From a virus (taxonomy: Duplodnaviria > Caudoviricetes): DNA of 57,176 nt. The stretch spans positions 1-57,176 of the IMG/VR virus record IMGVR_UViG_3300043446_003411; one strand, 5' to 3'. The notes under the pieces were generated by a model that saw only the letters and a list, made by a program, of their open reading frames with translations, searched no databases and had not been told where the DNA came from. Below, piece after piece: positions 1 to 57,176 of the stretch. A program made the translations under genes and the position numbers. Numbering within the stretch: the first letter of the stretch is position 1; each line of letters begins with the position of its first letter.

Positions 1-110
1 CCAAGGCGCTCTGAGTAAACGACATGCTCAATGCGGGCTTTGCATTCAAGCGCTCGGTGCTCATACTCTTTGGCTACCTCAAGCGCCCTGCGGATTTCTT
101 CGTAAGTCAT
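1..110 (-). CDS. hypothetical protein, runs off window edge (MTYEEIRRALEVAKEYE...)
   Basis: Open frame read by eye; ATG lies 7 nt after TGCTAGAAT. Confidence 0.6.
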   Translation of the reverse strand, partial: MTYEEIRRALEVAKEYEHRALECKARIEHVVYSERL

Positions 111-117
111 GCCAGAG

Positions 118-126
118 ATTCTAGCA
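118..126 (-). promoter_or_regulatory. extended -10 promoter TGcTAGAAT, leaderless
   Basis: TGn-TAnnnT 7 nt before ATG at 110. Confidence 0.6.
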
Positions 127-136
127 TGATTGAGCG

Positions 137-298
137 CTATTTTCTTGCCGCTTTGAGGATTTCCTCAACCTCATCAGCGAAAGAATGCCAGTGATGGCCC
201 TCTCTACGATCCTGCTCGATCATATACCATGAGTTCCATTCTTCGTTGTACTTATCGAAGATCTTGCGGATGTGCAGGATGGCCTCTTCGGAAGTCAC
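137..298 (-). CDS. hypothetical protein
   Basis: ORF track 137..325; GTG at 298 follows the upstream stop. Confidence 0.55.
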   Translation of the reverse strand: MTSEEAILHIRKIFDKYNEEWNSWYMIEQDRREGHHWHSFADEVEEILKAARK

Positions 299-299
299 G

Positions 300-392
300 T
301 CAGAGGCCTTTATGGATCCAATCAAGTACGATCACTCCAATCAAAATGATGACAGCGCCGAGAATCTGTTCGGCAGAAACTTCATGAATCAT
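300..392 (-). CDS. small membrane peptide (MIHEVSAEQILGAVIILIGVIVLDWIHKGL)
   Basis: 30 aa with one hydrophobic helix; ATG 6 nt after TGCTAGGAT; below the ORF-track cutoff. Confidence 0.55.
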   Translation of the reverse strand: MIHEVSAEQILGAVIILIGVIVLDWIHKGL

Positions 393-398
393 TGGATG

Positions 399-407
399 AT
401 CCTAGCA
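399..407 (-). promoter_or_regulatory. extended -10 promoter TGcTAGGAT, leaderless
   Basis: 6 nt before ATG at 392. Confidence 0.6.
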
Positions 408-416
408 GATAGGAAA

Positions 417-767
417 CTACTCTTCAACATAGCCTACGGGTTGCAGGCATACGGTGTATTTCGAGTTATCGTGACGAAAGCGGAAGGACCATTTCATATC
501 CTCAACCGCGTTCTTGAGACTTTTCAAAGCCCACTGATCTTCCATCTTGGCTGCATCAGAGATCTCATCGGTGTCAATAGGGTCTTCTTCATTGATTTCA
601 CCCTTATTGAAGTCCTTCAGCCAGTTCTGTAGGGCCTTGTAAGCGTCTTTCCAGCAAGGGTAGGCTCCGACTATGTCTCGGCCATGCTCGCCCTCTATGA
701 CGACCTCCCAAGGCTTCTCCTTGGCGATGTGGAGCATCTCTTGTCTTGTTGCGAGTCTTTTAGCCAT
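417..767 (-). CDS. hypothetical protein with KRLxTxxExL N-terminus
   Basis: ORF packed against its neighbours; N-terminus resembles that of 962..4927. Confidence 0.7.
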   Translation of the reverse strand: MAKRLATRQEMLHIAKEKPWEVVIEGEHGRDIVGAYPCWKDAYKALQNWLKDFNKGEINEEDPIDTDEISDAAKMEDQWALKSLKNAVEDMKWSFRFRHDNSKYTVCLQPVGYVEE

Positions 768-960
768 TTAAGTATATTGCGGATAGCACTTCGCCACAGG
801 TCATTGCTTCGTCTAGACCTGTGGACCAGATGTTGAGAGTGATTGGTTTTGTTTCCCGCTTATCAACGAGATACATAGAGACAACGTATTCATTCCAGTC
901 AGATCCCTGTTCTTTCGGATCCTCCCAGTCCCATGAGATGTCGCTGTCCTCCCAGAACAC
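760..960 (-). CDS. hypothetical protein
   Basis: Acidic ORF, tightly packed. Confidence 0.6.
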   Translation of the reverse strand: MFWEDSDISWDWEDPKEQGSDWNEYVVSMYLVDKRETKPITLNIWSTGLDEAMTCGEVLSAIYLNG

Positions 961-961
961 A

Positions 962-3900
962 TTACTGATTCTTTCTTAGTTTGGCTAGTTTGGCTAGCCT
1001 TCTAAGCACATCGATCTTGCTCTGTGGGGTGATGCCGACATTCTTTAGAACATCCTGCATTTGCTGTTGTTGATTCTTTGTCTTCTGAGCGGGGGTCACA
1101 ACGTCAGTCTTAGGCGCTGCAGGTGTGCGGGCATCAGCAATAGCCTTCTTGAGATCAGTAAACAACTTCTCAAGATACTTACGCCCAACAGCGCTATCTC
1201 CGGCGCTAGGATCAAGTTCCTCATTCCATGTATCAACGAGTCGATTCCAGTCCTTGACTTCAATCGATGACTCGCCGGGAATCTTTTTAGGAGCGGGATT
1301 CTCGCTCTCCCACCTTATTCTGACACCCTTAACAAGGCTCTTGCCAATCTGTTCGCGCTTCGCTTGCCACTCGTCCATTTCGGCTGGATCTTCAGGAGCA
1401 GGGTTTTTGCTTTCCCATTCCTGCTGACCCTTCTCAATATGCTGCTGAACCTTGGGATCTGCGAGGAACTCCTTGCGCTTTTTAACCCATTCAGAGCGCT
1501 GCTTATTGTAGTCGGTTAGACCACCAACGCTTGAGAAAAGATCAGGATGTTCGTATACGAAGCGAATCAATTTCTCGAACTTCGGATTGTCTTGAGCGAA
1601 CTGGTCAAGGAACTGCAGTCTCTCATCGATATCAACCGACTCCGAGGGCACTTCCTCCGCAACGTCTTCGCCGGCCATTTCGGGCCTAGATTTTGCAGGT
1701 GCGTAACCTTCAAGGTAGTCGGTAAGTGCAGAACCCTCTTCTTGTGTCATATCTTGGAGAACACCCGCGAGATCAGAAAAGCCCTTATTGTACTTCTCTT
1801 GAGGTTCGGGGAACTCTCTTTGATATTTGCCAATTTCTTGGAAGTACTGTTGCCAAACCTCCGTAGGAATGTCCTTCTTGGTCTTCCCCTTGACTATACC
1901 GAGGCCCTCTTTAACATTGGTCTTGAAAGTATTGAAGTCATCAAACCACTTTTTGTACTCTGGAGTCCAAGCGTTTCTTCCCCAGAGTTCACGATTTAAG
2001 CGTTGACGAGTGTTGGTGATTTGACCACGAAGCCATCTACCAATGGCGTCACGCATCATTTCGCCCTTGTCATCGGCGGTTTGAGATAGCCTGTCCCATT
2101 GATTGAACAGCGAGTAAACTTCTCTTTCTCGATTCGCCTGACTCAGATTTAAGAAGACGTGATTGATCATTTGATCGACAACGCTTTGCGTTACGCGATC
2201 ACCACCTCTTGCAATAAGTCTTGGATCCAATCTGTAGGCCTCGTACAGAAGACCCTTTTGAATGTTCTCAGCAACTGGATCCTGATCGCTCATAGGTGTG
2301 TACATCAAATATGTGATGTAGTCTTCAATTTCTTGCAGGTGCATCTGTTCGGCAAGGGCACGACCAGACTGATTAAGGAAGGGCCGACCCGCCTCGTCGG
2401 TACTTACATACTCAGAGATGGGCTTGCCGGTCTCCTCAATGATTAGATCTGGATTGTCTGCCGCTATTGTCATTATCTGATTTTTAATCGTCTTGAATGA
2501 TGGAGGATTTGCATCCGGACCATAACGACGATAGTCATCAAGGCTTCCCGGCAACTGAGGCTCGCCAGCGGGGAACTGCTTCTTCTTGCCCTTTATTTTA
2601 GGCTTAGGCTCGACTGCTGCTTCACCAAGAGAAGTGAGGATATCCACATCCTCTTCATCGCTCTGCATGACCGCCTTCAAAGCATCATTGACTTGCTGTC
2701 TGTATGTGCCCGGCTGAGAGACAGCGTCGACTGGATCTACGTCCTCTTTGGCAACATCCTCAGCAGCCCGCTCCTCCTCAGAGGGCGCTTCTTCGGCAGG
2801 CTCTGCGTCTTCCTTGAATGCCTTTTCGGCACTCATCTCTTCAGGGTGGTCACCAATTCCGGGGAGGAATTCTTGGGGACTGCTCTTGGCCGAAGAGGAC
2901 ATCTGCTTAACCAGTTCCATCATTGCACCAACGGCGTAGTCTGTGGTCATCGCCTGCTGGGCATACGACTCGTTCCACATCTTAGGATTCTCTGTAAAGA
3001 ACCTGACCACACTGATGGCGTCAGCAGCGATCTGAGAGTTAACTCTGTTTAGAGCGTTCTGATAATACGAACCCTTTGCTGAGTTCTTTTCCCACCAGAG
3101 CGTCTCTTCCTGTTCAGAGAAATGCGATAAGGTTTGCACAAACGGTGCGTTTATTTTTTCCCTGATGCTCGGTGTCTTCTTAATGAAACTTCTAAGGCTT
3201 GGGATGCTTATGTTCTGAATGTCGGGCTCTTGACTATCGTACCAAGCCTCTAAGGCCTTTCTTTGGTCATCAGCAATACGATTGAGTCTATAGAAGTAGT
3301 CATAATTCTTTGACGCCTCAGCGAGACGGTTTGAGAGTTCGTCAGAAGGGTTCTGCTGATACTCTAGAGCAAGTTTATCTCTTAGTTGTCTTTTTTCGAT
3401 GAGACTAAAAAGATCTTCTTGAGAGAGAGTTCGGAAGCGTTGCTTATCACCGGGATTCTCTTGCTGAGTCTTTAAACGAGCATCATTAATGTTTTGCAAA
3501 ACGTCTTCAGCAGAACGCAGAACACCAAATGCATTGTCAAAATCTTTCTGCATCTGCTCTCTGCTGGGCTTCAATTCATATCTACCGTCTGGGGTCATTT
3601 CCCATTTGGGTCTTTGCTGTAGGCGCAGTTCGCCTTGAATGCCCCTAATGCGCTCATTTTCGCGCTCTATCTCTTGTGCCGAGGGTCCTGTCTTTGGCTT
3701 AGGCTCAACAACACGAGGCTTGTTCATCTCTTCTTGGCGCGAATCCCAACCAGCAGGATCTGCCTGCATTGAGTCAACCATCTTTTGGAGATATTGAATC
3801 TGCTTGTCAACATCTAAAGACTGGATCTTTGACTCCAGAGACTTAATCTGGCCCATAAGTTCACGGATGCCGCTCAGGATCTCATATGTCTCTTTGTTTG

Positions 3901-4927
3901 GGGCGGGGTTTGGAAGTTCCAAACGCTTTCTATAAATCCCATTCGGATCCATCGACTCCAATTGCTGTTGCAACTGCTGCAATTGAGAATTGTATTGTTC
4001 TGGCAGCGACTTAAGTCTTTCGATCTCTTGCTGATACTGAGCAAGATCCTCCTGCACAGCGCTTAGTTTCGCGCCGGAACTTTGAAGTTGTTCAATCTTA
4101 GATTGTGCGCTCTTAGCATCATGGAGCACCAATTCTCTAATGCTCTTTGCGGCGTTTTTATTGACAACGGAGAGAGCCTTAAGTTCTGTTCTTAAGTCAT
4201 CAACTCGACTGAGTGGATCATGTCCCCAGTCTTGACGATCAAAATAATTCTTGAAGACCTGCTCGACTTGTATCGCTCTCTGCTCGCCGGTCTGCTGGAT
4301 GTCCTTTCGACGCTCCTTCTCAGCCTGTGCGATTTCTTTATCGGAAAGCCCGCCCTTTTCTGCTGGAGAAAGAAATGCATCCTGAGGTTCAATTTGTTCT
4401 GATTTCGGAATAAGACCAGATCTTGAGACATCAACATACGACGGATCAAGTTGATAGAGATATTGATACAAACCGGGAAGAACGGACCTTCTTATCTTGT
4501 CTCTCTCTGAAAGCAGTTGTCGGCGCTCTGCCATCATCTTTTGGACAGACTCTGAGCCCGAAAGTTCTGAGCCGCCGAGTTCTTTGTAAGCCCCTGCCAA
4601 AGCATCGAGACGAAGATTAATCTTCATCACTCTCGATCTGAATTCGTCAATCTTGGTAAGGATTTGCTCTTTGTTCTGAGGATCGAGAGGGGCGGGGATG
4701 TCTCCCTGATCAAACATCTTAACGGCCTGCTCAGGCTCTTGGAAAGAAGGAGATTGTCGATCTCTAAGAAAGCCCGGGTGCTTTGGGTATTGAGGCTTTA
4801 TGCCTTTTCTCTTTGCTTGATCCCGTTTCTCCTGTTGCGCTGGAGATAACGGAGTCGGCTTAATCGGTTCCGGCGGTGCGTCAAAAATAGAAAGAATTTC
4901 GCGGGATGTGGAGAGTCTTTTAGGCAT
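962..4927 (-). CDS. 1321-aa Q/E-rich coiled-coil protein, possibly an internal virion protein
   Basis: Long ORF with heptad-rich segments; no recognised catalytic motif. Confidence 0.8.
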   Translation of the reverse strand: MPKRLSTSREILSIFDAPPEPIKPTPLSPAQQEKRDQAKRKGIKPQYPKHPGFLRDRQSPSFQEPEQAVKMFDQGDIPAPLDPQNKEQILTKIDEFRSRVMKINLRLDALAGAYKELGGSELSGSESVQKMMAERRQLLSERDKIRRSVLPGLYQYLYQLDPSYVDVSRSGLIPKSEQIEPQDAFLSPAEKGGLSDKEIAQAEKERRKDIQQTGEQRAIQVEQVFKNYFDRQDWGHDPLSRVDDLRTELKALSVVNKNAAKSIRELVLHDAKSAQSKIEQLQSSGAKLSAVQEDLAQYQQEIERLKSLPEQYNSQLQQLQQQLESMDPNGIYRKRLELPNPAPNKETYEILSGIRELMGQIKSLESKIQSLDVDKQIQYLQKMVDSMQADPAGWDSRQEEMNKPRVVEPKPKTGPSAQEIERENERIRGIQGELRLQQRPKWEMTPDGRYELKPSREQMQKDFDNAFGVLRSAEDVLQNINDARLKTQQENPGDKQRFRTLSQEDLFSLIEKRQLRDKLALEYQQNPSDELSNRLAEASKNYDYFYRLNRIADDQRKALEAWYDSQEPDIQNISIPSLRSFIKKTPSIREKINAPFVQTLSHFSEQEETLWWEKNSAKGSYYQNALNRVNSQIAADAISVVRFFTENPKMWNESYAQQAMTTDYAVGAMMELVKQMSSSAKSSPQEFLPGIGDHPEEMSAEKAFKEDAEPAEEAPSEEERAAEDVAKEDVDPVDAVSQPGTYRQQVNDALKAVMQSDEEDVDILTSLGEAAVEPKPKIKGKKKQFPAGEPQLPGSLDDYRRYGPDANPPSFKTIKNQIMTIAADNPDLIIEETGKPISEYVSTDEAGRPFLNQSGRALAEQMHLQEIEDYITYLMYTPMSDQDPVAENIQKGLLYEAYRLDPRLIARGGDRVTQSVVDQMINHVFLNLSQANREREVYSLFNQWDRLSQTADDKGEMMRDAIGRWLRGQITNTRQRLNRELWGRNAWTPEYKKWFDDFNTFKTNVKEGLGIVKGKTKKDIPTEVWQQYFQEIGKYQREFPEPQEKYNKGFSDLAGVLQDMTQEEGSALTDYLEGYAPAKSRPEMAGEDVAEEVPSESVDIDERLQFLDQFAQDNPKFEKLIRFVYEHPDLFSSVGGLTDYNKQRSEWVKKRKEFLADPKVQQHIEKGQQEWESKNPAPEDPAEMDEWQAKREQIGKSLVKGVRIRWESENPAPKKIPGESSIEVKDWNRLVDTWNEELDPSAGDSAVGRKYLEKLFTDLKKAIADARTPAAPKTDVVTPAQKTKNQQQQMQDVLKNVGITPQSKIDVLRRLAKLAKLRKNQ

Positions 4928-4968
4928 GATATCTATTACTTATGTTAACGAAAAAGAGTTGTTTGAGG

Positions 4969-5565
4969 TTAGTTGTCCCCACGACCCTTTTCTGTCATAT
5001 CGTTCATATTGCCCTTCTGTGTTCCGGCAATGAGATGACGAGGGTTACAACACTTGGGATTGTCGCAATCGTGAAGGATATATCTCCCCTTTTTCAGAGG
5101 ACCTTTCATCAGTTCAAGAGCGATTCTATGAGCATCACAGATTCTGTCGCCGATGCGAAATTGTCCGTAACCGAGAGAGCCGCGAGTACTGTTCTTCCAT
5201 GGCCAGCACTGATTCGCGCTCTTCACATTGATCTTGCTCCAGAATCGGGCTAGATCCTTGTCGGAGAGTTTGACGCCGCATGCGGTCCTGTGTTTTGTGA
5301 CCGCCTTCGCAGCAGCAGGAATTCCTTCCTCCTCCTTGCTTCTCTTGTACCCTAGATCGGTATAAGGATCGTCTCTCTCAAATGCTTTTTCCGTCTGCTC
5401 TCTTTTTTCATAGAGGGGACGGTACTTGTCTGCTATCTCGGCATGCAGACGCTGGGCCTCTTCATTACTGATTTCGCCACTCAGAGAACGACGAAGAACA
5501 TCAATGCGTTCTTTAATCTCTCGATCTTTTAAAAGATCTTTTCCCCATTGATATTCTTCAAGCAT
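4969..5565 (-). CDS. HNH endonuclease (HNH_3-type) fused to an N-terminal helical domain
   Basis: FWSK..CWPW..GYG.F..AHR..ILHDCDNPKCCNPRHL..GT..N..DM..KGR. Confidence 0.85.
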   Translation of the reverse strand: MLEEYQWGKDLLKDREIKERIDVLRRSLSGEISNEEAQRLHAEIADKYRPLYEKREQTEKAFERDDPYTDLGYKRSKEEEGIPAAAKAVTKHRTACGVKLSDKDLARFWSKINVKSANQCWPWKNSTRGSLGYGQFRIGDRICDAHRIALELMKGPLKKGRYILHDCDNPKCCNPRHLIAGTQKGNMNDMTEKGRGDN

Positions 5566-5566
5566 A

Positions 5567-5806
5567 CTATTTGGCTAGATACGAGATGCCCCAAACCATA
5601 CCGGCAAGAATGCCGCCGCTTAGGACACTGCTCATGATGACTCTCTGCATGTGTCTTCCGCGCTGCTCTCCCTGCCAACGGGCTTCTTCCATTTCAAGGT
5701 CGGTAACTCGACCGTTGGTTCGTTTAACTTCCCTGTGAACCTCTTTAAGAGTTTCTTCAAGTTGATCGAGTCTATTTAAAATGACTGCAATATCCGATTC
5801 GCTCAT
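5567..5806 (-). CDS. coiled-coil protein with C-terminal TM helix
   Basis: MSESDIAVILNRLDQLEE... ending in a hydrophobic helix. Confidence 0.65.
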   Translation of the reverse strand: MSESDIAVILNRLDQLEETLKEVHREVKRTNGRVTDLEMEEARWQGEQRGRHMQRVIMSSVLSGGILAGMVWGISYLAK

Positions 5807-5819
5807 TTTGAACCCAATC

Positions 5820-5891
5820 CTACTTACCGCAACCGCAATTTTGACATTTGCAACCACGAAACGAAAACCACGCTTTAACTTTTTTCAGCAT
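5820..5891 (-). CDS. putative 23-aa Cys-rich peptide
   Basis: MLKKVKAWFSFRGCKCQNCGCGK; GGAG 7 nt upstream; fills the intergenic gap. Confidence 0.4.
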   Translation of the reverse strand: MLKKVKAWFSFRGCKCQNCGCGK

Positions 5892-6048
5892 TAACTATCT
5901 CCATGTACAGTTCACGAGTTGTTTTTACGCGGGAGGTCAGGACTTCGCCCTCTGTCGCAGAAACGATAATTGTCCTCGGCTTCTGTGTCTGCTCGGGTGC
6001 TGGAGTCTCTTGGGTTGGTTCTTCGACTTTTGCCTTTTTCTTAGCCAT
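5875..6048 (-). CDS. hypothetical protein (MAKKKAKVEEPTQETPAPE...)
   Basis: 57-aa ORF read by eye; overlaps the upstream gene end; GGAG SD. Confidence 0.6.
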   Translation of the reverse strand: MAKKKAKVEEPTQETPAPEQTQKPRTIIVSATEGEVLTSRVKTTRELYMEIVNAEKS

Positions 6049-6199
6049 TTTTTCTCCAAAAGATCAGCGCAGTAAAAACAACGCAGGTTATAACCATTAC
6101 AAGTGCGCTTCTGTTTATAATCAAGTCCTCTTTGTGCGGAATAGGGAATCCCGTCTCCTTGTTTCGAGACACGGACTTCTTGAATAGTGGATTAATCAT
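6041..6199 (-). CDS. small membrane protein
   Basis: C-terminal hydrophobic stretch. Confidence 0.55.
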   Translation of the reverse strand: MINPLFKKSVSRNKETGFPIPHKEDLIINRSALVMVITCVVFTALIFWRKNG

Positions 6200-6398
6200 T
6201 TTCAGGCTCCCTGTTGAAGTTGCGCACAATCGCATTGAACTTTATCCTGTCCTTATAGAAGTCGTCAAGACATCTTTGAGAACAGAAATTATATTCGTGA
6301 TTGTCGTCTTCCGACGGTTGTAACGAATAGAAGGATATGACGGAGGTGCTTGCCGCAGCAATAACCTTCTTGCATTTGAAGCATTTTAAAGATTTCAC
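6192..6398 (-). CDS. small zinc-binding protein (TRASH/YHS-like)
   Basis: CxxC...FCSxxC. Confidence 0.6.
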   Translation of the reverse strand: MKSLKCFKCKKVIAAASTSVISFYSLQPSEDDNHEYNFCSQRCLDDFYKDRIKFNAIVRNFNREPEND

Positions 6399-6833
6399 CT
6401 ACAGGTTAAATCGGTGCTTCCTCATCTTTTCATATAATTCATCTGTCACATAATCAGTTCCTATCTTCATGTGAAAATAAGTAGGTATCGTGTTCAGTGC
6501 ATGAAAGGAACCAAAAAGAATTGTTGAACAGAGTTGATTCGCAACATTGTACTTGTTCAACATATTGTCTTCTGCCAGAATCTCAAGAAGATATTCGTCA
6601 TTTGGATCAAAATCAAAGATTATATTCACCTCATGTGTTCCCGGACTTATCGCCTGCATGACTTCTTCTTCCTCGCTTTCTGGTTCAGGCCGTGGAACGA
6701 TGACGGCCATTCCCGGTCCTATCGGAAGATCATGCTGAACCGCTAAAAAGTCAACGATGTCAGCGATTTGCCCTGAAGTGAACCGGGGATCGACTACGCC
6801 GAATGTCGAATGGATTGAGAAGATCGCAAACAC
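6399..6833 (-). CDS. hypothetical protein
   Basis: Packed ORF. Confidence 0.65.
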   Translation of the reverse strand: MFAIFSIHSTFGVVDPRFTSGQIADIVDFLAVQHDLPIGPGMAVIVPRPEPESEEEEVMQAISPGTHEVNIIFDFDPNDEYLLEILAEDNMLNKYNVANQLCSTILFGSFHALNTIPTYFHMKIGTDYVTDELYEKMRKHRFNL

Positions 6834-7249
6834 TAAACCTCGCCGCAGAACAGCAGGAGGGATATGTAGTGAGCGAGGAGAAGGGGGAGATTCAGTTCCT
6901 CAGATTTCAAATTGATTGTCGGGGTGTTGACGACGAAAGAACCCTCTTCTGTCTCGCTTCCCAAGATCAAGTGTCCATTTGAACGAATGAAGTTTCTATG
7001 TCTTTTCAAACTAATCGGTGAACGATCCTCGACACAAAAAGAATAGAGACCACGATCAGAGAACTGCAGCAGATCCTCATCCTGCTTTAAATAAGCAAAA
7101 ATCGCAATCTGCTGATCTATTTCGAAACTGAAGAATGGTGTTTCAATTCTGAATACGGCAACGTCATCTCCGGGCTCATCAGTAAGATGCTCAACGCTCG
7201 ATCCGGCGATACTTGACTCAATGAGAGCCTTGGCCTCATCTACAGTCAT
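6833..7249 (-). CDS. hypothetical protein (possibly DUF1828-like)
   Basis: IETPF...QFSDRG pattern; family call is weak. Confidence 0.6.
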   Translation of the reverse strand: MTVDEAKALIESSIAGSSVEHLTDEPGDDVAVFRIETPFFSFEIDQQIAIFAYLKQDEDLLQFSDRGLYSFCVEDRSPISLKRHRNFIRSNGHLILGSETEEGSFVVNTPTINLKSEELNLPLLLAHYISLLLFCGEV

Positions 7250-7389
7250 TCTTTGCCCCAGAATCTATCTTTGTAGTCCTCTAAGGCGTCTTCGAGTTCA
7301 TCATTATCGCTCACCCAACTATCGTAAGACTTTGGGTCGCGAATGAGTTGTTCGACCACGTTTTCGTAGTCATCGCGAGTATCTTTCAT
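7246..7389 (-). CDS. small acidic protein (MKDTRDDYENVVEQLIRDPKSY...)
   Basis: 47 aa; ATGA overlap with the next gene; leaderless start. Confidence 0.6.
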   Translation of the reverse strand: MKDTRDDYENVVEQLIRDPKSYDSWVSDNDELEDALEDYKDRFWGKE

Positions 7390-7395
7390 GTCCTT

Positions 7396-7424
7396 AGAAT
7401 AAACAAAGGACGGCGAGTTGTCAA
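7396..7424 (-). promoter_or_regulatory. sigma70-type promoter TTGACA-17-TATTCT, leaderless
   Basis: Consensus -35, 17-nt spacer, ATG 6 nt after the -10. Confidence 0.75.
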
Positions 7425-9409
7425 ATTAAATCAATATCTTTGAGCGGGATCCAGAGATGAATATGACTATGGTTCGGAGAGTATTCTTCCAAATTATATT
7501 CAATCATAACCATTCTATCTCTAGGGTCAACAGATAGGATCACAACTTCGTCCCCAACGGGTATTGCGCCGTAGGTTCCTCTGTCTTCTTCCTCGCAACC
7601 CATTTCGCCAGTGACTGGGTTGTATCCAAGATCATCCGGGCTGTAGATAAAATTGCCGTCAGGTCGAATCTTCAATGGTAGTGCGTCCGGATGTGGAACC
7701 AGACCACCACGCTGCTCGCCCCACAACTCTTTTCTAACAAAGCCCCTAGGGGACCGACCACCCGTAAGTTCCTGCTGGATATAAACGACAATGTCTTTGA
7801 TCGGAATATCAGAGGACAGTATCGTTACCGAGGAAGACTTTTTGTTGTCGTCCTCGAAAAGATCAGAGAGACTATCGAATAAACTGAAACTGCTCTCTTG
7901 TGGCTGCTCAATTGCAGGTTGCTCCACCTCGGGCTCTGGCTGAACACTGTCGGCAGGAATTGGCACAGGCTGTTTTATCGGTGTGGTAGGCATTTGCATT
8001 TGTGACCATGCGCCTCCGGGACCAGCCGCTTTGATTCTCTCTTTAATCATCTTCAGGATAACCTTAGGATCCTTGTTCTTAAGGTATCTTTGAATGAAGT
8101 CTCGTCCGCGCTTCTTGTCGTTGACCTCCCACCAATGAAAGTCTCTAAAAAGGTCTTGGGCTTTTGTCTTTGAGAAAAGATCAGAGTCCGGATTCGCGTC
8201 GTAAGCCTCTTGTATGGCGTTTTTTCTTACACGAATCTCTTTCTTTAACTGATCAATTTGTTGTCTTTTCTCTGTGTACTCTCCCCTATCTGCCCAGAAA
8301 TACTCAGGAACTGGTTCGCCCTGCTCGCGCAGCCTTCTGACATCTTCCGGGTCGGCGTCGTAGAACCCTAAGGGGAGTTCCTCTAACTGTCCCTGTTCGT
8401 ATAGATTCATTTGCTCAGGGGTAAGCCTCGGTCCAAATCTTGTGGGCCTGTTGGCCAGAAGTTCTCTCGCCTCTTTGTCAAGACCTATCATCTGGGCAAC
8501 ACGCGCAACAATTTCTTTCTTATAAATTTCTGTTTCCTCTGTGTCGTAAACGTTTCTGGTGTTCACGAGCATTTGAAGTTCTTGCGTTAAGTTAGAGATG
8601 GCGTTTTGATCAGACGGATCCGTTTCGTATATTTCGTTTAGGATCCTTGTAATCTCGTCAACGACCTGATCCGCCGACACAAGGTCAAACTGATCTTGCA
8701 GCGCCTTGTTCAAAACCGAGATGTCTATACCGTCCAGCATCTCCAGTTCTCTTGGGGAGATTCTTCTCCTTTCAGGCTCCTGCTTCTCGTCAACAATCTC
8801 CTTCATTGCGTCCCAGTCAGTTCCTTCTAATCGGTCTTGCTCCAACAGTTCTGGGAAGAACCTCTGCATGACGGAGGGATCGACATCTTCATACTCAACT
8901 GCTCTTGTCATCGATGTCCACCAAAGAGCAAGGATGTGCGAACAGACCCTACCTTCGAACTTCTTATTGACTTCTTTTCTGCGACCGCGCATGTCGACTT
9001 TGTAGATCGGCCTTCGGTCCCAAGCGTATCGCCCCCAAGCGCAAGCGCAAGACCAAGATCTGATCGCTCGGCTCTTTGGGTGCGGAATAAGAATCTTGGC
9101 TTCATAGGATCCGTGGTCGCCAACGATCTTTCCGTACACCTCAATGATCTCATGGGGGAGATTAAGATCGTAAGGTCTTTTGTAAATAAGGCTTACTCTG
9201 TTGGAGGTGACGATAACCTTTGCTTTGCGCTCAACATCGATCCAAGCAGATTGATGCTGCATGCGTCCGAGTTTCTCAATATCGAAACAACCCTGTTCTA
9301 AGTACTGATACGAAACAGGATCGGAGACATAGAGGGATTCCTCATCAGTGAGTTGAGATGGGAGTTTGTCCCAAGCGGCTGCCTTTTGCTTTGTACTAAG
9401 CATTAGCAA
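7421..9409 (-). CDS. SWIM zinc-finger protein of the head region
   Basis: WSCACAW...VCSH (CxC-xn-CxH). Confidence 0.75.
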   Translation of the reverse strand: MLMLSTKQKAAAWDKLPSQLTDEESLYVSDPVSYQYLEQGCFDIEKLGRMQHQSAWIDVERKAKVIVTSNRVSLIYKRPYDLNLPHEIIEVYGKIVGDHGSYEAKILIPHPKSRAIRSWSCACAWGRYAWDRRPIYKVDMRGRRKEVNKKFEGRVCSHILALWWTSMTRAVEYEDVDPSVMQRFFPELLEQDRLEGTDWDAMKEIVDEKQEPERRRISPRELEMLDGIDISVLNKALQDQFDLVSADQVVDEITRILNEIYETDPSDQNAISNLTQELQMLVNTRNVYDTEETEIYKKEIVARVAQMIGLDKEARELLANRPTRFGPRLTPEQMNLYEQGQLEELPLGFYDADPEDVRRLREQGEPVPEYFWADRGEYTEKRQQIDQLKKEIRVRKNAIQEAYDANPDSDLFSKTKAQDLFRDFHWWEVNDKKRGRDFIQRYLKNKDPKVILKMIKERIKAAGPGGAWSQMQMPTTPIKQPVPIPADSVQPEPEVEQPAIEQPQESSFSLFDSLSDLFEDDNKKSSSVTILSSDIPIKDIVVYIQQELTGGRSPRGFVRKELWGEQRGGLVPHPDALPLKIRPDGNFIYSPDDLGYNPVTGEMGCEEEDRGTYGAIPVGDEVVILSVDPRDRMVMIEYNLEEYSPNHSHIHLWIPLKDIDLI

Positions 9410-10484
9410 CCCTTTCCTTGATCTTCTTGTCGTCTTGCTGGTGTATCACATACACATGTTTGACTTCATGTTCCGGATACATATCAATCCACAAATTGAT
9501 TAGATGCCTAATAGTATAAGGCAGTGAAGACTGATTGACAATCAGCAAATCCCCATCCGGAGTGTAGTAGCCCTCAGCCACGCCAAACGGATTGGTCTCA
9601 TCGATCTCCACCCTCTCGTCTCCCGGCTCTCCGACATAGAGTCGATCTCTCTCAACATGGAAAGAGAATGGAATAGGTCCTGCCGGCTGCGCAGCACCAA
9701 CGACCTGTCCACCGGGACCACCACCGGGTCTTGATGCCTCGTTGTCAGGATAAAAGTATTCGTCGTTATCTCTGATTTCGTACTCAGGACCTGTTGGCTC
9801 TTTCTTGGGATGATCGTGAGTCATATGCAGAAGGAACTCGCTATAAGAATCAAACACCTCACTGCATTCGGTACAACCATATGTGTCTTCCGACAGTCTA
9901 GGAGTGATGACTCTAAGATCACCTTGACCGGGCAGTTTGCCTCTGTCGTTGTCTTGAATCTGAATGTCTGTTAGCAGGCTCTTATCTGTGTTCTTCCAAG
10001 GATATTTAAAATGGTCATCGCCGATGCCGGGATCTGCGGCCATCTTGCGGATACCGACCGGCAAGGGAATACCATTCTTGTCCTGAACGGAAACGAGATG
10101 CAGCGGGTGGTTCCACTCCTTGAAATTGGTTGAGGGATCTTTCGCCCATCTGCGGAAAATACCGTGCAGAAAATCGAGATCTACATTGGCCTTCTCCACC
10201 ACAAATGATGTCGTCCAGCGATGCGTGATCTCTACGGAGCCCGTTGCAAACGGTCCGTGATGGTCATCGACAATACCTAGTGCCCGATAGGCATCATCAA
10301 GATTATCGGGACTGACAACAAGAATGGTCTTACCAGCAAGAACCCAGCGGAAAACTTGTTTGGTCGCGCCAGACATATCTGACATTTGCTGCCTGTCAAA
10401 CTGGAACTGCAACTCTTGCGGCTGCTGTGCTGGGTAGGCGTCGGTGCCCCATCCGAAGTCGGATTCTTTGCGAATGTCTTCCAT
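9396..10484 (-). CDS. hypothetical head-region protein with a C2H2 zinc finger
   Basis: CTECSEVFDSYSEFLLHMTHDH. Confidence 0.75.
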   Translation of the reverse strand: MEDIRKESDFGWGTDAYPAQQPQELQFQFDRQQMSDMSGATKQVFRWVLAGKTILVVSPDNLDDAYRALGIVDDHHGPFATGSVEITHRWTTSFVVEKANVDLDFLHGIFRRWAKDPSTNFKEWNHPLHLVSVQDKNGIPLPVGIRKMAADPGIGDDHFKYPWKNTDKSLLTDIQIQDNDRGKLPGQGDLRVITPRLSEDTYGCTECSEVFDSYSEFLLHMTHDHPKKEPTGPEYEIRDNDEYFYPDNEASRPGGGPGGQVVGAAQPAGPIPFSFHVERDRLYVGEPGDERVEIDETNPFGVAEGYYTPDGDLLIVNQSSLPYTIRHLINLWIDMYPEHEVKHVYVIHQQDDKKIKERVANA

Positions 10485-10518
10485 AACAAAAACGCGCTCT
10501 ATACTAATTAGAGCGCGT
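10485..10518 (-). terminator. intrinsic terminator-like hairpin
   Basis: ACGCGCTCT/AGAGCGCGT 9-bp stem followed by TTTTTGTT on the minus strand. Confidence 0.6.
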
Positions 10519-10539
10519 ACACCACACTATAATAGAATG

Positions 10540-10665
10540 CAGCGGGCCAGAGGACTGGCAAGAGCGGTGGGATCCGATTATGCCAGTGCTCTGGCCCTTT
10601 TGTGGTTTCGAAGACTTCCTGAGAAGTAGACTTCGGATCACCTCCACGCTTGTACCGCTCTCGCC
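10540..10665 (+). ncRNA. unassigned structured RNA element (strand uncertain)
   Basis: 16-bp interrupted hairpin whose loop has two downstream complements; TATAAT at 10528-10533; contains GGATCACCTCC. Confidence 0.55.
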
Positions 10666-10667
10666 TA

Positions 10668-10868
10668 TTATGGCTCGTCCGAAAGCGATAACAAGTATAA
10701 AGCCTTATCGGGATTGCCGCATTTGATTGCCGCCTCGGCAATCCTCAGATCAACGTCTTGCCGAATGGAGATCTCTAAAGCCATTGCTGGCTCCCACCCC
10801 GCAGCAATCAAAACGCTCTTGCGCCAAGCGATAACGGCTTCATCCTCTTTTGAGACTGTCATCAACAA
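10668..10868 (-). CDS. hypothetical protein
   Basis: Packed ORF. Confidence 0.6.
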   Translation of the reverse strand: MLMTVSKEDEAVIAWRKSVLIAAGWEPAMALEISIRQDVDLRIAEAAIKCGNPDKALYLLSLSDEP

Positions 10869-11051
10869 TTAAGGTGAAGCCTTAGCCTTACTTAAAGGGC
10901 TACGGCTAGGAGAACCTCCTGCACCATTAACGCTTGACAAACCAAAAGAAAACACACGGGTCCATTTTCCGCTGTTATCTGGCGGAACGTCGGCCTTGTC
11001 TGTCTCTACGACAGTGCCGTTTTCGTGTTGCCACTCATAGACTACTGCCAT
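10869..11051 (-). CDS. hypothetical protein (MAVVYEWQHENG...)
   Basis: Start trimmed to the ATG preceded by GGAG. Confidence 0.6.
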   Translation of the reverse strand: MAVVYEWQHENGTVVETDKADVPPDNSGKWTRVFSFGLSSVNGAGGSPSRSPLSKAKASP

Positions 11052-11334
11052 CGATTTCTCCGCGCTCGCCACCATGAGCGTACTGTCGAAGGTAGCGGTT
11101 GATGATTTTGTAGGAATTTCTGAGATGACGCATTGCCTTTCCGTCATACTCGTCTTTCTCTAGTTCTGATAGGGCCTTGAGAATGTCCGTCTGCAGGTCG
11201 TATAGCGCACGGCTCTCTGGAGCCTGAGCGGGCTTCTTCTTGGGCTTCTTAATACCGCCCTTGGGCTGCTGCTCGTATTTGAAAACGTCGCCGCCGAAGG
11301 GGCTAAGTGGATCTGTAAAGTCCTGCCTAGGCAT
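11035..11334 (-). CDS. hypothetical protein (MPRQDFTDP...)
   Basis: Start trimmed to remove a long overlap. Confidence 0.6.
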   Translation of the reverse strand: MPRQDFTDPLSPFGGDVFKYEQQPKGGIKKPKKKPAQAPESRALYDLQTDILKALSELEKDEYDGKAMRHLRNSYKIINRYLRQYAHGGERGEIDGSSL

Positions 11335-11575
11335 CTTCTTCCTCTTCTTGGTCATCCTCTTGGTATGTCTCGTAGACATAGTCCTTGAGGAAGCCAGACA
11401 ATCTCTCATGAATTCTAGACAACTCATTAGTGAGTGGTCGATAATTAATTGTCTGCTGGAGGTTGTTATATGCCTCTGCCACATCCTCAGACTGATAGGC
11501 ACTCATCGTAAGATGGAGAACGGCGATAGTGTCCTCAAGGTCTTCAATCGGTATCTGAATCGACTTCTCTGTCAT
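11327..11575 (-). CDS. hypothetical protein
   Basis: Packed ORF with an acidic tail. Confidence 0.65.
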   Translation of the reverse strand: MTEKSIQIPIEDLEDTIAVLHLTMSAYQSEDVAEAYNNLQQTINYRPLTNELSRIHERLSGFLKDYVYETYQEDDQEEEEDA

Positions 11576-11918
11576 CTTCCATCCAATCTGGCTTTTCTGG
11601 TGTCATGAAGGACACCGCAATAATCTCGTCAGCAAGAAATGCTTTCTTGTTGAACGATCTGTCAGTGAAATAGATAAACTTTATATTCTTGTCGTCATTA
11701 ATCGCGTTCCACCAAGTCGAAGTGAAACTCATCAGTTCCTCAAGATCTTTAACCGGATCGTCCTTCTCGAAAAAGAAGACATGCTCCGTGAAGATCGGCT
11801 CGGGCTTATGACGAAGATGAACTATCATCTCTATCGGGATCTGATAGACCCCCTCTAGATCGAACAGGTCTTCTGACTCGAACATTCTTTCTTCTCCAAA
11901 GAAATCATAATCATGCAT
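11544..11918 (-). CDS. hypothetical protein
   Basis: Packed ORF. Confidence 0.65.
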   Translation of the reverse strand: MHDYDFFGEERMFESEDLFDLEGVYQIPIEMIVHLRHKPEPIFTEHVFFFEKDDPVKDLEELMSFTSTWWNAINDDKNIKFIYFTDRSFNKKAFLADEIIAVSFMTPEKPDWMEDDREVDSDTD

Positions 11919-12162
11919 CTTTTGCTTCCACTCCATTGAAATCAACTAGACGGAGTAGTCCGCCACAAACGCCACATACAAAAAGGTTTAGAGGTCTACC
12001 GTTGCGATTGACCTGACCATTGTCTTCAATGACCCAATCGATAGCGGAGACCGGGTGAGGACAACCTGTAACCGGGACAGCGCCGGCCTTTGCTCTGGCC
12101 GACTCACGGGCACGAATGATTTCCGCATCAGGCGAATTGAGATATTTGAGGGAATCAGTCAT
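11911..12162 (-). CDS. small zinc-ribbon protein
   Basis: CPH...CGVC. Confidence 0.6.
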   Translation of the reverse strand: MTDSLKYLNSPDAEIIRARESARAKAGAVPVTGCPHPVSAIDWVIEDNGQVNRNGRPLNLFVCGVCGGLLRLVDFNGVEAKDA

Positions 12163-12409
12163 CGTCAAACAGACTCGCTTGATAGAAGCCAAAAGAATTC
12201 TTGTCTTCGATAAGAGCGATATACCTATCGAGATACCAAGCGGCCTTCTTAAGGTCTTCTAGTTCCTTGCCCTTGCGCTTGGCGCGAGAGACATACTTCA
12301 CCACATTACCAAGGTGATAGGGAAGTTCCCAAGCCTCAATAACATCAATGGTCTCATGGACACCGAAGGCGTAATGAGGCGGATGATTCACCATATCCAG
12401 ATTGCTCAC
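12155..12409 (-). CDS. DUF3310 family protein
   Basis: DMVNHPPHY...ETIDVI...GNVVKYVSRA..KG..LEDLKKA.WYL. Confidence 0.9.
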   Translation of the reverse strand: MSNLDMVNHPPHYAFGVHETIDVIEAWELPYHLGNVVKYVSRAKRKGKELEDLKKAAWYLDRYIALIEDKNSFGFYQASLFDDD

Positions 12410-12633
12410 GACGACTGTCCTTTCAGTTCCGCATAGCCTTCCTCAAGATAGGTATCAATTTCTTTCTTGATGGCCTCACGACGCTCTGCAATGAACGAGG
12501 CGACCTTATCGTCCGGCTCATCGATCACCATCCACGTCTCCGTGCGGCTCTCAGAGATATCTGCGGACTCGTAGTTGCCAAGATTTGCCTTGACGCTGGC
12601 GCGATACGAGATAGCAACCTCACGCAGTTCCAT
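12406..12633 (-). CDS. hypothetical phage protein (NLGNYES motif)
   Basis: Packed ORF; motif common in small phage proteins. Confidence 0.7.
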   Translation of the reverse strand: MELREVAISYRASVKANLGNYESADISESRTETWMVIDEPDDKVASFIAERREAIKKEIDTYLEEGYAELKGQSS

Positions 12634-12812
12634 TACGCCTCGCCCCCTGAGACCTCACCAGAGGCCCATAGAAGGCGCGTACCGTCCTTCTCTTCGATCT
12701 CCTTGATCGCGCTCTGGATTGCGTTGCTGAGGGCATCCTGAGCGTTCTGAGACAGTGGTCCACCGTTCATGTTCCAAACAGTGAAGTGAGTGTAGGTATC
12801 GATAACGGTCAT
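12633..12812 (-). CDS. hypothetical protein (MTVIDTYTHFTVWN...)
   Basis: 59-aa ORF read by eye; ATGA and TAATG overlaps at its two ends. Confidence 0.65.
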   Translation of the reverse strand: MTVIDTYTHFTVWNMNGGPLSQNAQDALSNAIQSAIKEIEEKDGTRLLWASGEVSGGEA

Positions 12813-13819
12813 GCGTAAATCAACTCCTGATCGTAGACGTTGCCGTAGTGTTTTCCGCCGTAGATATATCCGTTGTGTACTGCGCGGACCAGTTCCACAT
12901 GGTAGTTATCGGTCTTTGTTGAGAAGTGGCCAACAGCGATACCCGGCTGCCAGTTCGTCTCACCGATCTTGTAGTCGGCATTACGCGAACAGAGACAGCC
13001 CTGCTCGTACCATGTGAGGTTGCGATAGCCGAACTTGGGATACTCCGCCATGCGATGAGTGTGTCCCATGATTCCCGAGATAAGCGTGTTCGTTAGGCGA
13101 GCCTTGGCGCTAGCGCCCGCTTCACCGCGAACAACGTGACCGTGCTCAAAAACAAACTCTGGGCGAATGCGATGACCACCACGGCCAAACAGCGTGATAT
13201 CGAGTTCGTTGAGACCTAGGAGAGTTTCCGGCTTAAGCGCTCTAAGGCTAGCCAGAGATCTTGCATTATTCTCGATATACGAAAGGATTCTCTCATCATG
13301 ATTGCCCAGATTCTCTCTAATCGTCGCATTGGGGAACATATCTCTTAGGCTGCGACGAAACTCGTAGCCCATATCAATTTCCTCTTGCAGATTGTCAAGG
13401 CGCTCAAGGCCCTGATTGAATCTTGAGAGTTGGAAGAAGTCATTGACATCTCCATTGATTACAACGACATGCGGCTGGATATCATTCATGAGTAGAAGTG
13501 TCGCCTCAAGTAGTTGCTTATTGTGATATGGGAAATGAATATCTGATATCGACACAACCGTCTCAAACAGTTCTGTCGTTGTCGGCTCAAGGAGCGGAGC
13601 GATTCCCTCGCCCCACTTCTCTGTGTCGGGAACGACAAAACCAGCACCGGGAATGTATCTCTGGTGCTTGTTCTTGATCTTCCGGTATTCGGCGACCCTA
13701 GAACGAAGACCGGAGATAGACCCGCCCCAACCGATCTCTTCTGCCAGTTCCGCCCACGAGGGATTTGGTTCTCCCTTGGGCTTGCGTTCTAGACAATATT
13801 CGAGGATTTCTCTATTCAT
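12809..13819 (-). CDS. calcineurin-like metallophosphoesterase with N-terminal HTH
   Basis: SDIHFP, GDVND, GNHD, EHGH and GHTH motifs. Confidence 0.9.
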   Translation of the reverse strand: MNREILEYCLERKPKGEPNPSWAELAEEIGWGGSISGLRSRVAEYRKIKNKHQRYIPGAGFVVPDTEKWGEGIAPLLEPTTTELFETVVSISDIHFPYHNKQLLEATLLLMNDIQPHVVVINGDVNDFFQLSRFNQGLERLDNLQEEIDMGYEFRRSLRDMFPNATIRENLGNHDERILSYIENNARSLASLRALKPETLLGLNELDITLFGRGGHRIRPEFVFEHGHVVRGEAGASAKARLTNTLISGIMGHTHRMAEYPKFGYRNLTWYEQGCLCSRNADYKIGETNWQPGIAVGHFSTKTDNYHVELVRAVHNGYIYGGKHYGNVYDQELIYA

Positions 13820-15923
13820 CTTCTTCCTGAATCAGTTTGATGGAACGAGGACGTTTGGCGATTGCCGCTTTCTTTATAGCAGATTCGCCGTCAGGCTGCA
13901 ATTCGTATTGGTCTTTTTTGGAACCCATACGATTATATTGTAGCCCGGGTCTTCGTTCATTACTGACTTCAGGAACTGGCCCCATCTCCGGAGAGACTGG
14001 ACCTGCTGGGGGAGGACCACCCATAGGAGTGGCACCGCCCATACCGCCGGGGCCGAGAAGATCTTCCGGCATTCCCGGCATGGGAATAGGACCGCCGCCG
14101 GGGGCAGGAGGCATTGATGGACCACCCACGCCTGCGCCCATTGCGCCCATCTCGCCGCCCATACCTCCCGGCATTCCCTGCATGGCAGAAATCTCTGCCT
14201 GAAGGTCTGGCGGGATTGGGAGGCCCTTGGCTTGAAGAATCTTGTAAGACTCCATCTTCGCCTCTTGCTGGGCAACGGTCTTCATGATCATTTCCTTCTC
14301 TAGACGATCTAGAGATTCCTTGAAATCGAAGTTGACGCCAACCATCATGTGCTTGTCGGCAATCGGCACACCCATCGACTTCAGGGTCTGTAGGAACTGG
14401 CGTTCGGTTGCCTCATCGCGCATATCGAGAACAGCCATTTCCATATCGGGAATTAGAAGTTTGTTTCTCTTTTCAATGCGGAAACCATCTTTCGCATCAG
14501 GATCAGGAATAACAACTTCTTCATATATCGGAATACGAGTTTGTCCCTTCTTCTCGTAATCATAATGCTCGTGAGCCTCAGCGATAACCATTGCTCTTTC
14601 GCGGTAATGCTGCTTGAGATAATCTTGATAGGTACGCAGCATTTGATTCATAAACTCTGCCTGAAGCGCCGAGGACGCATAGGGCTGCGAGTTAACCCCA
14701 CCGCCAAGAAGCGAGGGATTGATGCCGAACACCTGCATGAGGCGGCGCTCAATCTGATCGAAATCACTCCAGAGGTTGGGCATGTCCTCACGCCCAAAGA
14801 CGTTTGTCACCTCAAGACCGAAGTGGTGGACCAAGAGGCGGAAGTCAGACGAGAGCGCCATGTCCATGTCGTCACGGAACTGCTCAAGATCGTCTGGACC
14901 GGGAATCCACGGACCCTGCCCATCACCAAGATCGGTTGCACCGAGTTTGGCGAGAATAAGCGGCGAATAAAGGCGCTCTGCAATCGCATCCTGTGATGCG
15001 AGCAACTTCTCTTCGTGAATCAATGTGCGGAGCCCACGAAGAAGAATAGGAGTTCCGTGATCGTCCCACGGATTTGCCTTGAATGCGATCTGCTTCATGA
15101 GAACGTCTGAGACTGGGAAGGCCTCGCTGCGCTCCAAGAAGGGAATGAGGTCGCCGTAATGCTCAACAAGCATCTTGTATTCATCATTCGGCTGCTTCGT
15201 GCGAGCGAGACGCTTGAGGTACTCTGGCGGCACGATCTTCATTTGCTTAGAACCCAGAAGCGGATAGTTCTCGATAATCACATCTTCCGGGTTGATAAGT
15301 TCTTCGCGCTCCCAAGTCCCGAGATGCTCGTTAAACGAAGCAAGGGGGAAAGCCTCACCAATCGTCCAATACTCGCGGCCAAGAGAAACAAGGAAGTCAG
15401 GATAGTTAAGTTGATCTAGGAATACTTCTTCGTAAAACGATGTAAGTTGATCGTCTTTAGAATTAAGATACATTCCTGCAAGCGGAAAGCGTGTGAAGAT
15501 GTCAACAAGAATAGGCACAAGATAGTGCGTCATGTAGTAGAGACGCATCCACTTATGCAACTTGTGACGATGGCCTTCGTCGGCCATATTCCAAGGTAGA
15601 CCGGATAGATCCCAATACTCCATTGGGTCGTAGAAACGCGGAATTGCGGCATACGCATCTCCGCCTGAGCCGACCTTCCTCATTCTCGATGAGCGGACAG
15701 CGCGTGCAAGACGGCTGTTCTCTCGCATCATCTTCAGCGTGGCTTCATTGTCCCCACCGTCGATACGGGTCAAATCCTGCTGCAGGGAGTGCGATGAAGC
15801 CATTCCATACATCTCTTTGGCCGTGATTGCCGCTCTGAGCGGGTTCTTGGGAAGCGTTAGGCTTTGACTCTTCAGCCGGTGCAGTTCCTGATCTAGACCT
15901 GATGTACGGATTTTCTTGTCCAT
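13812..15923 (-). CDS. portal protein with P/G/M-rich tail
   Basis: Position downstream of terminase; size; LVHHFGLEV..FG..and FGINPSLLGG..Y motifs typical of portals. Confidence 0.75.
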   Translation of the reverse strand: MDKKIRTSGLDQELHRLKSQSLTLPKNPLRAAITAKEMYGMASSHSLQQDLTRIDGGDNEATLKMMRENSRLARAVRSSRMRKVGSGGDAYAAIPRFYDPMEYWDLSGLPWNMADEGHRHKLHKWMRLYYMTHYLVPILVDIFTRFPLAGMYLNSKDDQLTSFYEEVFLDQLNYPDFLVSLGREYWTIGEAFPLASFNEHLGTWEREELINPEDVIIENYPLLGSKQMKIVPPEYLKRLARTKQPNDEYKMLVEHYGDLIPFLERSEAFPVSDVLMKQIAFKANPWDDHGTPILLRGLRTLIHEEKLLASQDAIAERLYSPLILAKLGATDLGDGQGPWIPGPDDLEQFRDDMDMALSSDFRLLVHHFGLEVTNVFGREDMPNLWSDFDQIERRLMQVFGINPSLLGGGVNSQPYASSALQAEFMNQMLRTYQDYLKQHYRERAMVIAEAHEHYDYEKKGQTRIPIYEEVVIPDPDAKDGFRIEKRNKLLIPDMEMAVLDMRDEATERQFLQTLKSMGVPIADKHMMVGVNFDFKESLDRLEKEMIMKTVAQQEAKMESYKILQAKGLPIPPDLQAEISAMQGMPGGMGGEMGAMGAGVGGPSMPPAPGGGPIPMPGMPEDLLGPGGMGGATPMGGPPPAGPVSPEMGPVPEVSNERRPGLQYNRMGSKKDQYELQPDGESAIKKAAIAKRPRSIKLIQEEDE

Positions 15924-16152
15924 TTATTCTTTGACTCACGATCCAAGTTAGAAGGCTGGGTTTGATTATACCACGATCAGCCTCTAAATGATGATTGGGA
16001 CAGAGGGAAATGACGTTCCCGAGAACGTACTCCCCTCCGTCCCGACCGGGTTTTATCCTGTGCTGCTGGACCACTGTTGTGTATCCGCATATTTCGCAAC
16101 GCTTTGGTGATAGTGATTTCTTCTTGTTTCTTGAAGTGCCTCTTTGAGACAA
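15745..16152 (-). CDS. HNH endonuclease
   Basis: CEICG...HRI..GG.Y..GN...LCPNHH. Confidence 0.85.
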   Translation of the reverse strand: MSQRGTSRNKKKSLSPKRCEICGYTTVVQQHRIKPGRDGGEYVLGNVISLCPNHHLEADRGIIKPSLLTWIVSQRINGQENPYIRSRSGTAPAEESKPNASQEPAQSGNHGQRDVWNGFIALPAAGFDPYRRWGQ

Positions 16153-16158
16153 TTCCGT

Positions 16159-18195
16159 TTACTGCTTCGCTTGCTTCTTTAGGAAAGACTGGTAGATATT
16201 AGAAACCATTTTGTAGTTGACTGGATTCTTTGTTGTTGGGCTATTTCTTGTAGAAGGAGCAGTAACATCCTCTAGGGGTTGCGCCTCTTCTAACGGCATC
16301 TTCTTAATTCTATCTTCTTCTTTTTCGTCAATATTGAATCCGGGAGTATAGTAATCTGCCTTCGCCGATGACTCTTGTGCCATCAATCGATACAGTTCGG
16401 ACTGTAGTTGACTTTTCTCTTTTTCACTCAACGGAGCGCCGCCTCTACCGACGTTGCGCTCAAGAACACCCTTAATCATCTTGATCTGATCTGAGATGAC
16501 TCCGGGATGATCTGCTGTTTTTGTCTTTGCGAATCTGGCTGCATATTGACGGACATCTTCAATATTTGACGGGGCCAGACCAATCGCCTGCTCGAACGCC
16601 TGTGCGATTTGATCAACCGCGTTCGGACGATTCTCGGCGTACATCGCAAACAATGTATCGACCGCCTCTTGAGACGTTTCGAATCTGCCGGAGTTGGCGT
16701 ACTGACGATACACCTGAGCGATTTGGTCAGGGTCAACGTCGCCGACCTCGTAACTCATCTCAAGAAGGTCGGGGTCTGTCGTGTCCCATAGGGACTCCTT
16801 CACAGAAGAGATTGTGGTGTTCAAAAAGTCGTCACCAGCATCCTCTTCGTATAGGTCGCCGAGACTGGGCTCGTTATCATCTTCGCCTCTTTGAGGAGCG
16901 TTCGCCGCCTCTTCCTCTGCGGCTAGATCCATCATCTCGTCTTCGGAGATAACGTTTTGTGTCGGCATAGCGGACAATTCTTCTTCTGATGGTTCGTCCA
17001 TCTCAAGAAGTTGCTCGTAAAGATCTTTGTTGGCGGATGTCCATGACTTGTGGGCCCAGCCGGGATCAACGTGATTGACATAGAAATCAATACGATCCTT
17101 AGCCTCGTGCTGAGGCATACCAGCGGAAACGAGATTATCAACAGCCTCTGATGGCGTCATAAGTTCCGAAAGAGCATTGAAATCCATGCGCTCTGCAGCA
17201 GCCTTGGCCATTGCGGGCCTATATTGCTGATCGCGATAGTTCTTCCAATTCCTTCTGTCATCCCATACAGACGCTTGCCCATAGGGATTTTTAGAATGAA
17301 GACCGGAGGCATCCTGAACAGGACCTTCATATCTTCTTAGGCCACGGCTTTGGTACATGGGAGACATGCGCGAATAAGGGGCATCCATACCCTCCTGAAC
17401 TGACTCCCAACTATCTTCTTCCTCTGGGACCGATTCAACTGGGTCATCGGGAGCGGACCAAAGATCCTCCCAATCTGCTTCAGTATCATCAAGAGAGTCT
17501 GATGAGACCGCTGGGGGCTCAAGCATGCCCGGATCGATATCCAAGTCTTTCATTAACTCGGATTCGTCGTCCTCACTCCAGTCCGCCGCTTCCGCTAAAA
17601 AACTACTTGTGACCGGATCCGCCTGACCCTTGTTGGGGAACGTCTGGGTCTTAGGACCCTTCTGTTCGGGCCTCTGATCAGAAACATTGGTGCGCTCTAG
17701 ACCATCACCCTCCATAGGGATTGGGGAGTCCCAAGGCCATTCTTTGTCTGGGGGATTCTGACTATCGTCGGGGCTGAGTTCTGGAATATCCGGGTTGGTG
17801 TTCTTCATGTGATCACCAGCGGAATTCGGATTTAGCGCAACGGTCGGCTCGGTGTAGTAGCCGTCGGCGGGCATGGTCGGAAGTTTCTGCTTCTCGTCAG
17901 CCTCACCACCGGCCTCCGGCTTCGCCTCAGCAAGAATCTGCAACTGACCAATGACCAGTTTGGCAATGTGCTGCGGATCATCGTAGCCGTATTCTTCGCA
18001 TGTGTCGTTTGCGATCTTCACGATCTCTTCGGCCACTAGGGCAAGACGAGCGTTAAACTCTTTGTCGCCCTGAGAAGACTCGACAAACGAGCCGAAACGG
18101 CGCTCGGCACGATCAATAGCAACGGCAGCGGCATTTCTGAAAGGAAGGTTTTCCTCTCTGGCCTGCGCCTCTAGATAGTTGAACATATCGCTCAT
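16159..18195 (-). CDS. acidic head-morphogenesis/scaffold-like protein
   Basis: D/E/P-rich; lies between terminase and portal. Confidence 0.65.
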   Translation of the reverse strand: MSDMFNYLEAQAREENLPFRNAAAVAIDRAERRFGSFVESSQGDKEFNARLALVAEEIVKIANDTCEEYGYDDPQHIAKLVIGQLQILAEAKPEAGGEADEKQKLPTMPADGYYTEPTVALNPNSAGDHMKNTNPDIPELSPDDSQNPPDKEWPWDSPIPMEGDGLERTNVSDQRPEQKGPKTQTFPNKGQADPVTSSFLAEAADWSEDDESELMKDLDIDPGMLEPPAVSSDSLDDTEADWEDLWSAPDDPVESVPEEEDSWESVQEGMDAPYSRMSPMYQSRGLRRYEGPVQDASGLHSKNPYGQASVWDDRRNWKNYRDQQYRPAMAKAAAERMDFNALSELMTPSEAVDNLVSAGMPQHEAKDRIDFYVNHVDPGWAHKSWTSANKDLYEQLLEMDEPSEEELSAMPTQNVISEDEMMDLAAEEEAANAPQRGEDDNEPSLGDLYEEDAGDDFLNTTISSVKESLWDTTDPDLLEMSYEVGDVDPDQIAQVYRQYANSGRFETSQEAVDTLFAMYAENRPNAVDQIAQAFEQAIGLAPSNIEDVRQYAARFAKTKTADHPGVISDQIKMIKGVLERNVGRGGAPLSEKEKSQLQSELYRLMAQESSAKADYYTPGFNIDEKEEDRIKKMPLEEAQPLEDVTAPSTRNSPTTKNPVNYKMVSNIYQSFLKKQAKQ

Positions 18196-19583
18196 AGGAA
18201 CAACCCCTCATCTGGAATGCTGCTTGCAGTCTTCTGCTCGTTTTGCACCTCTTCGAAGTGCGCCACCTTTAGAGACGAGAGAGTCTTCTGTCTTGTGCTC
18301 TCGGCCTTCTCTAGATAACTTGCAACAACTTGATTTTTAACTTCCTCGTCAAGAGGACCAGCGATCTCGCTAACTCTTTGTGTTGCGAGGTTTCTAACTG
18401 CAACTGAGTTGGCAATAACTTCTTCGGACAGGCTGCTGACGAACACGACAGGATCCTCATGAATCAACTTATCAATGTCAATCTCTTCAGCATCAGCGGC
18501 CATCTTTTCGATGACCTCATCCATCCAACCGCCTTCTTCGCGACTGAAGTTTGAAACGAACATCTCTTTGCCGATCTCGAACTTGGGGAGATCTTCAAGA
18601 TACTCCACATCCTGATCGGTCATTGCGGAGGCAAGACTTGCCTCATGCTCCTGAATGCGGCGCTCACAAGAGGCGTGAATCGCATCTAGGGACAACTCAT
18701 CTTGACCTAGGAAGTGGCCGTCGACAACGAGTTTGTAAGCGATGTCTTTCGCCGTCTTGAGGTTGGCGATATTGGCCTGAATTTCTGCTCGGGTCTCAGC
18801 AGTTTCAGGGATATGCGAAACAAAAGTTTTTAGTTCATGAATGGGATCAATCGCTTCAGTTGAAACGAACTCGACGGTCTCTCTTGGGACATCGATAATT
18901 TGGCCATGAACGGAAAGACGAACAAGTTCTTCGCCCCACATGCCACGATATGAGTCAAGGACCTTTGCTTCCTCGCCTCGAAAGTATGCTTTTTTCTTCA
19001 TAGTTTTCTTTGCCTGTGACCAAGCGATAGCGGCTGCAGATGCTTGTTCTTCTTTTGTTGGCTCGCCCTTTCCATCCCTGTCTCGCATTATTGCGTGATA
19101 AATTTCATTGGCCTTGTCGGCCTTAGGACCCTTACCCTTTAGGTGTCGCTTATCGCCCTTTTTATTTTTCTTATGCTTTTTACCGGGGTACTTCGCCATG
19201 GTTTTCATTGGGCTTGTTGGCGACATCGCTTCTGATTCAACCGTTGAATCCACATTCAGAACTTCTTCCTGAGAGACCGGGTTCTGAATCTCCGGGACTA
19301 CCGGTTGAGGCGGCTGAACTGCTGTTTGTTGCTGAACTTTTGGATTGTTTCGATAGTTCATAACAATGTCAGCCGCCGCTTGGGCATCCATGCCCTTATT
19401 GGTGGACATAAGCGTCTGCACAAGAACGTCGTCGGGAAGGCGAACGTTGGCGTCACGCTCCATCTTGGCGAGCAAATCGATATAGTTATGCTCAACCCTT
19501 TCCTGATCGACGCTTAGATCGCTATTGGGAAGCCCGACTTCAGCGACGATCTTCCATTTAGACTGTTTAATTGGCATGCTCAA
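18192..19583 (-). CDS. head-morphogenesis protein (unknown)
   Basis: Long ORF in the packaging block with a Lys-rich insert. Confidence 0.65.
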   Translation of the reverse strand: MSMPIKQSKWKIVAEVGLPNSDLSVDQERVEHNYIDLLAKMERDANVRLPDDVLVQTLMSTNKGMDAQAAADIVMNYRNNPKVQQQTAVQPPQPVVPEIQNPVSQEEVLNVDSTVESEAMSPTSPMKTMAKYPGKKHKKNKKGDKRHLKGKGPKADKANEIYHAIMRDRDGKGEPTKEEQASAAAIAWSQAKKTMKKKAYFRGEEAKVLDSYRGMWGEELVRLSVHGQIIDVPRETVEFVSTEAIDPIHELKTFVSHIPETAETRAEIQANIANLKTAKDIAYKLVVDGHFLGQDELSLDAIHASCERRIQEHEASLASAMTDQDVEYLEDLPKFEIGKEMFVSNFSREEGGWMDEVIEKMAADAEEIDIDKLIHEDPVVFVSSLSEEVIANSVAVRNLATQRVSEIAGPLDEEVKNQVVASYLEKAESTRQKTLSSLKVAHFEEVQNEQKTASSIPDEGLFL

Positions 19584-19631
19584 GATAAAATGGTCTATAC
19601 ATTAAGATTAGCGAAGGTGCACATATAAGTA

Positions 19632-21536
19632 TTACCGTCCGCGTGGTTTATTCCTGTAATCCATGCCTCTAGACGACATTGAGGGCATTCTCTTTGTGTC
19701 CTTGTAATAGTCCTCAAACGTTCGGTCTCTTCCGATTCCATAACCGCCCTGAGCGCCGAACCTAACTCCCGATTTAAACCCGGCAATTGCTGCCGACGAA
19801 CCACCTAGAAGGGTGGACGCGACTTCTGCGATACAGTCGGCAATATCCTTCGTCTGAATGGGGCCAATGTCTTGTTTGTCAACACGGCCATTCTTAATCT
19901 GAAGGAATTTCAACTCCATTTTTGCGTACTCAGAGTCGGGACAATCAATAGGGATATGAACAAGATCCAGATTAAGAGCGGTCTTGAAAGCTTCGTACTT
20001 GTTGAGGTTCGCAGACGCAGTCGCCGTCTTCTCAATCACACGAGCATTAATTCTCTTTGACATGAGTTTTGCCCTCATCGTTTGGATGAGGACGTTTGAA
20101 TAGTATTGGTCGAAACTAAGTTCTACGAAACTGAACACTTCTGCCCATTTTGCTATCTCGTCAAGCACGACCTCGTACTGAATAGTCTCTCCCGGAAAAT
20201 CTTTAGGATTCCAGCGCTTTACGACATCGAAGACAACATGCGGAATGTTCTTCCCATCCTCGTCAGGAATCTCTTCGATGTGACCAATTGCAAATCCGAA
20301 ACCAGCGGTTGTGGATGAAGGGTCGCAATGAGCAAAGTAGCGGTGCATGTATGTGCCGCTAGTTGACATCTTAACTGGTCTGTCCTCATATTCAGACACA
20401 AAAGCGCGATCTACATTTTCAGGATTGAGGTAGGAGTCAACAACCTCAGCCCACTGGCCCCTTCTCTCGACTTTGAACTTGTCTGGATTGGCCTTCTCTG
20501 AAAGTTGCGCCTCTCTAGACTTGTCAGCGTCTTCTTCGCTGAGGAGTTCGCCATCAAGATCTGGTGAGACCATGATTGCGCTTTTGAATCTGCGCTGAGG
20601 ATCCTTATCGTAGTCCTTGTAGAACTCCCATGATGGAAACTGGAAACTGAGAAGCGTTGGGAACTTCGCCATATCGTCAACGACTTCATGACTCTGAACG
20701 AAACGGTCGTAGAAAAATCCGATCTTGGTGTATGGCGAAGAGTTCAGGAAGATCATTCCGTCTTTGCCGAACTGAGCAAGCGCAGGTTCTGCCGCGTAAT
20801 AACATTGCTCAAGAGAGGATGAGTTTCCCTCCGTGCTTGTCATGAACGCGGCCTCATCGAAGACAACAACCATCGTTGCTGAACCACGAATAGAGTCGGC
20901 GTTTGCGGACTTCGGCACACCACGCAATTTTGCGAAATCTCTACCAATCTTCATGCCCTTCGTTTTCATCTGGGCAATATACTGCTCGTCAGCAGATGTC
21001 TTGATTGTGAACGTCTCTTCCTGAACCTTGCCGATGTGCGGCTGAAGTGAACGACAGCGCGTAATTGCGGAAACAAGATCGGCGTACTGATAGGCCTTTG
21101 CCTGCTGAAGAGCAGTGGCCAGACACATGAAGTATATTTCTTTATCCGGATCGATATTGTAATACCGACCGGGATCGCCCAACTTCCAAGTATCATACAT
21201 CTTCTTGCCAACAGCAAGAGATGTGATATAGCCCTTGGAGGAGCGACGGCCACCGACGAGTTGGACTTCGGGAAAGTTTCTGTAGCCGTTCTCTATCAGC
21301 CATTCTCGCTGTTCACGAACCTTGGGACTGATTCGTGACTCGCCGGTGCCATTGATCCACTCGGTTAGAACGTCTTCTTCCCAGCCCTCAAGTTCCTCAA
21401 GGAACATGAGTTTAAGGAAAATCTTCTGGCGAGGATAAAGGGGCTTGTTGCAGAACTCATCGCTCTCAGCGAACTCAACAATGCTTACCTTCTTGGTGTC
21501 AAAGGATCGCAGTACCTGATCTGCAAGAATCGACAT
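19632..21536 (-). CDS. terL: terminase large subunit
   Basis: GGRRSSKG Walker A, VVVFDEAA Walker B, SSP coupling motif, C-terminal nuclease (HCDPS...KDIADC). Confidence 0.92.
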   Translation of the reverse strand: MSILADQVLRSFDTKKVSIVEFAESDEFCNKPLYPRQKIFLKLMFLEELEGWEEDVLTEWINGTGESRISPKVREQREWLIENGYRNFPEVQLVGGRRSSKGYITSLAVGKKMYDTWKLGDPGRYYNIDPDKEIYFMCLATALQQAKAYQYADLVSAITRCRSLQPHIGKVQEETFTIKTSADEQYIAQMKTKGMKIGRDFAKLRGVPKSANADSIRGSATMVVVFDEAAFMTSTEGNSSSLEQCYYAAEPALAQFGKDGMIFLNSSPYTKIGFFYDRFVQSHEVVDDMAKFPTLLSFQFPSWEFYKDYDKDPQRRFKSAIMVSPDLDGELLSEEDADKSREAQLSEKANPDKFKVERRGQWAEVVDSYLNPENVDRAFVSEYEDRPVKMSTSGTYMHRYFAHCDPSSTTAGFGFAIGHIEEIPDEDGKNIPHVVFDVVKRWNPKDFPGETIQYEVVLDEIAKWAEVFSFVELSFDQYYSNVLIQTMRAKLMSKRINARVIEKTATASANLNKYEAFKTALNLDLVHIPIDCPDSEYAKMELKFLQIKNGRVDKQDIGPIQTKDIADCIAEVASTLLGGSSAAIAGFKSGVRFGAQGGYGIGRDRTFEDYYKDTKRMPSMSSRGMDYRNKPRGR

Positions 21537-21874
21537 TAATCGTTGTACTTTTCTTTTTCACCACGGAACTTCTCACCACGGTCGTTGCCGCTAAGAACTT
21601 CCCACTTCTTTCTGTCGTGGTCAAACTCCTCCTTGGCGTTCTCCGTTGTGTCGATTCTGCCCAGAATCTCAATGCACGGCGGCTGATAGAACAACACTGG
21701 TGCGAGGTCAACGTGCACCTTCAGACCGATTGCTTGGAATCTATCCTCAGCCTTTTTCGCCATCTCGGCGAGATTCATCTGAGTGTTCGTCTTTTTAGAG
21801 AATTCTGCTGAAAGTTCTTTTGCAATTTTGCCGACTTTCATAATTTCATAATCGTAGAGTTCAGAAATGTCCAT
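21536..21874 (-). CDS. hypothetical protein
   Basis: Packed ORF. Confidence 0.7.
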   Translation of the reverse strand: MDISELYDYEIMKVGKIAKELSAEFSKKTNTQMNLAEMAKKAEDRFQAIGLKVHVDLAPVLFYQPPCIEILGRIDTTENAKEEFDHDRKKWEVLSGNDRGEKFRGEKEKYND

Positions 21875-22563
21875 TACTCTTCTTCCTTGTCTATTTCAAT
21901 ATCTATTGGTTGAGATGTCGGCAAAGTCTTCATGATTTCTGGATTGTCAAGAAACTTATCCACAATCGCTGTCTCTTGCTCTAGAATCTTTCTAAAGTTG
22001 TAAAGAATTCTATCGTACATCTCGGGCGGAACAACTTCTTTCACGGCCTGACTGAACGCATTGAAGTCGCGCATCATTTCGTCAACCTGTGTTGCCGCCG
22101 TGTCCTTCTCCATTTTCTCCAGAAGGGCGATCATATGAACCACATCTCGTGGCTCCGGAACAATGGTCCCATCGACTATGCCTTGATAGGACTTCATCAT
22201 TGCGACTTCCATATAGCCGCGTCGAGTCAAAAGATGTCGTCTTGTGTTGTCGACATCCTCGCCCATTTGACGAGCCTTTTCTTCAATCACTTGACGGATT
22301 GCGGCCTGCTCAATGCTGAGATGGCGGCGCTTGTGATTTGAAAGAGAACGACGGTTGATGCCCTCAGTTTCAAACTGTCTTGCAATCTCGGCAAATGGAA
22401 CACCCATAACAAGAAGTTGATCCATTGTTCTACGGAAGCGAGACTTACAAACAGAACACCTCGGCTCTACAATCTCCTCTGTCGCAAAGGACACGGTGGT
22501 TCCCCCACCACCAGAGTTATTGTTGTTGCTGTTTCCGTTGTTGTTGCTTCTGAAGTTTGCCAT
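21874..22563 (-). CDS. putative terminase small subunit
   Basis: CSVC plus HTH-like segment plus helical oligomer region, upstream of terL. Confidence 0.55.
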   Translation of the reverse strand: MANFRSNNNGNSNNNNSGGGGTTVSFATEEIVEPRCSVCKSRFRRTMDQLLVMGVPFAEIARQFETEGINRRSLSNHKRRHLSIEQAAIRQVIEEKARQMGEDVDNTRRHLLTRRGYMEVAMMKSYQGIVDGTIVPEPRDVVHMIALLEKMEKDTAATQVDEMMRDFNAFSQAVKEVVPPEMYDRILYNFRKILEQETAIVDKFLDNPEIMKTLPTSQPIDIEIDKEEE

Positions 22564-23001
22564 TTAGCGGTACCAACTCGCCCCGTTCTTTTTTCTTTGC
22601 TCGGGCGTTGTTATCTTTCTTCCTTGAGGGTGGGCTCTCCAATAGATTCCGGACACTATGTTCGGATCGGGAGTTCCATTCTGATTGTAGATTTCTCTGC
22701 GCTTTCTCGAATACAGATGCTCTTCAAAAAGAATCGGTGCTTCTCCACCAATTCCTCTAGGTCTTCCAGTTTCGGGATCAACTGCACGAGAGTGGGCACG
22801 CAAAATTTCATCTGCCATTTCATCCAATTGACCGGGAGTATAGTTTCTCCCTTCCTCAATTACAAGATTTTCTCCCTCGGGTTTTCCGAGATCTATAACG
22901 ATTCGATTTCTTACTTTATTCTCTGACTCGTCCTCTTCCGAGAACTCCTCATCTAAGAAATCTTCATCTTCGTTTTCTTCTCTTGGGTAAAAGTAACTCA
23001 T
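22564..23001 (-). CDS. hypothetical protein
   Basis: MSYFYPREE..., acidic N-terminus. Confidence 0.65.
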   Translation of the reverse strand: MSYFYPREENEDEDFLDEEFSEEDESENKVRNRIVIDLGKPEGENLVIEEGRNYTPGQLDEMADEILRAHSRAVDPETGRPRGIGGEAPILFEEHLYSRKRREIYNQNGTPDPNIVSGIYWRAHPQGRKITTPEQRKKNGASWYR

Positions 23002-23341
23002 TATCTTTCTCAGTGGTTTCTTCGGAGACGTTCTCGCTGAAGTACTCTTCGGCAAATTGAATGAAACCGGACTCTACATATTGACCCACAGAAACTGTTG
23101 TTATTCCCATAATCTCTGCGACATCCTTTTGCCTCATGTCCTGAATCACGTTGTAAAAAATTGCTTCTCTTTTTCTTTTTGAGAGCCTATTCAATCCGTC
23201 CTTGAGATCTAGAAATGAGATCTCAATCTGATCCGGGCCCTTAATAACGCTTTGTCCGGTCTGAACAAAAAGTTGCTCGAACTCATAAAAATGACGGAGC
23301 GCTTCTCTTAAGAATCTATGCTGTTTTGTCTTTTTGTCCAT
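22964..23341 (-). CDS. sigma-70 region 4-like HTH regulator
   Basis: LSKRKREAI...MRQKDVAEIMGITTVSVGQY. Confidence 0.75.
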   Translation of the reverse strand: MDKKTKQHRFLREALRHFYEFEQLFVQTGQSVIKGPDQIEISFLDLKDGLNRLSKRKREAIFYNVIQDMRQKDVAEIMGITTVSVGQYVESGFIQFAEEYFSENVSEETTEKDNELLLPKRRKRR

Positions 23342-23856
23342 GCTAATGGTATTGCTATGGCATCCGTTTCGTCTGCCAGATATTTTCTTTCTTTTAGTTC
23401 GGGGAATGTTTTCACCACCGCGTTTTTGACTTGGGCTTTACTGGCCGTGGCGATATCTGTCATTTGCTTTTTGACTGTGGTCGCTGTTATCTCAGTCCAA
23501 GAAATGCCGTTAGCATCTGCCATGGCTTGACCGACTGTTGCAACCGCAAAAGCAAGAAGGCGCTGCCCCGAAGCAGCGCCCACATTAGAAACCGGAAGAA
23601 ACTCGAAAACGATTAGATCGGGATTGTGCTCATCGAAGAGAGACTCGAAACTGTCAATACTCGCGGGGATCAGTCGCTTCTTGTACTGACTGTATGTCTC
23701 GTCATTGCTCTCATCGCGAGAGAGGCCGAATATGCCCGAGGTTATGTAGCGGGGGTTGAGGAAATCCTCTCCCTCCGAGGAGTCAAATTCTATTATTGAA
23801 TAGCCACAGCGTTTTGCGCCGGGATCTACTCCCATGATTCTTATCTTTGATGACAT
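23308..23856 (-). CDS. ruvC: RuvC Holliday junction resolvase
   Basis: IMGVDPG..CGY, VFE, ASKAQVK, DETDAIAI. Confidence 0.88.
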   Translation of the reverse strand: MSSKIRIMGVDPGAKRCGYSIIEFDSSEGEDFLNPRYITSGIFGLSRDESNDETYSQYKKRLIPASIDSFESLFDEHNPDLIVFEFLPVSNVGAASGQRLLAFAVATVGQAMADANGISWTEITATTVKKQMTDIATASKAQVKNAVVKTFPELKERKYLADETDAIAIPLAWTKRQNSIDS

Positions 23857-24534
23857 TTACTTGCATGTGCACACCACAGGCTGTTCGTTTCTAATTGCAT
23901 CCGAAACTCTTGTCCACTTATCATAGATGGGTTCAAGAATAGAATCATCTCTTTGGAATACAAATTCTCTGAATTCATGTGGTGTATCTTTTTGTATGCC
24001 AATAATTATAGCAGACTCTACACGATTGTCCCAAGCCATATAGCAAGCAACTTGTAATTGCCATTTAGCAAGCAAATCTTGATTTGGCTTTTGAAAACTA
24101 AATGAGTTCATTGTCTTGAAATCAATAAGGTATGAACCCTTGCCGGGTATATCGCATTTAGCAATATCTGCAAAGCCTCTTGCCCACCACTTATGATCTT
24201 GAAAGCGAAGTTCTTTCTCGACATCGCCCTGTTCGCAAAACTCGAGCCGATCACAGATTATATCTTGAAGAATTCCGTGCCAGAAATGACCAACGAAAAA
24301 GTTCTTGTGACTCGTTGCGGTAAGTTCTTGCTTTTCAGCAGTGCCCGACATCTTCGCATACAACTCACACTCGCAAGGATAACAATCAGAGGACGGATGA
24401 AAAGCATCATCAGGCTCTTTGCTTGTGCGAATCTCGATATCAAACTTCTCGGGAAAGTCTGCACGAGCAAGGTAGTTATTGATGTACGGAACTAGAATCT
24501 CCTTCTTTGCAAGATCCTTAATGAAGTTAGCCAT
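23857..24534 (-). CDS. Cas4-like PD-(D/E)xK exonuclease
   Basis: HPSS.C..C, G..WH, G.AD, IDFKT, Q...Y. Confidence 0.8.
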   Translation of the reverse strand: MANFIKDLAKKEILVPYINNYLARADFPEKFDIEIRTSKEPDDAFHPSSDCYPCECELYAKMSGTAEKQELTATSHKNFFVGHFWHGILQDIICDRLEFCEQGDVEKELRFQDHKWWARGFADIAKCDIPGKGSYLIDFKTMNSFSFQKPNQDLLAKWQLQVACYMAWDNRVESAIIIGIQKDTPHEFREFVFQRDDSILEPIYDKWTRVSDAIRNEQPVVCTCK

Positions 24535-24934
24535 GGAGATTCTCCCATTCTTTCAGTGTCACACAAACAAAATCGATATTCCCTTTATGATCCGCAAGAA
24601 CGGAATCGGGGTTGTAGATCCTAAGAGCCATCGCCGGCGCTTTCCGATTGAGCGCTGCCTCTTCGTGAACCTTTTCAAAGTCTGCCAACCTCAAACTGAT
24701 GCTCTTGGCTGGCTTTTCAGGATTGCCGCTCATCTTGCACTCGACTATGTAGTGCTTGCTTTCGACATCTCCATCGTCATAGATCCAAGCACCCGAAGAA
24801 GGCGAGCGCCTACCGCCCGTAACCTTTGCGACAAATTCTTCCTGAGCAACAGAATGCTCTTTAATCAGTTTGCGATTTGCCAATGCCGAATCTTTCATAA
24901 GCGAGATCTTTGATCTCATCGTATTTCTCTGCAT
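24527..24934 (-). CDS. Hjc-like PD-(D/E)xK endonuclease
   Basis: GG.R.PSSGA...GDV...VECK. Confidence 0.75.
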   Translation of the reverse strand: MQRNTMRSKISLMKDSALANRKLIKEHSVAQEEFVAKVTGGRRSPSSGAWIYDDGDVESKHYIVECKMSGNPEKPAKSISLRLADFEKVHEEAALNRKAPAMALRIYNPDSVLADHKGNIDFVCVTLKEWENLHG

Positions 24935-25901
24935 AGAGAAGTTGCGCTAGTTCTCGCTCACGAAAACTCTTGCCCTCATATTTGAACCAGCCCCTGTTGT
25001 TCTCGACAACATTAAGCCTGAGAGCAACCGATAGCAGGTCTCCCTCTTTATCAATTCCGAAAGGCAGACCCTCAATCGGAGTGTTGTAAAAGTCGTATCG
25101 GGTTTCTCTTCGACCACCAACAGCGACCTTGTTTCTCTGAGTGATGATTCTCACTTCGTGAGAAACTTGTATCGATCCCTCTTTGCCCTTTTCAACAAGT
25201 TCCTGTGTCATCGGATCGTAGAATCGATCACCCTTGGAGTCGCCCTTGCGGATCTGAAGAATGATCTGCTCATGGTGCTCTAGTGCGTTGCCGCCCGGCT
25301 GAGAATAGACTCCGGGGACTGTTGCGCTCATGACGGCACGAACCTGATTGAGAAGAATCACACAAGCGTTCTTTGAATAGACGCGAGGAGTCATTGCCTT
25401 CACTGCAAAACTAATGAGATTCGCCTGTCCGCCTTGACGAGGCTTGCCGTCTTTGGCATCGAGTTCGCTTGCGTGAGCAAGGGCACCGATGGAATCGAAG
25501 ACTAGGAACTGTACTCCGTTGTCCAGCATGTAAAGCGCTGCCTTGACAGCATCCTCACCGCTTTCCGGGTAATACAGAACGAGTTTGTCCGTATCTACTC
25601 CGTGCATCTCTGCCCACTCTTTGCTGAAGTCTGGCTCAACAGCAACCCACCCGCAGGTCATTCCCATCTTCTGAGCATTCGCAATGCCCGTCAAAGACAG
25701 AACAGACTTACCAACGTCGCGTGGACCGAAGATACCGATCAGTCTTCGAGTCGGCCAACCGCCCGTCCCCAAATGCAGATCCAAAGACAAGCAGCCTGTA
25801 GGAATGACATCGAAACCCAGACTTTGATCCGCTGTGGTTGCGATGCCCTTCAGTCCGGCAGCGCTAGAAAGTTTCTTTGCAATATCTTCTGGATCTGACA
25901 T
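24861..25901 (-). CDS. recA: RecA-family recombinase
   Basis: IPTG..SLD..LG.GG.P, GPRDVGKS, VFDSIGAL, LNQVR, PGG.AL. Confidence 0.95.
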   Translation of the reverse strand: MSDPEDIAKKLSSAAGLKGIATTADQSLGFDVIPTGCLSLDLHLGTGGWPTRRLIGIFGPRDVGKSVLSLTGIANAQKMGMTCGWVAVEPDFSKEWAEMHGVDTDKLVLYYPESGEDAVKAALYMLDNGVQFLVFDSIGALAHASELDAKDGKPRQGGQANLISFAVKAMTPRVYSKNACVILLNQVRAVMSATVPGVYSQPGGNALEHHEQIILQIRKGDSKGDRFYDPMTQELVEKGKEGSIQVSHEVRIITQRNKVAVGGRRETRYDFYNTPIEGLPFGIDKEGDLLSVALRLNVVENNRGWFKYEGKSFRERELAQLLYAEKYDEIKDLAYERFGIGKSQTD

Positions 25902-28900
25902 TATGTGACCTTTTCACCGTTTTGAAGAACAAGTCCTCTTTCGCCGACCTTAACATCGAAGATACCAAGAGTCATCGGTCTAAGCAACCACGACCTGTAC
26001 TCTTTCCATCGGTCCTTTGAATCCCATTGAGAGGCACCGAAGACAGCGAACTCCACTTCGCTCCCCTCCCACTCAATCTTCACACGACCCATGTTGGTAC
26101 CGTTCTTCGTTTTGATTTCCTTGACCTCAGAGATAACGCCGGGGATCTTGACAAACGAACCCAAGAGGGAATCAAGTTCATCATATGACGTAAGAGACTC
26201 AAACCGTTCTCTGTTTTTCTCGATTATATCAGAGTTTGGATCGATAATTGAGAATCCAAACAATTCTTTTTGGTTCTCCGCCTCTTCGTGAACATCGAAC
26301 TCTCTTGGGTCAGTGCGGTCAAAAGCACCCGCCATGATGAGCGTATCGATCTGACTGGAGCGGAGCATCTGTCGTGGCGACTTGCCCTTCTTGTTTTTCT
26401 CCCAAGCCTTCTGCAGTTCGGCATGCTTGTTCTTGAAGTCTTCGATTCCGGCGTAGGGGCGATTCTCGACAACGAAACGAGCGGCCTCCTCGCCAATCCA
26501 TTTAATGTTCTTCAGACCAAACCAGATGGTTCCATCTTTCTCAGAGATCTCGATATCCGAGTTGTTGATATCAGGGGCCTTGATCTCGATCCCCATCTTT
26601 CTTGCCTCACGAATATAGAGACCGACATCGGCGGGATTCGTTTTAATGGAAGACATGATGAACTCAATCGGATGCTTCCACTTTGCATACATGGTGCGAG
26701 CAAGAATGATTGCGTAAGCGACCGCATGAGACTTATTGAACGAGTACTTGGAGAAGTCAACGATAAGATCCCAGATCTTTTTCGCATGCTCCTCCTCCAT
26801 GAAGTTCGTGGCTCTTTCCAGATACCTCGGATACTCCTTCTCCATCTCAACAACAAGTTTCTTACCAAGCATCTTACGAATGCCGTCCGCCTCTTTCATG
26901 TCATAACCGATAGCGCGGAAATAAGCGATGACCTGCTCTTGGTAAAGAAAGTCTCCGTAGGTCTCCTGAAGGATATCGCGCAGGATCGCATGAGGGTAGA
27001 CCACAGCCTCCTCCTCACTACGACGAGCAATGAACCTATCGACAACCCCTGAGCGAAGAGGACCCGGTCGATTCAGGGCGACGATTGCTGCAAGGTCTTC
27101 AATCGATCTTGGCTTTAGTTTCTTGCCGATACGCTTGGCGTTTCCATCCTCAACCTGAAACAGACCCAAGGTCCAACCGCGCTCAATCAACGCCCAGAAG
27201 TCTTCAGGAAGTTCCTCCCACTCAATCGTTTTATATGACCAGTCGCCTCCGGTCATAGACACAACAGAGCGCAGCGTACTGAGGTTGCGAAGACCGAGGC
27301 GGTCAAACTTTGGGAACCCGCATTCCTCAACTTCGCGCATCTCAACCTGAGTCGCAAGAACTTTCTTGCCTTTGGTTCCGTCATCGGATGCACGGAACAT
27401 CGTGGGAAGAACGCCACGAATATCAACGTCAGAAATAATGATTGCTGAGGCGTGAACGCCGTATGTGACGAGGCGACCACCGATTGCCTTCGCATGCTCA
27501 AAGAGTTTGGGATACTTGTCGATATACGGCTGAAGTTTCTCTGCCGCCTCTTTGTCCTCAAGAACTGCAATCTTAATTCCGTCGCCCGGCTCCCAGCCGA
27601 TCTGATCAGCGGAAATAATGTTGATATCTGGAATGGTATCGATGATCTTCTTAATTGCTTCGGCATCACCGAACGGAATACCTAGTGCCTTAGACACACG
27701 ATCAATCGTCATCTTGGGCTTCATGCGAATATGATTGCCGATAGGAATGACCTGATTGGTTCCGTATCTTGATTTGAGATATTCATCGATCTCTACACGA
27801 CGCTCAGGCTCAAAATCAATATCAATATCCGGAAGGCCCTCATCTCTACCAGCGTTGTAGAACCGCTCGAAATAAAGATTGTACTTCAGAGGATCAACAT
27901 CGGTGATACCAAGCGCATAGGCAATGAGCGATCCACCCACAGAACCACGACCGGGACCGCGCTCAATTCCGCTGTCGTCAGCCCATTTGCAAAAGTCTGC
28001 AGTGATGAGGAAGTAGTCTGCGAGACCCGCCTCAATGACGGTCTCAAGTTCGTACGCCGCTCTCTCTTCTACCTCTGGGGTGATCTCACCAAAGCGGTTA
28101 ACAAGACCCTCCTCGACCATCCTGACGATCAAGTGATTGTTGGACTTGTCCTTAGTCGCTTCTCTTGGGACGTAGACGGGGAGGTGCATACGAGGCTCGG
28201 GAAGACGAGCATCTCTGCACAATTCAAGAATCGCATGAGAGTTATCAACCGACTCAACAATCGCTGCCGCCGGAAGATATGAAAGAGCATCAGCGATTTC
28301 GTCCTCACTCTGAATATACAGACAAGGAGGATGAGACATCCTGTTTTCGTCGGTTATCTTTGCACCCGTCTGCATGCAAAGCATGACCTCATGGTGACTA
28401 TAATCAGACGCGCAAGAATAATGAGCATCGTTTGCATACACAAGAGGAACACCATGCTCGCTCGCAATAGTAACAAGTTCTTTGTTTACCTCTCTCTGAT
28501 ACGGGTCGTCGTAAGTATGCAACTCAATATAAAAATTATCACCAAAAATATCGAGATACCGATATAGATCAGATCGATCATCGTTCTTGATTCCTTTTGA
28601 CACGAGTCCGGCTAGGCATGCCGAAGTCGCTATAACTCCCTCGCTGTGCTTCTCAAGAAGTTCCCAATCTGCGCGAGGAACGAAGTAGAAGCCGGAGCGA
28701 TTTGCCTCATCGTTTATTCGCATGAGGTTCGCCACGCCAGCCTCGTTCTTAGCCAACAGAACAAGGTGGTGCTGGTCACGACTCTTTCTCTTCTCTTCTG
28801 GTCTCGAAGACCTGTGTACTGCAGCCTGATATGCCTCTATGCCGAAGCCCGGCAAAAGGCCACGACTACGCATCGCTTTATCAAAAGATCTCCAACCGGC

Positions 28901-29029
28901 AACAACGCCATGATCTGTAATGAATGCACCGGGGGCACCGATCTCAGATATACGATTCGCTATCTCAGTGACTGTCGAAAAGCCATCGAGGGCGCTGAAT
29001 TCACTGTGGTTGTGAATAGGAACAGCCAT
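25901..29029 (-). CDS. dnaE: DNA polymerase III alpha subunit
   Basis: PHP HNHSEFSALDG, GPGRGS, PDIDIDF, KFDRLGL, YSFNKSH, C-terminal OB fold. Confidence 0.97.
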   Translation of the reverse strand: MAVPIHNHSEFSALDGFSTVTEIANRISEIGAPGAFITDHGVVAGWRSFDKAMRSRGLLPGFGIEAYQAAVHRSSRPEEKRKSRDQHHLVLLAKNEAGVANLMRINDEANRSGFYFVPRADWELLEKHSEGVIATSACLAGLVSKGIKNDDRSDLYRYLDIFGDNFYIELHTYDDPYQREVNKELVTIASEHGVPLVYANDAHYSCASDYSHHEVMLCMQTGAKITDENRMSHPPCLYIQSEDEIADALSYLPAAAIVESVDNSHAILELCRDARLPEPRMHLPVYVPREATKDKSNNHLIVRMVEEGLVNRFGEITPEVEERAAYELETVIEAGLADYFLITADFCKWADDSGIERGPGRGSVGGSLIAYALGITDVDPLKYNLYFERFYNAGRDEGLPDIDIDFEPERRVEIDEYLKSRYGTNQVIPIGNHIRMKPKMTIDRVSKALGIPFGDAEAIKKIIDTIPDINIISADQIGWEPGDGIKIAVLEDKEAAEKLQPYIDKYPKLFEHAKAIGGRLVTYGVHASAIIISDVDIRGVLPTMFRASDDGTKGKKVLATQVEMREVEECGFPKFDRLGLRNLSTLRSVVSMTGGDWSYKTIEWEELPEDFWALIERGWTLGLFQVEDGNAKRIGKKLKPRSIEDLAAIVALNRPGPLRSGVVDRFIARRSEEEAVVYPHAILRDILQETYGDFLYQEQVIAYFRAIGYDMKEADGIRKMLGKKLVVEMEKEYPRYLERATNFMEEEHAKKIWDLIVDFSKYSFNKSHAVAYAIILARTMYAKWKHPIEFIMSSIKTNPADVGLYIREARKMGIEIKAPDINNSDIEISEKDGTIWFGLKNIKWIGEEAARFVVENRPYAGIEDFKNKHAELQKAWEKNKKGKSPRQMLRSSQIDTLIMAGAFDRTDPREFDVHEEAENQKELFGFSIIDPNSDIIEKNRERFESLTSYDELDSLLGSFVKIPGVISEVKEIKTKNGTNMGRVKIEWEGSEVEFAVFGASQWDSKDRWKEYRSWLLRPMTLGIFDVKVGERGLVLQNGEKVT

Positions 29030-29051
29030 CTAATTACTCCCCATAAGGTTA

Positions 29052-29078
29052 GGGCGGGAGCCTGCCCGACTCCCGCCC
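29052..29078 (-). terminator. GC-rich hairpin between ssb and dnaE (weak terminator or stabiliser)
   Basis: GGGCGGGAG/CTCCCGCCC stem with no strong U tract. Confidence 0.45.
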
Positions 29079-29095
29079 CCTGTCCTTCTCGTCAC

Positions 29096-29914
29096 CTACT
29101 CAGTGACTTCATCAATCTTAGCACGAAGAGCAGCGAACTTGGTGTTCGAGGGCGCATCTTCGTTATCCCAAGGTGCGGACTCATCCGAGACCTCCTGCTT
29201 GGGCTTCTCCGGAGCGAAACGCGACAACTTCGCATTGTCCGGCAGAGGATCGATCAACTTGCGGACACGGTTCTCGTCAGCAAGATGGGTCAGATACTCA
29301 TCGATGTTGGGGATGACACTAGCGTAGTCGGAGAGATCCATCGCAGGCATATCGGTCTTGATGAACTCATAGCGAGTGCTGATCTTCTCACCACGACGAG
29401 TCACCGAAAAGATGGAGTTCTCAATCGAACTGCCCGTATCGCTTTCGAACGTGGCGAGCCACGAAAAGAAGTTGGCGGGATGCTGAATGATCAGGCCGAT
29501 CTCCGGAATCGTCTCGCCCTTGCGAGTAGTCTTTGTTGCGATGTTCCAGCCGCTAATCTTGCCTTCGGAATTGCGAACCGGCTCAAGAGCAGCAGCCGCA
29601 GCAACACAGCGGTCGCGGGGCTGAAGATCAAAGCGGGTCCAGATCGGATCGTAGCCGTCCTCGCCGTCAATACCGGCATCGCGGCGCGACACGAAGTCGT
29701 TGTAGATCAGCGAACCATCTTCACGAGCACCCGTAATGATGAACTGGTGCATCTTCACACGCGGAATATCTTCCAACGGAGTGATGAACTGGATGTACTT
29801 CTTCTCTTCCTGCGCCCACTGAATGAACTGAGGGCGGGGAGTGCCGTCGGAAGTTCCACCCGTGGGGGCGGGGTTGTGGAGGATGGCAGCGCCACCCTTG
29901 CGGAAATTAGGCAT
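29096..29914 (-). CDS. single-stranded DNA-binding protein (phage gp32-like)
   Basis: Lies in the replication block; TRRG....T.Y motif; acidic aromatic tail. Confidence 0.6.
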   Translation of the reverse strand: MPNFRKGGAAILHNPAPTGGTSDGTPRPQFIQWAQEEKKYIQFITPLEDIPRVKMHQFIITGAREDGSLIYNDFVSRRDAGIDGEDGYDPIWTRFDLQPRDRCVAAAAALEPVRNSEGKISGWNIATKTTRKGETIPEIGLIIQHPANFFSWLATFESDTGSSIENSIFSVTRRGEKISTRYEFIKTDMPAMDLSDYASVIPNIDEYLTHLADENRVRKLIDPLPDNAKLSRFAPEKPKQEVSDESAPWDNEDAPSNTKFAALRAKIDEVTE

Positions 29915-30047
29915 TCTCGTTCTCCTTGTTTAGGTCTACGTTTAGTTCGTTCTTCTCTTCTTCGGTCATCTCAGATACAGCCGTCTTAGCCGTGCGCTGA
30001 AGATGGGTATCAATGACCTGCTTTTCTTCTTCTGTCACGTTTTCCAT
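29907..30047 (-). CDS. small acidic protein
   Basis: MENVTEEE... Confidence 0.55.
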   Translation of the reverse strand: MENVTEEEKQVIDTHLQRTAKTAVSEMTEEEKNELNVDLNKENENA

Positions 30048-30079
30048 TTTCTCTGACTTTTGAAACTTTTGAAATCCCA

Positions 30080-31093
30080 CTATAACTCCTTCATGAACCA
30101 AGGTTTTGCGTTTTCGATCAGGTCGCGAACCTGAAAGCCGTTCAGATCATTCAGGTCCTCTTTCTCTGCTCCCGACAAACCGATCACATGAACCGGGATT
30201 GTCTTTCGCAGACGATTACAGACCATATCACATGCCGACTGGCCTGCGTGGTCGTTATCAAATGAGAGTATAACACCCCATGAAAAAGAACGCAAGAGAC
30301 GGATTTGTTCATCCGTAACTTGAGCACCAAATGTTGCTACTGCAGTATATCCCAATTGATAAAGATATATTGCGGTTATCGCACTTTCTACAACGACGAC
30401 GGACTGCGTATTATTCCCGACAGCAGCCTCATCATACGCGAAAAGAGTTTCTCCTTTTGGGAACCCTTTTGAATTCGTGTATTTCGGTATATTCTTGGGT
30501 CGATCATTATCGATCCACCTCTCCTGATATCCTACGAGATTACCCTCAAAGAAATGAGGAATGATAGCAGCAGGGCCAACATAATTTCCCCTCTGGTGAT
30601 TCGGGTCAAAGCCGAGCGCGAATCGATCCTGAGTTGTTTTGTCGATCCCTCTTGACTCAAAATAAGGACAATAATCGGTCGTCCAGTCTTTGAGAATAGA
30701 TTTGTTGAAACGAGGGATTGGCTCTGGGCTCGTCCTCTTTTGCTGCTGAGATGCGAATATCCGATCAAGTCGTTCTCCGAACGAAATGGCATTGCTAGAT
30801 CCGTCCTCGTAGGTTTTGCAGAAACGGTATGCCTGATCGTAGTCGACATTGAGAATCCTTGCGACGAGATCAATGACGTTACCGCCAATGCCGCAAGCAA
30901 AACAGTTGTAGACCAACTTTGTTCTATTGATTGAGAAACTAGGGTTTGAGTCCATGCCATTGTGGGAGGGCAGGGGACATCGGCAGATGTCTTCATTTCC
31001 CGACTTCTTGATTACATCGATATCAAGAGCGTCTTCCAGAAGATCAATGTCGAGAGTCCCTTGCAGGGAGGACATCTGCTCCTTGACGCTCAT
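30080..31093 (-). CDS. dnaG: DNA primase
   Basis: CHC2 zinc finger (CPLPSH...CFAC); TOPRIM (VVES, FDND.AG, DLND). Confidence 0.93.
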   Translation of the reverse strand: MSVKEQMSSLQGTLDIDLLEDALDIDVIKKSGNEDICRCPLPSHNGMDSNPSFSINRTKLVYNCFACGIGGNVIDLVARILNVDYDQAYRFCKTYEDGSSNAISFGERLDRIFASQQQKRTSPEPIPRFNKSILKDWTTDYCPYFESRGIDKTTQDRFALGFDPNHQRGNYVGPAAIIPHFFEGNLVGYQERWIDNDRPKNIPKYTNSKGFPKGETLFAYDEAAVGNNTQSVVVVESAITAIYLYQLGYTAVATFGAQVTDEQIRLLRSFSWGVILSFDNDHAGQSACDMVCNRLRKTIPVHVIGLSGAEKEDLNDLNGFQVRDLIENAKPWFMKEL

Positions 31094-32331
31094 GACCGTC
31101 CGGTGATCCTAAAATTTGAATTCTGGGACAACTCGACAATCATCTCCCACTTCTCAGCACGGTACGATCTTGCTTCGATAACACCGAACTCCAGAACCCT
31201 AGACTTACGCATGTCCTCGCTCTGATGCAAGCCCAGAACAACATCCGCCGTCTGACCAATAGAGTCGGAAAGACCGATCTTTGACAGGTCTGCCATTTCG
31301 GATAGTTTCGCCGCTTCCCTATTGAACTGGGCTGCGATATAGATCGGGAACTCAGAACAGGCGTCCTTCAGGTCCTCATTGATGTATTCGATTTCTCGAA
31401 ACCTCAGATCCGCTTTGACCTTGACCGTAGACTCCAGAAATTTCAACTGATCGATATAGATGATTTCTGCGCCGTGCTCTTTCGCAATCATCTTCAGGGC
31501 ATGAACGGTTCGTTCGCCTCTCGGCGGCTTGATAATCTTGATCTCAGAGGATTCGTTGATTCTCTCAAGGTTTCGCGTCATCAGATCCATATCTGACGGC
31601 ATAAGTTCTTTATTCCTGAAGCCGGACCAAGAGATGCCCGACGCCATACAGGCGTACCTTTGAAACATTTCGGCCATCTCCATCTCAAGTGTAAAGAACA
31701 CCGCTCTTCTCCCTTGCTTCTGCGCCTCAACCATACTCTTCATCAGCATCCATGACTTGTAGCGCTTTGGACGACCAATGACGTATACGAGTTCGCCGCG
31801 CTTAAGTCCTTTGAGGACGTTATCAACTTCAGGGAAACCATAGGTTATCCCGTCGCCAACATCTTGGTGCTCCCAATAGTCACGAAGAACAGAATCAAAT
31901 TCCGTAGAAGACATTTCTGTCTTCCGGTCTCTAACCGATTCACGAATTCTATAGAGTTCATTGCTGATGTCGTCTAGGACATCAGACGGCGAATCCTTAT
32001 AGATTCTTTTCGCGAGTTCGGTTAGCGCCGTTTCTGTTTGCGAACGTGCATATCGATCTCTGAATTGGTCGATGAGCCATTCGACTTCCGAGGACGGCTG
32101 AATAAAAGAGATGTCAATAAAACGGGATTCAAGAATTTCCTTCGTGGCGGGTGTCCCATACTTCTGTATGTGGGAGAACTGATATTCAAGTACCGACCGC
32201 GAAAATGCCTCTTCCTCAGTGAGGTAGTCGGGATTGAATCTCAGGTCAAAAAGACGCTGGGCGCTTTCAGCAAGAGCGAGGTGGTCAAGAAGTTCATTCT
32301 CCAGCGATAGGAGTTTCGTTGCCTGTTCCAT
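31090..32331 (-). CDS. dnaB: replicative DnaB-like helicase
   Basis: GRPKRYKS, FTLEM, IYIDQL, AQFNR, SDSIGQTADVV. Confidence 0.9.
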   Translation of the reverse strand: MEQATKLLSLENELLDHLALAESAQRLFDLRFNPDYLTEEEAFSRSVLEYQFSHIQKYGTPATKEILESRFIDISFIQPSSEVEWLIDQFRDRYARSQTETALTELAKRIYKDSPSDVLDDISNELYRIRESVRDRKTEMSSTEFDSVLRDYWEHQDVGDGITYGFPEVDNVLKGLKRGELVYVIGRPKRYKSWMLMKSMVEAQKQGRRAVFFTLEMEMAEMFQRYACMASGISWSGFRNKELMPSDMDLMTRNLERINESSEIKIIKPPRGERTVHALKMIAKEHGAEIIYIDQLKFLESTVKVKADLRFREIEYINEDLKDACSEFPIYIAAQFNREAAKLSEMADLSKIGLSDSIGQTADVVLGLHQSEDMRKSRVLEFGVIEARSYRAEKWEMIVELSQNSNFRITGRS

Positions 32332-32947
32332 TCTTCCCCGACTTGATGATTTCGATTGCCTGCTGGACGTTCTTGCTGTGCTTTTCCTTTAGGACGGTAG
32401 CAGGGTTGCCATACCGTCGCAAGGCGTCTTGCAAGGTCTTATCGAAAATCTCCATTTCTCCCGGTGGCTGATTGTCGTCGTCACGGCTTGAGACAGCCAC
32501 AAGAAGATCGGGGTTTGTAATTGGGAGATAGAACACATGCGTATACAGGGCGAAAGAATCAATAGTCAAATATGCAAATAGTTGCGCAGCAGTAAGTTCT
32601 CGCATAAGGACTCCGTTCTTCTCGTCCCTATCGCCGCTAGCGTTTGCGATAATTTCAGCATGAAAGCCGGTGTAGCACAATGTATCGAACATTGTTCCGC
32701 AAACAATAAAGTTCTTATCCTCTAGGGTAAGTCTTCTTGCCTCTTGTTCACGATATGAGGCGATATGCAGATTTGGCAGATATGTCGATTCAACGCCGAT
32801 ACTCATTTGCATCTTCTGCTGGAGTTTTTCAACGTAGCCATCGACAACCTGAAACTGGTATTCAGGAAGTGCTCTCTTGAGTGCTGAAGCAAAACGAGTC
32901 TTGCCCGATCCGGGCACACCTATAATTGCAATTCTAACCTTATTCAT
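32294..32947 (-). CDS. P-loop NTPase/kinase
   Basis: N-terminal GVPGSGKT. Confidence 0.7.
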   Translation of the reverse strand: MNKVRIAIIGVPGSGKTRFASALKRALPEYQFQVVDGYVEKLQQKMQMSIGVESTYLPNLHIASYREQEARRLTLEDKNFIVCGTMFDTLCYTGFHAEIIANASGDRDEKNGVLMRELTAAQLFAYLTIDSFALYTHVFYLPITNPDLLVAVSSRDDDNQPPGEMEIFDKTLQDALRRYGNPATVLKEKHSKNVQQAIEIIKSGKNGTGNETPIAGE

Positions 32948-33521
32948 CTTCTACCTTCTTTGGCGATGACATTCTAAGTTGGATCTTACCAGCCTTTGAG
33001 GCGTCTTGCAGGATAGAGAGATATTCTGGCTTCTCTTCTATCATCTTCATCGCTTTCTTCTCGTTAAGTTCGTAAACAATTTTCATGTCAACGATTTGTT
33101 CAAAAATCTCTGGATTGTATTCTTCAAGTTTCAGATAATCAAATGTCGTTCCGACGACTGCCGTTGTTCTACTCAACTGGTAGCCTTCGGGATTCACCCA
33201 TTCAAACTTCATCTTTGTCGGGTCTTCTTCTATGACAATCTGATTCTCATCATACTGAGATATACGCCAACCGGGATGATTGTTCTCAACAAAAGTTTCC
33301 GCCTGCGCACGCGAGGCGCATTTTTCTTCAAGCACCTCGGTTTTGAGTGATCCTGAAAGTTCTAGGTACTCATTCGCTAGTTCGAAGAAGACTTCTCTGA
33401 GTTGTTTTTTCGAGTCCTCTATCTTCTTGAGTTCGACGCATACGTCATCTATCTCAGCAACGATATCGTCAAGTTTGTCAGATAGTATTTGTAGGCGATC
33501 CACAGCGGGGGCAGATTCCAT
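32940..33521 (-). CDS. hypothetical protein
   Basis: Coiled-coil N-terminus. Confidence 0.7.
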   Translation of the reverse strand: MESAPAVDRLQILSDKLDDIVAEIDDVCVELKKIEDSKKQLREVFFELANEYLELSGSLKTEVLEEKCASRAQAETFVENNHPGWRISQYDENQIVIEEDPTKMKFEWVNPEGYQLSRTTAVVGTTFDYLKLEEYNPEIFEQIVDMKIVYELNEKKAMKMIEEKPEYLSILQDASKAGKIQLRMSSPKKVEDE

Positions 33522-33774
33522 TTTCTACTTGCCGTTCCTTTCCTTCTTTGGGGTTATCGTACCAGTCACAAAAGTAATTGTCGTATACCTGATCTATGTG
33601 AGAACAGGTGTGTCGAAATTTATATCCCTGACAACTGCAGGTCGAGTTCTCCATCGCCCAAGGGTATATCGTAACATCGTAATATCTGCCGGCCTCACTA
33701 TGGGACTCTATCTGAATAGAAATGCTTTTTTCATATTCAGAAATTAAATCTGAAAATTGAGAACAGATTTCCAT
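33478..33774 (-). CDS. small SWIM zinc-finger protein
   Basis: CSCQGYKFRHTCSH plus CPRC; start trimmed to MEICS. Confidence 0.7.
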   Translation of the reverse strand: MEICSQFSDLISEYEKSISIQIESHSEAGRYYDVTIYPWAMENSTCSCQGYKFRHTCSHIDQVYDNYFCDWYDNPKEGKERQVENGICPRCGSPTNTI

Positions 33775-33779
33775 TTGAA

Positions 33780-33823
33780 GGGGGACTATAGGGGGTAGGA
33801 GGGGGTGTGGGGGAGGAAGGGGG
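33780..33823 (+). repeat. five G5 tracts (G-quadruplex-capable) at the strand switch
   Basis: GGGGG at 33780, 33791, 33801, 33809 and 33819. Confidence 0.8.
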
Positions 33824-33863
33824 ATTCTGCCAGAGATTGTTTTGAACCGCAAGCGGACTTGAT

Positions 33864-34685
33864 TTGAATTCCGCCGGGACTTCGTCTAGGCTGGTCGCCG
33901 TGAACAGATACTCCTCGATTTTCGACCCAGCCGAATACGCCGAACTGGAGTCTCGTGTCAGTTATCGGAAGCACGGAGATCTCTGCCCGACGTGCAAGGG
34001 CACTGGGTACTACGAGTACAAGGGAGAGACACATGAATGCGAAAAAGACTATGACGGGATATGCATTCAAAGAAAACTGTTCCTCAGATACGAACTTGCG
34101 AACATCCCTCTAGATTATCACAGAATAGATTGGGCCGATTTCGATACACAGCCAGAAGCGAAGCAATGTATAGAGGCCTACGTCAACAATCTGGATAACG
34201 CAATCGACAAAGGTCTTGGGCTATATGTCAACAGCACCGGACTTGGGACCGGCAAAACGCTGATCGGTTGTCACGTTTTGAAAGAGGCTGTGAAGAAAAA
34301 TAACCGAGCATACTTCTGTCAGTTTATGGATCTGGTCAATATCACTAATGATCATTATCAGAAAATAGAAGACAAACTTCTGAATTCAGACATTGTGTGC
34401 ATTGATGACATAGTCTCATCGAGCATATCCGTTAAGCAGAACGATCTGTTCAAGTATCTGCTTGAGAAGACAATTAGGCATCGAGTTCATAATGAGATGT
34501 CAATCATAGTCACATCCAATTTGGAGAGTGACGAATTCCTCAAAGCATACGACAGAGTATTTTCTCTGCTTATGAGTAGCGCGTTTGAGATTAAGTTAAA
34601 GTCATCAATCGACTATCGTAGAGACTTTTTGGCAACAGAAATTGATGCACTTTTGCGGTCAAAAGAGATCGCACCGATAACCTAA
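33864..34685 (+). CDS. DnaC/IstB-like helicase loader ATPase
   Basis: N-terminal CPTC..C Zn motif, GTGKT, CIDDI, VTSN, DRVFS. Confidence 0.85.
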   Translation: MNSAGTSSRLVAVNRYSSIFDPAEYAELESRVSYRKHGDLCPTCKGTGYYEYKGETHECEKDYDGICIQRKLFLRYELANIPLDYHRIDWADFDTQPEAKQCIEAYVNNLDNAIDKGLGLYVNSTGLGTGKTLIGCHVLKEAVKKNNRAYFCQFMDLVNITNDHYQKIEDKLLNSDIVCIDDIVSSSISVKQNDLFKYLLEKTIRHRVHNEMSIIVTSNLESDEFLKAYDRVFSLLMSSAFEIKLKSSIDYRRDFLATEIDALLRSKEIAPIT

Positions 34686-34699
34686 AGAATTGTTCGATC

Positions 34700-34746
34700 C
34701 TACCACATCAAGACGATGCGGTTCTTTGAAATAAAACATATAGCGC
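34700..34746 (+). promoter_or_regulatory. tandem NrdR-box-like operators
   Basis: CTACCACATCAAGACG and ATAAAACATATAGCGC, starts 31 bp apart, directly upstream of the RNR gene. Confidence 0.45.
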
Positions 34747-34762
34747 CGAATTAGGAGATACG

Positions 34763-36700
34763 ATGACACAAGGTCATAACCTGCCAACAGACTACCAAAG
34801 ATTCATTCATATTAGCCGATACGCTAGATGGGTAGACTCCCTCGGTAGAAGAGAGACATGGGAGGAAACTGTTGATAGATATTTTGACTTCATCGAATCC
34901 AATCTTGCCAAAAAGAATGATTATAAATTGTCTGCAGAACTCAAGAAGGAGTTGCGTTCTGCAGTTCTAGACCTTGACATCATGCCGAGCATGAGAGCAC
35001 TTATGACTGCTGGTCCTGCGCTTGAGCGTGACAACATCGCTGGATATAACTGTTCGTATATTCCGATCAACAGTGTTCGTTCTTTTGACGAAATCCTGTA
35101 CATCCTTATGTGCGGCACCGGTGTTGGCTTCAGTGTAGAGAGACAGTTCGTCAGCGAACTGCCCGTCGTCAATGAGCATTTTGAGAACTCCCCGACCACC
35201 ATCATCGTTGAGGATTCAAAGGCTGGCTGGGCAAGAGCGCTGCGAGAACTGATCGCCATGCTTTACGCAGGCCATGTCCCCTCTTGGGATGTCAGCAAGG
35301 TTCGCCCTGCTGGTGCTCGGCTCAAGACTTTCGGCGGTCGTGCATCTGGGCCCGGTCCTCTTGAGGATCTTTTCCGTTTCTCAATCCGCACATTTCAAAA
35401 TGCCGCTGGCCGTAAACTGACAAGTCTTGAATGCCATGACCTTGTTTGCAAGATCGCAGATATCGTTGTTGTTGGTGGTGTTCGTCGTTCTGCTCTTATC
35501 TCCCTTTCCAATCTTACCGATGATCGTATGCGTCACGCTAAATCCGGCGCTTGGTGGGAGGATAATGTTCAACGCGCTCTCGCCAACAATTCTGTTTGTT
35601 ATACAGAGAAGCCGGAGATGAGTTCCTTCATGGAAGAGTGGCTATCTCTTTATCAGTCGAAGAGCGGTGAGCGCGGAATCTTCAATAGGGACTCAGCCAA
35701 GAAGCACGTTGCTCGCAACGGTAGGCGTGATGTCGAATGGGACTTCGGAACGAATCCTTGCTCTGAGATCATTCTACGCCCGTATCAGTTCTGCAATCTG
35801 ACCGAGGTTGTGGTTCGCGCTGAGGATACGCCGAAGGACATTGAACGCAAGATTCGTCTGGCCACGATCCTTGGGACCTTCCAAGCGACCATGACCGACT
35901 TCAAGTACCTTCGCAAAATCTGGAAGGACAACACAGAAGAAGAGCGCCTGCTGGGTGTTTCTTTGACCGGCATTCTGGACAATAAGTTCATGGCGAATCG
36001 ATCCAGTTCGTTGTCAGACGCTCTGGTTGGCTTCCGTGAAATGGCTGTCAAGACCAATGCTGAATTCGCCAAGAAACTCGGAATCAATCAGTCCGCCTCA
36101 ATCACATGCATCAAACCCAGCGGAACTGTTTCGCAGTTGGTTGACTCTGCGTCGGGCATTCATGCTCGTCATTCTGAATATTACATTCGTCGCGTTCGTG
36201 GAGACAAGAAGGATCCTCTTACTCAGTTCATGATTGACGCTGGCATTCCTTGTGAAGACGATGTGACGAATTCTGAGAATATTGCAGTGTTTTCTTTCCC
36301 GATGAAGTCTCCAAAGGGTGCCGTGCTTCGTGATGATATGAGCGCTCTTGAGCAGTTGGAACTGTGGAAAACGTATCAATTGGAATACACAGAGCACAAG
36401 CCTAGTATCACGGTTTCTGTCAAAGAGCACGAATGGATGGCGGTCGGTTCTTGGGTGTGGGACAACTTTGATTATGTGAGTGGCGTTTCGTTCCTGCCAC
36501 ATTCTGAGCACACCTATCGTCAGGCTCCTTACGAAGACATCGACAAGGACACCTACGAGAAGATGTTGTCGGAAATGCCCTCGACAATCGATTGGTCTCT
36601 TCTCGCCGACTACGAGCAGGAGGACAATACCGATGGTGTTCAGACGCTTGCCTGCTCGAATGGCGCTTGTGAGATCGTTGATGTTGGCATTTCGTCCTAG
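34763..36700 (+). CDS. nrdJ: class II (adenosylcobalamin) ribonucleotide reductase
   Basis: YNCSY, GTNPCSEI, KPSGT, C-terminal ACSNGACE; no beta subunit in the window. Confidence 0.93.
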   Translation: MTQGHNLPTDYQRFIHISRYARWVDSLGRRETWEETVDRYFDFIESNLAKKNDYKLSAELKKELRSAVLDLDIMPSMRALMTAGPALERDNIAGYNCSYIPINSVRSFDEILYILMCGTGVGFSVERQFVSELPVVNEHFENSPTTIIVEDSKAGWARALRELIAMLYAGHVPSWDVSKVRPAGARLKTFGGRASGPGPLEDLFRFSIRTFQNAAGRKLTSLECHDLVCKIADIVVVGGVRRSALISLSNLTDDRMRHAKSGAWWEDNVQRALANNSVCYTEKPEMSSFMEEWLSLYQSKSGERGIFNRDSAKKHVARNGRRDVEWDFGTNPCSEIILRPYQFCNLTEVVVRAEDTPKDIERKIRLATILGTFQATMTDFKYLRKIWKDNTEEERLLGVSLTGILDNKFMANRSSSLSDALVGFREMAVKTNAEFAKKLGINQSASITCIKPSGTVSQLVDSASGIHARHSEYYIRRVRGDKKDPLTQFMIDAGIPCEDDVTNSENIAVFSFPMKSPKGAVLRDDMSALEQLELWKTYQLEYTEHKPSITVSVKEHEWMAVGSWVWDNFDYVSGVSFLPHSEHTYRQAPYEDIDKDTYEKMLSEMPSTIDWSLLADYEQEDNTDGVQTLACSNGACEIVDVGISS

Positions 36701-36704
36701 TCTG

Positions 36705-36713
36705 TGTTAAAAT
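36705..36713 (+). promoter_or_regulatory. extended -10 promoter TGtTAAAAT
   Basis: Matches the TGnTAnnnT family; precedes the structured RNA. Confidence 0.55.
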
Positions 36714-36719
36714 CAAATC

Positions 36720-36820
36720 AAGCGATTTCCGTGCAACGGGGTGATGGCCGCACGGGGCCATGTCCGGTCAGAGTTTCCTCCTTTCGCTGATCGGGCTTGC
36801 GTTGTTCAGGCACCCCGTCT
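36720..36820 (+). ncRNA. unassigned structured RNA/leader with anti-SD loop
   Basis: Three helices plus a possible pseudoknot; loop AGTTTCCTCCTTTCG. Confidence 0.6.
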
Positions 36821-36824
36821 AAAA

Positions 36825-37535
36825 ATGTTTGACGAATATCTAACATCATATGGAGAGGGTTGGGTATTCGTTCTCCTTGTCGGTGCTCTCCTTGGGCTTC
36901 GTCATGCCACAGACCCTGATCATCTCTCGGCTCTACTAACTCTGCGGCTGAGGAAGAAGCAGAAGTCTCCGCATATGCTCGGGGCTTCATGGGGCTTGGG
37001 TCACGCCGTATCCATGATTGTTGTTGGCATACCTTTGATTTTCTTTTTCGGAGAACTTCCGGAGGATCTCCAGAGAGGTCTTGAGTTCGCTGTTGGCGTC
37101 ATGATCGCTGTTCTTGCGGCGAGAGTTTTGTGGGGCCTGATAACAATCAAAATAGATGATCACCCCCATGTCCATCATGATGGTCTTGAACATTCGCATC
37201 CCCATACGCACACAGGCTCCGGACACTCTCATCGCTCAAATCGATCTGCGGCATTCATAGGTCTTCTCCATGGGGCCGGTGGTAGCGCGGGCGTCGTTGC
37301 ACTTATTCTTAGCCGAATGCCCAATCACTGGATGGCTTCTATCGCTCTTGTGGTCGTATCGGTTTTTAGCGGTCTCTCTATGGCCCTCTGCTCATGGGTT
37401 CTTTGTCGTGGTCTTGACGCATCCGAAAGAATTGTCAACGTAAACCGAATGATCTTTATCGGATCAACATGTGCATTTTTGTTTGGAATATGGTATGCTT
37501 GCGCCGCATTTGAACTTGTCCCCTACCCCCTATAG
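36825..37535 (+). CDS. nickel/cobalt permease (NiCoT/UreH-like)
   Basis: RHATDPDH signature, His-rich loop, GLLHGAGGSA, about 6 TM helices. Confidence 0.85.
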   Translation: MFDEYLTSYGEGWVFVLLVGALLGLRHATDPDHLSALLTLRLRKKQKSPHMLGASWGLGHAVSMIVVGIPLIFFFGELPEDLQRGLEFAVGVMIAVLAARVLWGLITIKIDDHPHVHHDGLEHSHPHTHTGSGHSHRSNRSAAFIGLLHGAGGSAGVVALILSRMPNHWMASIALVVVSVFSGLSMALCSWVLCRGLDASERIVNVNRMIFIGSTCAFLFGIWYACAAFELVPYPL

Positions 37536-37547
37536 AAAGGAAAAGAA

Positions 37548-37799
37548 ATGGACATCAATAAATCCCTCCTACAACAGGCTGTCCTGAGAGCGGTTCGCTC
37601 ATTCATTCAGGCCTTCCTCGTTGTCTACCCCGGTCAGGCCCTGATCAACTGGGCGATGGGCACAGGAGAACTCGATACGAACCTCCTCCGTGCAGCCGCG
37701 ATCTCCGGCGGTGTCGCCGTTCTCTCGTTCCTCTGGAGATACCTCCTCGATCCTAGCCGCGTTCCCTCAATGGTTGACGCGCCGACTGACACTCACTAA
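37548..37799 (+). CDS. holin
   Basis: Two TM segments; RAVRSFIQAF (r1t-like); precedes the endolysin; AAGGA SD. Confidence 0.7.
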   Translation: MDINKSLLQQAVLRAVRSFIQAFLVVYPGQALINWAMGTGELDTNLLRAAAISGGVAVLSFLWRYLLDPSRVPSMVDAPTDTH

Positions 37800-37801
37800 A
37801 T

Positions 37802-38575
37802 ATGAAAACAATCAATCTCACCTCACCTCTCACCAAGGGTCCTGAAGTCAAGAAACTTCAGAGCCTGCTCAAGAAGAATCCTTACGGCTCTTTCTACAGA
37901 GACAAGGTCGATGGAGTCTTCGGCACATACACCGCGAACTCTGTCAAGTCAGCGAAGTACTGGCTCGGCTACCCGGAGAACGAGATCAAGGCTTTTGCTG
38001 GCGACCCGCTATCTGAGTACCTTGACGGCACGAGAGAATTGCCGATGCTTTATAAGGCTCGTCGCAAGAGCCGCCTTAAGAAGTATTCACAGAACCCTTC
38101 GCTTCGTCTTCGTGAGGGCGCACTCGCAAGTGCCATTCCGTTCATTGGCGTCAAGGAGTCTCCCGCTGGCTCCAACATCGTGATGTTCTCTCAGTGGTAT
38201 GGACTCATTGGTGCATGGTGCGCGATGTTTGTCACATACAACTACACTCAGGCGGGCAGCAAGGCGTTTGATAAGAACGCGGAGCGCTGGGCGTATTGTC
38301 CCTTCCTACTCGCCGACGCTCGTGCTGGTCGCAACTGGGTCAAGGAAGTCTCAATAGAGAATGTTCAGCCCGGTGATGTTGTTCTATATGATTGGGATAA
38401 GGATAGTCTTGCTGATCATGTCGGTATCTTCGAGGCATGGACAGATAAAAAGAAGACAAAATTTACAGCAATTGAAGGTAATACGAGCGCTACTGATAAT
38501 AGTAACGGCGGAGAGGTGGCTCGTCAGTCACGCACAAAGTCGAACGTTATCGCTTTCGTTCGTGTCCTGAAGTAA
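37802..38575 (+). CDS. endolysin (PG-binding + CHAP domain)
   Basis: VKKLQ..L..DGVFG..T; WCAMFV...DHVGI...IEGNT. Confidence 0.9.
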   Translation: MKTINLTSPLTKGPEVKKLQSLLKKNPYGSFYRDKVDGVFGTYTANSVKSAKYWLGYPENEIKAFAGDPLSEYLDGTRELPMLYKARRKSRLKKYSQNPSLRLREGALASAIPFIGVKESPAGSNIVMFSQWYGLIGAWCAMFVTYNYTQAGSKAFDKNAERWAYCPFLLADARAGRNWVKEVSIENVQPGDVVLYDWDKDSLADHVGIFEAWTDKKKTKFTAIEGNTSATDNSNGGEVARQSRTKSNVIAFVRVLK

Positions 38576-38598
38576 TCTGACCCAAACTTCGGAGTGGG

Positions 38599-38631
38599 AA
38601 AGGGGTCGCCTTGTGCGGCCCCTTTTCTTTT
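38599..38631 (+). terminator. intrinsic terminator
   Basis: AAAGGGGTCGC/GCGGCCCCTTT stem plus T tract. Confidence 0.85.
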
Positions 38632-38639
38632 GATAGACT
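38631..38639 (+). promoter_or_regulatory. extended -10 promoter TGaTAGACT
   Basis: Predicted +1 (about 38646) coincides with the closing helix of the downstream RNA. Confidence 0.55.
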
Positions 38640-38644
38640 CTTCA

Positions 38645-38734
38645 TGCGGGTTGACCAATGATCCGGTCATTTGCAGACTAGGCCACGACAGGCCACATCC
38701 TAGGAACGCACTGCACGTCCCTAGTTTGACCGCA
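38645..38734 (+). ncRNA. unassigned ~90-nt structured RNA upstream of tRNA-Gln
   Basis: TGCGG/CCGCA, TGACC/GGTCA and CAGACTAGG/CCTAGTTTG helices. Confidence 0.55.
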
Positions 38735-38738
38735 ACAG

Positions 38739-38809
38739 TGGGGGATCGTCTAAAGGCAGGACAACGGGTTTTGGTCCCGTGAATTGGGGTTCGAATCCCT
38801 GTCCCCCAG
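38739..38809 (+). tRNA. tRNA-Gln(TTG)
   Basis: TGGGGGA/TCCCCCA acceptor, ACGGG-TTTTGGT-CCCGT, GTTCGAATCC. Confidence 0.93.
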
Positions 38810-38810
38810 T

Positions 38811-39539
38811 ATGAGTAAAAAGAAAATCAAGTTCATCTCTAAGGACGCTATTTACGGTAGAGCGTTCACGCCCCCCGGCCCTGCTTCTAAAGACATACCC
38901 AAGTGGTATAAAGAAGAAGAAAGATATATGGGCGGGGAGAAGAGATGGCATAACGACGGCTATCACGCTAGATTCAATCATTCAGTTAAAGCCTGCCCAG
39001 CAGTATACGACTCGATCACGGCTGGCTATGTGTTTTATCTTGATGCGGATGTTCATATTGAAAAGAGTCCCGAAGGCGTTATCAATGTCTCACAGGCAAT
39101 TGATGACGACTATAGACTCGTTTCATTTCATGACATAAAACAGATCAGTAAATTTAATTTTGATAGAGAGTATTGGGACGATACGGTTATTTTTAAGTTT
39201 ATGACCGGATGGAGAATAGAGGTGCCCAAGGGGTACTCATGTCTTTACATGCATCCCATGTGGAGAGAAGAGACACCGTTTAAGATTCTTCCCGGCATAA
39301 TTGATCAAGACAGTTATGGGTTTGTCGCAAACTTTTTCTTCTTTATTAAAAGAGGGTTTGAGGGAACAATACCCAGTGGAACTCCTATTGGCCAAGTCAT
39401 TCCATTCAAAAGAGATGAATGGAGACATGAGGTCGAGTTGGGAACTAGAGAAGACTGGCAGACGATTTACATGAGCGTTAACCGAGAAATTGAAAACGGC
39501 CACAAGAAGAAGAACTATTCCAAAAAGAGATGGCTATGA
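38811..39539 (+). CDS. DUF6065-like protein
   Basis: IPKWYK..VKACPA..D....GY...W.I..P.GYS..PG.ID.D..GTPI.Q.IPFKR; paralogue of 47400..48113. Confidence 0.7.
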   Translation: MSKKKIKFISKDAIYGRAFTPPGPASKDIPKWYKEEERYMGGEKRWHNDGYHARFNHSVKACPAVYDSITAGYVFYLDADVHIEKSPEGVINVSQAIDDDYRLVSFHDIKQISKFNFDREYWDDTVIFKFMTGWRIEVPKGYSCLYMHPMWREETPFKILPGIIDQDSYGFVANFFFFIKRGFEGTIPSGTPIGQVIPFKRDEWRHEVELGTREDWQTIYMSVNREIENGHKKKNYSKKRWL

Positions 39540-40252
39540 ACATCGCGGCAATACCGGTTAAGAACAAGATTGAGTGGACTGCCCCTCTTGTAGAGCATTT
39601 GCTTCTGCACGATGATCTAGACCAGATCTGGATATACGATAACGGCAGTACGGATATAACTCGTGAATGGGTAGAGAACCGCAAAAACATTGACCAGAGA
39701 ATTACGATTTTTGATGTTCCGGATATGAAGATCTACGATATGTGGAACGATATGATTCTTATTGCCGCCGAAGAGTATAAGACTTCTAATCTTGCAATTC
39801 TGAACAACGATATTAGACTGCCGCCCTACGCCATTAGAGATATGTCTTTAATGATGCGCAAAGAGGACTATCAGATTGCCGCTGTGGATCCGACCAGAAC
39901 CGGACTGTACACCTTCTCAATTGGCTGGTGGGACCTGTCGCGAGCCCTGCCTCATCCAATTCAACCGTATTGCGAAAGGCTGCATATTGGAGACAGGATT
40001 GGCTGGGCCTTCGTTGTTGCGGCAGAGTTCTGGAAGAATGAGAAGTACGCGATTCATCCGGACTATATTCATTATTTTGGCGATGATGATCTCTATCGCA
40101 GAGCGATGCATCGCGGTGGTAATGCCTGCATTGTGCGTGGCATTGGATGCGATCATGCGGAATCAACCACTGGTGGAATCGACGGCGATCTTTGGAAGCA
40201 CGATGAGGATATCTATATGAGGTTGTGGGATGGCACATCAAGCGCAATTTGA
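39530..40252 (+). CDS. glycosyltransferase family 2
   Basis: IPV, YDNGSTD, LNNDI, YFGDDD. Confidence 0.85.
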   Translation: MAMNIAAIPVKNKIEWTAPLVEHLLLHDDLDQIWIYDNGSTDITREWVENRKNIDQRITIFDVPDMKIYDMWNDMILIAAEEYKTSNLAILNNDIRLPPYAIRDMSLMMRKEDYQIAAVDPTRTGLYTFSIGWWDLSRALPHPIQPYCERLHIGDRIGWAFVVAAEFWKNEKYAIHPDYIHYFGDDDLYRRAMHRGGNACIVRGIGCDHAESTTGGIDGDLWKHDEDIYMRLWDGTSSAI

Positions 40253-40760
40253 TTTTGTTCACTCAGTCAAGAACCGCTATCCAGATATGTTCGGTGGTCG
40301 AACGAAAGTTCTAGAGGTCGGTAGTCTCAACATCAACGGGACTATCCGCAATCTTTTTTCAACATCGTTTTATATCGGAATTGATCTTGAACTGGGCCCC
40401 GGAGTAGATTTGGCAGCGCCCGGTCATACAGTTCTTTTTGCTGACCGATTCTTTGATCTCTCAATCAGTTGCGAATGTTTTGAACATAATCCATACTGGG
40501 TTGAGACATTTTTGAATATGGTGAGAATGACAGACAAAATGGTCGTCTTTACCTGCGCAACAACAGACAGGCCGGAGCACGGAACGACGAGAACAAGCGA
40601 AGCCGAGTCCCCGTTCACAACAGGCATATGGGACTATTATCAGAACCTCACAGAAGATGATTTCAAAGAGTACATAGAACTAGAAAAGCATTTCGCTTTT
40701 TATGAATTCACTTCTAATGAAACAGCACACGATCTATATTTCTGGGGAATCAGAAAATGA
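40230..40760 (+). CDS. class I SAM-dependent methyltransferase
   Basis: VLEVGS.NING, GID...GPGVD, ECFEH. Confidence 0.85.
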   Translation: MAHQAQFDFVHSVKNRYPDMFGGRTKVLEVGSLNINGTIRNLFSTSFYIGIDLELGPGVDLAAPGHTVLFADRFFDLSISCECFEHNPYWVETFLNMVRMTDKMVVFTCATTDRPEHGTTRTSEAESPFTTGIWDYYQNLTEDDFKEYIELEKHFAFYEFTSNETAHDLYFWGIRK

Positions 40761-41458
40761 AAGCGTCTATTGTTATACCCACATACGACAGCGTCCATCT
40801 AATCGAAGACTGTCTTCGGTCACTGTTGGAGCGTGTTGACGCAGAGGTAATTGTTGTTGACAACGGATCCAGAGAATACTCTACAAAAGTATTTAATGAT
40901 CAAATCATTTATCTGCGCTTCTGTGAAAACCTTGGTTTCTCTCGGGCTTGCAACATGGGCGCAAAAGTATCTTCCGGCGACATAATCATTTTTCTCAACA
41001 ATGATACGATTATCAGCAATGACTTTGTCACGCCGATCCTTAATGTTTTTGCTCATGATGACGCCGGCATTGTCGGCAGCAAATTGCTTTATGAGAACGG
41101 CGACATTCAGCATGCCGGAATTGATTTTGAGATCAGAGACGGGAACCTTGAGGGGCGAAACATTCACGAGGATATGCCGTTCGGTGAAGTGGCCGCTGTT
41201 ACAGGCGCATGTCTTGCAATCAAGAGAGACCTGTTCTTTTCTCTGAATGGTTTTGATGAGGCGTACTGGGTCGGAAACGAAGACAGCGATCTCTGCTTCA
41301 GAGCGCGAGAAGCCGGAGAGAAGGTTGTCTATCAGCCCCTGTCAGTCCTTACTCATCTTGAGAGTTGTTCGGGATCGGCTCGCTGGGTGGCCGTCACAGA
41401 GAACGTGCGGATCCTGACTGAGCGTTGGGCGAACAAGCCAGAGGTGTGGATGCTATGA
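40757..41458 (+). CDS. glycosyltransferase family 2
   Basis: SIVIP, VVDNGS, LNND, VTGAC, GFDE, EDSDLC. Confidence 0.9.
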   Translation: MKASIVIPTYDSVHLIEDCLRSLLERVDAEVIVVDNGSREYSTKVFNDQIIYLRFCENLGFSRACNMGAKVSSGDIIIFLNNDTIISNDFVTPILNVFAHDDAGIVGSKLLYENGDIQHAGIDFEIRDGNLEGRNIHEDMPFGEVAAVTGACLAIKRDLFFSLNGFDEAYWVGNEDSDLCFRAREAGEKVVYQPLSVLTHLESCSGSARWVAVTENVRILTERWANKPEVWML

Positions 41459-41499
41459 TGAATCGTCCCCGCCCGCGAGGCGCATTTTTATAAAGACAG

Positions 41500-41582
<83 letters not shown>

Positions 41583-41583
41583 A

Positions 41584-41668
41584 GGATGGTTGGCCGAGTG
41601 GTTGAAGGCACCAGTCTTGAAAACTGGCAAGAGTAACATCTTCGGGGGTTCGAATCCCTCACCATCCG
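41584..41668 (+). tRNA. tRNA-Ser(TGA)
   Basis: CCAGT-CTTGAAA-ACTGG; long variable arm. Confidence 0.93.
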
Positions 41669-41670
41669 TT

Positions 41671-41757
41671 GGAGCGGTGGCCGAGTGGCTTAAGGTACCT
41701 CCCTGCTAAGGAGGCGTGTGGGAAACTGCACCGTTGGTTCGAATCCAACCCGTTCCG
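41671..41757 (+). tRNA. tRNA-Ser(GCT)
   Basis: CCTCC-CTGCTAA-GGAGG; long variable arm. Confidence 0.93.
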
Positions 41758-41766
41758 TGATATAAT
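41758..41766 (+). promoter_or_regulatory. extended -10 promoter TGaTATAAT
   Basis: Consensus match inside the tRNA cluster. Confidence 0.6.
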
Positions 41767-41785
41767 GAATTCGGCACTGCTGCCA

Positions 41786-41857
41786 TGGTCGGTAGTTCAA
41801 CGGCAGAACCCCGCACTGTTAATGCGGTTGTTGCAGGTTCGAATCCTGCCCGACCAG
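41786..41857 (+). tRNA. tRNA-Asn(GTT)
   Basis: CCGCA-CTGTTAA-TGCGG. Confidence 0.92.
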
Positions 41858-41859
41858 TC

Positions 41860-41933
41860 GCCGGGCTAACTCAGTTGGCCAGAGTGCCTCCCTTGTAAGG
41901 AGGAAGTCGTCGGTTCGAATCCGACGCCCGGCT
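41860..41933 (+). tRNA. tRNA-Thr(TGT)
   Basis: CCTCC-CTTGTAA-GGAGG. Confidence 0.93.
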
Positions 41934-41934
41934 C

Positions 41935-41943
41935 TGCTATAAT
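41935..41943 (+). promoter_or_regulatory. extended -10 promoter TGcTATAAT, leaderless
   Basis: 6 nt before ATG at 41950. Confidence 0.7.
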
Positions 41944-41949
41944 TTGATC

Positions 41950-42399
41950 ATGAAGGAGGATGACCTGATTGATCTTGCGCATCGAATAGCGCAGCGTTCT
42001 CCGGTCCGCCGATTTCAGACTGGCGCGGTCATTGAGAAGAACGGAGTCATTCTATCCACCGGTTGGAGCCATGCCTCTGATCGTAATATGGCATGCTATC
42101 GATCCATGCATGCGGAACTTCACGCGATATCTAGATGTGATGTGAGGGATACCGTCGGATCTACAATAGCCATTGTGACCCTATCTAGGAAATCCGGCAA
42201 CCGTACCGACGGTACCCCCTGTCTTTTCTGTCTACGGAACATTCAAAAATTCGGCATAGAGAAGATCATATGCACAACCACAGGTGGCGGATCCAAAGTC
42301 ATTTACGCAGATCTTCTGGACATGTCAAAGATATCCGATAAAATGGACATGTCCGCGAAAAAGAAATATGTTGGCCACATCCTCTCATATGCGAGTTGA
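41950..42399 (+). CDS. zinc-dependent cytidine/dCMP deaminase family protein
   Basis: HAE...PCxxC. Confidence 0.85.
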   Translation: MKEDDLIDLAHRIAQRSPVRRFQTGAVIEKNGVILSTGWSHASDRNMACYRSMHAELHAISRCDVRDTVGSTIAIVTLSRKSGNRTDGTPCLFCLRNIQKFGIEKIICTTTGGGSKVIYADLLDMSKISDKMDMSAKKKYVGHILSYAS

Positions 42400-44290
42400 G
42401 ACATTCACTCCGGAAATAGAAGACGAACTTTCCTCCCTCACTGCAGAGGCTCGAAAGAAAATTCTATTTATTGAGAACCACCCGATGATTGAGATGCACT
42501 GGTATGTCTCCGCTTTCGACAAGTCTTTCATAAAAGATTTTTCTTTCCTGAACAGTCGTCCGATCATTAATCCGTTTCAGATTCGTCGTCTTGCCGCCGA
42601 AGCGGAAAGACAGGGCTACCGAATGATCTGGTTGAGCGATCCAACCGAGGTGTTGGATTGGATCGACTCGCTTGACAACGAGCCCGACGTTCTCCTGCAG
42701 AGCGAACTTCCGGGAACAATCAGCGGCTTTCTCCCTTTTCAGATACAGGGATACAACTTTCTAAAGACGAAGCAAGCAGGGATAGCCAACTGGTCAACAG
42801 GAACGGGTAAAAGCGTTCTGGCCTGCGGTCTGGTTAAACACCATTTCGAGAACAAGAACTTTGATGTCTGTCTCTGGGTGGTAAAAACTCACAACAAGAT
42901 CAACACTCAAAGAACCATGGATCGCCTGACCGGGCTGGGCGAGCACTCAGTTGTGATTGACGGCTCTAGGAAAAAGCGCATCACTCTCTACGAGCAGGCA
43001 GAGAAGATAGACCGACCAATCATCATTCTGAACTACGAAAAGTTTCGAGATGATCCTGCAGACATATTGCGACTGATCGAAGGCAAAAGCGTATTCATTA
43101 TCTGGGATGAGATGCCGACGAAACTGAAGAACAGAGACACCAAGTTGTATCGAGCAATAGTCTCGCTGCTTTATCAGAACAAAAGCAAATTGTCTCTTGA
43201 GAAAATCAAGCCAAAGCACATCTCTCAGGTGATGCTTTCGGCAACACCAATTGAGAACTCCCCTGAGGATTTCTTCAACTGTGTTCGCCTAATGGATCCC
43301 ACCGTATTCGGAACGGTCAAGGAGTTTCATTCAAAGTATGTCGCTTCATTTAGTCGTTTCGGATGGAAACAGCCGGAGAGATGGAAGAACCTCGACCTGA
43401 TGGGCGCGAAGGCAGCGCATATGACGCATCAGGTTGACAAGAACGATAAAGACATTGCGTCTCAGTTTCCCAACGTCATTGATGAGATCGTCTATGTTGA
43501 CATGGGAGAAGGCCACAAGAGGATCTATGACCTTCTCATGGGCCAATACCAGAAAGACATGTCGCAGGATCTTGATGCGCCCAACATGCTCTCTAGAATC
43601 AATGTTGCACAGATGCTTCTCAATCACCCAAGGTCAGTTCTCATTAGCGCAGATCGCAGGGAGGATGCAATTCAATCCACCCTTGATGGGATACCAGACT
43701 TTGGGGGATCTGAGTTCGCACGTCGTCTTGTGGCGAGCGTTGGTCGAGAGGCTTTTGCCAAAACCGAATGTGAGAAACTTGATGTGCTCCAAGACATTTT
43801 GGAGTCGAATGACGGCAAGTGCATTGTGTTCACGTCCATGAATGCAACGCTCATACCGCTCATTAGTGAGGCCCTCGACAAGTGGAAGTGCGGACATGTC
43901 GTTTATCACGGTTCACTGTCAATGAAAGAAAAACAAGAAGCAGAAGACCGTTTCAAAAACGATCCAAACATTCGAGTTTTCGTATCCTCTGACGCCGGCT
44001 CTGACTCAATTAATCTAGAGATTGCGAAGACTGTTGTTCACTACGATATGCCATGGAAATGGTCAACGCTAATCCAACGACAGAATAGAGCCCACCGCAT
44101 CACATCAGAGCACGATCATGTTCGCTATTACACTCTGATGTTTTCCAACACCGTAGAAGAGCGCAAGAGAGATAAGATTCTTTTGAAGGAGAATTTTCAC
44201 GATGCCGTGCTGCGTGGATCGGTTGCAGAGATTTCTGGAGGAGCGAGACTTGGCCGCAAAGAACTTAAGTATATCTTGTTCGGCTCCTAG
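42389..44290 (+). CDS. SNF2-family helicase
   Basis: TGTGKS, WDEM, LSATPIENSPED, QRQNRAHRI. Confidence 0.88.
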   Translation: MRVETFTPEIEDELSSLTAEARKKILFIENHPMIEMHWYVSAFDKSFIKDFSFLNSRPIINPFQIRRLAAEAERQGYRMIWLSDPTEVLDWIDSLDNEPDVLLQSELPGTISGFLPFQIQGYNFLKTKQAGIANWSTGTGKSVLACGLVKHHFENKNFDVCLWVVKTHNKINTQRTMDRLTGLGEHSVVIDGSRKKRITLYEQAEKIDRPIIILNYEKFRDDPADILRLIEGKSVFIIWDEMPTKLKNRDTKLYRAIVSLLYQNKSKLSLEKIKPKHISQVMLSATPIENSPEDFFNCVRLMDPTVFGTVKEFHSKYVASFSRFGWKQPERWKNLDLMGAKAAHMTHQVDKNDKDIASQFPNVIDEIVYVDMGEGHKRIYDLLMGQYQKDMSQDLDAPNMLSRINVAQMLLNHPRSVLISADRREDAIQSTLDGIPDFGGSEFARRLVASVGREAFAKTECEKLDVLQDILESNDGKCIVFTSMNATLIPLISEALDKWKCGHVVYHGSLSMKEKQEAEDRFKNDPNIRVFVSSDAGSDSINLEIAKTVVHYDMPWKWSTLIQRQNRAHRITSEHDHVRYYTLMFSNTVEERKRDKILLKENFHDAVLRGSVAEISGGARLGRKELKYILFGS

Positions 44291-44295
44291 CGCTA

Positions 44296-44304
44296 TGCTA
44301 GGAT
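44296..44304 (+). promoter_or_regulatory. extended -10 promoter TGcTAGGAT
   Basis: 6 nt before the first base of tRNA-Ile. Confidence 0.6.
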
Positions 44305-44310
44305 TGAATC

Positions 44311-44384
44311 AGGCGGTGGGAGTACTGGTTGACTCATCCACTCTTATAAGGTGGACTTGCAGGGTTCGATTCCCTGACCGCCTA
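44311..44384 (+). tRNA. tRNA-Ile(TAT), non-canonical
   Basis: AGGCGGT/ACCGCCT acceptor, GAGT/ACTC D stem, TCCACT-CTTATAA-GGTGGA, CAGGG-TTCGATT-CCCTG. Confidence 0.75.
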
Positions 44385-44386
44385 CT

Positions 44387-44551
44387 TGGAAGGAAAATTG
44401 ACGCGAGATCGCGGGTTAGGCGTACCCCTCCTTCCATTCATTGTCGGTGCCTTTATACTAGTCAAACGAGGTTCCGGCCCCCGGTCCTGAGCATGACTTC
44501 TAAACTGCTCAACTTTTAATACTTAGTTTCGGTTAAAAGCGGCACATAAAG
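44387..44551 (+). ncRNA. two unassigned structured elements between tRNA-Ile and HNH
   Basis: TGGAAGGA/TCCTTCCA domain; H-type pseudoknot at 44483-44510; GTGCC/GGCAC closure. Confidence 0.5.
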
Positions 44552-44554
44552 AGT

Positions 44555-45025
44555 ATGAAGACATGCTCTAAGTGCAAGCAAAACTTGCCGCTAACCGAAT
44601 TTAACAAGAAGTCTAATCGCAAAGACGGGCTTCAACCTTTCTGCCGCGAATGCAATCGCGCTCGCTCCCGTCAGTACTATGCTGAGAATCGGGACAAGCA
44701 TCTTTCTGTTGTAAGCAAAAGAAAAATAGAGCAGATAGCAAAAGCAAACGCTTTTGTTGCTGACTTTCTGTCAGAGAAAAATTGTGCCGACTGCGAAGAA
44801 AAGAACATTTTGGTTTTAGAGTTTGATCATATCTTTGGTGACAAAAGAAACAATATATGCACAATGATAGGAAACGGTTATTCCGTAGACTCAATTAAAG
44901 AAGAAATAAGCAAATGCGAGGTTGTTTGCCGAAATTGCCATTCTATTCGGACTCATCGTCGCGGCAACACATTCAAGTGGCGCTACCTTCAAGAACGTGC
45001 TAGTCTCACAGAGACGGGATCGTAG
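44555..45025 (+). CDS. HNH endonuclease with N-terminal zinc finger
   Basis: CSKC...CREC; CADC...LEFDH...KCEVVCRNCH. Confidence 0.9.
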   Translation: MKTCSKCKQNLPLTEFNKKSNRKDGLQPFCRECNRARSRQYYAENRDKHLSVVSKRKIEQIAKANAFVADFLSEKNCADCEEKNILVLEFDHIFGDKRNNICTMIGNGYSVDSIKEEISKCEVVCRNCHSIRTHRRGNTFKWRYLQERASLTETGS

Positions 45026-45089
45026 CCAAGCGGTAAGGCAGCGGACTTTTAATCCGAAGATTTCGAAGGTTCGAATCCTTCCGGTCCCA
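45016..45089 (+). tRNA. tRNA-Lys(TTT)
   Basis: GGGATCG/CGGTCCC acceptor; CGGA-CTTTTAA-TCCG. Confidence 0.9.
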
Positions 45090-45092
45090 TAT

Positions 45093-45114
45093 GGTTCGAA
45101 TCCTTGTGGACCCA
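45093..45114 (+). pseudogene. orphan tRNA 3' fragment
   Basis: GGTTCGAATCCTTGTGGACCCA: T loop plus acceptor 3' strand only. Confidence 0.65.
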
Positions 45115-45132
45115 TCAAAATACGGAGCCAAC

Positions 45133-45342
45133 ATGAATTTTCTTTACTTTCTAGCGGACAACTTATTCCGCTTCAAATATCGAGATCCTTATTCTACTCA
45201 TGAGAATCGAACCTTTTGGGCTCTAGATGTTTTTGAAGAAGAGAACGAGAAGATGCGTCGTGACTTCTTTATCATGGGTTTGGTTTTCGGGGCTGTGATT
45301 TCCATTCTTCTTGTCGGAGCACTATGGCTAATCGCCCGCTAG
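45133..45342 (+). CDS. small membrane protein
   Basis: GGAG SD; C-terminal TM helix. Confidence 0.65.
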   Translation: MNFLYFLADNLFRFKYRDPYSTHENRTFWALDVFEEENEKMRRDFFIMGLVFGAVISILLVGALWLIAR

Positions 45343-45452
45343 GAACTGAACCCTCCTTTCAAAGAGAGTTTCAGATTAATGTCGAACCCCCTCGCGAGGA
45401 AGTCTCTTTCCGCGAAAAAATAAAAGCCATCTTACGCAAGAAGAACAAATGA
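45324..45452 (+). CDS. small hypothetical protein (MANRPLGTEPSFQREF...)
   Basis: 42 aa; GGAG SD; ATGA overlap with the next ORF. Confidence 0.5.
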   Translation: MANRPLGTEPSFQREFQINVEPPREEVSFREKIKAILRKKNK

Positions 45453-45649
45453 CAGAAGAAGAAAAAGTCAGGCTTCTTTTTCACTGCATCCTTGAGATCG
45501 CCAAATCCTGCAAGATGCGTGGTTGTCCGCAGATCAATCCGGAGACCCCGTGCTGGTGCATGCAAGATGCTCAGACGATCTATGATGCGATGACGCTACG
45601 CGGCCTTGACCTCGTATACCTTAGGTCAGATAATGACCCTCAGACTTAA
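45449..45649 (+). CDS. small Cys-rich protein
   Basis: C..GC....PCWC. Confidence 0.6.
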   Translation: MTEEEKVRLLFHCILEIAKSCKMRGCPQINPETPCWCMQDAQTIYDAMTLRGLDLVYLRSDNDPQT

Positions 45650-46202
45650 GCGTATAATCGTACATCGCAATAGCGGATGCGCTTCCGACATTGATTGATC
45701 GCGTTGATCCAACCTGAGGGATGTAGACAATGTCGTCTGCCTGCGCGAGACTATTATTTGAGAGCCCGATCTGTTCTTGCCCAAGAACAATGATTGACTT
45801 GTCCCACCACCTATAGCCAGTTATCGGCTGGGCCTCTTCCACATTATCAATCGCGACAATACGGTGTCTCTCGTAATTTGAGAAAACCTCGTCAATGTTT
45901 TCCGCGTGGTGGATGTGTTCGTATTTGTGCGTCCCACAGGTGCCCCTGCGGTCGAATCTCTTTCGACCAACGATCCAGACGCATTTACAAAGGAACGCGT
46001 TGGAGTTCCTGACAACCGTCGCGATATTGAAATCGTAGGCGAAGTTCTCACAGACCACAACAAGTTCAGACCTCTTCTTGTCGAGGTCTGCCACGATTGC
46101 TTCGTGCTCCCAGTACTTGTAATGGTCGATGACGTTCCGCCTATCATGAGGCGAAATCTGTTCCAGTCCATCAGGGAAGTTCGGATTCAGTATCTTGGTC
46201 AC
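45621..46202 (-). CDS. SpoU/TrmH-family RNA 2'-O-methyltransferase
   Basis: N.....NIA..VR, LGQEQIGLS, IPQVGSTRSINVGSA (SPOUT motifs 1-3); GGAGG SD. Confidence 0.9.
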   Translation of the reverse strand: MTKILNPNFPDGLEQISPHDRRNVIDHYKYWEHEAIVADLDKKRSELVVVCENFAYDFNIATVVRNSNAFLCKCVWIVGRKRFDRRGTCGTHKYEHIHHAENIDEVFSNYERHRIVAIDNVEEAQPITGYRWWDKSIIVLGQEQIGLSNNSLAQADDIVYIPQVGSTRSINVGSASAIAMYDYTLKSEGHYLT

Positions 46203-46308
46203 TCTTTTCCTCCAACTGCTTTTGCAGCGTATCAACGACCTCTTGCAATTGCAAAATCTGCAATTGAAGTTGTCCTAGGACGAGAGCGACCCTGTCGTTT
46301 AAACTCAT
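46171..46308 (-). CDS. small coiled-coil protein (MSLNDRVALVLGQLQLQILQLQE...)
   Basis: 45 aa; leaderless start after TGCTATAAT. Confidence 0.6.
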   Translation of the reverse strand: MSLNDRVALVLGQLQLQILQLQEVVDTLQKQLEEKSDQDTESELP

Positions 46309-46314
46309 GGTTTA

Positions 46315-46323
46315 ATTATAGCA
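46315..46323 (-). promoter_or_regulatory. extended -10 promoter TGcTATAAT, leaderless
   Basis: 6 nt before ATG at 46308. Confidence 0.7.
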
Positions 46324-46357
46324 AAGAAAAAGGGCGACAGACCGAAGTCTGCCGCCC
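46323..46357 (-). terminator. intrinsic terminator with UUCG tetraloop
   Basis: GGGCGGCAGAC-TTCG-GTCTGTCGCCC-TTTTTCTT. Confidence 0.9.
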
Positions 46358-46370
46358 CAGTTCTTTAGGA

Positions 46371-46700
<330 letters not shown>

Positions 46701-46728
46701 TCACTACTTATCCCGCTGGAGATGGAGA

Positions 46729-47403
46729 TTAGTGAGTGTGTGGGGTTTTGCTTGTTGCCGCGAAATCTTTGTTGATTGTTTCTTTATACTCTTGTGCAAT
46801 CGACTCAATGATCTCATACACTCGCTCCGATTCTTGCTCAATAAAGGTCTTCTCTTCTACGTCTTTTCTTGCCGGAGGATTTGCAACGAGTTCATCAATA
46901 CCCTCTTGATCGATATTTGTGGGGTTGGCAAAAACGACAGGCCAAATCATTGAGCGCATGTCTTTGCTCATCGGCGGAACCACTCCACCGCTCACAAGAT
47001 GAATTGAGCCACTTTCAAAATCAATTCCGAAATATCTTCCCAAATCTATATCTTCATTCTTGAACGGCGCATCCGAAAGGTGAGCAGCAAGGTTGTGTGC
47101 ATTGAGGGGCGTAGAGTCGCTCAAGAATCCGGTACCCATCTCTTCACTGTCAAGAATGGGCGGACGAACAAAACCGTAGTCTTCCCAAAGAGGGGGATCT
47201 GTCGGTCTCAACTCCCCTAGTTCGTTGTGATTGAAATAGATCTCATTTGTCTTATGAACTATGTCGGATGGCGAGAGAGACTCTAAGTCCCAGTCGATTG
47301 CCTCAAGAACCCGTCGTGCAAGAAACTCCGCATCCTCAGGAGAAAGACCATGGAAAGGGACGGTCCAGCCCATCAATAGAATAATTTTTTCGTTCTTTGT
47401 CAT
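46729..47403 (-). CDS. hypothetical protein
   Basis: Packed ORF. Confidence 0.7.
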   Translation of the reverse strand: MTKNEKIILLMGWTVPFHGLSPEDAEFLARRVLEAIDWDLESLSPSDIVHKTNEIYFNHNELGELRPTDPPLWEDYGFVRPPILDSEEMGTGFLSDSTPLNAHNLAAHLSDAPFKNEDIDLGRYFGIDFESGSIHLVSGGVVPPMSKDMRSMIWPVVFANPTNIDQEGIDELVANPPARKDVEEKTFIEQESERVYEIIESIAQEYKETINKDFAATSKTPHTH

Positions 47404-48113
47404 CTGTAGTCCTTTATGGTTCTATAGTCTTTTTTGTACCTATGACCGAATCGCCGTTTGGATTTTTGCCATTGTTTTGGATCAACTGTGCTTTTCTTTT
47501 TCACTTTGTGTTCCCAATCATCTCTTTTGAATGGAACAACCTGAATGATTGGTGTGCCCATTTCAATGCTTCCCCGGAAGCCCTGACGCAAAACAAAAGG
47601 AAAATTAATTGGCTGATTGCAATATCTATCGGTGTCGACCACACCGGAAAAACATCTAAATGGCAAATCTTCATGCCACATTGGTGCTGTAAAAAGACAC
47701 GAGTAACCGGGAGGTGTTTTAATCGCCCAAGGATTATGAAATTTCCACGCAACGGGCTCCCAAGCATCGGTGTTCAGCGGCAACTGATCAATCTGTTGAA
47801 GACTGTGTGTAGAGACTTGTTTGAATATATCGGATGGCCATCTTATTGATGCGCCACCTTCAGGGTTGTCGACCACCTCAATGTCTTGAGGTAGTGTTAT
47901 TATGTATCCTGATGTCATCGCATCAAGCGCAGGCATACATTGCTTGATGGTGTGATTGTAATCACCAGTGTCGGTTACTTCTTTTGTCCCGCTCACAAAA
48001 CCGCTCTGCATCTTGTACCAGTTGGGGAGAAGCGTTTTAGCCGGCACGGGCGGATCAAAAACCCCTTCAATGCTTTTTTCAGAAGGGATGAATTGAATTA
48101 GTTTTCTTTTCAT
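47400..48113 (-). CDS. DUF6065-like protein
   Basis: LPNWYK..TIKQCMP..D....GY...TPPGYS..GVVDTD..GTPI.Q..PFKR. Confidence 0.7.
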   Translation of the reverse strand: MKRKLIQFIPSEKSIEGVFDPPVPAKTLLPNWYKMQSGFVSGTKEVTDTGDYNHTIKQCMPALDAMTSGYIITLPQDIEVVDNPEGGASIRWPSDIFKQVSTHSLQQIDQLPLNTDAWEPVAWKFHNPWAIKTPPGYSCLFTAPMWHEDLPFRCFSGVVDTDRYCNQPINFPFVLRQGFRGSIEMGTPIIQVVPFKRDDWEHKVKKKSTVDPKQWQKSKRRFGHRYKKDYRTIKDYR

Positions 48114-48120
48114 TTTCCTT

Positions 48121-48129
48121 ATTCTAGCA
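48121..48129 (-). promoter_or_regulatory. extended -10 promoter TGcTAGAAT
   Basis: 7 nt before ATG at 48113. Confidence 0.6.
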
Positions 48130-48132
48130 TAT

Positions 48133-48819
48133 CTAGCATTTGATGATATGCCAAAGATCCATGTAAAGAGGTGTCCATGAGCCTTGCGAATCGCTACCAA
48201 AATTGGCGGTATTTGTTGTCGGGTTGTTGTGGCTATGATTGGCTGCATTCATGTTTGAGGTCACATTATGAGCGCCGCCATAATGAGCAGAGTAGTTACG
48301 ATTTCCCGGATGCCCGTGACCCGGAGCAGAGACTCTGGTGTTTCCGGCGTTCCAAGATGTGCCGCCACCAGTTGAGTTTTGACCATAGTTTCCATTGTGA
48401 TTGAAACCATGACCATCGGTTGAACAATTGATAGCATTGGTATCATGGTATCCGTTGCCACCTATGGAGACACTTGGGGATATGGAGTTTGAATGAGAGT
48501 GTGCGGCACTATATGTGTTTGACGCATTGCCTCTGCTTAAGTTGCCAGAGACCCCTTGTATAAATCTTGAAGAGCCTCCCGGCAAATTGAATGTTGTTGA
48601 TCCGTCTCCAGAGCCATACGTTGTTGAGATTGCGGCAAACAGCGCAGCATAAATAGACCTGCTTACCGCAGACCCATCGCAAAACAACCAGCCCTCGGGG
48701 GCGGTTCTTGTTGTTTGTGTCCCATAGGTTGCGGCACCACCAGCCCACGGCACAATAAGTCCGGGAGGAATCGCAATCTGCGGTCCAGTCTGTAGATTTC
48801 TGACGGATAGAACACTCAT
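48133..48819 (-). CDS. tail fibre protein with tail-collar domain
   Basis: PEGWLFCDGS.VSR..YAALF..I...YG.GDGSTTFNLP; HxH motifs. Confidence 0.88.
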   Translation of the reverse strand: MSVLSVRNLQTGPQIAIPPGLIVPWAGGAATYGTQTTRTAPEGWLFCDGSAVSRSIYAALFAAISTTYGSGDGSTTFNLPGGSSRFIQGVSGNLSRGNASNTYSAAHSHSNSISPSVSIGGNGYHDTNAINCSTDGHGFNHNGNYGQNSTGGGTSWNAGNTRVSAPGHGHPGNRNYSAHYGGAHNVTSNMNAANHSHNNPTTNTANFGSDSQGSWTPLYMDLWHIIKC

Positions 48820-49541
48820 GTCTTAATGATCATTCCCGCAATAAACGTGTCTAAAGACTGATTGTTTGTGAACGTGACATTTCCTGACGCACTCGTTGCT
48901 GTCAAACTATGGTAGGCATTAGCGTGATCACCGGAATACGTTGCGTTTGTGCCATTGTGATTGTGAGTGTGATAATGGTCACCGGCATCAATATAGCCAA
49001 CAATTGTGTGTGTGTGACTATCAATGCTACCGCCAGCACGCGTCCCGTTTCCAGCGGCAAAGTTGGAGGTGGATCCACTGGTATTGTTTGCAAGGTTGTA
49101 GTGATTATGATATGAGCCAGCGTTTCCTCCGTTGGTATTAATACCATTGATGTTGTGGCCGTGATATCCTAGGTTGTTGACATTTGCGGTGTTCGCTGCA
49201 AAACCAAACGTCACTGAATAACTTGCGTTGTGTGAATGACTGTTTGCTCCACCCTGAGCAATCGTTGAGGACAGCGTATTAGAGGCGGACCCCCAAAGAT
49301 GTTTTCCAGTAACGGAAACATCTGGCAGACGAAATGTGCCAACTGCCTCTCCCCCGGTGTTATACTTGGAGCCGACCACAGCGTATAGCGCAGGAAAGTC
49401 GCTCTGATTCTTCACGGTACCGTCGCAGAAAAGCCAGCCGACAGGGGCAGTAGTTCCTCCGCCCCAGTGCATAATTGCCCCGGGTGGGAAAAATCTTAGG
49501 GCCGCAATAGGCCCACCTTTTGTCAAAGAGTGAACGCTCAC
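48816..49541 (-). CDS. tail fibre protein with tail-collar domain
   Basis: PVGWLFCDG...FPALY...TFRLPD; HxH motifs. Confidence 0.88.
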   Translation of the reverse strand: MSVHSLTKGGPIAALRFFPPGAIMHWGGGTTAPVGWLFCDGTVKNQSDFPALYAVVGSKYNTGGEAVGTFRLPDVSVTGKHLWGSASNTLSSTIAQGGANSHSHNASYSVTFGFAANTANVNNLGYHGHNINGINTNGGNAGSYHNHYNLANNTSGSTSNFAAGNGTRAGGSIDSHTHTIVGYIDAGDHYHTHNHNGTNATYSGDHANAYHSLTATSASGNVTFTNNQSLDTFIAGMIIKT

Positions 49542-50269
49542 ACCACACCCGTAAATAGAATATAATTGAGTTCGATATAGGGTGGCCTGTGATCGACAGC
49601 GGCAGGCGCTGTGTTTGTGTTGGTTACACTGATGCCGTGATTATGTGATCCATCGCTGGTTGTGTTTGAGGTGTTGACTCCGTGACCGTGACCACCGTGA
49701 CCACCACCGTCATAGTTATAAGCACCATTATGGCCGTGACCATAAAAGGACATTCCTTTTGCAGACCCAGAGCCGCCAAGTGGCTGTGAGCCACCACCGT
49801 TTGCATCAATGTTTGCTCCTGACACAACATTGTTGAGACCCGGAGCATCCGTACCAGTGTTCACACTGCTGTGGTTGTGAGCCCCACCAGTCGCATCATT
49901 TGCTGTCACATTGGTTGTGAACGTATGATTGTGCGTATTTGTTGCGTTACCGCCAGTTGCTCCAACGTTTGATGTTGCGCCCGACGGAGGAGTAGTTGTT
50001 GATGGACAGCGAATGAGACGTGTTCTCAGATCCGGAACACGAAAGTGCGTACTGCCCGCAGCGCCAGAACCATTTGTGTTTGCTCCAAAGGGAAACGTTG
50101 CGCCGTTGTTTGTTATGGTTTCATAAAGTTCTGGGTAGGTGGCAATTGCTAACTCTTGGCCATTGCACAATACCCAGTTCGTGGGCGCAGTTGAATCAGA
50201 CCAAGCGAGAATGGTCCCGGTTGGGATGGTGTCTGATCTTGTAACTCCTGATATTGTGGTAATGCTCAT
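49538..50269 (-). CDS. tail fibre protein with tail-collar domain
   Basis: PTNWVLCNG...YPELY...FRVPDLR...PPYIELNYI. Confidence 0.88.
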   Translation of the reverse strand: MSITTISGVTRSDTIPTGTILAWSDSTAPTNWVLCNGQELAIATYPELYETITNNGATFPFGANTNGSGAAGSTHFRVPDLRTRLIRCPSTTTPPSGATSNVGATGGNATNTHNHTFTTNVTANDATGGAHNHSSVNTGTDAPGLNNVVSGANIDANGGGSQPLGGSGSAKGMSFYGHGHNGAYNYDGGGHGGHGHGVNTSNTTSDGSHNHGISVTNTNTAPAAVDHRPPYIELNYILFTGVV

Positions 50270-50271
50270 AA

Positions 50272-50682
50272 TTAGACGTAGCAGAGAACGCCAAAGAAAC
50301 AAAAAGACAGATTGCTTGTTGATGAGTAGACAGTCACAATGTCTGTGGGTTGAATGGTCACTCCCATAGGGCAGATGTCTGTTTTGTTTCCTGCTATCTT
50401 TTCATCGTAGTGGATGTAGTGTTTTGCTGCTAGCGCAGCGCCGCCATCTCTGATGGCTATTCGGTATGTCGCAGATGTTGTTGCTTGATTGCAAACCGTT
50501 ATCCCTGAGAAAATGACTTGTCTTCCTGATGGCGCTGTGTAAACGTCTGTGTTTGTTGCCGCTGTCGGTATCGATTGAACGATTGGTCGATGATAAAAAA
50601 CGACAGAAGAAGACGCATCCTGAATTTCAGGATATAGGGAGGAGGAAGGGTAGGTCGACGTTGAGGGATAGAGGATTGCCAT
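50272..50682 (-). CDS. virion structural protein, paralogue of 54386..54715
   Basis: TNTDVYTAPS...ITVCNQ...YRIAIR. Confidence 0.7.
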   Translation of the reverse strand: MAILYPSTSTYPSSSLYPEIQDASSSVVFYHRPIVQSIPTAATNTDVYTAPSGRQVIFSGITVCNQATTSATYRIAIRDGGAALAAKHYIHYDEKIAGNKTDICPMGVTIQPTDIVTVYSSTSNLSFCFFGVLCYV

Positions 50683-51081
50683 TTACTTTTTTGAGGGCGG
50701 CACGGGCAACTCGAATCCGATAAGGACATCCATCTCGTTGAACGAGAGATCAAAGCCCGCCTCGGTGATATCGCGAAGTTGTTGACGATAGGCGTCCCAT
50801 TCGGCGCACCAGTCTTCGCCTCGCACCTGTCGGATGTCGTAGCCTTGCGTCCAATCGGATTCTCTTAAAAGCCAATCTCTTATTTGACGCAAGTTCTCCA
50901 TAGGCTCATCTTGCTTAAGTTCCTCAATGGCTGCCTCAACTTCTTCTCTTGTCGGCTGTTCGACATCGTCGCTATGCCATTCTATTTTGTCGTAGTCATC
51001 ATCTCTAACTGCGAACTGCGCCTGTGGGCGCAACTTCAAAAGAGCCTCAGTGACCCCAATATTTTTTCTCATTCCAATCAT
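50683..51081 (-). CDS. tail fibre assembly chaperone
   Basis: LR..RDWLL.ESDWTQ...W..YRQ.LRDIT. Confidence 0.8.
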   Translation of the reverse strand: MIGMRKNIGVTEALLKLRPQAQFAVRDDDYDKIEWHSDDVEQPTREEVEAAIEELKQDEPMENLRQIRDWLLRESDWTQGYDIRQVRGEDWCAEWDAYRQQLRDITEAGFDLSFNEMDVLIGFELPVPPSKK

Positions 51082-51082
51082 T

Positions 51083-51550
51083 TTAACTTCCTATCTCGTA
51101 CAATCTTAGATAGTGATTTGTAGAACCACTATTGTATGTCCCAATCCAAGCCGTGCCTTGATGAGCCAGCGCTTGACCGGTGAAACTGTAAGTTCCGACA
51201 GAGGCCGGAGTATAGATAAACGTTCTCTCATAGAATCCAATATGCAAACTATGAGCACCCATATGACCGCCATGCATTACTTGAGTTCCGTTGCATAAGA
51301 CCCTATGATAAACCAAACACCAGTTTCCTTGAGCGTAATCATTTCTCGAATTCATAAGGTATTCGACAAGTATTTTATTTCCGGCTTTGCTTGTTGTTAT
51401 AGATGTTGTGAGAGTGTTGACCCAAGTAGCAGTTCCAACCGTTGTGTTTACTGTACTGGTGTTGTCCACAAACTGAATGACAGTGCCGGGGATATTAACA
51501 GCGCTTGACTCTGCGGTGATCTGCGTCCCATTGGAGAATTCGATGCCCAT
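51083..51550 (-). CDS. beta-rich tail-associated protein (paralogue 3 of 3)
   Basis: MGIEFSNG...PG.VIQ...EI. Confidence 0.7.
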   Translation of the reverse strand: MGIEFSNGTQITAESSAVNIPGTVIQFVDNTSTVNTTVGTATWVNTLTTSITTSKAGNKILVEYLMNSRNDYAQGNWCLVYHRVLCNGTQVMHGGHMGAHSLHIGFYERTFIYTPASVGTYSFTGQALAHQGTAWIGTYNSGSTNHYLRLYEIGS

Positions 51551-52029
51551 TAGACCGCAATCTCCGTTAATCGCATGTATGCAGGAGTACCGTCAGAGCC
51601 TGTACCGAAGGTTGTTGAAGATGCTTGATACGACCAGCCTCGACATTTGTAGGAGTGTGGACCAACGGAACCCGGCGTGTGAATAGCAACACGATGAATG
51701 TGACGAATAGTATTTGTATACTCACCATTATATCCACTATAAGACAACTGAGTTCCGGTCTGCACATGAACTATATCCATATAATGCAAATTCCATACGT
51801 TGTCTCCCCAGTCGTTTGAACGGTTGTCACTATGCAATTCAATTAAGACTTTATTACTTGCGCTGGTCAAAGTAATTGTGTCGCTTGTGAAAAAGTCTAC
51901 TGCGCTTGTGCTACTCGTTGCCATACCACTAGTGTTTAACGTGTGCACCGTCTGGACGATGTGTCCGGGCATGCTGATCTTGTTGCTTACCTCGGTTATT
52001 TGTTTAGAGTTGCTAAATATGATGGCCAT
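51550..52029 (-). CDS. beta-rich tail-associated protein (paralogue 2 of 3)
   Basis: MAIIFSNS...PG.IVQ...EIA. Confidence 0.7.
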   Translation of the reverse strand: MAIIFSNSKQITEVSNKISMPGHIVQTVHTLNTSGMATSSTSAVDFFTSDTITLTSASNKVLIELHSDNRSNDWGDNVWNLHYMDIVHVQTGTQLSYSGYNGEYTNTIRHIHRVAIHTPGSVGPHSYKCRGWSYQASSTTFGTGSDGTPAYMRLTEIAV

Positions 52030-52508
52030 TATGTTGCAAACTCTATTAATCGAATGTGGCTTATTCCATCATGTGCACAAGACGTATTGCAAACATGAGT
52101 GCCGCTCGGGTAGTTTCCGAACCTGAGGCTGTAAGTCTGAGCAGAGGTACTTGCGGGCGAGTGCAGGAAGTGCTTAGACCAATCGTAGATCACCATTCTC
52201 CACGTCCCATTCCATCCGCTTCGGCCTAGCGCTACGTTCTGCGTATTATTGTGAACCCAAAAATAGCCAAGGCTCCAACTGCCATCCGCAATGTCTCCAC
52301 GAAAGTGACAATTGACGTAAATGAGTATTTGACTCGTCGTAGATGTTGGGGTTATCGTTGCGGTCGCAATCTCGTTTTGGGTCGACCAGTTATTTACGGA
52401 AAGAGTTGCGGTAAAAGGGTTATCAACAATTTGAATAACTTTTTTGGGATAGGATATTTTTCCAGCGCCGACTTCGGTTATTGTGTTGTTAGGAAATACT
52501 ATAGCCAT
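52029..52508 (-). CDS. beta-rich tail-associated protein (paralogue 1 of 3)
   Basis: MAIVFPNN...VIQ...ITPTSTTS.IL...EFA. Confidence 0.7.
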   Translation of the reverse strand: MAIVFPNNTITEVGAGKISYPKKVIQIVDNPFTATLSVNNWSTQNEIATATITPTSTTSQILIYVNCHFRGDIADGSWSLGYFWVHNNTQNVALGRSGWNGTWRMVIYDWSKHFLHSPASTSAQTYSLRFGNYPSGTHVCNTSCAHDGISHIRLIEFAT

Positions 52509-54015
52509 ATTGGTACTCCCTAATATTTTGAATGAATTCGGTGTTGTCGAGCATACGTTCCATGATCGCTTCGGCGTTATACTCTCCCACCTCCCAGACG
52601 GTTTTGGCGAGATCGTGCTGGCCGAAGAAATCCAATTCTCTTTGCGCTTCCTTTTTGCCGAAGTAGCCGAGACCGATAAGAATCCAGTTATAGAGTGATG
52701 CTCCGGCGTGTCCCGGATATTGCTCTAAATCGTTTGGTCTAAGCATTCTGCACTTTTGAAGTTCAATAATCATTTTGCTGGATTCGGTGAGCGGTTCTCC
52801 GGTCCCCATCCAGCGCCAAAACTCAGAGTCTGTTCTTTGACTCGCGTAGTGAATATTCAGAAAATCTTTAAAGTCATCGTACATCTTTGACATTACGCGA
52901 TTGTATATCCCAACAGACGCTTCGTTGCATGTGTCTTCGCGAGTGTCTCTAAGATATTGAAACACAAATGTGTTTAGTTGGATTACGGTGCTATGAATAC
53001 TTGTCGCCTCAAGAGGCTCCGCGAACGCAGCAGACAGGCCTGTGAAAAGACAGTTCTTAAACCAAAGTTTTTCTGAGCGTCCGGTTTCAAAATTGAACAC
53101 ACGGATTGGTTCGATCTCTCTGCCCAGAGTATTTTCAATCTCAGCAAGAGCATCCCCATGAGAAACAAATGAATCATCAAACACATAGCCACAACCCCAG
53201 CGGTCCTGCGTTGGGATCATCCACATCCATCCCGCTTTCTGTGCCCAAGCAATCGTGACAGGATCGATTTTCTCGTCTTCCTCGTGAGGAATAAGAAATG
53301 GCATTGCGGTATTGACGGGAAGGTGTTCCCGATAAGACCTCCAACCAATCCCTAGTCTCTTTGCGAACACACGAGCAAAACCCGTGCAGTCAACAAAGAA
53401 ATCTGCTTCTATCGTCTGGCCGTTGCTGAGGTTGATTGATGTTATGAATCCCGTTTCATCAACGGCAATGTCCACAACTTCGGAGTCAATGCTAGTTACG
53501 CCTTCTCCGCAAACCTTTTTAAAATACTTGCCGACCTTATGGGCGTCAAAGTGATATGCGTGACTATGCATGTTGATGATCTTCTCGGTCTTTTCTTCGG
53601 GGTAAAAAGACGACAGGGATCTTTCAATATACTTTCCGTCAAGACTTGCGGTATGAAAGGGCAAATCATTAACAAGAGCATGACAAAGTAGATAGTCTGT
53701 TCCAACGGAATTTGAGGTCGGGCCATCAAGCGGAGCAATATACTCATGACCGAGTTCCCTCCAGTCACGATGCTTAATGCCGAGTTTTATTGTCGCATTG
53801 GTTTCGCGAAGAAAATCCCCCTCATCGCATCCGTAGTCCCATGCATTGCCTTGAATGATGTCTGTTAGATATCCGGTGCTGCCTTCACCTGCGCCAACGA
53901 TTCCAATTTTGCTGGACTCAATGACGGTCACATCATGGCTATCGCCCTGAACTTTTGTGATCATTAGCGCGGCCAGCCAGCCTGCTGTTCCTCCGCCGAC
54001 AATCGCAATCCTCAT
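52489..54015 (-). CDS. flavin-dependent (tryptophan) halogenase family protein
   Basis: GGGTAGW, GAGEGS, ATIKLGI (catalytic Lys), WMWMIP, FAEPLEATSI. Confidence 0.92.
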   Translation of the reverse strand: MRIAIVGGGTAGWLAALMITKVQGDSHDVTVIESSKIGIVGAGEGSTGYLTDIIQGNAWDYGCDEGDFLRETNATIKLGIKHRDWRELGHEYIAPLDGPTSNSVGTDYLLCHALVNDLPFHTASLDGKYIERSLSSFYPEEKTEKIINMHSHAYHFDAHKVGKYFKKVCGEGVTSIDSEVVDIAVDETGFITSINLSNGQTIEADFFVDCTGFARVFAKRLGIGWRSYREHLPVNTAMPFLIPHEEDEKIDPVTIAWAQKAGWMWMIPTQDRWGCGYVFDDSFVSHGDALAEIENTLGREIEPIRVFNFETGRSEKLWFKNCLFTGLSAAFAEPLEATSIHSTVIQLNTFVFQYLRDTREDTCNEASVGIYNRVMSKMYDDFKDFLNIHYASQRTDSEFWRWMGTGEPLTESSKMIIELQKCRMLRPNDLEQYPGHAGASLYNWILIGLGYFGKKEAQRELDFFGQHDLAKTVWEVGEYNAEAIMERMLDNTEFIQNIREYQYGYSIS

Positions 54016-54386
54016 GGCGTATCTCCCGACTTTGGTGGAACAACAGACGGATCAACCTCAATTAAAGCGAACTTAAATGCTCTGCCGCTTTTATTGTTTA
54101 GAATGAATAGGTCTTCCTCGCCCTCAATGATGGTGTAATCACCTATACCATTGCTGAGATTAAGATCCTGCGTGTAAAGATTTCTCCATCGATATGTGGC
54201 AGACCCGAGATCATATGAGTTCGTTGTTGACGGGTAGATTGTCGCGGCAATCCCAGACAGCCCGTCAAGTTTATCGTTGGCTGTCTTGACGCCCAAGTCA
54301 ATCGTGTTCAGAGCAGAGGCGGATATCGCAGATGCAGTAGATGGGGCATCAACAAATCCACCAGCATAGGGTCTCGAATACGGCAT
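54012..54386 (-). CDS. tail fibre-associated protein
   Basis: YDLGS...RWRNLYT.DL.LSN....YTI.EGE.DLF..NN.SG..FKF motif seen in phage fibres. Confidence 0.75.
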   Translation of the reverse strand: MPYSRPYAGGFVDAPSTASAISASALNTIDLGVKTANDKLDGLSGIAATIYPSTTNSYDLGSATYRWRNLYTQDLNLSNGIGDYTIIEGEEDLFILNNKSGRAFKFALIEVDPSVVPPKSGDTP

Positions 54387-54715
54387 TAGGTAATCACCGA
54401 TCCGAAGAGGGAGAACGAGAGATTTGCGCTAGAAGCGTAGACCGTTACTACGTCCGTTGTTCCCAACGTGATGCCTATAGTTATTGCCACTGTGGACTTT
54501 GCGTAGACTGGCGAATCATAGAATATGTATTGACTCGCGGTTAATGTCGCCCCAACAGGACGGACCGCAAGACGAAACGTTGCATCGGACGTGCCCTGAT
54601 TACAGACAGTCAGTGTTGAGCACACGATGCTTGTTGATGACGGCACCGTATACATGTCTGTATTTGTTGTTGCCGATGGATTTGATTGTGCAATTACTTT
54701 ATATGCTGTAGCCAT
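54386..54715 (-). CDS. virion structural protein, paralogue of 50272..50682
   Basis: TNTDMYTVPS...LTVCNQ...FRLAVR. Confidence 0.7.
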   Translation of the reverse strand: MATAYKVIAQSNPSATTNTDMYTVPSSTSIVCSTLTVCNQGTSDATFRLAVRPVGATLTASQYIFYDSPVYAKSTVAITIGITLGTTDVVTVYASSANLSFSLFGSVIT

Positions 54716-54721
54716 TTGTTC

Positions 54722-56995
<2,274 letters not shown>

Positions 56996-57080
56996 TCACT
57001 GTCCCTCTGGCAAAAGAAACCTTTTCACATATTAGTTGCCGCAATATGCAAGATTAAATTGACCGTTTTTATTCTGTCCA

Positions 57081-57176
57081 TTATCTGTTCTCTAACTCAG
57101 CAATACGTTTCTTCAAGTCCTGCACCTCAGCGACAAGACAAGCGATCATGTCCCGTTCACGCCAGTTAATAGCCTG
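57081..57176 (-). CDS. 3' end of a fibre protein (intramolecular chaperone-like coiled coil), partial
   Basis: ...INWRERDMIACLVAEVQDLKKRIAELENR*. Confidence 0.6.
   Translation of the reverse strand, partial: QAINWRERDMIACLVAEVQDLKKRIAELENR

Follow-up and report, generated by a model that had tools for sequence, protein, structure and literature searches.

A candidate structured RNA with an orphan Shine-Dalgarno-like sequence and an adjoining terminator between two genes of a large freshwater phage

Gene context and features of the element

The DNA analysed here (the window) measures 57,176 nucleotides and makes up the entire virus record IMGVR_UViG_3300043446_003411 (Duplodnaviria; Caudoviricetes), rated at 39% completeness by CheckV. 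It is a fragment of the genome of a large, roughly 150-kb, freshwater phage. The DNA sequencing runs containing the phage carry a freshwater label, no RNA run was among those listed for it, and a strain-level contig of 80,030 nt extends across the site described below. Eight tRNA genes are found in the window, which also encodes DNA polymerase III alpha, primase, class II ribonucleotide reductase and an SNF2 helicase. A gene for ribosomal protein S21 was searched for in the window and not found; a halogenase-like gene of the window, used as a clue to the host, returned no bacterial relative.

A non-coding element of 183 nt separates a 66-aa ORF from a 362-aa gene, which heads a gene block spanning at least 9 kb. 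All ORFs flanking the element in the ORF map lie on the minus strand. The features of the locus are given below in their order along that strand, with the percentage of alignment cells found paired in five sequences where helices are concerned.

10668..10868, minus strand: upstream 66-aa ORF, from the ORF map; stop codon at 10668-10670
10485..10667, minus strand: whole non-coding element, 183 nt, delimited by the ORF map; kept in loci L001, L011, L015 and L012
10654..10662, minus strand: S1, 5' pseudoknot strand (GAGAGCGGU), pairing with 10560-10568; begins 5-6 nt past the upstream stop codon
10635..10645, minus strand: orphan Shine-Dalgarno-like 11-mer GGAGGUGAUCC (plus-strand letters GGATCACCTCC), between S1 and P1
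10604..10642, minus strand: P1, bulged hairpin, from folds and covariation
10640-10642 with 10604-10606, minus strand: P1 extension, weak, 3 bp; 80% paired
10631-10635 with 10609-10613, minus strand: P1 outer helix; 87.5% paired
10628-10630, minus strand: conserved UCU bulge of P1, from the alignment
10623-10627 with 10614-10618, minus strand: P1 inner helix; 96.7% paired, 3 of 6 pairs changed on both sides
10544..10597, minus strand: P2, 16-17-bp hairpin with arms 10581-10597 and 10544-10560; 16 pairs, 96.3% paired, 6 changed on both sides
10561-10580, minus strand: L2, 20-nt loop of P2
10561..10568, minus strand: 3' pseudoknot strand within L2 (ACCGCUCU), adjoining the 3' arm of P2; 86% paired
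10529..10540, minus strand: spacer GCAUUCUAUUAU, conserved and unpaired, linking P2 to the terminator; the same letters in the window, L001 and L011, similar in L015
10485..10518, minus strand: intrinsic terminator; 10-bp stem (6 GC) and 7-nt loop at 10492-10518, then UUUUGUU at 10485-10491, then the ATG at 10484
9396..10484, minus strand: downstream 362-aa gene; ATG adjoining the U-tract, CxxC...HxxxxH motif

Thirty homologues of the 362-aa gene have been identified. Translation is considered to start at the ATG at 10484, as the first residue in the alignment of 29 homologues is this methionine. The gene has no Shine-Dalgarno (SD) sequence of its own, and is preceded only by a U-rich tract, which is present also in L013, a locus devoid of the element. 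The protein matches no PHROGs family, and in Pfam gives only sub-threshold C2H2 zinc-finger matches. Its AlphaFold model (mean pLDDT 67.8) has no PDB match at E <= 0.001, and Atlas scores are below 0.9.

Related loci and conservation of the element

Relatives have been sought by protein-guided scans, using the alignment of the 362-aa protein in viral, metagenome and genome collections, and that of the 66-aa protein in the viral collection. Related loci including the upstream region were found in five metagenomic phage contigs, L001, L011, L015, L012 and L013. The encoded proteins are identical to that of the window at about 64% of positions in L001, 59% in L011, 65% in L015 (over the part present), 50% in L012, and 49% in L013. 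A further locus, L016, equals L013 over the 420 nt compared. The element occupies the equivalent position in four of the five related loci, which together with the window are the five members referred to below. It is missing from L013 and L016, where the stop codon and the ATG are separated by 23 nt: both the structured part and the terminator hairpin are absent, and the 362-aa gene is retained. The module is therefore dispensable. In line with this distribution, the covariance model found the element once in each of the three viral records that carry it, and not at all in the L013 record.

DNA identity among the four closer members is higher in the element (70-81%) than in the 66-aa gene (58-74%) and the 362-aa gene (61-68%). 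In strain-level contigs from four freshwater runs (four studies), one substitution was found in the 183 nt of the element, at position 10525 in a variable spacer, as against 9 in the 285 nt of coding sequence downstream and 5 in 333 nt upstream (in the one contig covering all of it), a contrast which is small in absolute numbers.

No further member turned up in the collections covered. The protein-guided scans of the viral, metagenome and genome collections returned the same 4-5 contigs only. An exact 24-mer search for further members gave no match, and a 17-mer led to the L001 contig only. Of 9 stretches retrieved with a pattern of the P2 arms, 8 were unrelated when inspected; a generic pattern scan retrieved at least 119 stretches, and 1 of the 80 loci compared fitted the model, corresponding to the known L012 contig. 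No match to the element was found in GenBank phages. In Rfam 15 (4227 models) no family reaches its gathering score; the best is VrrA (RF01456), with 33.7 bits and E = 0.0018 against a threshold of 50, and L001, L011, L012 and L015 have no match at E <= 1. The Rfam comparison had been proposed as a check by the earlier sequence-only reading of this DNA, which regarded the site as an undescribed structured RNA with pseudoknot-type pairing; this part of that reading holds, as the structure is conserved and falls in no Rfam family at threshold. The element is best listed as a candidate new RNA family, as judged from its five members, in a small clade of large freshwater phages.

The terminator next to the ATG, which the sequence-only reading did not include, ranks first among 28 terminator-like sites in positions 1-20000 of the window. 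The hairpin has a predicted energy of -16.0 kcal/mol in the window, and the values in the five members are -16.0, -17.3, -15.2, -7.9 and -7.7. A G+C-rich hairpin followed by a U-tract was flagged as a terminator-like site in four of the five members (window, L001, L011, L012), and not in L015, which has a weaker tail. The stem features one G-C to A-U and one C-G to U-G change, and the loop is kept in four members. L012 carries a different G+C hairpin and eight U residues at the same position. The structured domain and the terminator hairpin occur together in all five members. In L015 they are 190 nt apart, the distance including a 39-aa ORF with its own AAGGAA, located between P2 and the terminator hairpin (L015:598-717). 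Given this insertion, the structured part and the terminator can be separated from each other.

Folding, strand and the orphan 11-mer

Both strands of a 191-nt stretch fold well, with energies of -75.9 kcal/mol (z -4.5) for the minus strand and -75.6 kcal/mol (z -6.0) for the plus strand, and none of 200 dinucleotide shuffles equalled either of them. Two hairpins, P1 and P2, are common to the individual folds of all five sequences. The structure was written on a MAFFT alignment of the five, and comprises the P1 extension, the P1 outer and inner helices, P2, and the pairing of S1 with the loop of P2. Standard pairs fill 91.7% of 192 cells, as against 84.7 +/- 1.2 in shuffles, and 10 of 39 pairs changed on both sides, as against 3.1 +/- 1.4, a number attained by none of 500 shuffles; these figures rest on five sequences from which the structure itself was read, and kinship alone can make sequences beat shuffles without structure. 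When partners were slid by 1-3 columns as a control, 36-48% of the cells were paired, and 0-2 pairs changed on both sides. Compensatory changes, for which the sequence-only reading had proposed to look among homologues, support the two hairpins and the loop pairing. The long 16-bp hairpin it described, built by GGGCCAGAG (10544-52) with CTCTGGCCC (10589-97) and ACTGGCA with TGCCAGT, corresponds to P2 and is kept in the relatives.

Bases in the loop of P2 are complementary to S1 and pair with it. In plus-strand letters this is the pairing of AGAGCGGT (10561-68) with ACCGCTCT (10654-61), already noticed in the window alone, and a counterpart of it is present in all five members. The window and L001 feature AGAGCGGU with ACCGCUCU, and L011 UGAAGAA-CGGU with ACCG-UUCUUCA, where one G-C pair is changed to A-U. 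L015 has GAAGAGCGGU with ACUGUUCUUC, including two G-U pairs, and in the divergent L012 the pairing is remade with different letters (UGGAAGA with UCUUCCA). Duplex energies in the window, L001, L011, L015 and L012 are -17.0, -20.3, -22.9, -12.4 and -10.9 kcal/mol, and loops as good were found in 8, 1, 0, 44 and 5 of 300 shuffles, respectively, the slice used for L015 being devoid of the first bases of S1. S1, P1 and P2, with L2 pairing back to S1, make up a predicted H-type pseudoknot, the loop pairing of which is kept through sequence change in the five sequences. The stop codon of the 66-aa ORF precedes S1 by 0-6 nt in the window, L001 and L012, overlaps S1 in L011, and follows S1, directly before the 11-mer, in L015. 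Judged from the usual size of the footprint, a ribosome terminating there would cover S1.

Other pairings turned out not to be shared. A second loop pairing, GATCCGA (10571-77) with TCGGATC (10633-39), had been put forward together with the first. It is real in the window in so far as none of 300 shuffles equals its -20.5 kcal/mol, but it is unexceptional elsewhere, being equalled by 69 to 142 of 300 shuffles in the remaining four members. A closing helix between S1 and the U-tract, suggested by RNAalifold, does not surpass shuffles, 29 to 262 of 300 of which equal it. An exchange of partners among S1, the loop and the terminator arms (AGAGCG with CGCUCU) is possible in the window and L001 only. 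The spacer GCAUUCUAUUAU is unique in the window (4 matches with up to 2 mismatches, 4.67 expected), as is the terminator loop, so that neither is a repeated phage promoter or operator.

The strand on which the RNA is made can be read from the helices. A G-U pair on one strand is an A-C mismatch on the opposite strand; across the helices, 14 cells hold G-U and 2 hold A-C, which indicates that the folded molecule is the gene-strand (minus) RNA. With the covariance model, the element reaches 113-145 bits on the gene strand, and only the palindromic P2 hairpin is recognized, with 22-24 bits, on the opposite one, a difference which is partly circular as the model was built from the gene strand. A strong terminator is found on the minus strand only. 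The sequence-only reading had placed the RNA antisense to the flanking genes, starting from a TATAAT at 10528 and ending at the TTTT which follows the long hairpin. All strings it listed are in place, TATAAT at 10528 and GGATCACCTCC at 10635-45 included, a -10-like NATAAT is retained on the plus strand in L001 and L011, and the plus strand folds well. No plus-strand promoter was flagged at the TATAAT, however, and the run of T directly after the hairpin is present in one of the five members only, the window itself. The G-U asymmetry, the terminator restricted to the minus strand and the lack of conservation of the plus-strand T-run together point to an RNA on the gene strand; the combination of promoter, terminator and fold that an antisense RNA would have on the plus strand was not found. 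A plus-strand antisense RNA carrying the 16S-tail sequence as an anti-SD mimic is hence very improbable: its helices would carry 14 A-C mismatches, as against 2 the opposite way, and the gene-strand RNA bears the SD-like complement, not the 16S tail, so that the anti-SD reading fails.

Coding potential was evaluated in the five members. The distances from GGTGATC to the P2 arm are 47, 48, 48, 46 and 54 nt in the five members, and conserved nucleotide blocks occupy different reading frames in different members. No frame is open and conserved in all five members on either strand. Open frames exist in the window, of 77 aa (10508..10741) and 47 aa (10504..10647), and the longer one had been named as the possible real gene; both were rejected, since neither frame is conserved. 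A type I toxin-antitoxin pair, also suggested earlier, would combine a conserved ORF with an overlapping antisense RNA; this combination was not found, and the pair was discarded as no ORF is conserved on either strand. That the site is a small protein-coding gene or a toxin-antitoxin pair has hardly any credit left, the shift of frame of the blocks between homologues weighing against the mere presence of open frames. The interval is best explained as a non-coding RNA module on the gene strand, presumably co-transcribed with the flanking genes.

The 11-mer located between S1 and P1 is nearly invariant. Its plus-strand form GGATCACCTCC has a single copy in the window, where base composition predicts about 0.024 exact copies; allowing up to one mismatch, 1 match was found and 1.11 expected. 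The sequence-only reading had identified this string with the 3' end of 16S rRNA. According to the part of the source that gives the primer sequence, this plus-strand string is complementary to a segment of the universal 16S reverse primer 1525r (PMC3768708), which places the plus-strand string on the 16S gene strand and bears out the identification. In a literature search of limited extent, the 11-mer was encountered only in 16S-primer contexts, and no report of such a phage RNA was found. The motif reads GGAGGUGAUCC in the window and L012, GGGGGUGAUCC in L001 and L015, and GGGGGUGAUCU in L011. All five members match GGRGGTGATCY (GGRGGUGAUCY in RNA); only the third base (A or G) and the last (C or U) vary. 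Three of the five have G instead of A in third position, a change which still allows wobble pairing, and complementarity to the 16S 3' tail measures 10-11 nt. The 3' part of the motif is partly paired in the weak P1 extension.

SD cores were found at 21 of 65 crudely called gene starts, as against a background of 12.5% (p = 2.6e-5), and no other SD-like site in the window is longer than 7 nt. No ATG, GTG or TTG follows the motif at SD spacing in any of the five sequences, as the sequence-only reading had noticed for the window when describing a maximal minus-strand SD devoid of a start codon. The motif, which lies about 150 nt upstream of the ATG of the 362-aa gene, is predicted not to direct translation initiation. 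As a whole, the core made by the two hairpins, the one loop pairing and the 11-mer is, on comparative grounds, under selection.

Possible functions

The element is tentatively viewed as a cis-acting intercistronic module combining a stabiliser of the STAB-SD type with a terminator, a reading to which a probability of roughly 0.35 is given on the basis of sequence and analogy. Some of the transcripts that arrive from the block of genes upstream would end at the terminator. The orphan SD would serve as docking site for a 30S subunit, as at the STAB-SD element, and the docked subunit, together with the pseudoknot locking the 5' strand, would shield downstream RNA from decay dependent on the 5' end. 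Two stable products would result, a terminated RNA of about 150-180 nt and an mRNA formed by read-through, and the module may thereby set the expression level of the gene block headed by the 362-aa gene.

The nearest functional analogue appears to be the STAB-SD of the cry3A gene of Bacillus thuringiensis. In the portion of the source dealing with its function (PMC4113751), this sequence is located about 129 nt upstream of the start codon and initiates no translation; it pairs with the 3' end of 16S rRNA, and the bound 30S subunit blocks RNase J1. Going by that portion, the two are alike in having an untranslated SD-like sequence, complementary to the 16S 3' end, far upstream of the gene. By sequence, two of the four defining features of STAB-SD are found in the phage element. 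Unlike STAB-SD, the element has a conserved pseudoknotted scaffold, longer complementarity (10-11 nt), and a terminator between motif and gene, an arrangement with which the cry3A leader is not described in the same portion of the source. Another close system is the polypurine 5' stabiliser of phage SP82. If the orphan SD docks a 30S subunit, stabilisation of the STAB-SD type would reach beyond Gram-positive chromosomal genes into phages and acquire a structured scaffold, and the element could also reveal a phage RNA manipulating ribosomes.

The 39-aa ORF inserted between P2 and the terminator in L015 fits a module protecting whatever follows it. Several observations count against the stabiliser reading. 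A terminator separates the supposed stabiliser from its gene, the 3' half of the motif is partly paired, and three of the five members have G as third base. Likeness to an SD could be incidental to a motif bound by a protein or by RNA polymerase, and the 11-mer was picked out of very many possible stretches. In addition, the joint loss of module and terminator in L013 and L016 is predicted more specifically by two of the readings considered next, those of a small RNA and of antitermination.

A stand-alone, trans-acting phage sRNA of about 175 nt, transcribed from a weak promoter within the last part of the 66-aa ORF as far as the terminator, and working as a 30S decoy or sponge or by pairing with host mRNAs, seems rather improbable. 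A promoter-like TTGTTA-16-CATAAT, at 10694..10667 in the end of the 66-aa ORF, would start an RNA at S1. A similar site is found in L012, a strong intrinsic terminator closes the 3' end after an unpaired A/U-rich stretch, and module and terminator are gained or lost as a unit. The promoter-like site, however, was flagged in two of the five members only (window and L012), and overlaps coding sequence; moreover, an ORF parts P2 from the terminator in L015. The hairpin-spacer-terminator shape, and with it the sub-threshold match to VrrA, would suit an sRNA, but VrrA and similar sRNAs are like the element in this shape only, and the match is missing in the four homologous loci. Within the window, complements of the conserved spacer are no better than chance would give. 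There is no room for a promoter between the terminator and the 362-aa gene, so that read-through would be required regardless. The need for read-through is the starting point of another reading, given about the same small share of belief, in which the pseudoknot would bind RNA polymerase, a host factor or a phage protein and make transcription resistant to the terminator, or would act as an attenuator controlled by a ligand or a protein. The strongest terminator in 20 kb comes immediately after the structured domain, within a long array of genes on the same strand, and the terminator touches the ATG, so that the downstream genes require read-through. Domain and terminator hairpin co-occur in all five members and are both missing in L013 and L016; the ORF inserted in L015 is tolerated, as a processive mechanism predicts, and possible points of contact are offered by the UCU bulge, which is conserved, and by the unpaired motif, which is invariant. 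The reading suffers from the lack of a conserved alternative pairing of domain and terminator, as the AGAGCG/CGCUCU swap is confined to the window and L001, and the closing helix of S1 with the U-tract does not exceed shuffles. It also leaves the complementarity of the motif to the 16S tail unexplained, and no candidate antiterminator protein was identified. If the element controls read-through, it would mark a switch from the replication gene block to the next block in a new group of phages.

The element could also be an ordinary terminator region internal to an operon, in which the extra hairpins do no more than shield the upstream mRNA at its 3' end and any resemblance to an SD is fortuitous. 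Hairpins upstream of terminators are common, the 11-mer was chosen after the fact, and the module is dispensable in L013 and L016. This view is nevertheless unlikely, and somewhat more so than the two preceding ones, because the 11-mer is near-invariant in the five members while paired regions covary, the element is conserved better than its coding flanks, the pseudoknot is conserved, and the terminator hairpin by itself would suffice for 3' protection. More doubtful still is the idea, built on the sequence features, that the pseudoknot might be a scaffold presenting a maximal SD to capture host 30S subunits, either as a decoy drawing translation off SD-led host messages during infection or as a standby platform passing ribosomes on to the start codon located 150 nt downstream, which lacks an SD. 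A 30S decoy was among the three functions put forward by the sequence-only reading, and is the one that may still hold, the other two having been rejected. If true, this would be a phage RNA acting on the ribosome itself, not on a message. Returning to the stabiliser-terminator module, an element of about 180 nt combining a pseudoknot, an orphan maximal ribosome-binding sequence and a terminator set against a start codon is of interest also because the RNAs of large uncultured phages from freshwater have hardly been explored.

Likenesses to other known RNAs are partial. Riboswitch and attenuator leaders have a covarying structured domain and then a terminator just before the gene start, and a conserved covarying domain is indeed found here. 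The element differs from such leaders in that no antiterminator pairing, mutually exclusive between domain and terminator, is conserved, in the ORF insertion of L015, and in having no match to Rfam riboswitches. The put RNAs of HK022 and the nut RNAs of lambda mediate processive antitermination in phages, modifying RNA polymerase so that it reads through terminators; these too are cis RNA structures in a phage operon, located upstream of a terminator to be passed, from which the element appears to differ in its size and pseudoknot. The T4 gene 32 leader, to which the likeness holds without a known autoregulatory protein for the element, and exonuclease-resistant viral pseudoknots share with it a 5' leader pseudoknot placed before an unstructured, U/A-rich start region.

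Relatives with and without the element

The gene-to-gene spacer measures just 23 nt in L013 (2978-3000), a related metagenomic phage locus, and the same is true of L016; in both, neither the structured element nor the terminator hairpin is present. The two loci, identical across the compared 420 nt, represent a relative at 49% protein identity.

In L015, a related locus which carries the element, a 39-aa ORF (L015:598-717) is inserted between P2, the 16-17-bp hairpin of the element, and the terminator hairpin. The insertion was seen in one relative, and the ORF features a Shine-Dalgarno sequence of its own, AAGGAA.

The 362-aa and 662-aa proteins

Two overlapping reading frames, the first of them next to the element, lie in the window:
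9396-10484, minus strand, gene of the 362-aa protein, whose family numbers at least 30 members, all from metagenomes
7421-9409, minus strand, 662-aa ORF, sharing 14 nt with the end of the 362-aa gene

Members of the 362-aa protein family share an invariant CxxC...H....H motif (C204, C207, H220, H225). Searches with the 362-aa protein gave no family at threshold in Pfam, and no fold match in PDB. PHROGs matches of the 662-aa ORF are all of unknown function; a putative CxC...CxH pattern was noticed by eye around residues 120-150.

A second structured spacer

Another strongly structured spacer is found at 15924-16158 on the minus strand, 5' of a 703-aa ORF. It has a minimum free energy of -75.7 kcal/mol (z -4.7 versus 100 mononucleotide shuffles), and includes a hairpin of about 21 bp, not followed by a U-tract. 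An extended -10-like sequence, TGGTATAAT, is located about 35 nt downstream of the hairpin.

The record and its other features

The window record is a fragment, with a CheckV completeness of 39%, and the completeness of related records varies from 6 to 52%. A contig in X3, a DNA sequencing run, is near-identical to it and measures 80,030 nt. Other features of the window are:
46369-46467 and 54765-56918, long runs of 9-nt periodic repeats, of the GGN CCN GTN type when read on the plus strand
52489-54015, minus strand, 508-aa ORF, matched at full length by the tryptophan halogenase family of Pfam (E = 2e-95)
38739-45115, cluster of 8 tRNA genes

The runs of 9-nt repeats fall within ORFs of the minus strand, including one of 755 aa (54722..56989), and look like collagen-like Gly-X-Y repeats. 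No close bacterial relative of the 508-aa halogenase-like ORF was found by pattern scan. At 45093-45115, immediately after tRNA-Lys, resides an extra copy of a 23-mer resembling a tRNA 3' half (repeat family D6).

Follow-up and report, generated by a model that had tools for sequence, protein, structure and literature searches.

The question raised by this locus is whether the short gap between a ribonucleotide reductase gene and a nickel/cobalt-type permease gene encodes an RNA and, if so, which of its neighbours that RNA serves. The window, that is the whole stretch of DNA analysed, is a 57,176-base IMG/VR virus record with an estimated completeness of 39% and a G+C content of 48%; it represents part of the genome of an uncultured freshwater phage. 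A sequence-only reading of the window had described a compact structured RNA in front of the permease and proposed either a new metal- or cofactor-responsive leader or an independent small RNA (sRNA). The genes for a DNA polymerase, a DnaB-like helicase, terminase, portal and tail fibre lie on the - strand. A + strand block (33864-46571) carries, in order, a DnaC-like loader, nrdJ, the 124-nt gap with the RNA, the permease, a holin and an endolysin, followed by tRNA genes, a methyltransferase and a helicase. Within this block the DnaC-like, nrdJ, methyltransferase and helicase genes surround the lysis genes. The genes around the gap are:

34763 to 36700, + strand: adenosylcobalamin-dependent ribonucleotide reductase (RTPR/NrdJ-like, 645 aa) with the Pfam domains Ribonuc_red_lgC and RNR-II_ins_dom.
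36825 to 37535, + strand: distant NiCoT-superfamily permease of 236 aa, with RHATDPDH as the HX4DH motif and a His-rich loop.
37531 to 37799, + strand: holin-like gene of 83 aa, starting at ATG 37548, with the ribosome-binding site TATAGAAAGG at 37531-37540.
37802 to 38575, + strand: endolysin with PG_binding_1 and CHAP domains.

NrdJ scores 334.8 bits against NCBIfam TIGR02505 (RTPR; cutoff 340), and the holin-like protein 25.7 bits against Pfam Phage_r1t_holin (cutoff 26.9). The permease reaches 23.2 bits against Pfam NicO, under the cutoff of 27.7, and has a weak match to NCBIfam TIGR00802. Because its closest homologues, of approximately 238 aa, align from their first residues, the start of the permease is placed at ATG 36825.

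The RNA consists of three helices (P1-P3) preceded by a short 5' tail, and it was compared with a relative on another viral contig (L011) and with contigs from metagenome runs (X3, X7 and X12), which are described below. Its parts are:

36727 to 36823, + strand: conserved RNA module in full (97 nt), running from UUCCGUGC to GUCUAAA; homology with L011 and X12 ends at 36823.
36729 to 36734, + strand: 5' tail CCGUGC, a candidate pseudoknot strand against the P2 loop, with 6 of 6 pairs invariant between the window and L011.
36736 to 36743, + strand: P1 5' strand ACGGGGUG (DNA ACGGGGTG), predicted in the minimum free energy (MFE), centroid and RNAalifold structures; invariant.
36744 to 36761, + strand: P2 hairpin AUGGCC-GCACGG-GGCCAU, predicted in the MFE and RNAalifold structures; invariant in the window, L011, X3, X7 and X12.
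36762 to 36796, + strand: P3 hairpin of 10 bp, GTCCGGTCAG (36762-36771) with CTGATCGGGC (36787-36796), predicted in the MFE, centroid and RNAalifold structures.
36772 to 36786, + strand: P3 loop of 15 nt, AGUUUCCUCCUUUCG (DNA AGTTTCCTCCTTTCG), invariant across the variants.
36797 to 36810, + strand: J3/1 linker, 14 nt here and 13 nt in L011; it varies more than any other part and contains 5 of the 11 L011 differences.
36811 to 36818, + strand: P1 3' strand CACCCCGU (DNA CACCCCGT), predicted in the MFE, centroid and RNAalifold structures and followed by a conserved CUAAA (36819-36823).

All three helices lie where the sequence-only reading had drawn them. In P2 the strands ATGGCC (36744-36749) and GGCCAT (36756-36761) enclose the loop GCACGG (36750-36755), and this loop is, as had been observed, the exact complement of CCGTGC at 36729-36734. 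The alternative pairing of GCAACG with CGTTGT that had also been suggested is present in the window and is lost in L011, where the second strand reads GGTTAT. With ViennaRNA the + strand from 36727 to 36822 folds into P1, P2 and P3 in both the MFE and the centroid structure (-40.1 kcal/mol, z -2.09, 5 of 200 shuffles as good), and a longer stretch of 141 nt gives a z-score of -1.59 (13 of 200 shuffles as good). The L011 RNA likewise has P1/P2/P3 as its MFE and centroid structure (-37.2 kcal/mol, z -2.54), and the RNAalifold consensus of the two sequences contains the same three helices. P3 includes two G·U pairs, which on the - strand become A·C mismatches; the preference for the + strand that had been read from them is borne out by the - strand fold, which stays at shuffle level (-30.5 kcal/mol, z -0.52, 52 of 200 shuffles as good). 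As these z-scores are modest, thermodynamics alone is suggestive, moderately above chance, and not decisive. In the model P1, P2 and P3 meet in a three-way junction, and the 5' tail may form a pseudoknot with the P2 loop. Since the pairs of this pseudoknot are all invariant, covariation neither favours nor counters it.

The RNA matches no known family. A cmscan search against all families of Rfam 15 gave nothing at gathering scores for either the window or L011, and at E<=10 the region 36600-36950 returned MEG8_3 alone, a spurious long non-coding RNA match of 16 bits against a gathering score of 40, while L011 (1780-2010) returned nothing credible. The earlier statement that it is neither a cobalamin nor a NiCo riboswitch therefore holds even at E<=10. 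A tRNA or tmRNA was rejected, as ARAGORN finds no such gene at 36600-36950. An intrinsic terminator of nrdJ was rejected also: a scan of 36700-36830, covering loops of 3-8 nt and so not reaching P3 itself, gave none, and P1 is followed by CUAAAAA and not by a U tract. A - strand gene with its Shine-Dalgarno (SD) sequence in the loop was discarded because the antisense ORF in question (113 aa) overlaps with nrdJ and that strand folds poorly.

One true relative was found in IMG/VR, by a two-part DNA pattern. This is L011, and a match obtained from the JGI metagenomes (L103) proved to be the same 15,707-nt contig. It has the order nrdJ stop, promoter, RNA, 62 nt, holin and endolysin, with no permease, and the ORF following the RNA is 71% identical to the window holin. 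Between L011 and the window NrdJ is 85% identical as protein and 76-77% as DNA, and DNA identity falls to 70% for the holin and 62% for the endolysin. The RNA core is identical in 84 of 95 columns, a count that none of the 95-column windows of nrdJ surpasses, and in a contig-wide blastn comparison the only conspicuous ones among the conserved stretches are the RNA-containing block and the tRNA genes. All 11 differences fall within the P3 stem or J3/1, and identity is complete or almost complete over the first 39 nt, the P3 loop and the last 20 nt. Five P3 pairs are unvarying, two differ on one side, two differ on both sides and one is broken. The two-sided changes are G-C to A-U replacements at 41-75 and 45-71, the one-sided ones turn wobble into Watson-Crick pairs (U·G to C-G and G·U to G-C), and the break is U-A to U·U. 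In a shuffle control on the window and L011, 114 of 500 shuffles reach the observed covariation, which is not significant; the basis of this analysis is two DNA sequences and one single-base variant, in which P1, P2 and the pseudoknot do not vary.

The comparison with L011 also bears on two coding explanations. A small ORF across the RNA, from AUG 36744 in a frame that is open into the permease, was rejected, since in L011 a 1-nt indel shifts the frame, a stop follows just after P1 and the substitutions are non-synonymous. Read-through of the nrdJ stop codon was rejected as the reading frames differ between the window and L011.

The single-base variant comes from metagenome assemblies. Part of the stretch is contained in 15 freshwater metagenome runs from six studies, no RNA run being among them, and the Logan contigs of four runs were compared. 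The X3 and X7 contigs have no listed difference within the RNA, and for X11 no contig aligned to the stretch. The X12 contig (242 nt) has 28 differing letters in total, of which up to 4 are without an itemised position. Over 36634-36721, which covers the last part of nrdJ and the promoter spacer, it has 23 listed substitutions and three indels, and over 36722-36823 it has one listed substitution, 36767 G>A, which converts the pair 46-70 from G·U to A-U. After 36823 this contig departs from the window, and GUCUAAA is followed by TATAGAAAGGCAATAT, which resembles the holin ribosome-binding sites of the window (TATAGAAAGGAAAAGAAATG) and L011 (ACAGAAAGGTAGTTATG).

A further, more distant copy is suggested by protein sequence. 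The Logan permease ORF P0012 (266 aa, on a 94-kb contig) is 58% identical to the window permease and has a 27-residue N-terminal extension, MAARGYAELEFPPFASS; translated in the permease frame the window leader reads MAARGHVRSEFPPFADR. The extension retains MAARG and EFPPFA, which correspond to P2 and the P3 loop. On back-translation 10 of 10 P3 pairs are possible together in register, against 7-9 of 10 in slid controls; the pairs 44-72, 45-71 and 48-68 are forced to be flipped, and the P2 pair G25-C38 is forced to G·U. Judged from the protein only, the extension appears to translate a diverged copy of the RNA.

The pattern of change in these sequences supports purifying selection on the RNA, which is very probably a phage-encoded structured RNA of a new family. 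That it is both conserved and independent of the permease we hold with good confidence. The RNA and the permease occur together in the window, in X3 and X7 and, by translation, in P0012. The RNA occurs without the permease in L011 and X12, and two phage homologues of the permease, L002 and L003 (66% and 53% identical), directly adjoin or overlap the gene before them and have no leader. RNA and permease thus assort independently, which makes a permease-specific metal riboswitch unlikely. Of the original description the structure itself stands, and the regulatory tie to the permease does not; the idea of a metal- or cofactor-responsive permease leader is disfavoured by the survey of homologues. 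The start of the permease is as it had been described, with the ATG at 36825 placed 6 nt (CTAAAA) past P1 and no purine-rich SD before it. From the gene orders the permease was probably inserted between the RNA and the holin; alternatively, it could have been lost in L011 and X12. If inserted, the Ni/Co-type permease beside a B12-dependent reductase would be a separately acquired gene and not the regulatory target of the RNA.

Upstream of the RNA lies a candidate promoter:

36684 to 36713, + strand: sigma-70-type promoter-like site (10 of 12 matches), TTGGCA at 36684-36689, an 18-nt spacer, TG at 36705-36706 and TAAAAT at 36708-36713.

The extended -10 that had been ascribed to the RNA is therefore present, as TG and TAAAAT, and the -35 hexamer falls inside the last nrdJ codons. 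Three sites in the 14-kb + strand block reach 10 of 12 matches, this one alone having the TG; overall, the 13 promoter-like sites found in the block are not above chance (16.1 expected from shuffles). L011 has TTGGCG-17-TACAAT with the TG in the same place, and in X12 the -10 hexamer is TACAAT in place of TAAAAT (36710 A>C). In L011 and X12 the -10 and the first conserved base are 4 nt closer together than in the window, which places the predicted start just a few bases before UUCCGUGC. Downstream, no terminator was found from 36823 to the holin other than weak hits inside the permease (37105-37122 and 37282-37300), so that a discrete sRNA is unproven.

The RNA family is very small in the collections searched. 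A covariance model (R1) built from the window and L011, which score 129 and 126 bits, was used to examine candidate loci. In IMG/VR a scan with the permease alone gave no relative and one with a permease alignment gave three loci, none of which has the RNA by any search including R1. Two scans based on nrdJ each gave at least 80 loci, with identities of at most 68% among the matches listed, and R1 had no hit on 80 and 79 other nrdJ-bearing viral loci among those matches. A holin-based scan of IMG/VR returned the L011 contig again and nothing else. DNA patterns gave 8 and 20 stretches in IMG/VR, the sole real one being L011, 11 in the JGI metagenomes, the sole real one being L103, and 26 in GTDB genomes with no full-length match; R1 found nothing on the remaining stretches. 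Against INPHARED a 1.6-kb blastn query matched through nrdJ alone (126 records), and a query of the RNA only gave two 24-nt chance hits (E = 3). The translated leader (P0001, residues 1-40), used as a protein-word query, gave no candidate. The 14-mer of the P3 loop occurs in 5 of 401 Actinomycetes-class genomes, by our own estimate no more than chance, and stems of 7 bp or longer flank 3 of 43 pattern hits outside the family, where permuted flanks predict 1.1, which is weak. A narrow literature search on phage-encoded anti-SD small RNAs and freshwater actinophages, which is no proof of absence, found no such element described.

The P3 loop provides the main clue to function. Its invariant 12-nt pyrimidine stretch, UUUCCUCCUUUC, has the letters of the actinobacterial 16S rRNA 3' tail. 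The sequence GATCACCTCCTTTCT was found once each in three of five Actinomycetes-class genomes tested, at what we take to be the 16S 3' end. As the loop has the letters of the 16S tail, it can pair with SD sequences. In the MFE and centroid structures of both the window and L011 the loop AGUUUCCUCCUUUCG is unpaired, and its perfect complement is GAAAGGAGGAAAC. We tentatively favour a reading, which has rather less than an even chance of being right, in which the RNA is a leader or sRNA of the lysis unit that acts by pairing of the loop with SD sequences. Its transcription would start at a sigma-70-type extended -10 promoter of its own, which overlaps the end of nrdJ, and the RNA would form the promoter-proximal leader of a transcription unit for lysis (holin and endolysin) and may also be released as a small RNA. 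The loop UUUCCUCCUUUC would pair with purine-rich SD sites, the nearest candidate being the holin AGAAAGG, and such pairing, in cis or in trans, may hold back translation of the lysis genes and help to set the timing of lysis.

The holin SD AGAAAGG is present in all three arrangements (window, L011 and X12). The duplex of the loop with the holin initiation region, at -11.9 kcal/mol, lies in the best 1.8% of 38,106 windows of 18 nt, which is modest. The holin site falls outside the top 30 of a duplex scan of the window with the loop, in which no gene start has extended complementarity. The complement of the loop, allowing at most one mismatch, occurs at two other places in the window, neither of them an SD, giving a total of three against 1.89 expected. 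The search for one specific target of the loop in the window was set aside, the top sites of the duplex scan not being gene starts. The distance from the RNA to the holin SD is approximately 9 nt in X12, 57 nt in L011 and 715 nt in the window, and this varying spacing counts against one fixed cis pseudoknot. As loop and SD are both invariant, there is no covariation between them.

The alternative that survives best, although we consider it unlikely, is a trans-acting sRNA or decoy whose loop binds host or phage SD regions generally or baits a host factor able to recognise the 16S tail. The strong promoter-like site of its own, the seed-like 12-nt loop on a stable stem, invariant in all variants, and the seeming independence of the downstream gene (a holin at three distances, or a permease) would all suit such an RNA, and the near-total invariance of the 5' 39 nt suggests contacts beyond secondary structure. 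It is weakened by the failure to find a terminator or defined 3' end, by the lack of a preferred target within the 57-kb window and by the survey of sequencing runs, which among 17 runs lists no RNA run that carries the stretch.

Alternatively, the RNA could be a transcription or stability element of the lysis or late transcript, acting on RNA polymerase in the manner of put or of a leader, shielding the mRNA from decay that depends on its 5' end or directing processing. This we regard as quite unlikely. It would account for the predicted start, which each of the three promoter variants places a few nucleotides ahead of the first conserved base, and would work whatever gene lies downstream; the RNA, moreover, lies directly before lysis genes in an early-type block, in which transcription running on from nrdJ would have to be controlled. 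However, there is no terminator to overcome from the RNA to the endolysin apart from the weak hits within the permease, and the invariance of a 12-nt loop identical to the anti-SD is left unexplained.

The same loop invites a more specific but doubtful reading, in which the RNA is a phage-made mimic of the ribosomal anti-SD tail, a stable scaffold displaying UUUCCUCCUUUC as a decoy. It might soak up messages led by an SD and so tilt translation towards SD-less phage messages such as that of the permease, or it might serve as bait for host ribonuclease toxins that cut at or near the anti-SD during abortive infection. The actinobacterial toxins MazF-mt11 and RelE1 are described as removing the anti-SD (PMC12274833, PMC12620021), and in the former paper MazF-mt3 and MazF-mt6 as cutting at U|CCUU and UU|CCU. 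Both pentads, UCCUU and UUCCU, occur in the P3 loop of the RNA, and the published toxins make the decoy reading conceivable.

A riboswitch or sensor that controls the lysis genes in response to some other signal is similarly doubtful. The three-way junction, possible pseudoknot, conserved junction and loops and covarying stem are what such a sensor would be expected to have. The sequences are few, though, the holin SD does not lie at a constant distance, and the RNA has neither a recognisable expression platform nor an Rfam match.

A metal (Ni2+/Co2+) or cobalamin riboswitch governing the downstream permease is very improbable. The AUG of the permease lies 6-7 nt past P1 with no SD, in the window and, by translation, in P0012, and with this proximity formation of P1 could gate initiation; the neighbours are a B12-dependent reductase and a NiCoT-like transporter, and the junction and loops show the strong conservation expected of an aptamer. 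Against this, no NiCo, cobalamin or other Rfam match is found at E<=10 in the window or L011, the RNA is kept with compensatory changes where the permease is absent (L011 and X12), permease homologues occur in two other phage contigs without the RNA, and there is no evident expression platform, neither a terminator nor an SD to sequester. Finally, a DNA-level site of inverted repeats (operator, origin or recombination site) or chance hairpins by a promoter is highly unlikely. In its favour, the invariance of P1, P2 and CCGTGC/GCACGG would equally fit protein-binding palindromes, the fold z-scores are modest and homology breaks exactly at the 3' edge like the boundary of a recombination module. 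Against it, the P3 changes keep pairing via G·U intermediates that are sensible only in a + strand RNA, the - strand folds at shuffle level and the loop, beyond the repeats, is invariant too.

If the element is real, it would represent an unclassified structured RNA family that heads lysis genes in uncultured freshwater phages, probably of Actinobacteria. Control of lysis timing at the RNA level is poorly known outside lambda-like phages, and an RNA that displays an exact anti-SD would give a phage a simple route to interfere with, or borrow, SD recognition. Its present value is as a well-defined candidate for experiment.

Several known systems offer points of comparison. NiCo (czcD) and cobalamin riboswitches resemble the phage RNA in neighbourhood only, with a NiCoT-like permease downstream and a B12-dependent enzyme upstream; they differ in that there is no covariance-model match at E<=10, that the RNA persists without the permease and that the steady pairing with Ni/Co transporter genes seen for NiCo riboswitches is not found. 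Leaders of the SAM-II and preQ1-II type hide the SD in a pseudoknot. In X12 the holin SD, approximately 9 nt past P1, could pair with the P3 loop in a similar way, but the spacing to the SD is not conserved in the phage RNA and it matches neither family.

Closer parallels come from the promoter-proximal lysis RNAs of lambda-like phages, which include the lambda pR' 6S leader with Q antitermination, the lambda S 'sdi' stem-loop, which sets the holin and antiholin starts, and the HK022 put RNA. The phage RNA similarly lies directly after a promoter-like site and upstream of a lysis cassette, and in the ancestral-looking arrangement of L011 and X12 it is directly before the holin, so that a role in lysis timing is plausible. 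In contrast to lambda, where tR' follows the leader, it has no equivalent strong terminator downstream and no stem-loops of the put type; its architecture differs from both the twin stem-loops of put and the sdi hairpin over the holin start, and its lysis cassette sits among replication genes.

The 6C RNA of Actinobacteria and the staphylococcal RNAIII and RsaE are pyrimidine-loop sRNAs that have their own promoters and occlude SD sites. Set against the features of these families, the phage RNA differs in being phage-encoded, in its three-way junction and possible pseudoknot and in the lack of a detectable terminator, and it has no Rfam match to any of them; they have several short C-rich loops, whereas its single loop of 12 nt repeats the letters of the 16S tail. 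It shares with them an exposed, C/U-rich apical loop that is complementary to the SD and carried on a stable stem, and an independent promoter or, in its own case, promoter-like site. A member of none of these families, the phage RNA would appear by analogy to be most like the Gram-positive pyrimidine-loop sRNAs in its working principle.

The gene for a NiCoT-like (Ni/Co) permease adjoins that for a B12-dependent ribonucleotide reductase (window 34763-37535). The permease carries an HX4DH motif and a His-rich loop. Reductase and permease may together form a phage auxiliary gene pair in which cobalt supply is tied to B12-dependent dNTP synthesis. The substrate of the permease and its direction of transport are uncertain, because it scores below the curated cutoffs of both Pfam NicO and TIGR00802.

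The Logan contigs of two freshwater metagenome runs that carry the RNA (X3 and X7) differ from the window at the junction between RNA and permease gene (36817-36848). Directly after a window-like stretch ending at 36848 they contain 8 additional letters, after which the match to the window restarts at 36817. The start of the permease gene that follows this restart is more diverged, with 19 differences in 175 nt. The junction resembles a short duplication or a scar left by recombination, which agrees with the permease gene (36825-37535) being a mobile insertion.

A holin-endolysin cassette (37548-38575) lies mid-way in a replication and nucleotide-metabolism block (33864-46571), surrounded by genes for a DnaC-like protein, NrdJ, a methyltransferase and a helicase; the structural genes are on the opposite strand and do not adjoin the cassette. 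The window also contains seven tRNA genes, of which five form a cluster, and an ORF of a type uncommon in phages.

38739-38809: tRNA gene, the best-conserved stretch between this phage and its IMG/VR relative L011 (97% identity with the L011 counterpart)
41500-41933: tRNA genes
45016-45089: tRNA gene
52489-54015, - strand: 508-aa ORF with a match at E = 2.6e-100 to a PHROG whose annotation reads tryptophan halogenase

DNA pattern searches for the RNA led to hairpins at three loci outside its family, whose loops share sequence with the invariant loop of P3.

L010, 6118-6150: hairpin with UUUCCUCCUUU(C) in its loop
L151, about 1480-1520, - strand: hairpin with UUUCCUCCUUU(C) in its loop
L128, 1346-1380, - strand: 15-bp hairpin in a Nonomuraea sp. 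contig (E = 6e-5 with the covariance model of the window and L011 copies)

One of the first two is found 3' of a phage tail-tube gene; the other, in the genome of an actinomycete, lies 5' of a gene for a cell-wall hydrolase (SLT + amidase). Such loop-bearing hairpins are weakly enriched (3 of 43 observed against 1.1 expected with permuted flanks). The Nonomuraea hairpin, present once in that genome, is intergenic and lies about 20 nt upstream of an SD. With HTH_17 and AAA_25 among the genes nearby, the region looks like an integrated element, and the 17-nt loop region of the hairpin, GAGUUUCCUCCUUUCGC, matches that of P3 in the RNA letter for letter.
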